Part shown: in pieces, positions 1 to 18,167 of the stretch
Layout: every line of letters starts with the position of its first letter
Position numbering within the stretch: the first letter of the stretch is position 1
Assembly (NCBI GenBank): GCA_046758445.1
Contig: JBHIAE010000056.1
Location: 1-18,167 of the forward strand
Direction of reading: 5' to 3'
Length of the DNA: 18,167 nt
DNA from: Candidatus Thorarchaeota archaeon
GTDB lineage: Archaea; Asgardarchaeota; Thorarchaeia; Thorarchaeales; Thorarchaeaceae
The notes under the pieces: model-generated
Database searches by the model: none
What the model saw: only the letters and a program-made list of their open reading frames with translations
What the model was told of the DNA's origin: nothing
Made by a program: the position numbers and the translations under genes

Positions 1-159
1 CCCAAGAAGGTCACCAAAAAGAAGGTCGAAGAGAAGAAGCCTAAGAAGGTCACCAAGAAGAAAGCCGCTGAGAAAGCGAAGCCTAAGAAGACTACTAAGA
101 AAACGACAAAGAAGACAGCGGCCAAAGAAGAGAAGCCTAAGAAGACTACGAGGAAGAAG
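1..159 (+). repeat. Degenerate coding repeat (K)PKK(V/T)T(K/R)K(K), four copies
   Basis: AAGCCTAAGAAG occurs exactly at 37-48, 79-90 and 133-144, with a partial copy at the window start. The repeats are in frame with the tail. Confidence 0.7.
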
Positions 160-168
160 GCCGCCTAA
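1..168 (+). CDS. 3' end of a gene (5'-truncated) encoding a Lys/Thr/Ala/Pro-rich, histone-H1-like low-complexity C-terminal tail
   Basis: Frame 1 reads PKKVTKKKVEEKKPKKVTKKKAAEKAKPKKTTKKTTKKTAAKEEKPKKTTRKKAA-TAA (stop at 166-168). Not in the ORF track because the start is outside the window. The parent protein cannot be identified. Confidence 0.8.
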   Translation, partial: PKKVTKKKVEEKKPKKVTKKKAAEKAKPKKTTKKTTKKTAAKEEKPKKTTRKKAA

Positions 169-225
169 GGAGAGCTCACTCTAGTCCACGATTCAGTCTT
201 TCTATCTCTATCTCCTCTAGTAATT

Positions 226-288
226 GGAAAAGAAGCAACAGGCCGCCCGCAGTCCTAGGATTTGGCCTAACGGGGGCCTTGAGTGTTG
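226..288 (-). terminator. Possible terminator between convergent genes (GC-rich stem followed by a T-rich tract on the - strand)
   Basis: AGGCC(240-244)/GGCCT(275-279) and CCCG(246-249)/CGGG(271-274) can pair. On the - strand the stem is followed by CTTCTTTTCC. A pyrimidine tract at about 197-218 could serve the + strand gene. Confidence 0.3.
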
Positions 289-302
289 AAGTCATCAATG
301 GA

Positions 303-857
303 CTACTTTTGACTCGCTATTTGGCGATCAACCTCTTCAAGCTGTGAATCAAGCTCGGTTTCCTTCGCCTTGTAGTCGTCCTCGGGGATGTAACCCCTCA
401 TGTAGTCGAACCTCAAGTCAGTAAGCGAAGCCTTCAGTCTATCCTTCTGCTGAAGCAGGAAGTCTAGCTGGTCACTACCTTCTGCCGGTGCCTCTGCCAC
501 TGGCTCAGCTGCTGGTTCAGCAACAGGTTCAGGTGCAGGTTCGGCAGCAGGTTCAGCACTAGCCTCGGCTGTAGACTCAGCAGCAGCCTCTACAGCTGGA
601 GCTGGTTCTGGAGTCGGAGCCGGCGCAGCTGGCGGTGTCGTCTGTACACTCTCCATCTGTTCCATGTTCTTTCTGAGAGTATCAATCTGTGTGGCAATCT
701 CTGTGAAGCTGTCATTTATCGTCTTGTTGATTGCAGACTTCATATTGGCTAGATTAGCCGCCAAGTCGTCGGCAATCTTCTTAGTTTCTGACACCTTCTT
801 CGCGAAGGTTTCGATTTCCTTCAGCTTCTCAGTTAGTTCACCTATATCAAAGGCCAT
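303..857 (-). CDS. Hypothetical protein: N-terminal coiled coil, Pro/Ala/Glu-rich linker, C-terminal helical hairpin (ESCRT-I core/steadiness-box- or SHOCT-like)
   Basis: 184 aa. GGTGA Shine-Dalgarno (868-864) lies 6 nt before the ATG. Heptad-like residues 1-70, a linker with AEPA/AEPV repeats, and a C-terminus LTDLRFDYMRGYIPEDDYKAKETEL matching the L-x-x-x-Y/F-x-x-G-x-I-x-x-E/D-Y/F helix-turn-helix pattern. The gene is well supported; the family is tentative. Confidence 0.8.
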   Translation of the reverse strand: MAFDIGELTEKLKEIETFAKKVSETKKIADDLAANLANMKSAINKTINDSFTEIATQIDTLRKNMEQMESVQTTPPAAPAPTPEPAPAVEAAAESTAEASAEPAAEPAPEPVAEPAAEPVAEAPAEGSDQLDFLLQQKDRLKASLTDLRFDYMRGYIPEDDYKAKETELDSQLEEVDRQIASQK

Positions 858-906
858 GAAATGTCACCTAGGCATTGCCCTTTACATGGATAGAGCAGGC
901 AGTTGG

Positions 907-920
907 TTCTTAACCTTTGC
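907..920 (-). promoter_or_regulatory. Putative BRE/TATA-like promoter for the 303..857 gene
   Basis: The - strand reads GCAAAGGTTAAGAA, about 50 nt upstream of the ATG, within a 121-bp intergenic gap. Confidence 0.3.
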
Positions 921-978
921 CGTGGTGAATATTCTGCACGATGTGGTTATTCTCAGATTTCCCAAAACGAGGCGCTGA

Positions 979-1830
979 CTATGCCGCCTTGACTTCGGCC
1001 TTCCCTTCCAGAATGGCTTTCCTGATAATCTGAATGAGCCGATCCCTGTATGAGATATCGATGGCAACAAGCTCGTAAGTGGGAATGGCCAGTATCTGAC
1101 CAACTCTCTCTGGCGTGAGAGCCGTTGGAAGGTCCTGCTTGTTAGCGATACCAATCACCTTCGCCTCGGGGACCTCCTCCTTCACTAAGGAAACAAGCTT
1201 CTTGCTTCGCAAAACATTCTCGAGAGTGCTGTCTGTCACAATGACTACGACTTGAGCATTAGCAATCATCTTCGCCCAGAGAATCGAGAACCTCGACTGC
1301 CCCGCAAGGTCCCACAATACTATGTTAGCATTCTGCACTTCTTCTGGGAGACGTTTGATACTCACACCTATTGTGGGATCATGAACCAATGGGAGAGTTT
1401 CCCCTCTGAGTAGATGTAACGTGGTAGTCTTTCCAACTCCTGCGAAACCAAGGATGGCTACCTTGACCATGGTTACTGCAATCTCATCCACTTTTGAGTC
1501 AAACCCATCAAGGGGCTGTTTCGCTGTTGCCAGATTGGCGAATTCTCGCATGAAGGTTTCAACCAGTTGGGTCATCTTGTCCTCCATCTGCACTGTATCA
1601 TCAGCCTTGTCAGCAACGAAGACAAACGTGAAGAGATCTCTTTGAGCATAGAATATTCTAGAGATGGAAACGTTCATGAACTCGGTCTTTCCCTCTAGAT
1701 CCTGGCTCTTGAGGAACTGGGCCAGATTCACCAAGAACTCAACTAGATTGGACTTGGATTCGCTCTTGGCGTACTCTTTGGAGTAGACCACATCGTCCTC
1801 TTGACCCAGAATGTAGACGCTTCTGATCAA
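979..1830 (-). CDS. Small GTPase (Ras superfamily, Arf-like) with an N-terminal longin domain
   Basis: G1 GFAGVGKTT, G2 PTIG, G3 WDLAGQ, G4 NKQDLP (Arf-type), and a switch II ending ILW. The N-terminal ~120 aa (MIRSVYILGQEDDVVYSKEY...FTFVFVADKADD...LVETFMREF) follow the beta-beta-alpha-beta-beta-beta-alpha-alpha longin pattern. The TTG start is 1 nt after the upstream TAA. Confidence 0.92.
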   Translation of the reverse strand: MIRSVYILGQEDDVVYSKEYAKSESKSNLVEFLVNLAQFLKSQDLEGKTEFMNVSISRIFYAQRDLFTFVFVADKADDTVQMEDKMTQLVETFMREFANLATAKQPLDGFDSKVDEIAVTMVKVAILGFAGVGKTTTLHLLRGETLPLVHDPTIGVSIKRLPEEVQNANIVLWDLAGQSRFSILWAKMIANAQVVVIVTDSTLENVLRSKKLVSLVKEEVPEAKVIGIANKQDLPTALTPERVGQILAIPTYELVAIDISYRDRLIQIIRKAILEGKAEVKAA

Positions 1831-1831
1831 C

Positions 1832-2938
1832 TTACTCGCTCCAAGTCTGAATTAAAAGCTCCAAATATCTTCTTGCTGTATCAGGGTTTATCTTCTTCTC
1901 TTCAAGCTTTCTCGTGAGTATAGGCAGGATATACTCGGGAAAGAAGACGTCCATTCTAGGGTCAGTAATTAGAGCCCAGACATCCTCCTTCTCAAAGTGG
2001 GCCGCGATTCTCTCCGCCTCCATGGCCCACAGAGCATTCTGTACTACCGCTTCAGGAAATGACGTCATTTCAGAGATATCCTTGACACTCATCGGTTTCG
2101 TTCTCAAACTCTTGAGAACTTCATACTGTATTGTGTTTGACAAGATTCGGGAGATCTTCTCTCTGTCCTCTAAAATGGGAGAGTTCGGGTCATCAATGGG
2201 AAGTGTTGGATTGTATCCTCCTCCAGGGGGTTCTGGTGTGAAGAAGTTGGAAACATACTCCATGTATTCTTGGACGATTCCAGGAACTGTTTCTGAGGCC
2301 TTTGCGTAAGACTCCTGGGGTGGAGCCCTATGTGCAAACACGTCCTTTAGCAGGAATGCTGTTTCTAAGGTCTTCCCTACTAGCTCCACCTTCACTAGAC
2401 CGGAATCCATAAGCGGCGTAATTGCTTCAACCAGGTCAACAGAATCGGTCTGGACTTGGCTCTTTAGCCACAGAGAGAGCTTCGCTGTGCTCTCAACACC
2501 TTCTGTGTGTAGTCGTTCTAGCAGAAGTGCAGTTGATGGTGTCAGGTAGATCTGAGCACATCTCTGTTCGCTAGTTATTGTTGGCATTGAACTCCTGCTA
2601 CTCAGAATCTCTCCTAGGTCCACAGAATCAGGATCCTGACTCATGAGCTCAAGCATGAAACGGCCCATCCCTGAAATCTCGTCCCTGACTTCTTCAAGTA
2701 GCTCGTCAGGACTGAGTACGAATCCCACAGTCCAGCCTGGGTAAGCTCCCATTGTGAATGAGGCTATCCGCATTCCTTCAGCTTCTAGTTCCGTGATATC
2801 CTTCTTCTCCCCCTTCTGGTGCTCATAGAACACTAAGTTCAGAGCCTTCTCAGTTAGTGTTAGGGATGAAGGATGACGCTTCTTGACGATGAATCCCTGA
2901 TAGTCGTCCAAATGGACAATGAAGGCGGCTTCTGGCAT
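1832..2938 (-). CDS. Longin/uDENN-like N-terminal domain plus two predicted winged-helix domains (NPRL2/DENN-like architecture); putative GTPase regulator
   Basis: The N-terminus AFIVHLDDYQGFIVKKRHP resembles the hhhh-x-F/L-D-x-x-x-G-x-x-h-x-x-x-x-P opening of uDENN/NPRL longins, followed by RIASF and TVGFVL strands. wHTH-like segments are LLLERLHTEG...LMDSGLVKVE and YEVLKSLRTKPMSVKDISE...LWAMEAERI. ATG 2938 is preferred; the ORF extends to GTG 2971. Confidence 0.7.
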   Translation of the reverse strand: MPEAAFIVHLDDYQGFIVKKRHPSSLTLTEKALNLVFYEHQKGEKKDITELEAEGMRIASFTMGAYPGWTVGFVLSPDELLEEVRDEISGMGRFMLELMSQDPDSVDLGEILSSRSSMPTITSEQRCAQIYLTPSTALLLERLHTEGVESTAKLSLWLKSQVQTDSVDLVEAITPLMDSGLVKVELVGKTLETAFLLKDVFAHRAPPQESYAKASETVPGIVQEYMEYVSNFFTPEPPGGGYNPTLPIDDPNSPILEDREKISRILSNTIQYEVLKSLRTKPMSVKDISEMTSFPEAVVQNALWAMEAERIAAHFEKEDVWALITDPRMDVFFPEYILPILTRKLEEKKINPDTARRYLELLIQTWSE

Positions 2939-3222
2939 TTGACTTTCCCATCTCGGCAAGACAGTCTCCACATAAATGTGTGACCATTATGTATTCACCA
3001 TACGTCATTGACCCCTCGGGTCTGGCCTTCTTCTAAGTGATTTACGCACTTCTACCCTCTACTCCCCACAGTGGTCACAATATGGATCTAGGACTCTCCT
3101 ATTCCGTGTCATGGCTTACATTCCTAATGCTGAAACTGCCCCGATACCTGTAGAGAATACCGTGGCCATGCGTTAGAAAGGATGAAAAGGGTTTCCTCGG
3201 TTCTCGAATACGGTGGGCTCCG

Positions 3223-5529
3223 ATGGACCTTGAGAGCGAAGTCCTCATAGTTCCTGCGACTGCAACACGCAGTCTTCAGCTGGCAGGAGGCCCACCAATG
3301 GAACAGGCAGTCCCTGAGGACTATGCGCTCGCTGTCTTTGCACTAAGGGCCTTAGATGAGCGGAATGGGAATGAACTTGAGTTTCTCCTCAAAGCGTACT
3401 TCCCGGTGCTTGTAGTCGAATCTTCCGTTCCTAACCAGTACTTCCTGATTGAGCTTCTTGGAATCAGCTCTTCGAAGCTGACGCCCATCAGCAAGACTGA
3501 CACATCTGTGCTCGGGAACGTTATTGAATCCCTAAAGGCATCTGAAAGTATAATGACGTGCATTGAAGATGCTCGTCGAGCACTAGAGTCGATTAGAAGT
3601 GCCAAAGAGCTGACTATTCTGGGACTGGTGTCAGGCTCTCTCGCGGACGGAATTGGAAAGACCATGCACTGGCCTTCGCGGAGCTATGTTGAGCCTTATG
3701 CTGTCTTGCTCCCTGAGGTGATTTCGAAGAGCCAAGCAGGTGAACAGTCTGTCACTCTTCAGGAAACTTCTTGGGCTTCAGAACACGCTAAAGGTCTAGT
3801 ATCGGACTTGTGGAATACCGTTCACACAAGAACCACAGGAGAGATTGGCTCACGTGAAGCGGAGATTTCAGAAGCTTCATCGAGGCTTGAGCAGAGAATC
3901 GAGGTCCTTCGAAAGGAAGTAGATAACCTTCAATTCCGCATGGCACAGAAACGAGGTGGAGAAGCCGAGGAACTCAAGAGAACCAGAGATGCAAGGATGG
4001 CGGCCCTCAAAAGGGATGAGTCCCGGCTGAAGAGCCTTCGAGACCGTACGGATAATGCATCGAGAGAGCTGCTAGAACGCAAGGAGCAGCTCGGCAAGGA
4101 TATTGAGGATGTCAAGGTGGAATTGGTTCGTGTGCAAAGTGCTCTCAACGAGATACTCGTTCCGGGAGGTGGTATTGAGATTGAGAACACTACAGCCCTC
4201 CTTCTCATGCCTTTCATTGTTGCTGGGTTCTCAAAGAAGGGTAGACTGCGAGTTTCAGTGTACCCACCATCTAGGTTCATGGATGAACTTCAAAGAGTTG
4301 GACGTCGTCGTGAGTTCGTCGACGTCCTGGAACCTGCATCTCCCATAGCAAGCTACCTCGCTGGAGTTCTTGCAGAACGAGCCAATAGCGACGTCGGTCT
4401 TAGGAAGACGCTTCGTGATTCTTCACGTGACCGGAATCTTCTCGGATCAATGGGAGCTCGCAAGCTGATCCGGGAAGGAGTGCAATCATTGATTTCTGAC
4501 GGATTCGCAAAGAAATCCATTCAGGAAGATCTGGAAACACTTCTGGCTGGAATTCCTGAAACCAAACTGAAACCGGATCGCCGAGTAAGACCAAGAGTCG
4601 TGTCTGCCAAGGACGGAATGTGCGAGGTCAAGTTCCATGTTCATGATGACTCTGGTGCTTCAATCATTCGTGCAACTGTTGAGTTAGGTGTCTTCAAGGC
4701 TAAATCTGATTCCAAAGGGGTTGTGAGAGCTTCGTTGCCTAGAAGCAGCTATGAAGGTCATGTTTCAGCATTTGGCTTCAAAGATAGAACAATTGAGTTT
4801 ACTCTGCGTTCAGCGGATGATGTAGTGATACCTATCGTCCTAAGCCCCCTAACGAAAGAGGAAGTGCTTGACCAAGAGCTCGACCGACTGGTGGAAAGAG
4901 CACGGCGCATAGAACAGATACGCGAACGGCTTTGGGAAGCCTTCGAGAAACAAGGCTCAACGCTTCTCACGATTCCCGCGTACAGGAGTGCACTGGTGGA
5001 TCTACTCTCTGAGCTTGGATATGAACCGGAGGCCTGGATAGCTCAAGCCAAGAAGAGGCGAGGAATGGTCAAAGGTCTTCTAAAGCGCGATGACAGAACT
5101 GACAGGATTCGCAGAGACATACTTCGCCTGGCTGAGGACTCGAAGCAGGCAGGAGGAATAATGCTTCTATCCGAGCTTCTTGTGCGTCTTGATAGAATGG
5201 GTTGGGCCACTAGTCAGGATGAAACTGAAAAGATCCTTGATGACATGTCGAAAGAGGGCCTGGTTCAAGGCACAACGAAGCTTGAGAGCGGTGCTTTGCT
5301 TGTAAAGTTCGTTCCGGTTTCTCTCACTAGTGACCCCCAGCAGATTCTAAGTCTTGCATCGAGCAGAGATGGTAAGATTACCATTGAAGATGCCGTTGTA
5401 AACCTCGGGTGGAATGAAGAGCGAGTCAGAATTGCGTTGGACCTGCTTGTCGAAAATGGAGTAGCCAAGGTCCAGAAGAGTTACTCGAAGAGTACCCAGT
5501 ATTGGTTCCCTGGACTTCGAAAGAAATAA
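3223..5529 (+). CDS. Multidomain ESCRT-II Vps22/Vps36 (EAP30)-domain protein: N-terminal alpha/beta region with coiled coil, carboxypeptidase-regulatory-like beta-sandwich, C-terminal tandem winged helices
   Basis: aa ~547-768 carry Vps22/SNF8 hallmarks in the correct order: IPAYRSALVDLLSELGYEP, GGIMLLSELL, VKFVPVSLTSDPQQILSLA, LGWNEERVRIALDLLVENGVA and the terminal YWFPGL. aa ~467-541 (VKFHVHDDSGASIIRATVEL...SDSKG...YEGHVSAFGF) are a transthyretin-like sandwich. aa ~190-310 are coiled coil. No signal peptide or TM segment is visible. Confidence 0.88.
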   Translation: MDLESEVLIVPATATRSLQLAGGPPMEQAVPEDYALAVFALRALDERNGNELEFLLKAYFPVLVVESSVPNQYFLIELLGISSSKLTPISKTDTSVLGNVIESLKASESIMTCIEDARRALESIRSAKELTILGLVSGSLADGIGKTMHWPSRSYVEPYAVLLPEVISKSQAGEQSVTLQETSWASEHAKGLVSDLWNTVHTRTTGEIGSREAEISEASSRLEQRIEVLRKEVDNLQFRMAQKRGGEAEELKRTRDARMAALKRDESRLKSLRDRTDNASRELLERKEQLGKDIEDVKVELVRVQSALNEILVPGGGIEIENTTALLLMPFIVAGFSKKGRLRVSVYPPSRFMDELQRVGRRREFVDVLEPASPIASYLAGVLAERANSDVGLRKTLRDSSRDRNLLGSMGARKLIREGVQSLISDGFAKKSIQEDLETLLAGIPETKLKPDRRVRPRVVSAKDGMCEVKFHVHDDSGASIIRATVELGVFKAKSDSKGVVRASLPRSSYEGHVSAFGFKDRTIEFTLRSADDVVIPIVLSPLTKEEVLDQELDRLVERARRIEQIRERLWEAFEKQGSTLLTIPAYRSALVDLLSELGYEPEAWIAQAKKRRGMVKGLLKRDDRTDRIRRDILRLAEDSKQAGGIMLLSELLVRLDRMGWATSQDETEKILDDMSKEGLVQGTTKLESGALLVKFVPVSLTSDPQQILSLASSRDGKITIEDAVVNLGWNEERVRIALDLLVENGVAKVQKSYSKSTQYWFPGLRKK

Positions 5530-5575
5530 GACGCGCCTCACATGCCTTCTTCTTTACAAGAGAGGAGTCTTGTCC

Positions 5576-6361
5576 ATGAATCGACTATCGCATATGGTCT
5601 TCGCCTTCTCGCTGTTTGTAGCTCTCTATACTCTTGTCTATGCGTACAGCGTTTGGCTGGACTTCCCAGGGCAACTGTTTGATTTGTTGTTCTACTACGT
5701 GGCAGGTGGGATCATTCTAACACTTGTGGCCGTGCCAATACTCTATTGGAAGGCCCCACACAAGGAAAAGCCCGGGCGTACGATTGGCAACAAAGGTGCA
5801 GTGGGAGCCATGTCCTTTGTTACTTTCTGCGTGGGCTCTCTGGGTGGCGCTGTTGTATACCAGTATATCAGTGGGATCTTAATCATTGGTGACCTCAGCA
5901 TCTTCATCGGTTCGCTGATCATTGTAGCAGGCGCCCTTATGCCCGACTGGGACATCCCCTTCTTGGGCATCTCGAGACATCGGAACATCGTCTTTCATTC
6001 TGTCATTCTACCATTCCTAGCCGTGCTTTTGACGCTGATCAACGTTGCTCAGAGCATTGCGTCAACATACTCCTTAGCTATTGGCGCACACATCGAGTTC
6101 TACGTAACCGCGCTTTTCCTAATCGGCTATGCCTCTCATCTGTATCTTGACATCTTTCCCAGTGATGCCAATGCCCTCGAGCTAGTCTGGCGGACCGTTG
6201 ATGTCACTAGCGAGGCTCCGACTGGTCTGAAGCCACTTGGCCCCATCAAGATTTCAAAGAAGAATGCACGAATGTGGCTGGTTAGCAACGCAACGCTTCT
6301 TGTCTTGGTCGCTGCTGGACTAATGGGCCTTTACTTCTACAATCTGGCAATCTTGCCTTGA
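5576..6361 (+). CDS. Multi-pass membrane metal-dependent hydrolase (YdjM/DUF457-like)
   Basis: Family motifs: N-terminal His (NRLSH), GALMPDWD, RHRNIVFHS, GYASHLYLD; about seven hydrophobic segments. SD GAGGAG (5562-5567) is 8 nt before ATG 5576, which is preferred over TTG 5570. Confidence 0.85.
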   Translation: MNRLSHMVFAFSLFVALYTLVYAYSVWLDFPGQLFDLLFYYVAGGIILTLVAVPILYWKAPHKEKPGRTIGNKGAVGAMSFVTFCVGSLGGAVVYQYISGILIIGDLSIFIGSLIIVAGALMPDWDIPFLGISRHRNIVFHSVILPFLAVLLTLINVAQSIASTYSLAIGAHIEFYVTALFLIGYASHLYLDIFPSDANALELVWRTVDVTSEAPTGLKPLGPIKISKKNARMWLVSNATLLVLVAAGLMGLYFYNLAILP

Positions 6362-6415
6362 ACAAACGTAGATTCGCCCATCCGGCAGTACGAAACGAGA
6401 AGTCAAAGAGCGTGC

Positions 6416-6694
6416 CTAGTCCCACTCTTCGAAACTGTCGTCACTCTCAAGGGCATCTCTCTCAGGAGGCAAGTCGCTCTCATCGATGTCCTCTTCGTCA
6501 TCTTCGAACAGGAAGGTGTCTGAGTCATCCTCTACCTCCGTCCGTGCCCGACTCTTCTTTGCTTTCTTCTTGAGATGTCCGGCCATGCAGAGGTAGTCTA
6601 TTGAGTCAAAATGCTCACACTCAGGACAACACTCGCCCTTGTTGTTGCAGGTATAGAAGGCCCCGCAGATTTTGCAACACTTTAGCTCCGACAC
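6416..6694 (-). CDS. Small Cys-rich (putative Zn-binding) protein with a basic patch and an acidic C-terminal tail
   Basis: From GTG 6694, 92 aa: CCKIC-x5-C-x5-CCPEC-x9-C-x3-H, then KKKAKKSRAR, then a D/E-rich tail ending SDDSFEEWD. It fills the gap between two + strand genes and has a strongly non-random composition. The start is uncertain (the ORF extends to ATG 6757). Confidence 0.72.
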   Translation of the reverse strand: MSELKCCKICGAFYTCNNKGECCPECEHFDSIDYLCMAGHLKKKAKKSRARTEVEDDSDTFLFEDDEEDIDESDLPPERDALESDDSFEEWD

Positions 6695-6774
6695 ATTTGC
6701 GCACCAAGGGAGTTGGTAAATTGCGTATGCGGACGCACGGTTATGCCAAATAAGCATGTCTCTAGGGCCTAGGG

Positions 6775-6783
6775 TTTTAAATG
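6775..6783 (+). promoter_or_regulatory. TATA box of gltX
   Basis: TTTTAAATG ends about 25 nt upstream of TTG 6809, consistent with an archaeal leaderless or short-leader transcript. Confidence 0.5.
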
Positions 6784-6808
6784 AATGTCACGTTGATTTG
6801 TTCCTGAG

Positions 6809-8560
6809 TTGTTTACTTTGGCTGAGTTTGAGCTTGAGATACGAAAGCATGTGCTTGACAACGCTGTGAAATACGGCGGAAAGGCAACTGTCAAGTCTGT
6901 CATGAGTGCCATAATGGGCACGCATGCAGAGCTGAGGTCTCGAGCACAGGAGGTCAAAGTAATTGTTGAGCGATTGGTCGTGGAAATAGGGAAGATGACT
7001 GTCGATGACCAGCGCGATGAACTCATGCAGCTTGCCCCAGAAATGCTTGAGACTGTTCCAGAAGATCTCGAAGAGCCCAAAGAGCTTCCTGCTCTTAGTA
7101 ATGTTGACAAATGGCCCAAGGTCGTCATGAGACTTGCTCCCTTCCCGTCAGGTCCACTTCACATTGGAAACGCCAGGATGGTAGTACTGAACGACTACTA
7201 CGTGAAGAGGTACGAAGGCGAGCTTATTCTTGTCTTTGATGACACAATAGGCTCTGCTGAGAAGGTCGTTGAACCTGAGGCATTCGACTTGATTCCGAAG
7301 GATCTGGAATACCTCGAGGTGGAGTGGCACAAGACCGTCTACAAGTCAGACCGCCTAGAGTTGTTCTACAAGTACGCAGTAGACTTGATCAAGAAGAACG
7401 AGGCCTATGTGTGCGACTGTGACGCTGATGTCTGGAGAACCGAACACAAGGCCAAGGGAAAGGCATGTCACTGTAGTATTCTGCATACTGATGACAATCT
7501 GGCTCGATGGAAGAAGATGCTTGACGGCACGTATCCTGAGAGGGGCGCGGCAGTCCGCTTTCGAACAGGAATGACTGATCCCGACCCTGCTATGAGGGAC
7601 CATGTGATTCTCAGAATATCTGAAGCTGAGCATCCTCGAGTAGGAACAAAGTACAGAGTATGGCCACTACTAGAATACTCCTGGGGTATCGACGATCACG
7701 AGCTAGGCATTACTCACATCATAAGAGGCAAAGACCTTGTGAAGGAAGGTAAGATCGAGCAGCATATCTGGAACATCTACGGGTGGCAACATCCTGAGCT
7801 CATCTACTACGGTCGCTTGAAGTTCGAAGACGCCAAGCTGAGCAAGAGCAAGTCTCGAAAAGAGGTCCTTGATGGAGTCTACACAGGGTGGGATGACCCG
7901 CGAACATGGAGCATGCAATCTCTCGCAAAACGTGGTATTCATCCTGATGCCGTGCGGAAGGCGATGTTGGACCTTGGCCTGAGTATTGTGGACATCTCAA
8001 TATCCATGAAGAGCGTGTATTCAGAGAACAGGAAGCTTCGCGATGCAGAGGCTCCAAGATTGTTCTTCGTGAGGTCACCCGTTTGGATTTCCCTCACCGG
8101 ACTTCCACCAGAGGTCCTTGAGGCTGAAGCCCCAGTTCATCCTGACTTTCCGGATAGAGGAGTGCGTCACATCAATCTAGGGCGCCCGACTGACACCGAT
8201 GCTCCTGTCATCATCGGAATCGCTGAGAAGGACCTAGAGCGTCTATCTGATGGAGACTTGTTCAGACTGAAAGACCTAGCAAACTTCAAGCTCAAGAAAG
8301 GGAAGAAACCAAGGGCAACGTTCCACAGTATCGAAGTGGACAGCGTAAGGGCGGCCGGGGGCTCCATTATTCATTGGGTGCCGAAGGAGAACGCGGTCCC
8401 TGTGGAAGTGACTCTGATTGACGGCGAAGTAGTGTCTGGCCTGGGGGAGCCTGGTATCAGAAACATCCAGCAGGGGACATTTCTGCAGTTCGAGCGTGTC
8501 GGCTTTGCCCGGGTGTACGAGGTCGGAGACCCTGTAAGAGCGGCCTTTGGGCACAAATGA
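6809..8560 (+). CDS. gltX: Glutamate--tRNA ligase, archaeal type (probably non-discriminating)
   Basis: RLAPFPSGPLHIGNAR (HIGH motif), AYVCDC...CHC, THIIRGKD, LSKS (KMSKS equivalent), YTGWDDPR, QFERVGF, and the archaeal N-terminal helical domain (NAVKYGGKA). The start is TTG 6809 or TTG 6818. Confidence 0.97.
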   Translation: MFTLAEFELEIRKHVLDNAVKYGGKATVKSVMSAIMGTHAELRSRAQEVKVIVERLVVEIGKMTVDDQRDELMQLAPEMLETVPEDLEEPKELPALSNVDKWPKVVMRLAPFPSGPLHIGNARMVVLNDYYVKRYEGELILVFDDTIGSAEKVVEPEAFDLIPKDLEYLEVEWHKTVYKSDRLELFYKYAVDLIKKNEAYVCDCDADVWRTEHKAKGKACHCSILHTDDNLARWKKMLDGTYPERGAAVRFRTGMTDPDPAMRDHVILRISEAEHPRVGTKYRVWPLLEYSWGIDDHELGITHIIRGKDLVKEGKIEQHIWNIYGWQHPELIYYGRLKFEDAKLSKSKSRKEVLDGVYTGWDDPRTWSMQSLAKRGIHPDAVRKAMLDLGLSIVDISISMKSVYSENRKLRDAEAPRLFFVRSPVWISLTGLPPEVLEAEAPVHPDFPDRGVRHINLGRPTDTDAPVIIGIAEKDLERLSDGDLFRLKDLANFKLKKGKKPRATFHSIEVDSVRAAGGSIIHWVPKENAVPVEVTLIDGEVVSGLGEPGIRNIQQGTFLQFERVGFARVYEVGDPVRAAFGHK

Positions 8561-8624
8561 CCGCAATGTCCTGCGGCCAAAGAGAACAAATAGCTGGTAG
8601 CAAAGACTCTACTGGGTGTCAGGT

Positions 8625-9377
8625 TTGGCAAAGAAGAAGAAGTCTGCGAAGTCTAGGCTCTCAGCATCGATGTTCAAGACAACCGGTGCCCACGCCAAGA
8701 TGAAGATTGACAGTAAGAAGAAGAAACAGTACTACTTTACGGCGAAGGTGAAGCCCGAGAAGGCTCGAAAGACAGCCACCAAAGACGGTGCGGAGATCTT
8801 GGGTGTGCCATCGAGCGCGGTCAAGGTGAGCAAGCCAGCTTTGAAGTATGATTTCTACTGCATGTACGATGCACTTCTAAACTTGAAGTTCTTGCGGCTC
8901 CGAAAAGAGGAACTCAGCGTAAATGACCAGGTTTCAGGTGCTCTCATAGGCAGAGATGTAGTCCCTCCTCGGAAGGGCAAATCGATACCGGGGAGCGCAC
9001 TCCGTTTCGATGTAGTCGAGCTGTTTGAGATTGAACGGACTGACGGAATGACAGTCGATGGTAGGACAGGTGGCCCAGCTCACGCCGTGGAGAAGCTGCT
9101 GAAACGTGGAGGTAAGAAGAAAGCAACTCCTGCATGGGTGAGGAAGAACAGGGTCTCACCGGGGAAGTTCAACTCGGTTGAGAAGGTAGTCCGTGCGGTC
9201 TCGAAATTAGCAGGACAAAAGCCATCGGGTGCGAAGCGTATTGTCGAGCATGTTCTGAAGTTCAAACAGCTTGATGGGTTCTATCTGCCTACCTATTATG
9301 TCAAGGTGGCAGCTGGAGCTAAGTCACAGATGCTCCGTGTGAACGGTCTGAATGGTGCAGTCTCCCTTGCTGTTTGA
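8625..9377 (+). CDS. Highly basic hypothetical protein with internal two-fold repeat
   Basis: About 250 aa open frame filling the gltX-thiI gap. Hand count is about 39 Lys and 15 Arg against about 20 Asp+Glu. The two halves end in TVDGRTG and RVNGLNG, preceded by YDFYCMY and FYLPTYY. TTG 8625, which follows GGGTG, is preferred over GTG 8616. Confidence 0.8.
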   Translation: MAKKKKSAKSRLSASMFKTTGAHAKMKIDSKKKKQYYFTAKVKPEKARKTATKDGAEILGVPSSAVKVSKPALKYDFYCMYDALLNLKFLRLRKEELSVNDQVSGALIGRDVVPPRKGKSIPGSALRFDVVELFEIERTDGMTVDGRTGGPAHAVEKLLKRGGKKKATPAWVRKNRVSPGKFNSVEKVVRAVSKLAGQKPSGAKRIVEHVLKFKQLDGFYLPTYYVKVAAGAKSQMLRVNGLNGAVSLAV

Positions 9378-9466
9378 TACATGATAGTACGTTCAGACAC
9401 TGAGAAGCCATTTCAGAAGCCTTATTGCACTAGCCAACGACGGGATGCTGCCCGGTGGTGGCAAAG

Positions 9467-10651
9467 ATGGAACACGAATACTCGGCGGTTCTCCTGCGAT
9501 ACGGCGAGATTGGTATCAAGTCAAAGCAGACGCGCCGCAGGATGACGGACCTGCTGGTCAAACACATTCGTTCAGCTCTCAGAGAGAAACAGGTCAAGTT
9601 CTCTAAGGTTAGAAAGGAGTACGGACGAATCTTCGTTGAGTCCAAAGATGTGGACAATGCCGCCAAAGTCGCATCTCAAGTATTCGGAATCGTGTCGGCG
9701 TCTCCAGTGGTTGTCTTACCAGCTCAACTTGAAACTATCATCGAAACGGGTCAAGCGATGGCGAGCAACTCCTTCGAGAAGGGCCGCTCCTTTGCTGTCG
9801 GCGCAAGACGGATTGGCACTCACGAGTTTTCGAGTCAGGACATTAGAGAGGAACTTGGCGCGCGAATCCTAGACGGTCTGCCTGACTTGGAACTAAGAGT
9901 AGACCTGACGTCCCCTGAACAGTCAATCTATGTGGAGGTACGGGACGAGAGCGCTTACCTCTTCACTGACACTATTCAGGGAGTAGGAGGAATGCCCACA
10001 GGCTCACAGGGTAAAGTAGTATGTGCCCTGTCAAGCGGTTTCGATTCGCCCATTGCTGCCTATAGGGTGATGAAACGAGGCTGTATCCCTGTCTTTGTCA
10101 ACTTTGACAACGCTCCATATGCCGATGACTATTGTAGTGAGCTTGTAGTCAAGCAAGCACAACGCTTGGCAGACTTCATCCACAACTTTGATGTCAAGCT
10201 TTACATTATACCTCATGGTGCCGACCTGAAGGAGGCTGTTGAGCACGGTCCTCCAAAGATGACTTGCGTGTTCTGTAAGAGAAACATGCTTCGAATGGCC
10301 AGAGAGATTGCGATTCGGGAGGATGCTGATGCTATCGTTACGGGGGAGATCATCGGAGAGCAAGCCTCACAGACCACGAGGAACCTCCGTACCATCAATA
10401 CAGCTGTCTGCGACTTTCCGATTCTTAGACCCTGTGCCGGAGATGACAAGAATGAGATCGAGGCCATGGCACAGAAGATAGGGACCTACGAGTTTGCCTA
10501 CGAAGGCCTCTCATGTTGTTCACTCGCTCCAAAGCATCCTGTGACAAGGGTACAACCCGACGAGGTCATTGCGGCTGAGCAGAAGATGGGCTTGGGCGTA
10601 TTAGTGCAGCAGGTGGAAAGCGCGCGCATCATGACTCTTCGTACAGGCTGA
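9467..10651 (+). CDS. thiI: tRNA 4-thiouridine(8) synthase ThiI (THUMP + PP-loop, no rhodanese domain)
   Basis: LLRYGEIGIKS, THUMP region (SFAV...IREELG...VDLTSPE), GVGGMPTGSQG, PP-loop SSGFDSP, CVFCKR, GEIIGEQASQT, IGTY...CC...PKHPVT. ATG 9467 follows GGTGGTGG; the ORF extends to GTG 9455. Confidence 0.95.
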   Translation: MEHEYSAVLLRYGEIGIKSKQTRRRMTDLLVKHIRSALREKQVKFSKVRKEYGRIFVESKDVDNAAKVASQVFGIVSASPVVVLPAQLETIIETGQAMASNSFEKGRSFAVGARRIGTHEFSSQDIREELGARILDGLPDLELRVDLTSPEQSIYVEVRDESAYLFTDTIQGVGGMPTGSQGKVVCALSSGFDSPIAAYRVMKRGCIPVFVNFDNAPYADDYCSELVVKQAQRLADFIHNFDVKLYIIPHGADLKEAVEHGPPKMTCVFCKRNMLRMAREIAIREDADAIVTGEIIGEQASQTTRNLRTINTAVCDFPILRPCAGDDKNEIEAMAQKIGTYEFAYEGLSCCSLAPKHPVTRVQPDEVIAAEQKMGLGVLVQQVESARIMTLRTG

Positions 10652-10741
10652 AGCTAGACTTTCCTCTCTCTCTAGAGGTCCTGATTGAGGCAGAAAGGCC
10701 CTATGAGCCCTCCAAAGAAATCAATGAGCGATGTGAGAGAT

Positions 10742-10749
10742 TTTAAATA
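10742..10749 (+). promoter_or_regulatory. TATA box of the histone gene
   Basis: TTTAAATA preceded by purine-rich GAGAGA, about 40 nt upstream of the start. SD GAGGAG is at 10776-10781. Confidence 0.6.
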
Positions 10750-10790
10750 CGGTGCGAATACAGTCTGACGACTAAGAGGAGAGAGCACCC

Positions 10791-11027
10791 TTGCCGAGGT
10801 CAAAGAAGGACAGAATCATCCCTGTTGCACCAGTTGATCGGCTGATAAGAAAAGCCGGAGCCGGACGTGTGAGTGACAAGGGCGCAGAGAGACTGGCGCA
10901 CATACTGGAGGAGATTGGTGAGAGCCTCGCGAAACGGGCATACGAACTCACTGAACATGCCGGTCGAAAGACAATAACTGAGAAGGACATGGACCTCGCA
11001 TACAAGCAATGGGCTCGTGGGAACTAG
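10791..11027 (+). CDS. Archaeal histone (HMfA/HMfB family)
   Basis: IPVAPVDRLIRKAGAGRVS...LAHILEE...HAGRKTITEKDMDLA is the canonical archaeal histone fold. The TTG start has an SD 9 nt upstream. Confidence 0.97.
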   Translation: MPRSKKDRIIPVAPVDRLIRKAGAGRVSDKGAERLAHILEEIGESLAKRAYELTEHAGRKTITEKDMDLAYKQWARGN

Positions 11028-11108
11028 GGTCCTCAAAATACCATCATTAGATAAAGTGAAAGGAGTCCTCGCAGTAGCCTTTGACATGGGAGTGGAAGGA
11101 GGGATAGA

Positions 11109-11798
11109 GTGAAGGATTCCGTCGTGGATGTGAAAGACCAGACTGCAATCATTTCCTTGCACGATGTTTGTCCCACTTTCGAAGATGACGTTGTAGCATC
11201 GTGTGACCGACTTGCTGACTTGGGTGTCTCAAGCTTCACTTTGCTTGTTATTCCGATGTATGCTCTGAAGAAATCCCACAGCTTCGAGCGGTTTCCGATT
11301 TTCTCTGAGTATCTTCAATCGCTCAATCTTGAAATCTCTATCCACGGGTATAGCCACTTCACAAAGTCCGGTTCCATGAACGAGTTCGCAAGAATGGACT
11401 CCGAACGCGTAGATTCCCGAATAATGTCTAGCAAACGCATTGTTGCCACAGCTCTTGGTCAGGAACCATACGGTTTTGTCCCTCCACTCTGGCAGGCTCC
11501 AAAAAGAGTCACGAAGGCGGTTAGGAAAGCAGGTTTGAATTACTGTGTCATCAGAAACAAGATCTATTCTTTCCTGGACTCGCAGATACTGAAGACGGCA
11601 GACACTCTTGTGAGCCAAGGAGTGAAGGGGACCTCATTCGCCGGTTCTCTATTAGAGATTGAGCTTGGTGGTCCAGTGCAGCTTGCACTGCATCCCCGTG
11701 ACTATGAAGAAACACAGGTGTTTGACCTAGTGGAAGATATGAAGGACCGGCTCGGGTACAGGTTCATTGGGTATAGGGACCTCCTCAGTACTCAGTAG
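11109..11798 (+). CDS. DUF2334 / NodB-like (CE4) polysaccharide deacetylase family protein
   Basis: Motifs ISLHDVCP, EISIHGYSH, GFVPPLW and LALHPRD. GTG start after a GGAGGGA SD. No signal peptide. Confidence 0.85.
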   Translation: MKDSVVDVKDQTAIISLHDVCPTFEDDVVASCDRLADLGVSSFTLLVIPMYALKKSHSFERFPIFSEYLQSLNLEISIHGYSHFTKSGSMNEFARMDSERVDSRIMSSKRIVATALGQEPYGFVPPLWQAPKRVTKAVRKAGLNYCVIRNKIYSFLDSQILKTADTLVSQGVKGTSFAGSLLEIELGGPVQLALHPRDYEETQVFDLVEDMKDRLGYRFIGYRDLLSTQ

Positions 11799-11994
11799 AT
11801 TCTCACGAGTCCTGCACTACAAACTCTGTGCACCGATAAAACGAAGAGCCGTTCTTCCTGAAGAAACAATCCGCACGCCATTAGTTATTATGCTGTCGAC
11901 TTTCTCTGATATGAATGCGTGCACACCACACCTAACCCGTGTAGTGTCGACAAACAATAGCAAAACTCCAGTGTAAACTAGGAGGTCGCTCCGC

Positions 11995-14900
11995 ATGAGG
12001 AAAACTGGACTAATAGTTGTCTTCATCATTATTCTATTCATAGCCCCGTCCGCGTATACCCCACAGATGATGCCTACCTTGGACGGAGGATCCCGACCAG
12101 TGGAGTCTGGCCCAACATCAGCTGACGGAGGTTATCCTCTGAGCACAGGTACAGGCCAGGCGCTCACCACGCATATTCTCGGCACGGTCGTCAATGGGAC
12201 AGAAGTGCCGGTACAGATTGACACTGACAATATGGCAGTTGGAACGATAGGGATCACAGGGGACTACGCGGGCACAGGAATAGGAGCGACACTCGATACA
12301 TTCACAATGACAGTTCCTAATGCCCTGCGCAACCCTGACTTGAATGATTGGCACGAAGAGAGATGGCATGTTGGTGACCCTACCTTCTACGATGACAAGG
12401 TAGCCATACCTGACTCTTGGACACTCGTCAAATCAATCTCAAACCCATCGGAGAGTCCACATCCCCACCACGGTGACTGGGAGTTCAATGACGGTGGAGG
12501 TGGATATGCCGGCAGCCGAGGATTCAGGTTCGATGCCACGCTACCAACTGGCTACCTATTGACCTCCACGGATAAGATTTACATCAGTCAACATGTCCAT
12601 GCGCCTTGGCGTGACCTGTACTCGGCAACGATAAGGTTCCAGTACTATGTGAGAGCGGCCTCACAAATGGGCGACCTGGTACATCTCTTCACAAGATTTG
12701 CAGGAGTCGAAACACAGTTCCGTGTGTTCGAGTCGGGAGATACAAAGGACACATGGTTGCCAGCGATCGTCGAAATACCTTCCTCCTCGCTAACGTCAGT
12801 AAACCTTCCGGACTCCTTGCTCTTCGAGATTGGGCTCGGTACGAATTTCGACGGTATCACAGCCACTGGTCCAGACGAGTACGTCTTCATCGACGAGATT
12901 GAGCTTGAACTTGAGGTTCGCCCGTTCCCCGAGCAAGTCGGTCTTCGGGTCAATGGGACAGAGGTAGTCGGCTCAACTCCTGGAAGTACTTTCCCATTCG
13001 TTCCAGATGATATCACAGGTGATACTGGAAGGGACTGCTGGGACGACACTTCAGGCATCGACCTCGACGGCTACGACAATGATGGCAACCTCGAGGTCGG
13101 CATTTGGGGGACCGATTGGCTCACGTCGAATCCGTTTGAGGTTGGACTTCAGTTCCGACTTGACATTCCGCAGGGAGCAGTCATCGAAAGAGCCTATCTT
13201 GAAACGGAAGCCTCAGGGCAGCAGAATCTAGTGGATAGACGAGTGCATATTGCCGGGGAGAATTCCTCCGGTTTGCCTGTCGATCCGTTCGAGAACCACC
13301 TGGGCTTGCACCTTGAAGATGAGTTCAACTGGATCCAAACAAGCATCGATTGGCAACCAGACTACTGGACTAGTGACGTCAGATATTCTTCACCGGACAT
13401 AGCTCCACTTCTCCAGAAGGTCGTCTCTAATAGCGACTGGGCAGCAGGTCAATATGTGGCTATAATGCTCAGCTACGCTTGGTCAAGCTCGTATCAATCT
13501 CGGAATGATCTCAAAGGTTCGAATCATCCCTCATGGAACAACTATACTCAAGATGAAATGGCTCGTTTCTATGTATGGTATCGGATTCCACATTCGGATG
13601 ACGTCATTCCTACGAATGAAGACTTCGCAAGAAACTCGCTTCAGTTTAGGAAGGACATAACAATTGACAGCGCGAAAGTCACAGAGGATCTGTCAGACTT
13701 CCCGGTCTTGATTGACCTTTATGACACAGATTTGAGAACTGACGTACGACCTGATGGTGAGGATATCGCCTTCATTGTCGGCGGGCAGTTTGTTGAACAT
13801 GAGGTTGAGCTCTTTGAGCAGGACTACAACACTACACATGCCCATCTGATTGCATGGGTGAAGATTCCCAGTCTCTCATCGTCGGTCGACACCGTGATCA
13901 CTATGCTCTATGGGAATCTGATAGTGACAGGACTCCAGTCTTCGGGCGTTTGGGATGGCTACGAAATCGTTCAGCATATGAATGATAATCCAAATGGCAT
14001 AAGCTACGATAGCACGTACAATCATCACAGCGGGCCGTCATTTGGAAGCATGACCATTGGCGATCTTGTACCGGGAGCAATAGGAAATGCTACTGACTTT
14101 GACGGCCAAGATGACGTGATAAGCGTCGGACAGATTGAAACAGACGATTGGCCTAGCTTCACTGTGAGCGGTTGGATATACCACGACGTTTCTGGGGACG
14201 ACAGAGTCTTTTCGAAGGCCCCTAATACGAATGAGGCTAATGCAATCATCCACTTCGCCGTAGACGATACCGACAAGTTCAGAGTGAGAATGAACACTGA
14301 CGGCGTTGGCGGCGGCGCATCATTGTCCGTCGACAGCATCGGTTTCACCGCTCCAGGATCGTGGTACTATCTTACATGGAGCTGGAGTGCTGCAACCGAG
14401 GAGATGCGACTTCACATCAATGGAACCTTTGACCGGACTGCCGCTCGAGATGGCGACACAGTGCTGAACTCATATGTGCCGTTTGTCATAGGCAATTGGC
14501 AGACTGGCACAGGTAACAATCGATTCTTCGACGGGATGATCGATGAGATACGAATGACCACAAGAGTGCTGTCTGATGGATGGATTGCCACTGAGTATGC
14601 AAACCAGAAAAGCCCATCTAGCTTCTATCTGGTTGGCCCGGAGCAGACAAGTTCAGGCTTGCCTGACATCAAGTCTGCTGCACTTGTCTTCTCCTCAGAA
14701 TCACCAATACCAGTCAGTATTGGCTTCACGATGAGTATGGACTTCGAAGGGACTGGTAAGTCGCTTGATGAGAATCTTAACGAGGGAACCACCTTTTATG
14801 CCACTAATGGGAGTTCAACAGTCGAGTGGACGGCCAAGGTTCTGGTGTCACCCCCGCCTGGTATCACACAGACTGAGGTGTACGTTGAATATCCGGCTAC

Positions 14901-17900
14901 GGAATGGACACCAATCTCTGTCGCAAATCCCCTGGGGCAATCAAAGACGGCTCCAGCCGAATGGACATTCACAGGAGGCAGGTTGGCGATTGCTGCATCT
15001 GCAGTCGATGTATACGGTCTCTGGACTATCAAGTTCGAGTCCTTAAGTTACATCGCTGACTTGGAGTTCGACCTCGGTGGAGGGACATATGCTGATACGG
15101 CAGTGTTCCAGATCAACGATGATCTAGAGATGCGAGCGACATCCTTCTGGCTTGCAGGTTCTACAAGTCAACTCTTCCTAACAGATCCGTCGGGTTCTCT
15201 TTGGAGTACTCCACTATCGAATACAACAGGAGGCAGTCCGCAACACGAGATTCCATCGTTCGTATACAGGAAAGTCATAACAGTGGATCGAAACAAGGTC
15301 CAGCAGGATTTCACCGACTTTCCTGTCTTGATCGACATTGTAGATAGCGATCTGGACGATAAGGCCCAGACAGATGGTGATGACATAGTCTTCGTGCAGA
15401 ACGGAATCATCGTCCCGCACGAGATTGTAGACTATGACCCAGCGTACTCAGGGACTGAAGCCCGGCTAGTAGCTTGGATCAGAGCAAATGTTTCATCTTC
15501 TGTAGACACTGATATCACCATGTACTATGGGAATTCGTTGGTAGGACCTCAAGAGCAGCCATCAGAGGTGTGGAGCAATGGCTATGTCGGTGTCTGGCAT
15601 CTTGAAGAATCTCCGTCAGGCACGAGCGGTGAGATCAAGGACTCAACATCCTACAGGAATGATGGGACGACCGAGGGTTCAATGAATTCAGCCGACTTGA
15701 TCAGCGCAATGATTGGAAACGGTCTTGATTTCGATGAGATTGATGACCTGATACGAGTGAGCGACAGCGTTAGTCTGGACTCTGTTGCGTCATCTGGTAC
15801 CATCCAGATGTGGATTTGGTTTGACATGGATGCAGCAGATGGAGACAGGGACGTGATCATGGAGTCCAGCAACCGATTCGACGGGAACCCAGATGACGGG
15901 TTTGAGTTGGCTACTCAGGAGGACGGGGATCTCTTCTTCTATCCTTGGGGTGGAGAGGGTAATGACTACAATATTGCCCTAAACCAATTTGCAAATCAAA
16001 CATGGCACCTTCTGACAGTGGCACTGGACTACTCGACAAAGACAGTCGACTTCTATGTGGATGGCAGCTTGATTGCGTTCACCTACGAGGGGGCACCAAC
16101 GTACTGGACACAGCTTGCCGAGCCTACTGACTGGCTCTGGGGAGGAGACCCAGATATGCCAGCGAGGTACTTTGACGGCAGGTTCGATGAGATTAGGGTT
16201 TCCAACACAGTCCGTTCTCAAACGTGGTTGCAGACTGAGTTTAACAATCAGGACGATCCTGGCAGCTTCTCCTTGGTAGGGTCCGAACAGCAGAGACAGT
16301 TCTACTATCCCGAATTCAAGAAGACACTGGACAGCACGGCTCCTGCTGGGGTCTGGACTGCAACCGTTCGTTTCAACGACTCTGGAAGCGCAATTGACTA
16401 TAGAGTTGGCATCTATGAGAGAAACTTCACGGTCAAACATGACACGATGCTAACGCTTCAGGAACCGAGCGACGCGGTCGTTGACAGACTATCAATAGCA
16501 GTGGCTGGAGATTGGATCTACATTGAGTATAAGCTTGAAGACAGTGTCAACTCACAATCGTTGTCCGGTGTGACCGTCACAATGAACTGGACAGTGTCCG
16601 GGTCTGGGACTCTGGTCACGCTTGACGACTATAACACAGGCGTCTATGGCAGGATGTTAAATACCGCTGACCTAGGTGACGCCAAGCGGTGGAGAATCAA
16701 TCTTCAGACCAGCCATCCATTTTACAACAACGCAACTGAGTACTTTGACTTGGACTTATACCATTCCACAAGTCTTGACTATGGCGGTGTGATGACAACA
16801 CCTGCAGACTTCAACTTCAGTGCCATCCTGACCTTCACAGATGTCTATGACAATGTCCCGATTGAAGGAGCAACTATCACACGTTCGGATGCCGGGCCCT
16901 TGACCGTTGCTGAGCTGGGTCAGGGTCTGTACAACATATCGATAGAAACAACGGCCTTGAGCTTAGGGGACCACTGGTATGTCTTAGAGGCGGAGAAACC
17001 AGGATATCTCTTTGAGATTTCCACAACCAATGTCACATTCACCCTGAGACAACACTACACGTCTGTGAGTGTGCAAGGCGACCTGACCCAGCCGTATGGG
17101 TTCAACACAGACCTGACAATTGTCCTAACTGACCTTGATACTGGTGGCACAGTGCCGCTCAGCGAAGTGAGTTCGTTCTCATTCAATCCGGCGAGCTACG
17201 GAGTTCAGAATAGACCCGGCTCCAGCTACGATGTAACCTTGACGACGAACACATGGAGTGTTACAGAACCCGCCTCAGAAACAGTTACTCTTTCGGTCGT
17301 GATGTCTGGTACCAAATACGCAACACCACAACCATACTCGTTCGACATCACAATCCGAGCGCATTACACATCGTTAACAGTATCAGGTGTAGTTGTTCAG
17401 CCCTTCGGCAATGTGACTCCGCTTACGGTCTTTCTCTGGGACCACGATACTGAGGCAAGTGTCCCAATTGGCGAGGTTGGTGAGTTTAGCTTCGCTAGGG
17501 GCTTTGACATCGACACGTTCTCAAACCCCTCCAGTTATGATGTGATGTATGACACGTCAGACTGGGCCGTGGGGATCTGGTCTGTGACACTTTCAGTGGA
17601 TATTCCAAGTTCAGTCTACCAGAATCCTAGTGACTATACTTTCTCCGTCACGATTCGAAGCATGACGACGGTCATGTACCATGACCCAAAGGACCTAGTG
17701 TTCTCAGCAGGGGAGGACTTCACAATCGACCTAAGAGTCAACGTCAGTGAGCCTGGTGACAGCTATGGCCTGCCAGTAAGAAGTCTTACCCAGGCAGAGT
17801 TCTCGGAGCCCTCATATCCGTTTACAGTGGACAATGCAGCACAAAACATTGGAAAGTACACATTCACTATTTCTTGGTCTGACCTGAGTGGGGTGGGAGT

Positions 17901-18167
17901 ATACACCATCACAGTATACTTGACTCCTCTCAACGCGAGTCACGGGTCTACTCAGCTAGTGATTACTTTCAGATACCGAGATGTGATTAGCACACTGACA
18001 TCGCCGAACTACCCTCAGGTCACAACTCCCTATCAGACGGACGTTCAGATACTGCTGAACTACACCGACGTAGAGGGTGGAGTGGGTATTGACAGCGCCA
18101 CTGTTTCGTCTCCAGATCATCCTGAATATATCGCGAACTGGACTGATGTTGGAGGCGGAATCTACAG
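11995..18167 (+). CDS. Giant secreted/cell-surface (glyco)protein, 3'-truncated (>2057 aa): signal peptide, jelly-roll and DNRLRE-like domains, 2x (DUF2341 + LamG-like), tandem Ig-like repeats
   Basis: SD GGAGGT (11981-11986) 8 nt before ATG 11995. N-terminus MRKTGLIVVFIIILFIAPSA. I read frame 1 codon by codon and found no stop before the window end. DUF2341 motifs RKDITID...DFPVLID...DGEDIAF...AWVKIP...MLYGN; LamG motifs DFDGQDD, FDGMIDEIR, WIATEYANQ. Confidence 0.93.
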   Translation, partial: MRKTGLIVVFIIILFIAPSAYTPQMMPTLDGGSRPVESGPTSADGGYPLSTGTGQALTTHILGTVVNGTEVPVQIDTDNMAVGTIGITGDYAGTGIGATLDTFTMTVPNALRNPDLNDWHEERWHVGDPTFYDDKVAIPDSWTLVKSISNPSESPHPHHGDWEFNDGGGGYAGSRGFRFDATLPTGYLLTSTDKIYISQHVHAPWRDLYSATIRFQYYVRAASQMGDLVHLFTRFAGVETQFRVFESGDTKDTWLPAIVEIPSSSLTSVNLPDSLLFEIGLGTNFDGITATGPDEYVFIDEIELELEVRPFPEQVGLRVNGTEVVGSTPGSTFPFVPDDITGDTGRDCWDDTSGIDLDGYDNDGNLEVGIWGTDWLTSNPFEVGLQFRLDIPQGAVIERAYLETEASGQQNLVDRRVHIAGENSSGLPVDPFENHLGLHLEDEFNWIQTSIDWQPDYWTSDVRYSSPDIAPLLQKVVSNSDWAAGQYVAIMLSYAWSSSYQSRNDLKGSNHPSWNNYTQDEMARFYVWYRIPHSDDVIPTNEDFARNSLQFRKDITIDSAKVTEDLSDFPVLIDLYDTDLRTDVRPDGEDIAFIVGGQFVEHEVELFEQDYNTTHAHLIAWVKIPSLSSSVDTVITMLYGNLIVTGLQSSGVWDGYEIVQHMNDNPNGISYDSTYNHHSGPSFGSMTIGDLVPGAIGNATDFDGQDDVISVGQIETDDWPSFTVSGWIYHDVSGDDRVFSKAPNTNEANAIIHFAVDDTDKFRVRMNTDGVGGGASLSVDSIGFTAPGSWYYLTWSWSAATEEMRLHINGTFDRTAARDGDTVLNSYVPFVIGNWQTGTGNNRFFDGMIDEIRMTTRVLSDGWIATEYANQKSPSSFYLVGPEQTSSGLPDIKSAALVFSSESPIPVSIGFTMSMDFEGTGKSLDENLNEGTTFYATNGSSTVEWTAKVLVSPPPGITQTEVYVEYPATEWTPISVANPLGQSKTAPAEWTFTGGRLAIAASAVDVYGLWTIKFESLSYIADLEFDLGGGTYADTAVFQINDDLEMRATSFWLAGSTSQLFLTDPSGSLWSTPLSNTTGGSPQHEIPSFVYRKVITVDRNKVQQDFTDFPVLIDIVDSDLDDKAQTDGDDIVFVQNGIIVPHEIVDYDPAYSGTEARLVAWIRANVSSSVDTDITMYYGNSLVGPQEQPSEVWSNGYVGVWHLEESPSGTSGEIKDSTSYRNDGTTEGSMNSADLISAMIGNGLDFDEIDDLIRVSDSVSLDSVASSGTIQMWIWFDMDAADGDRDVIMESSNRFDGNPDDGFELATQEDGDLFFYPWGGEGNDYNIALNQFANQTWHLLTVALDYSTKTVDFYVDGSLIAFTYEGAPTYWTQLAEPTDWLWGGDPDMPARYFDGRFDEIRVSNTVRSQTWLQTEFNNQDDPGSFSLVGSEQQRQFYYPEFKKTLDSTAPAGVWTATVRFNDSGSAIDYRVGIYERNFTVKHDTMLTLQEPSDAVVDRLSIAVAGDWIYIEYKLEDSVNSQSLSGVTVTMNWTVSGSGTLVTLDDYNTGVYGRMLNTADLGDAKRWRINLQTSHPFYNNATEYFDLDLYHSTSLDYGGVMTTPADFNFSAILTFTDVYDNVPIEGATITRSDAGPLTVAELGQGLYNISIETTALSLGDHWYVLEAEKPGYLFEISTTNVTFTLRQHYTSVSVQGDLTQPYGFNTDLTIVLTDLDTGGTVPLSEVSSFSFNPASYGVQNRPGSSYDVTLTTNTWSVTEPASETVTLSVVMSGTKYATPQPYSFDITIRAHYTSLTVSGVVVQPFGNVTPLTVFLWDHDTEASVPIGEVGEFSFARGFDIDTFSNPSSYDVMYDTSDWAVGIWSVTLSVDIPSSVYQNPSDYTFSVTIRSMTTVMYHDPKDLVFSAGEDFTIDLRVNVSEPGDSYGLPVRSLTQAEFSEPSYPFTVDNAAQNIGKYTFTISWSDLSGVGVYTITVYLTPLNASHGSTQLVITFRYRDVISTLTSPNYPQVTTPYQTDVQILLNYTDVEGGVGIDSATVSSPDHPEYIANWTDVGGGIY
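13642..14646 (+). repeat. DUF2341+LamG cassette copy 1 (protein-level repeat)
   Basis: QFRKDITIDSAKV...SFYLVGPEQ; colinear with copy 2. Confidence 0.8.
15259..16290 (+). repeat. DUF2341+LamG cassette copy 2 (protein-level repeat)
   Basis: FVYRKVITVDRNKV...DFPVLID...DGDDIVF...TMYYGN...FDGRFDEIR...WLQTEFNNQ...SFSLVGSEQ. Confidence 0.8.
16438..18167 (+). repeat. Tandem ~100-aa Ig-like stalk repeats (about six units visible)
   Basis: Recurrent T-x-L ... h-x-D ... I-x-x-A-T ... G-x-Y pattern. Two adjacent units are clearly paralogous: RQHYTSVSVQG...QPYG...VPLSEV...SSYDV...VTLSV (from 17047) and RAHYTSLTVSG...QPFG...VPIGEV...SSYDV...VTLSV (from 17356). Confidence 0.7.

Follow-up and report, generated by a model that had tools for sequence, protein, structure and literature searches.

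A small-GTPase operon beside a non-canonical Vps22-family gene in Thorarchaeota: probably two separable and possibly coupled units

The locus at positions 303–6361 of the window (the whole 18,167-nt stretch of DNA that was analysed) is probably composed of two neighbouring, separable units that are possibly coupled, a reading to which we give a probability of roughly 60%. The first unit, the P3-P2-P1 operon, would be a small-GTPase switch. The second, P4-P5, would supply an alternative ESCRT-II stalk subunit (P4), in which a Vps22 core stands behind a beta-sandwich and a 445-residue module, together with a membrane protein (P5). Five adjacent ORFs around one divergent intergenic region had been described in the earlier note, and their coordinates and domain assignments were confirmed as follows.

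303 to 857, minus strand: P1, 184 aa; coiled coil, linker and C-terminal helical hairpin
979 to 1830, minus strand: P2, 283 aa; probable longin domain and Arf-like GTPase
1832 to 2938, minus strand: P3, 368 aa; longin domain and two winged helices, NPRL2/NPRL3-like
2939 to 3222, no strand: intergenic region, 284 bp, divergent, common to the P3-P2-P1 and P4-P5 units
3223 to 5529, plus strand: P4, full ORF, 768 aa
3223 to 4557, plus strand: P4 N-module, aa 1–445; archaeal, with a coiled-coil hairpin inside
4618 to 4851, plus strand: P4 beta-sandwich, aa 466–543; transthyretin-like / carboxypeptidase-regulatory
4855 to 5529, plus strand: P4 Vps22/EAP30 core, aa 545–768
5570 to 6361, plus strand: P5, 263 aa; YdjM-family polytopic membrane protein

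P5 starts ∼40 nt past the end of P4. The stop of P3 and the start of P2 are 1 nt apart in the window, and the two genes overlap or abut at orthologous loci. An upstream GTG at 2971 is a possible start of P3, but its homologues (367–370 aa, 97% cover) begin at Met12. No tRNA or Rfam family was found in the intergenic region, which contained only short ORFs, none of them conserved. A multi-Cys zinc-finger gene coding for 143 aa occupies this position in other genera. Pfam and Foldseek searches upheld the families proposed earlier, with the longin domain of P2 only sub-threshold and P5 at the YdjM cut-off.

P4 genuinely belongs to the Vps22 family, as a non-canonical member whose gene lies apart from the canonical ESCRT cluster. 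Its core has a long helix at the N-terminus, then two winged helices, and ends in YSKSTQYWFPGLR; it scored 27.7 bits against Pfam EAP30 (cut-off 26.8). Foldseek matched P4 to human and yeast Vps22 (3cuq_A, 4.5e-7; 1u5t_A, 1.7e-6), both ranked over Vps36, and phmmer matched the core to canonical Asgard Vps22 of ∼245 aa at 6.6e-24; the Vps22 domain recognized in the earlier note is well founded. The core showed 29% identity to the canonical Vps22 of its own genome (E 8e-19) and, in the fold alignment, 23–24% to the human and yeast proteins. That canonical Vps22, as well as Vps25, ESCRT-III (Snf7) and Vps4, was located outside the window on contig C10, in agreement with the earlier statement that the last three are missing from it. 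P4 would find its partners among these C10-encoded proteins.

The beta-sandwich in front of the core matched Pfam CarboxypepD_reg at 3.9e-6, below its cut-off; it was aligned by VIA-align to 5aq0_B with Z 11.7 and an rmsd of 1.4 over 78 residues, and Foldseek matched it to 9hfj and 6hif_Y. The N-module, modelled with pLDDT mostly of 85–95, comprises an alpha/beta domain, a long antiparallel coiled-coil hairpin (aa 169–311, nt 3727–4155) and an alpha/beta plus helical domain. No match to a solved structure was obtained for this module, which was searched only as part of the longer P4 query; residues 4–442 resemble a 541-aa Bathyarchaeota cluster (TM 0.56 by target). Distant relatives of ∼545 aa, found in many Asgard families, consist of the N-module alone. 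P4 itself was found only in Thorarchaeota, one sister family and Asgardarchaeia.

P5 matched Pfam YdjM at 29.0 bits, exactly equal to the cut-off. It has about 6–7 hydrophobic segments, and eight residues do not vary among 39 orthologs: H8, D126, D128, H137, H143, E176, H190 and D194. By family, P5 would be a membrane metal-dependent hydrolase. The Pfam match, the invariant His/Asp residues and the polytopic character are shared with the YdjM/DUF457 membrane-bound metal-dependent hydrolases, a family for which we know of no substrate.

For the GTPase unit, the pairing of P3 with P2 is solid. P3-family genes lie directly upstream of a P2-family GTPase in all three cases in this genome (contigs C56, C6 and C17), and the pair also occurs on contig C34 of the sister family (G311) and at an Asgardarchaeia locus (L063). 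The GTPase part of P2 (aa 119–283, nt 982–1476) matched Pfam Arf at 2.8e-19, and its best solved relatives were Arl1/Arf1 (1e-15 to 1e-13). The motifs GFAGVGKTT, T153, WDLAGQ and NKQD are intact, and all are invariant in 21 orthologs. Residues 1–118 (nt 1477–1830) probably form a longin domain, as judged by sub-threshold matches to Clat_adaptor_s in 5 of 12 members and to Fuz_longin_1 in 3 of 12. P2 is 77–100% identical across the Thorarchaeota family and is conserved more than GluRS.

The AF2 model of P3 (pLDDT 89.6, pTM 0.85) showed a longin domain at aa 1–116 (nt 2591–2938), a winged helix at aa 131–198 (nt 2345–2548) and a second, ArsR-like winged helix at aa 246–335 (nt 1934–2203). The best solved matches by Foldseek were GATOR1 NPRL2/NPRL3 and yeast Npr2/3 (2.6e-4 to 2e-3), and VIA-align gave Z 10.4 for a Lokiarchaeota longin (8yqg_B) and Z 10.2 for NPRL2 (8fw5_B). 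Sequence similarity between P3 and NPRL2/3 was not detectable by HMMER. Earlier work had already noted longin-GTPase fusions, as well as a family of NPRL2-like longins present in most Thor MAGs (bioRxiv 10.1101/2020.10.19.343400; PMC10933270). The proposal that the longin-winged-helix protein and the longin-GTPase form a switch thus gained support from the NPRL2/3-like fold, the 1-nt spacing, the 3/3 pairing and the presence of the pair in Asgardarchaeia. We infer the interactions and activities at the locus along these lines: the longin domains of P3 and P2 would pair, as in GATOR1, FLCN-FNIP and C9orf72-SMCR8, and P3 would thereby sit at the nucleotide pocket of P2 and set its GTP/GDP state. 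FLCN-FNIP and C9orf72-SMCR8 are related longin GAP pairs, and GATOR1 acts on RagA/Gtr1.

Both in the Thorarchaeota family and in the sister family, P1 is encoded downstream of P2. It has a conserved N-terminal helix (∼aa 8–70), then a linker that is rich in Pro, Ala and Glu and varies in length, and finally a conserved helical hairpin at the C-terminus, in which the motif TDLRFDYMRGxIxExxYKxKE is invariant. Each of the 16 aligned orthologs gave sub-threshold matches to two Pfam models, the CdvA coiled-coil (PF18822) and GvpG. With its coiled coil, flexible linker and CdvA/GvpG-like hairpin, P1 may be an adaptor or effector of the switch.

The winged helices of P3 and the divergent layout could also be read as a regulatory and not a physical link, in which P3 would be a DNA-binding regulator of the shared promoter, set by the nucleotide state of P2, and would govern the expression of P4-P5 at the level of transcription (that of P5 in genomes where P4 was lost). 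The best matches of its C-terminal winged helix are repressors of the ArsR/SmtB type (Z 9.2) and Z-alpha domains (E 0.001), some public records name P3 orthologs ArsR family transcriptional regulator, and P3 is divergent from P4, or from P5 in P4-less genomes, divergent transcription being a common layout for a regulator and its target. Nevertheless, P3 as a whole chain matches NPRL2/NPRL3 best, and in those proteins the winged helices serve as protein-protein modules. Moreover, the paralogous genes of the P3 family do not stand divergent to any P4- or P5-like gene, the closest P3 relative in the sister family is on a separate contig from P2-P1-P4, and the zinc-finger gene lies between P3 and the intergenic region in many genera. 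We consider this explanation very improbable.

That the locus holds two separable units is indicated by the comparison of genomes. The five-gene order was found again at practically every Thorarchaeota species locus with enough flank. In six Thorarchaeota genomes (95–99% complete), P4 was absent altogether, while P1-P2-P3 divergent from P5-GluRS were kept. Both the GluRS tree and the P2+P3 tree, sampled by genus, require P4 presence to change four times, and genomes without P4 are placed as sisters to genomes with it (SH-aLRT 96–99%). P4 was lost on four independent occasions, while P1-P3 and P5 stayed in place. Conversely, P5 is absent from three genera (g5, g8 and g10), all of which retain P4.

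These patterns bear on the earlier proposal of one GTPase-gated ESCRT-II-like pathway, in which the P2/P3 longin pair would act as the switch, GTP-bound P2 would recruit P4 (with P1) as a scaffold, P4 would nucleate Vps25/ESCRT-III or act alone, and P5 would modify the membrane. The divergent arrangement is conserved in ∼70 Thorarchaeota species; however, within the family synteny is just as strong for GluRS and other housekeeping genes. Outside it, G311 has a different gene order, with P2 (and P1) 3 kb upstream of P4, and the P3 and P2 orthologs of L063 lie 8 kb from a P4 ortholog of 24% identity, whereas the contig of the P4 ortholog in Asgardarchaeum G001 has no P2/P3 ortholog. The expected synteny across Asgards was thus kept in the Thorarchaeota family and partly in G311 and L063, but was broken in G001 and by the losses of P4 and P5. 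A P2-P4 distance of no more than 8 kb in three differently ordered lineages (the family, G311 and L063) could be more than inherited synteny.

The coiled-coil hairpin of P4 carries a conserved charged patch, such as GTPase effectors typically present. Along this hairpin R225 does not vary and L229 hardly does, even in homologues of 16–18% identity. In 3/3 sister pairs, the terminal P2+P3 branches are slightly longer on the P4-less side than on the P4-bearing side, and the GluRS branches are not, a weak hint of co-evolution. Makarova et al. proposed that longin-containing ESCRT-related proteins are linked to small GTPases in Asgard archaea (PMC11188069), which also favours one pathway. Against it, no ESCRT-like neighbours were detected for the two paralogous P3-P2 pairs of the same genome, and the N-module-only relatives showed a GTPase/ESCRT context in just 1 of 13 loci, none conserved. 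The GTPase switch and the non-canonical Vps22 protein stand, but the losses of P4 and P5 speak against an obligatory machine, and we regard a single pathway as rather unlikely. The link of P4 to the GTPase operon rests on proximity, and because the parts are separable in comparative genomics, a single GTPase-gated ESCRT machine remains unproven. Under the preferred reading of two units, P4 might be, for example, one dispensable effector of the switch; the shared divergent promoter region and the old neighbourhood make coupling possible, facultative at most.

Compared with canonical Vps22 (EAP30/SNF8), the last 224 residues of P4 make up the full core of helix and tandem winged helices, but P4 is three times longer through its N-module and beta-sandwich, its gene lies away from Vps25, ESCRT-III and Vps4, and it was lost repeatedly. 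Hatano et al. described a single Vps22/36-like gene per Asgard genome and no Vps36 (PMC9192718), whereas this genome has P4 besides canonical Vps22. Eukaryotic Vps36 (EAP45) likewise has an EAP30-type core behind a large N-terminal extension, used there for targeting, and coexists with a plain Vps22 in one genome. However, its GLUE/PH domain and zinc fingers were not detected in P4, whose core is nearer to Vps22; the likeness appears to be one of plan, and homology is not claimed. The euryarchaeal ESCRT-associated arCOG09748 (Makarova et al. 2024, PMC11188069), compared by description only, has a similar plan, but its genes adjoin Vps4 and ESCRT-III, and it has one winged helix instead of the full EAP30 core. 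The YdjM/DUF457-type P5 is not co-inherited with P4.

P3 has the same plan as NPRL2-NPRL3 of GATOR1 (Npr2-Npr3 of SEACIT), an N-terminal longin followed by winged helices. It lacks the strict GP motif of GAP-type longins as defined in PMC12290439: G15 is invariant, but the next residue is F, L or V. Nor could a conserved arginine finger be assigned in it. GATOR1 has DEPDC5 as a third subunit, whereas the P3-P2 system is without a DEPDC5-like one. Rag GTPases carry a C-terminal roadblock; P2 is instead Arf-like by sequence with an N-terminal longin-like accessory domain. P3 is paired, genetically, with a small GTPase, and since this GTPase brings a second longin-type domain, a two-longin platform on the GTPase is plausible.

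The source assembly is a Thorarchaeota genome of 3.25 Mb and 93% completeness, in which the window makes up the entire contig C56. Five open reading frames (ORFs) were found at the coordinates that the earlier note had assigned to them, and its domain calls were also correct:

303-857, (-): P1, coiled-coil/hairpin protein
979-1830, (-): P2, probable longin domain and Arf-like GTPase
1832-2938, (-): P3, longin domain and two winged helices; start at Met12, as in orthologs of 367-370 aa, rather than at the upstream GTG
3223-5529, (+): P4, 768-aa Vps22-domain protein
5570-6361, (+): P5, YdjM-type membrane protein

P3 and P2 are separated by 1 nt, P2 and P1 by 121 nt, and P4 and P5 by ∼40 nt. Neither a tRNA nor an Rfam family was detected anywhere in the window, and the divergent P3/P4 spacer of 284 bp also lacked conserved ORFs. 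In other Thorarchaeota genera, P3 and P4 flank a gene for a 143-aa multi-Cys zinc-finger protein (B-box-like), which is on the same strand as P3 (L019:7485-7916 (-)); it is missing in the genus of the window, where P3 and P4 are only those 284 bp apart. Between P5 and GluRS, a small Cys-rich protein without Pfam match is encoded at 6416-6757 (-). This 113-aa ORF, whose acidic tail with a Trp-Asp end had been described before, is kept at the same site in nearly all Thorarchaeota loci at 52–91% identity. Directly after GluRS, a 253-aa protein without Pfam or NCBIfam match (8616-9377 (+)) is present in most Thorarchaeota loci at 52–72% identity. A giant ORF (11995-18165 (+), >2057 aa) continues past the contig end; it matches Laminin_G_3 (3.4e-31, two stretches) and DUF2341, and is weakly similar (E 3e-5) to 1234-1258-aa proteins near the Asgardarchaeia P4 orthologs.

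The claim with the most support at this locus is the pairing of P3 with P2. Asgard genomes carry dozens of small GTPases and longin/roadblock proteins. Matching the GTPases to their regulators by genome layout has been reported as difficult (PMC10933270). In the window's genome, each of the three P3-family genes (C56:1832-2971, C6:28540-29700 and C17:32672-33847) is immediately followed downstream by a P2-family GTPase gene. The pair also occurs in the single genome of a sister family (G311, contig C34) and in an Asgardarchaeia locus (L063), with E values of 5e-24 for the P3 homolog and 1e-42 for the P2 homolog. The two paralogous pairs of P3-like and Arf-like GTPase genes in the window's genome span C17:32672-36006 and C6:26125-29700; three ORFs of 111-124 aa (roadblock size) come after the former, and the GTPase of the latter has 587 aa with a C-terminal extension of ∼330 aa.

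For P2, Arf was the best Pfam family of aa 119-283 (2.8e-19), and the closest solved relatives were Arl1/Arf1 at 1e-15. The motifs GFAGVGKTT, T153, WDLAGQ (WDxxGQ switch II) and NKQD were invariant among 21 orthologs, and identity across the Thorarchaeota family was 77–100%, above that of GluRS. The N-terminal 118 residues gave sub-threshold matches to the longin families Clat_adaptor_s (5 of 12 members, best E 0.0041) and Fuz_longin_1 (3 of 12), and the PDB profile search placed the AP-2 mu N-terminus at E 0.5. The predicted pattern of strands and helices suggests that this region may be longin-like.

Sequence searches with P3 returned a weak wHTH signal alone; HMMER profiles against PDB sequences matched wHTH proteins only, NPRL2 not being among them, and Pfam gave nothing for the N-terminal piece up to E 10. 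The AlphaFold2 model, built from 18 orthologs, reached a pLDDT of 89.6 and a pTM of 0.85. It comprises the following domains:

aa 1-116: longin domain, beta-beta-alpha-beta-beta-beta-alpha
aa 131-198: winged helix
aa 246-335: ArsR-like winged helix

A transcriptional link between the two halves of the locus, exerted through these winged helices, was considered very improbable. The top whole-chain PDB matches in Foldseek were NPRL2/NPRL3 of GATOR1 and yeast Npr2/Npr3 (E 2.6e-4 to 2e-3), followed by Fuzzy-Inturned, Mon1-Ccz1, zeta-COP and sigma-adaptins. The independent aligner VIA-align scored a Lokiarchaeota longin at Z 10.4 and NPRL2 (8fw5_B) at Z 10.2. P3 agrees with the NPRL2-like family found in most Thor MAGs by Liu et al. 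(bioRxiv 10.1101/2020.10.19.343400). The combination of longin regulator and small GTPase is of a kind already flagged in Asgard surveys, and P3-P2 is another such member. The switch half of the earlier proposal is well supported by the P3-P2 pairing and the folds, with an activity that we infer.

In P1, the third leftward protein, a Pro/Ala/Glu linker of variable length connects a conserved helix at the N-terminus with an almost invariant hairpin at the C-terminus, TDLRFDYMRGxIxExxYKxKE. Both in the Thorarchaeota family and in G311, the P1 gene comes after P2; no P1 homolog was found beside the Asgardarchaeia P3-P2 pair. All 16 orthologs matched the CdvA coiled-coil model at the hairpin, each below the cut-off (best 5.9e-5), and the GvpG model matched it equally well, also below the cut-off (16/16). 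On the rightward side, P5 scored 29.0 bits against Pfam YdjM (cut-off 29) and has 6-7 hydrophobic segments. Its residues H8, D126, D128, H137, H143, E176, H190 and D194 were invariant among 39 orthologs.

P4 was confirmed as a Vps22-domain protein by Pfam EAP30, Foldseek and phmmer. Its model, from 30 orthologs, had a pLDDT of 82.8 and was divided as follows:

aa 1-165: N-module, alpha/beta domain (model)
aa 169-311: N-module, long antiparallel coiled-coil hairpin (model)
aa 324-445: N-module, alpha/beta and helical domain (model)
aa 466-543: transthyretin-like beta-sandwich (Z 11.7, rmsd 1.4)
aa 545-768: Vps22 core (Pfam EAP30, Foldseek, phmmer)

The core scored 27.7 bits against EAP30 (cut-off 26.8), and Foldseek placed human and yeast Vps22 (3cuq_A, 4.5e-7; 1u5t_A, 1.7e-6) ahead of Vps36. 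Exhaustive phmmer recovered canonical Asgard Vps22 proteins of ∼245 aa, publicly named EAP30/Vps36 family, at 6.6e-24. With the canonical Vps22 of the same genome the core shares 29% identity (BLASTP 8e-19). That gene (C10:10226-10984) lies on contig C10 beside Vps25 (C10:9491-10222), together with Vps4, Snf7 and a Zn-ribbon/PH/coiled-coil protein; a second Snf7 was found on contig C11. A weak EAP30 match on contig C7 was rejected as the C-terminal winged helix of MCM. By hhalign, the C-terminal parts of P4 and P3 gave a weak winged-helix signal (29% probability), whilst comparison of the three N-terminal domains (P2, P3, P4) and the middle domain of P4 with one another showed no similarity.

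The N-module of P4 has no named relative, and Pfam searches with its pieces stayed empty up to E 10. In the VIA-align search with whole P4, the coiled coil and the beta-sandwich dominated the matches. An Atlas search with the whole model returned unnamed archaeal clusters only, and the N-module resembled a 541-aa Bathyarchaeota cluster over residues 4-442 (TM 0.56 by target). With a profile that included distant P4 orthologs, N-module-only proteins of ∼545 aa were found in many Asgard families; two further candidates were rejected, P0266 as a fragment at a contig end and P0270 as a fragmented P4. In 13 loci of such proteins from several Asgard families, no neighbour recurred from family to family; the neighbours included GNATs, an ABC ATPase and a GT4 enzyme, and one locus had a GTPase nearby. 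The window's genome also encodes a 527-aa N-module paralogue without Vps22 core (C30:1364-2947 (-), profile E 5e-4), and two small-GTPase genes in tandem (C30:6507-7001 and 7030-7575) are found 3.6 kb away from it. Locus L084 is comparable, with a Ras-like GTPase and a 272-aa longin-like protein at 2 kb from the N-module protein. Neighbours of this kind were absent from eleven other loci.

Hatano et al. reported a single Vps22/36-like gene and no Vps36 in Asgard genomes (PMC9192718). According to Makarova et al., ESCRT-II architectures and paralogue numbers vary, and the text consulted does not describe the architecture of P4 (PMC11188069). P4 is a real, conserved and little-described Vps22 variant, which means that some Asgard lineages carry a second, greatly enlarged Vps22 paralogue. 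The full-length protein was found in about 75 of 85 genomes of the Thorarchaeota family, in G311 and in Asgardarchaeia; elsewhere only canonical Vps22 of ∼250 aa was found.

It was proposed earlier that the five genes form one GTPase-gated ESCRT-II-like pathway. The switch half and the domain calls of this proposal stood; the unity of the five genes was only partly supported, the units being separable in evolution. We read the locus, with a probability of about 0.6, as two neighbouring units whose coupling is facultative at most. An integrated pathway of all five genes is unlikely, because P4 can be lost with P1-P3 and P5 kept, P5 can be lost with P4 kept, and P4 is unlinked in an Asgardarchaeum genome (G001). 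P4 was wholly absent from six genomes of 95–99% completeness (genera g2, g6, g7 and g15), all of which retain P1-P2-P3 divergent from P5-GluRS, with ∼540 bp at the P4 site. A first P2+P3 tree had placed these six loci in one clade, which was rejected as long-branch attraction. In second trees with one locus per genus and close P4-bearing sisters included, both GluRS and P2+P3 gave four changes of P4 presence, and P4-less genomes were sister to P4-bearing ones with 96–99% support. P5 was absent in three genera with P4. The complete chromosome CP070658 has a P4 truncated at the 5' end and P5, and P1-P3 orthologs are absent. In L077 (847-3107, GCA_054390055.1), three consecutive ORFs of 334, 98 and 312 aa occupy the P4 site upstream of GluRS; the first matches P4 residues 2-299, and together they look like a decaying P4 gene.

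Two observations speak weakly for a link. On the P2+P3 tree, P4-less genomes had longer terminal branches than their P4-bearing sisters in all three pairs (L066 v L094, 0.45 v 0.26; L069 v L092/L093, 0.27 v 0.24 and 0.12; L070 v L095, 0.39 v 0.29). GluRS branches showed no such trend. With too few pairs for a statistical test, the P2+P3 difference is a weak lead on a link of P2/P3 to P4. Furthermore, P2 lies close to P4 in three arrangements. Among 54 species-representative Thorarchaeota loci, the order P1-P2-P3/P4-P5/Zn-finger/GluRS/unknown was almost universal; since housekeeping genes are equally syntenic in the family, adjacency alone says little. In the G311 genome, P4 is preceded at 3 kb on its own strand by P2 and a P1-like gene; a different contig carries the closest P3 relative. 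In L063, the P3-P2 pair is 8 kb from the P4 ortholog, with two large uncharacterised genes between. Three different arrangements exceed the expectation from simple inheritance, which is again a weak lead. In G001, only an unrelated Arf-like gene was near the P4 ortholog, and P2/P3 orthologs were absent from that contig. Other neighbours of P4 also differ: in L061, L063, L065 (Asgardarchaeia) and L072 (G311), a 190-235-aa protein and then a GCS2-like protein of ∼1050-1140 aa lie downstream, and the three Asgardarchaeia loci alone add a divergent 780-837-aa protein and a VWA protein. None of these four was near P4 in Thorarchaeota.

A functional link of the two units, that is, GTPase-controlled ESCRT recruitment, is possible but not likely. 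In its most specific form, which is distinctly unlikely, P4 would be a dispensable effector of P2: GTP-bound P2, set by P3, would dock on the conserved coiled-coil hairpin of P4, placing an alternative, Vps36-like ESCRT-II stalk on a membrane and recruiting Vps25 and ESCRT-III. A complex prediction of P2 (GTP, Mg) with P4 aa 1-450, made from separate alignments and run without controls, scored 0.00 (mark 0.32), a value that speaks neither for nor against binding. If the units were functionally linked, they would offer a prokaryotic precedent for ESCRT recruitment under GTPase control; if P4 were an effector of P2, the locus would hold the first prokaryotic switch by which a small GTPase recruits ESCRT, with a GATOR1-like longin regulator working on an Arf-like GTPase. 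The locus offers biochemistry a set of matching proteins, namely P2, P3 as its NPRL2-shaped partner and the co-transcribed P1. The pair also touches the question of which GTPases are served by the Asgard GAP-like longins (PMC12290439).

Compared with known systems, P1 departs from the CdvA plan of a PRC-barrel N-domain, a coiled coil and a C-terminal peptide binding the ESCRT-III winged helix; no PRC barrel was found in P1 by Pfam. P5, a polytopic membrane protein, belongs by its Pfam match and conserved His/Asp metal ligands to the YdjM family, and is a putative membrane-bound metal-dependent hydrolase. P2 has the G1-G5 motifs of the Arf family, but instead of the N-terminal amphipathic membrane helix of Arf it has a globular domain of ∼118 residues with a beta-beta-alpha-beta-beta-beta-alpha pattern. 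P3 follows the NPRL2/NPRL3 plan of an N-terminal longin and then winged-helix domains. However, the target of NPRL2/NPRL3 is a Rag-type GTPase with a C-terminal roadblock, whereas the partner of P3 is Arf-like with an N-terminal extra domain. GAP-type longins are recognised by a GP motif ahead of strand 2 together with a catalytic arginine finger (PMC12290439); in 18 P3 sequences the residue after the invariant G15 is F, L or V and in no case P. No conserved arginine could be placed at the NPRL2 finger position, R21 and R93 being only nearly invariant (Lys in the Asgardarchaeia ortholog). Asgard ESCRT-II genes are associated with Vps25, ESCRT-III and Vps4, but a screen of the 54 orthologous loci by means of the proteins of the window found no Vps25, Snf7, Vps4 or canonical Vps22 up to 8 kb from P4. 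Vps36 is marked by an N-terminal GLUE (split PH) domain, and Vps22 in ESCRT-II is a binding partner of Vps25 and forms the Y-shaped complex with a second EAP30 subunit. P4 aa 1-445 had no PH/GLUE match by Pfam, Foldseek or VIA-align, the fold searches having used the whole P4 model. By both sequence and fold, P4 aa 545-768 has the tandem winged-helix core of Vps22/EAP30 with its preceding helical region, and in plan P4 is comparable to Vps36.

Follow-up and report, generated by a model that had tools for sequence, protein, structure and literature searches.

In the 18,167-nucleotide contig of a Thorarchaeota genome (hereafter, the window), the genes for an NPRL2-like protein, called here the upstream protein, and for a longin-fused Arf-like GTPase form a conserved, co-inherited unit, which has persisted through several ancient duplications. 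On balance, we consider it probable that this unit is an operon whose translationally coupled genes encode a dedicated Thorarchaeota pair of partner and GTPase, the upstream protein being, most likely, a longin-type protein that regulates its cognate GTPase or serves it as an adaptor. The relevant features, with their coordinates in the window and the data behind them, are:

303..857, minus strand: gene for a coiled-coil protein of 184 aa with a Pro/Ala/Glu-rich middle, conserved, downstream of the GTPase gene (translation)
979..1830, minus strand: gene for the longin-fused Arf-like GTPase (283 aa), with a TTG start and a TAG stop at 979-981
982..1476, minus strand: G domain of the GTPase (aa 119-283), with the motifs GFAGVGKT, PTIG, WDLAGQ and NKQD (alignment A3)
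1477..1830, minus strand: longin-type domain at the N-terminus of the GTPase (aa 1-118; AF2 element order, weak profile matches in register)
1831..1831, minus strand: spacer of one base between TAA and TTG (sequence; junction strings of 56 loci)
1832..2938, minus strand: gene for the NPRL2-like upstream protein (368 aa), with an ATG start and a TAA stop at 1832-1834 (open reading frame and translation)
1835..2176, minus strand: ArsR-like winged helix 2 (aa 255-335) and C-terminal helices (aa 336-368) of the upstream protein (structural and profile matches)
2177..2317, minus strand: two helices and a conserved linker of the upstream protein (aa 208-254; consensus FFSPPPPNKGYNPTLPVDDPNSP; alignment A1)
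2318..2584, minus strand: winged helix 1 of the upstream protein (aa 119-207; AF2 secondary structure, MarR/MecI-like matches with Z around 7.5)
2585..2938, minus strand: longin domain of the upstream protein (aa 1-118; AF2 element order, structural matches, column counts in 67 sequences)
3223..5529, plus strand: gene for a divergently transcribed neighbour of 768 aa, which combines a CarboxypepD_reg-like domain with an EAP30/Vps22-36-like part at the C-terminus (Pfam)

Both genes of the pair lie on the minus strand, where bases 1834-1828 read TAA-G-TTG, exactly the one-base junction recorded in the initial annotation of this DNA. A GGAG sequence is found 9-12 bases 5' of the TTG codon, within the 3' end of the upstream gene. 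Despite the fact that the upstream reading frame is open up to a GTG at 2971, the ATG at 2938 is taken as its start, since M1-P2 is conserved among the orthologues. Likewise, the start position of the GTPase is supported by the aligned first codon in 56 orthologous loci, which use ATG (26), GTG (16) or TTG (14) and whose products always begin with M-I-R.

The conservation of the pair was evaluated at three levels. First, we collected 61 Thorarchaeota loci, 56 of which extend far enough beyond the upstream gene, the other five ending first. The two genes are adjacent in all 56, the GTPase start being located at -8 to +2 bases relative to the stop of the upstream gene, which argues that such tight spacing is not due to chance. 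Identity across loci is 70-100% for the GTPase versus 44-92% for the upstream protein, whose family was present in each of the 43 genomes sampled from the family to which the window belongs, the window's own excluded. Second, the genome of the window encodes three members of the upstream family and has 19 small-GTPase matches, four of them with a longin N-terminus; three of these four longin-GTPases are found directly downstream of the three upstream-family genes, versus none of the 15 plain GTPases. Third, maximum-likelihood trees of 16 pairs resolved five groups that are the same in both proteins (UFBoot/SH-aLRT from 91/86 to 100/100), and this congruence argues against chance adjacency.

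Beyond Thorarchaeota, same-strand adjacency of an upstream-family gene and a GTPase gene was found in 6 of 20 further regions from other Asgard families, including one locus (L101) in which a giant ORF, an upstream-family gene and a longin-GTPase gene overlap head to tail. No GTPase was found within approximately 3 kb in 11 of the 20 regions, nor downstream in any of 30 loci from two Asgard families (f9 and f24), within the 0.3-1.5 kb or so of sequence available per locus; in five out of six of the latter loci that were inspected, the upstream-family gene follows a giant ORF. Relatives of the upstream protein in other Asgard families either are translationally coupled to giant proteins with Laminin_G_3, DUF2341 or CarboxypepD_reg domains, or are joined by fusion to the C-terminal end of such proteins. 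The idea put forward in the initial annotation, namely, that the pair is a minimal ancestral form of the eukaryotic longin complexes, is a conjecture. In these relatives the coupled or fused partner is, instead, a giant protein of surface type, with no GTPase gene adjacent.

We consider very unlikely both a chance neighbourhood devoid of functional meaning and a conflict or immunity module that combines profilin-longin-like and wHTH domains with ParA or MglA NTPases. Immunity roles are proposed for wHTH-profilin-longin-like fusions encoded beside NTPases in the accessible part of a recent preprint (10.64898/2026.10.19.760177). However, the presence of the family in every sampled genome, the stable gene order in the 56 loci and the high identity of the GTPase across the group point elsewhere, and a PADLOC search returned no meaningful match, only winged-helix and coiled-coil noise.

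As for the surrounding genes, the 184-aa coiled-coil gene is found downstream in 53 of the 61 loci, the remaining eight ending before it, and a relative follows the pair in a locus of another Asgard family (L102). This gene is probably a third member of the unit. The 768-aa neighbour is kept in 55 of the 61 loci and was not found beside the pairs from outside Thorarchaeota. In the ESM Atlas the single by-features match shown for this protein was its own Thorarchaeota cluster, and by structure it obtained weak matches (TM by query of at most 0.45). Its functional link to the pair is uncertain. The possibility that it represents a DEPDC5-like third subunit was considered and dropped, given its absence beside non-Thorarchaeota pairs and the lack of homology evidence.

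The upstream protein consists of a longin domain, winged helix 1, a conserved Pro-rich linker, ArsR-like winged helix 2 and C-terminal helices, and its AF2 model, which shows the longin and both winged-helix domains, is of high confidence (pLDDT of 91.4, pTM of 0.88). Strands 4-11 and 15-22, helix 30-42, strands 48-53, 56-61 and 69-75, and helices 81-101 and 108-114 follow the order of a longin (strand-strand-helix-strand-strand-strand-helix-helix), and the N-terminal helix typical of roadblock domains is missing. In agreement with this, residues 1-116 match solved longins with Z values of 9 to 10.4 in VIA-align, which bears out the longin-type domain assigned in the initial annotation. The top match is a dimeric longin from Lokiarchaeota (8yqg_B, Z of 10.4), and the matches include NPRL2 (10.0-10.3; 10.1 for 8fw5_B), sedlin (9.1), VAMP7 (9.0) and the SRX longins 7obq_y and 2go5_1 (8.3-8.6). 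After the longin comes winged helix 1, the most conserved folded domain of the protein among Thorarchaeota orthologues (mean top-residue frequency of 0.79), and the linker at aa 234-254 is the most conserved stretch of all in Thorarchaeota (0.89), with pLDDT values of 68-81. Searches of the ESM Atlas with the upstream protein returned matches solely to unnamed archaeal clusters.

Winged helix 2 matches CzrA and other ArsR/SmtB repressors with Z values around 9, and a profile match to PH1932 was obtained (E of 6e-4). Database names of homologues point in the same direction, with one 'ArsR family transcriptional regulator' and two entries for a 'predicted transcriptional regulator'. It could thus be argued that the upstream protein is an ArsR-type transcription factor whose longin senses the GTPase or a ligand. 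However, both winged-helix domains are acidic (pI of 4.8 and 5.2), neither Lys nor Arg occurs in the helices that occupy the recognition position (EAVVQNALWAMEA and LVEAITPLMD), and fusion to the C-termini of giant surface-type proteins would be odd for a DNA-binding factor, so we regard this option as highly improbable.

The GTPase shows the same order of elements over its first 118 residues as the longin of the upstream protein, namely, strands 2-8 and 14-19, helix 26-40, strands 50-54, 57-64 and 67-74, and helices 79-96, 98-102 and 110-118 (AF2, pLDDT of about 70-90). At the sequence level this domain obtains weak matches, in register, to Pfam Clat_adaptor_s (E of 0.09) and AP-2 sigma (E of 0.25), and the longin-type N-terminus that had been assigned to this protein agrees with both lines of evidence. 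The G domain is almost invariant in Thorarchaeota (mean pairwise distance of 0.06, conservation of 0.89), scores 69.7 bits against Pfam Arf, for a cutoff of 22.3, and retains all G motifs together with the catalytic Gln178. In PDB it matches Arl1 and Arf1 at around 1e-15, and a single-domain Foldseek search was led by Arl1 and GerdArfR1. Accordingly, its earlier description as a longin-fused Arf-like GTPase holds. The Arf-type N-terminal amphipathic helix is not present, its place being taken by the 118-aa longin-type domain, and no C-terminal roadblock domain was found, the protein ending some 20 residues past the G domain. Moreover, Gtr1_RagA gave no match to the GTPase of the window at E up to 1, and matched one paralogue at 9e-4, below the cutoff. 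With a longin N-terminal to a small GTPase domain, the protein fits the Asgard class of longin-GTPase fusions.

Whether the upstream protein belongs with NPRL2 was addressed by structure and by sequence. In a Foldseek search with the full-length protein the nine best matches were all GATOR1 or SEAC chains, with E values from 1.2e-4 to 7e-3, but over 342-462 alignment columns with TM values of only 0.19-0.24 and an rmsd of about 20 Å. VIA-align extends into winged helix 1 for some chains only (171 aligned residues, Z of 10.3), and the longin Z to NPRL2 is tied within 1 with many other longins. At the sequence level, Pfam NPR2/NPR3 gave no match at E up to 1, phmmer against PDB returned nothing at E up to 10, and NCBIfam gave no match. 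A profile of 67 relatives run against PDB retrieved ArsR-type winged helices only, with neither NPRL2 nor NPRL3 among its matches at E up to 10. Of the label 'NPRL2/DENN-like longin-wHTH' we retain the longin, the winged helices and the NPRL2/NPRL3 chains as best full-length structural matches, but not the DENN part, since beyond the common longin fold the AF2 model contains no central or downstream DENN region.

The 67 sequences do share a motif in the longin, [W/L]10-D11-x3-G15 ... [K/R]21-[Y/H]22-P23, whose first part, [W/L]D-x3-G, sits at the beta1-beta2 turn (W10 in 40 sequences, L10 in 22, D11 in 57, G15 in 65 and P23 in 66); Thorarchaeota orthologues have L rather than W at position 10. 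Together with H40 and S60, residues D11, G15 and P23 form a cluster that is conserved family-wide. According to the accessible part of PMC12290439, C9orf72 carries W33-D34...G38-P39, and a GP motif at the start of beta2 marks GAP-type longins (FLCN, NPRL2, SMCR8 and C9orf72). In the upstream family the residue after G15 is P in only five sequences, F (22), V (12) and A (11) being more frequent. Taking the arginine finger of NPRL2 (Arg78; Arg84 in Npr2) as reference, no arginine of the longin is conserved family-wide among the 67 sequences. Position 57, at the beta3-beta4 turn, varies (N 28, R 15, K 9, S 9), and R21 and R93 are invariant in Thorarchaeota orthologues only. Hence, the prediction that a basic residue would reach the nucleotide pocket finds no family-wide candidate at this turn.

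These observations bear on a more specific version of our favoured reading, put forward in the initial annotation, which we weighed separately. The longin of the upstream protein would heterodimerise with the longin fused to the GTPase, giving rise to a GAP or GEF platform of the GATOR1/FLCN-FNIP/C9orf72-SMCR8 type with one half supplied in cis, an arrangement that we hold as a tentative possibility. It is consistent with the longin topology at both N-termini, with a dimeric Asgard longin as top match, with a WD-x3-G motif as in C9orf72, the subunit that does not provide the arginine, and with the restriction of the pairing in the window's genome to longin-bearing GTPases; moreover, solved longin regulators are dimers carrying the GTPase, as stated in the accessible part of PMC10933270. 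In the GTPase longin, the residue that opens beta4 is R58, with a conservation of at least 90% in alignments A3 and A4, but it is replaced by D or K in two paralogues, and the upstream longin has no family-wide arginine to offer. Furthermore, members of the upstream family with no longin-GTPase adjacent retain the same conserved longin residues.

Comparisons of the two proteins with each other lent no support to this geometry. Distances over 44 complete loci, with the neighbouring gene controlled for, showed that the two longins do not covary in excess (partial r of -0.15), and gave +0.31 for winged helix 1 and the G domain, the highest value for the latter; these domain-wise correlations are exploratory, the sequences being related to one another. 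The hhalign alignment of the two longins is collinear but not significant (probability of 4.4%). Complex prediction with the full-length upstream protein (alignment A2) and the GTPase (A3) yielded scores of 0.01 and 0.07, the mark being 0.32; with controls not folded, these values speak neither way.

An effector or adaptor role was considered as well. In that case, a non-catalytic upstream protein would bind one nucleotide state of the GTPase, comparable to SRX and SR-beta, and would couple the switch, through winged helices and linker, to the coiled-coil protein or to giant surface-type proteins. The SRX longins among its fold matches, the absence of a conserved catalytic arginine, the linker and winged helix 1 as most conserved parts, the latter covarying most with the G domain, the coupling or fusion of relatives to giant proteins, and the overlapping series of giant ORF, adaptor and GTPase in L101 all suit this role. 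The conserved D11/G15/P23/H40/S60 cluster, however, maps onto the longin and includes the GAP-longin-type motif, the proposed partners are candidates, and the analogy to SR-alpha/SR-beta combines general knowledge with a fold match only. Overall, we find this role rather unlikely.

We return to the probable dedicated pair whose upstream member would be a regulator or adaptor. Under this reading, the upstream protein and the Arf-like GTPase would form one complex, possibly but not necessarily through a longin-longin heterodimer; the upstream protein would set or read the nucleotide state of the GTPase, as a GAP, a GEF or an effector; and other partners would dock onto its conserved linker and its acidic winged-helix domains. 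In its favour we count the coupling, the genome census, the adjacency in other Asgards and the congruent trees, as well as the folds of the upstream protein, its WD-x3-G motif and an intact GTPase whose G domain is far more conserved than the upstream protein. Against it we count the missing NPRL2 sequence match, the TM values around 0.2 and the tied Z values, the absence of a family-wide arginine, the rarity of P after G15 and the negative longin-longin correlation, together with the f9/f24 loci and the 11 regions with no GTPase nearby.

It is tempting to speculate further that the pair represents a surviving two-protein version of the GATOR1, FLCN-FNIP and C9orf72-SMCR8 longin GAPs, with the GTPase longin in cis and the upstream longin contributing a C9orf72-type WD-x3-G site. 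Because in other Asgard families the adaptor is linked, by coupling or by fusion, to giant surface-type proteins, the module would relay cell-envelope events to a small-GTPase switch. We deem this scenario improbable, but if true it would amount to an archaeal precursor of the membrane signalling that runs from receptors to GTPases.

Both protein families have already been described. The accessible portions of the sources report Asgard 'NPRL2-like proteins' and 'Rag family GTPases with a fused longin domain' (Liu et al., bioRxiv 10.1101/2020.10.19.343400), and a Rag-like/Arf-like class of GTPases fused to longins (Tran et al., 2024; PMC10933270), the initial annotation having already pointed to such fusions. 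Architectures and lineage are the same as here, but in those portions the families are treated separately and no coupled pair is mentioned. The conserved pairing was not found in the literature searched, whose coverage of Liu et al. stops short of Fig. 5c, the supplements and the Nature version, where a drawn neighbourhood is possible. In MK-D1, GTPase genes generally lie outside operons with longin or roadblock genes, and scarce operons make it hard to match GTPases to GAPs and GEFs, as the same part of PMC10933270 states; a 2025 paper in Traffic asks which Asgard GTPases are the partners of GAP-like longins.

Asgard genomes encode dozens of small GTPases together with longin or roadblock proteins. 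Since the two genes are coupled in every Thorarchaeota locus that reaches far enough, and have co-diversified through duplications, the operon names concrete pairs that can be assayed, three of them in the window's genome. Were the upstream protein a GAP or GEF, longin-based regulation of GTPases would be older than eukaryotes, and in working form; were it an adaptor to surface proteins, this would point towards a different, non-eukaryotic use of the same parts.

Three known systems are informative for comparison. First, NPRL2-NPRL3 (yeast Npr2-Npr3; the GATOR1/SEACIT GAP for RagA/Gtr1) resembles the upstream protein in having a longin lobe at the N-terminus and a second lobe after it; the conserved Gly of the upstream family lies at the start of beta2, the site of the GP motif of GAP-type longins. 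However, the upstream protein lacks sequence-level membership and a conserved equivalent of NPRL2 Arg78; no DEPDC5-like subunit was identified; and there is one subunit here rather than a paralogous pair. Rag GTPases have a C-terminal roadblock domain, and the client here is Arf-like with an N-terminal longin. Second, the SRX longin of SR-alpha binds the Arf-family GTPase SR-beta as its partner. SRX is among the fold matches of the upstream protein, and paralogous GTPases obtain a weak Pfam SRPRB match, but features of the SRP receptor are absent here; the likeness would be one of mechanism only. Third, in C9orf72-SMCR8 (CSW) and FLCN-FNIP, GAPs for Arf and RagC, longin dimers serve as the catalytic platform. 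The upstream protein differs from both in having winged helices in place of the central and downstream DENN parts, and from C9orf72 in that Thorarchaeota orthologues have L10 instead of W and that no more than 5 of the 67 family sequences have Pro after the Gly. Nevertheless, chains of both complexes are among its structural matches, the client of CSW is an Arf, and W33-D34...G38-P39 of C9orf72 has a spacing identical to that of W/L10-D11...G15 in the upstream family.

Reading of the minus strand, which had gone unstated for this locus, bears out a one-base gap (TAA-G-TTG) between the upstream gene and the GTPase gene, and the coordinates originally assigned to the pair (979..2938) are correct. 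The observation of a tightly coupled gene pair is confirmed. The frame of the upstream gene is open as far as a GTG at 2971; the ATG at 2938 was taken as its start because orthologues open with M-P-E there. The sequence GGAG is found 9-12 bases 5' of the GTPase TTG.

Features of the window (both genes of the pair from the ORF list and the sequence).
1832 to 2938, minus strand: upstream gene, ATG start, 368 aa
979 to 1830, minus strand: downstream (GTPase) gene, TTG start, 283 aa
2177 to 2239, minus strand: linker FTPEPPGGGYNPTLPIDDPNSP (consensus FFSPPPPNKGYNPTLPVDDPNSP), aa 234-254 of the upstream protein
303 to 857, minus strand: 184-aa protein, coiled coils flanking a Pro/Ala/Glu-rich middle; weak CdvA-like and GvpG matches
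3223 to 5529, plus strand: divergent 768-aa neighbour, coiled coil, CarboxypepD_reg-like domain and C-terminal EAP30/Vps22-36-like part
11995 to 18165, plus strand: giant ORF running off the window end (2057 aa or more); Laminin_G_3 and DUF2341 (Pfam)

Sequence searches of Pfam, NCBIfam and PDB gave no significant match for the upstream protein, a weak winged-helix signal being the only exception, and neither the Pfam scan nor a profile search of PDB placed it within NPRL2/NPRL3 at the sequence level. Its AlphaFold2 (AF2) model, built from an alignment of 67 relatives, is confident (pLDDT 91.4, pTM 0.88).

Domains of the upstream protein in the AF2 model.
aa 1-118: longin domain
aa 119-207: first winged helix
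aa 208-254: two helices and Pro-rich linker
aa 255-335: ArsR-like winged helix
after aa 335: two terminal helices

When this model was compared with PDB using Foldseek, the top nine matches were GATOR1/SEAC chains (NPRL2/NPRL3, Npr2/Npr3), with E values of 1.2e-4 to 7e-3 over 342-462 columns, but with TM scores of only ~0.2; Mon1-Ccz1, Fuzzy-Inturned, DENND10, BLOC-3, C9orf72-SMCR8 and FLCN-FNIP appear further down. VIA-align, where rows within 1 Z unit of each other are ties, gave Z scores of 10.0-10.3 for NPRL2, 10.4 for the dimeric Lokiarchaeota longin 8yqg_B, 10.1 for TRAPP Bet5/Trs23-type, 9.3 for DENND1A and 9.1-9.3 for sedlin, and ~9 for the second winged helix against ArsR/CzrA. At the level of its predicted fold, the protein can fairly be described as a longin domain with winged helices, its nearest resemblance being to NPRL2/NPRL3.

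Residues 121-269 of the downstream protein form an Arf-type small GTPase (Pfam Arf, 69.7 bits against a cutoff of 22.3), whose closest solved relatives are Arl1 and Arf1 (~1e-15) and whose single-domain fold matches are headed by Arl1, Asgard GerdArfR1 and Arf1. In the alignment every G motif is preserved (GFAGVGKT, PTIG, WDLAGQ, NKQD) and the catalytic Gln178 is present. Residues 1-118 follow the longin element order in the AF2 model (pLDDT 77 for the whole protein, ~70-90 for this part), with weak in-register sequence matches to Clat_adaptor_s (Pfam, E 0.09) and AP-2 sigma (E 0.25). The family assignments made in the initial annotation, namely, an NPRL2-like longin-wHTH protein and a longin-fused Arf-like GTPase, both beginning with a longin-type domain (aa 1-118 in each model), hold at the fold level. 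Two other longin-GTPases of the same genome, of 587 and 646 aa (contig C6, 26125-27888, minus strand; contig C28, 5607-7547, plus strand), carry ~300-360 additional C-terminal residues; the former adjoins an upstream-family gene as a pair, and the latter has no family gene nearby.

The pairing was then evaluated among Thorarchaeota. Homologue searches gave, in Thorarchaeota MAGs, 164 matches for the upstream protein (51-92% identical among the best 120 of 164) and 1025 for the GTPase (82-95% among the best 120 of 1025). First, a scan of species-representative genomes yielded 61 loci, 56 of which have both genes, the remaining five stopping at or no more than 79 bases from the upstream gene. 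In all 56 the GTPase starts -8 to +2 bases relative to the upstream stop (-4 in 32, +1 in 11, -8 in nine, +2 in two and -1 in two), with identities across loci of 70-100% for the GTPase and 44-92% for its partner. Second, a census of 7030 ORFs of at least 80 aa in the window's genome identified three upstream-family genes and 19 small-GTPase matches, four with a longin N-terminus; three of these four lie directly 3' of the three upstream-family genes, as opposed to none of the 15 plain GTPases. Third, maximum-likelihood trees of 16 pairs, picked by hand from available loci and by construction excluding unpaired family members, divided both proteins into the same five groups (UFBoot/SH-aLRT 91/86 to 100/100), which means that the two genes were duplicated and passed on together. 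The upstream family occurs in 153 of 201 sampled genomes across the phylum and, the window's own aside, in all 43 sampled from its GTDB family. The genomic evidence speaks strongly for a functional pair. A 2026 preprint (10.64898/2026.10.19.760177) proposes immunity roles for proteins that combine longin-like and wHTH domains and occur with ParA, but the core-like conservation of the pair and an empty PADLOC scan make such a role unlikely for this locus.

The flanking genes are also recurrent. The 768-aa neighbour, whose first 440 residues resemble nothing but unnamed archaeal proteins, is found in 55/61 loci, is missing from four despite a full upstream flank, and is absent next to non-Thorarchaeota pairs. 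The gene for the 184-aa protein follows the GTPase in 53/61 loci, and in a region from another Asgard family (L102) a relative of 110 aa comes after the pair. The Laminin_G_3/DUF2341 types of the giant ORF also occur N-terminal to upstream-family modules in fused giants of other Asgard genomes; a link between this ORF and the pair, 9 kb away, is only a thought.

Among 20 regions from families other than the window's, six have a longin-GTPase directly adjoining the family gene on the same strand (downstream in five, upstream in one); in three, a GTPase whose N-terminus is different is transcribed divergently, and in 11 there is no GTPase within ~3 kb of the family gene. None of the 30 best-scoring loci from families f9 and f24 has a GTPase downstream within the ~0.3-1.5 kb of sequence per locus, and one has a divergent longin-GTPase. 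Six of these loci were inspected (GC 30-38%), and in five of them a giant ORF, still open at the locus edge, ends where the family gene begins or runs on into it. In a representative-library search, relatives turned up as the C-terminal modules of 1330-2548-aa proteins, and four of six scanned giants match Laminin_G_3, DUF2341 or CarboxypepD_reg. Therefore, given these giant-ORF contexts and the loci lacking a GTPase, the upstream family is not GTPase-linked everywhere. In region L101, a giant ORF, a family gene and a longin-GTPase overlap serially, which connects the two contexts. In L111 (2543-5283, minus strand; family f12) the order is reversed, the longin-GTPase preceding a 580-aa family member with extensions of 53 aa N-terminally and ~160 aa C-terminally. 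Stand-alone 148-160-aa proteins matching only the family's longin part (E 3e-27) lie just 5' of a full-length gene of the upstream family in both L098 (4396-4878, minus strand) and L100 (4370-4816, minus strand), each from another Asgard family; this could be a two-longin arrangement that lacks a GTPase.

We lean, by a small measure, towards a dedicated partner-GTPase pair that is predicted to interact physically. The geometry first suggested for it, a longin-longin heterodimer platform, seems doubtful: profile comparison of the two longins was collinear but insignificant, and an exploratory distance-correlation test over 44 complete loci, with the divergent neighbour gene as phylogeny proxy, gave no longin-longin excess (partial r -0.15) and +0.31 between winged helix 1 and the G domain. 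The basic residue expected to reach the nucleotide pocket did not emerge either, since the 67 upstream longins share no family-wide conserved arginine (R21 and R93 are invariant among Thorarchaeota orthologues only) and the residue following the beta3-beta4 turn is N in 28, R in 15, K in nine and S in nine. That the upstream protein is an effector or adaptor, and not a catalyst, we consider improbable.

Conserved residues of the upstream family partly cluster on the longin (D11, G15, P23, H40, S60, L75, E79). Positions 10-15 read [W/L]-D-x-x-x-G (W 40/67, L 22/67, D 57/67, G 65/67), with the same W-D to G spacing as in C9orf72, where W33-D34 precede G38-P39 (PMC12290439). However, Thorarchaeota orthologues have Leu for Trp at position 10. 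A GP motif opening beta2 is reported to be specific to GAP-type longins (FLCN, NPRL2, SMCR8 and C9orf72; PMC12290439), but in the upstream family Pro follows Gly in only 5/67 sequences. The linker at aa 234-254 has the top conservation among Thorarchaeota orthologues (0.89), is modelled at lower confidence (pLDDT 68-81) and is a possible docking motif; F233 and Y242 are retained throughout the family. The acidity of the winged-helix domains and the lack of any basic residue in their recognition-position helices argue against DNA binding.

The components of the pair are already known: NPRL2-like proteins and Rag family GTPases with a fused longin were reported from Asgard archaea by Liu et al. 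(bioRxiv 10.1101/2020.10.19.343400), and longin-GTPase fusions were described by Tran et al. 2024 (PMC10933270). According to Tran et al., MK-D1 GTPase genes generally lie outside operons with roadblock, longin and TRAPPC3 genes, making matching difficult, and which GTPases partner Asgard GAP-like longins is left open by the 2025 Traffic paper (PMC12290439). No description of the coupled pair was found in the literature searched, with the figures, supplements and Nature version of Liu et al. outside that search. None of the characterised complexes matches this variant, in which the association between an NPRL2-like protein and a GTPase bearing its own longin is conserved and co-diversifying; it is open to direct bench testing.
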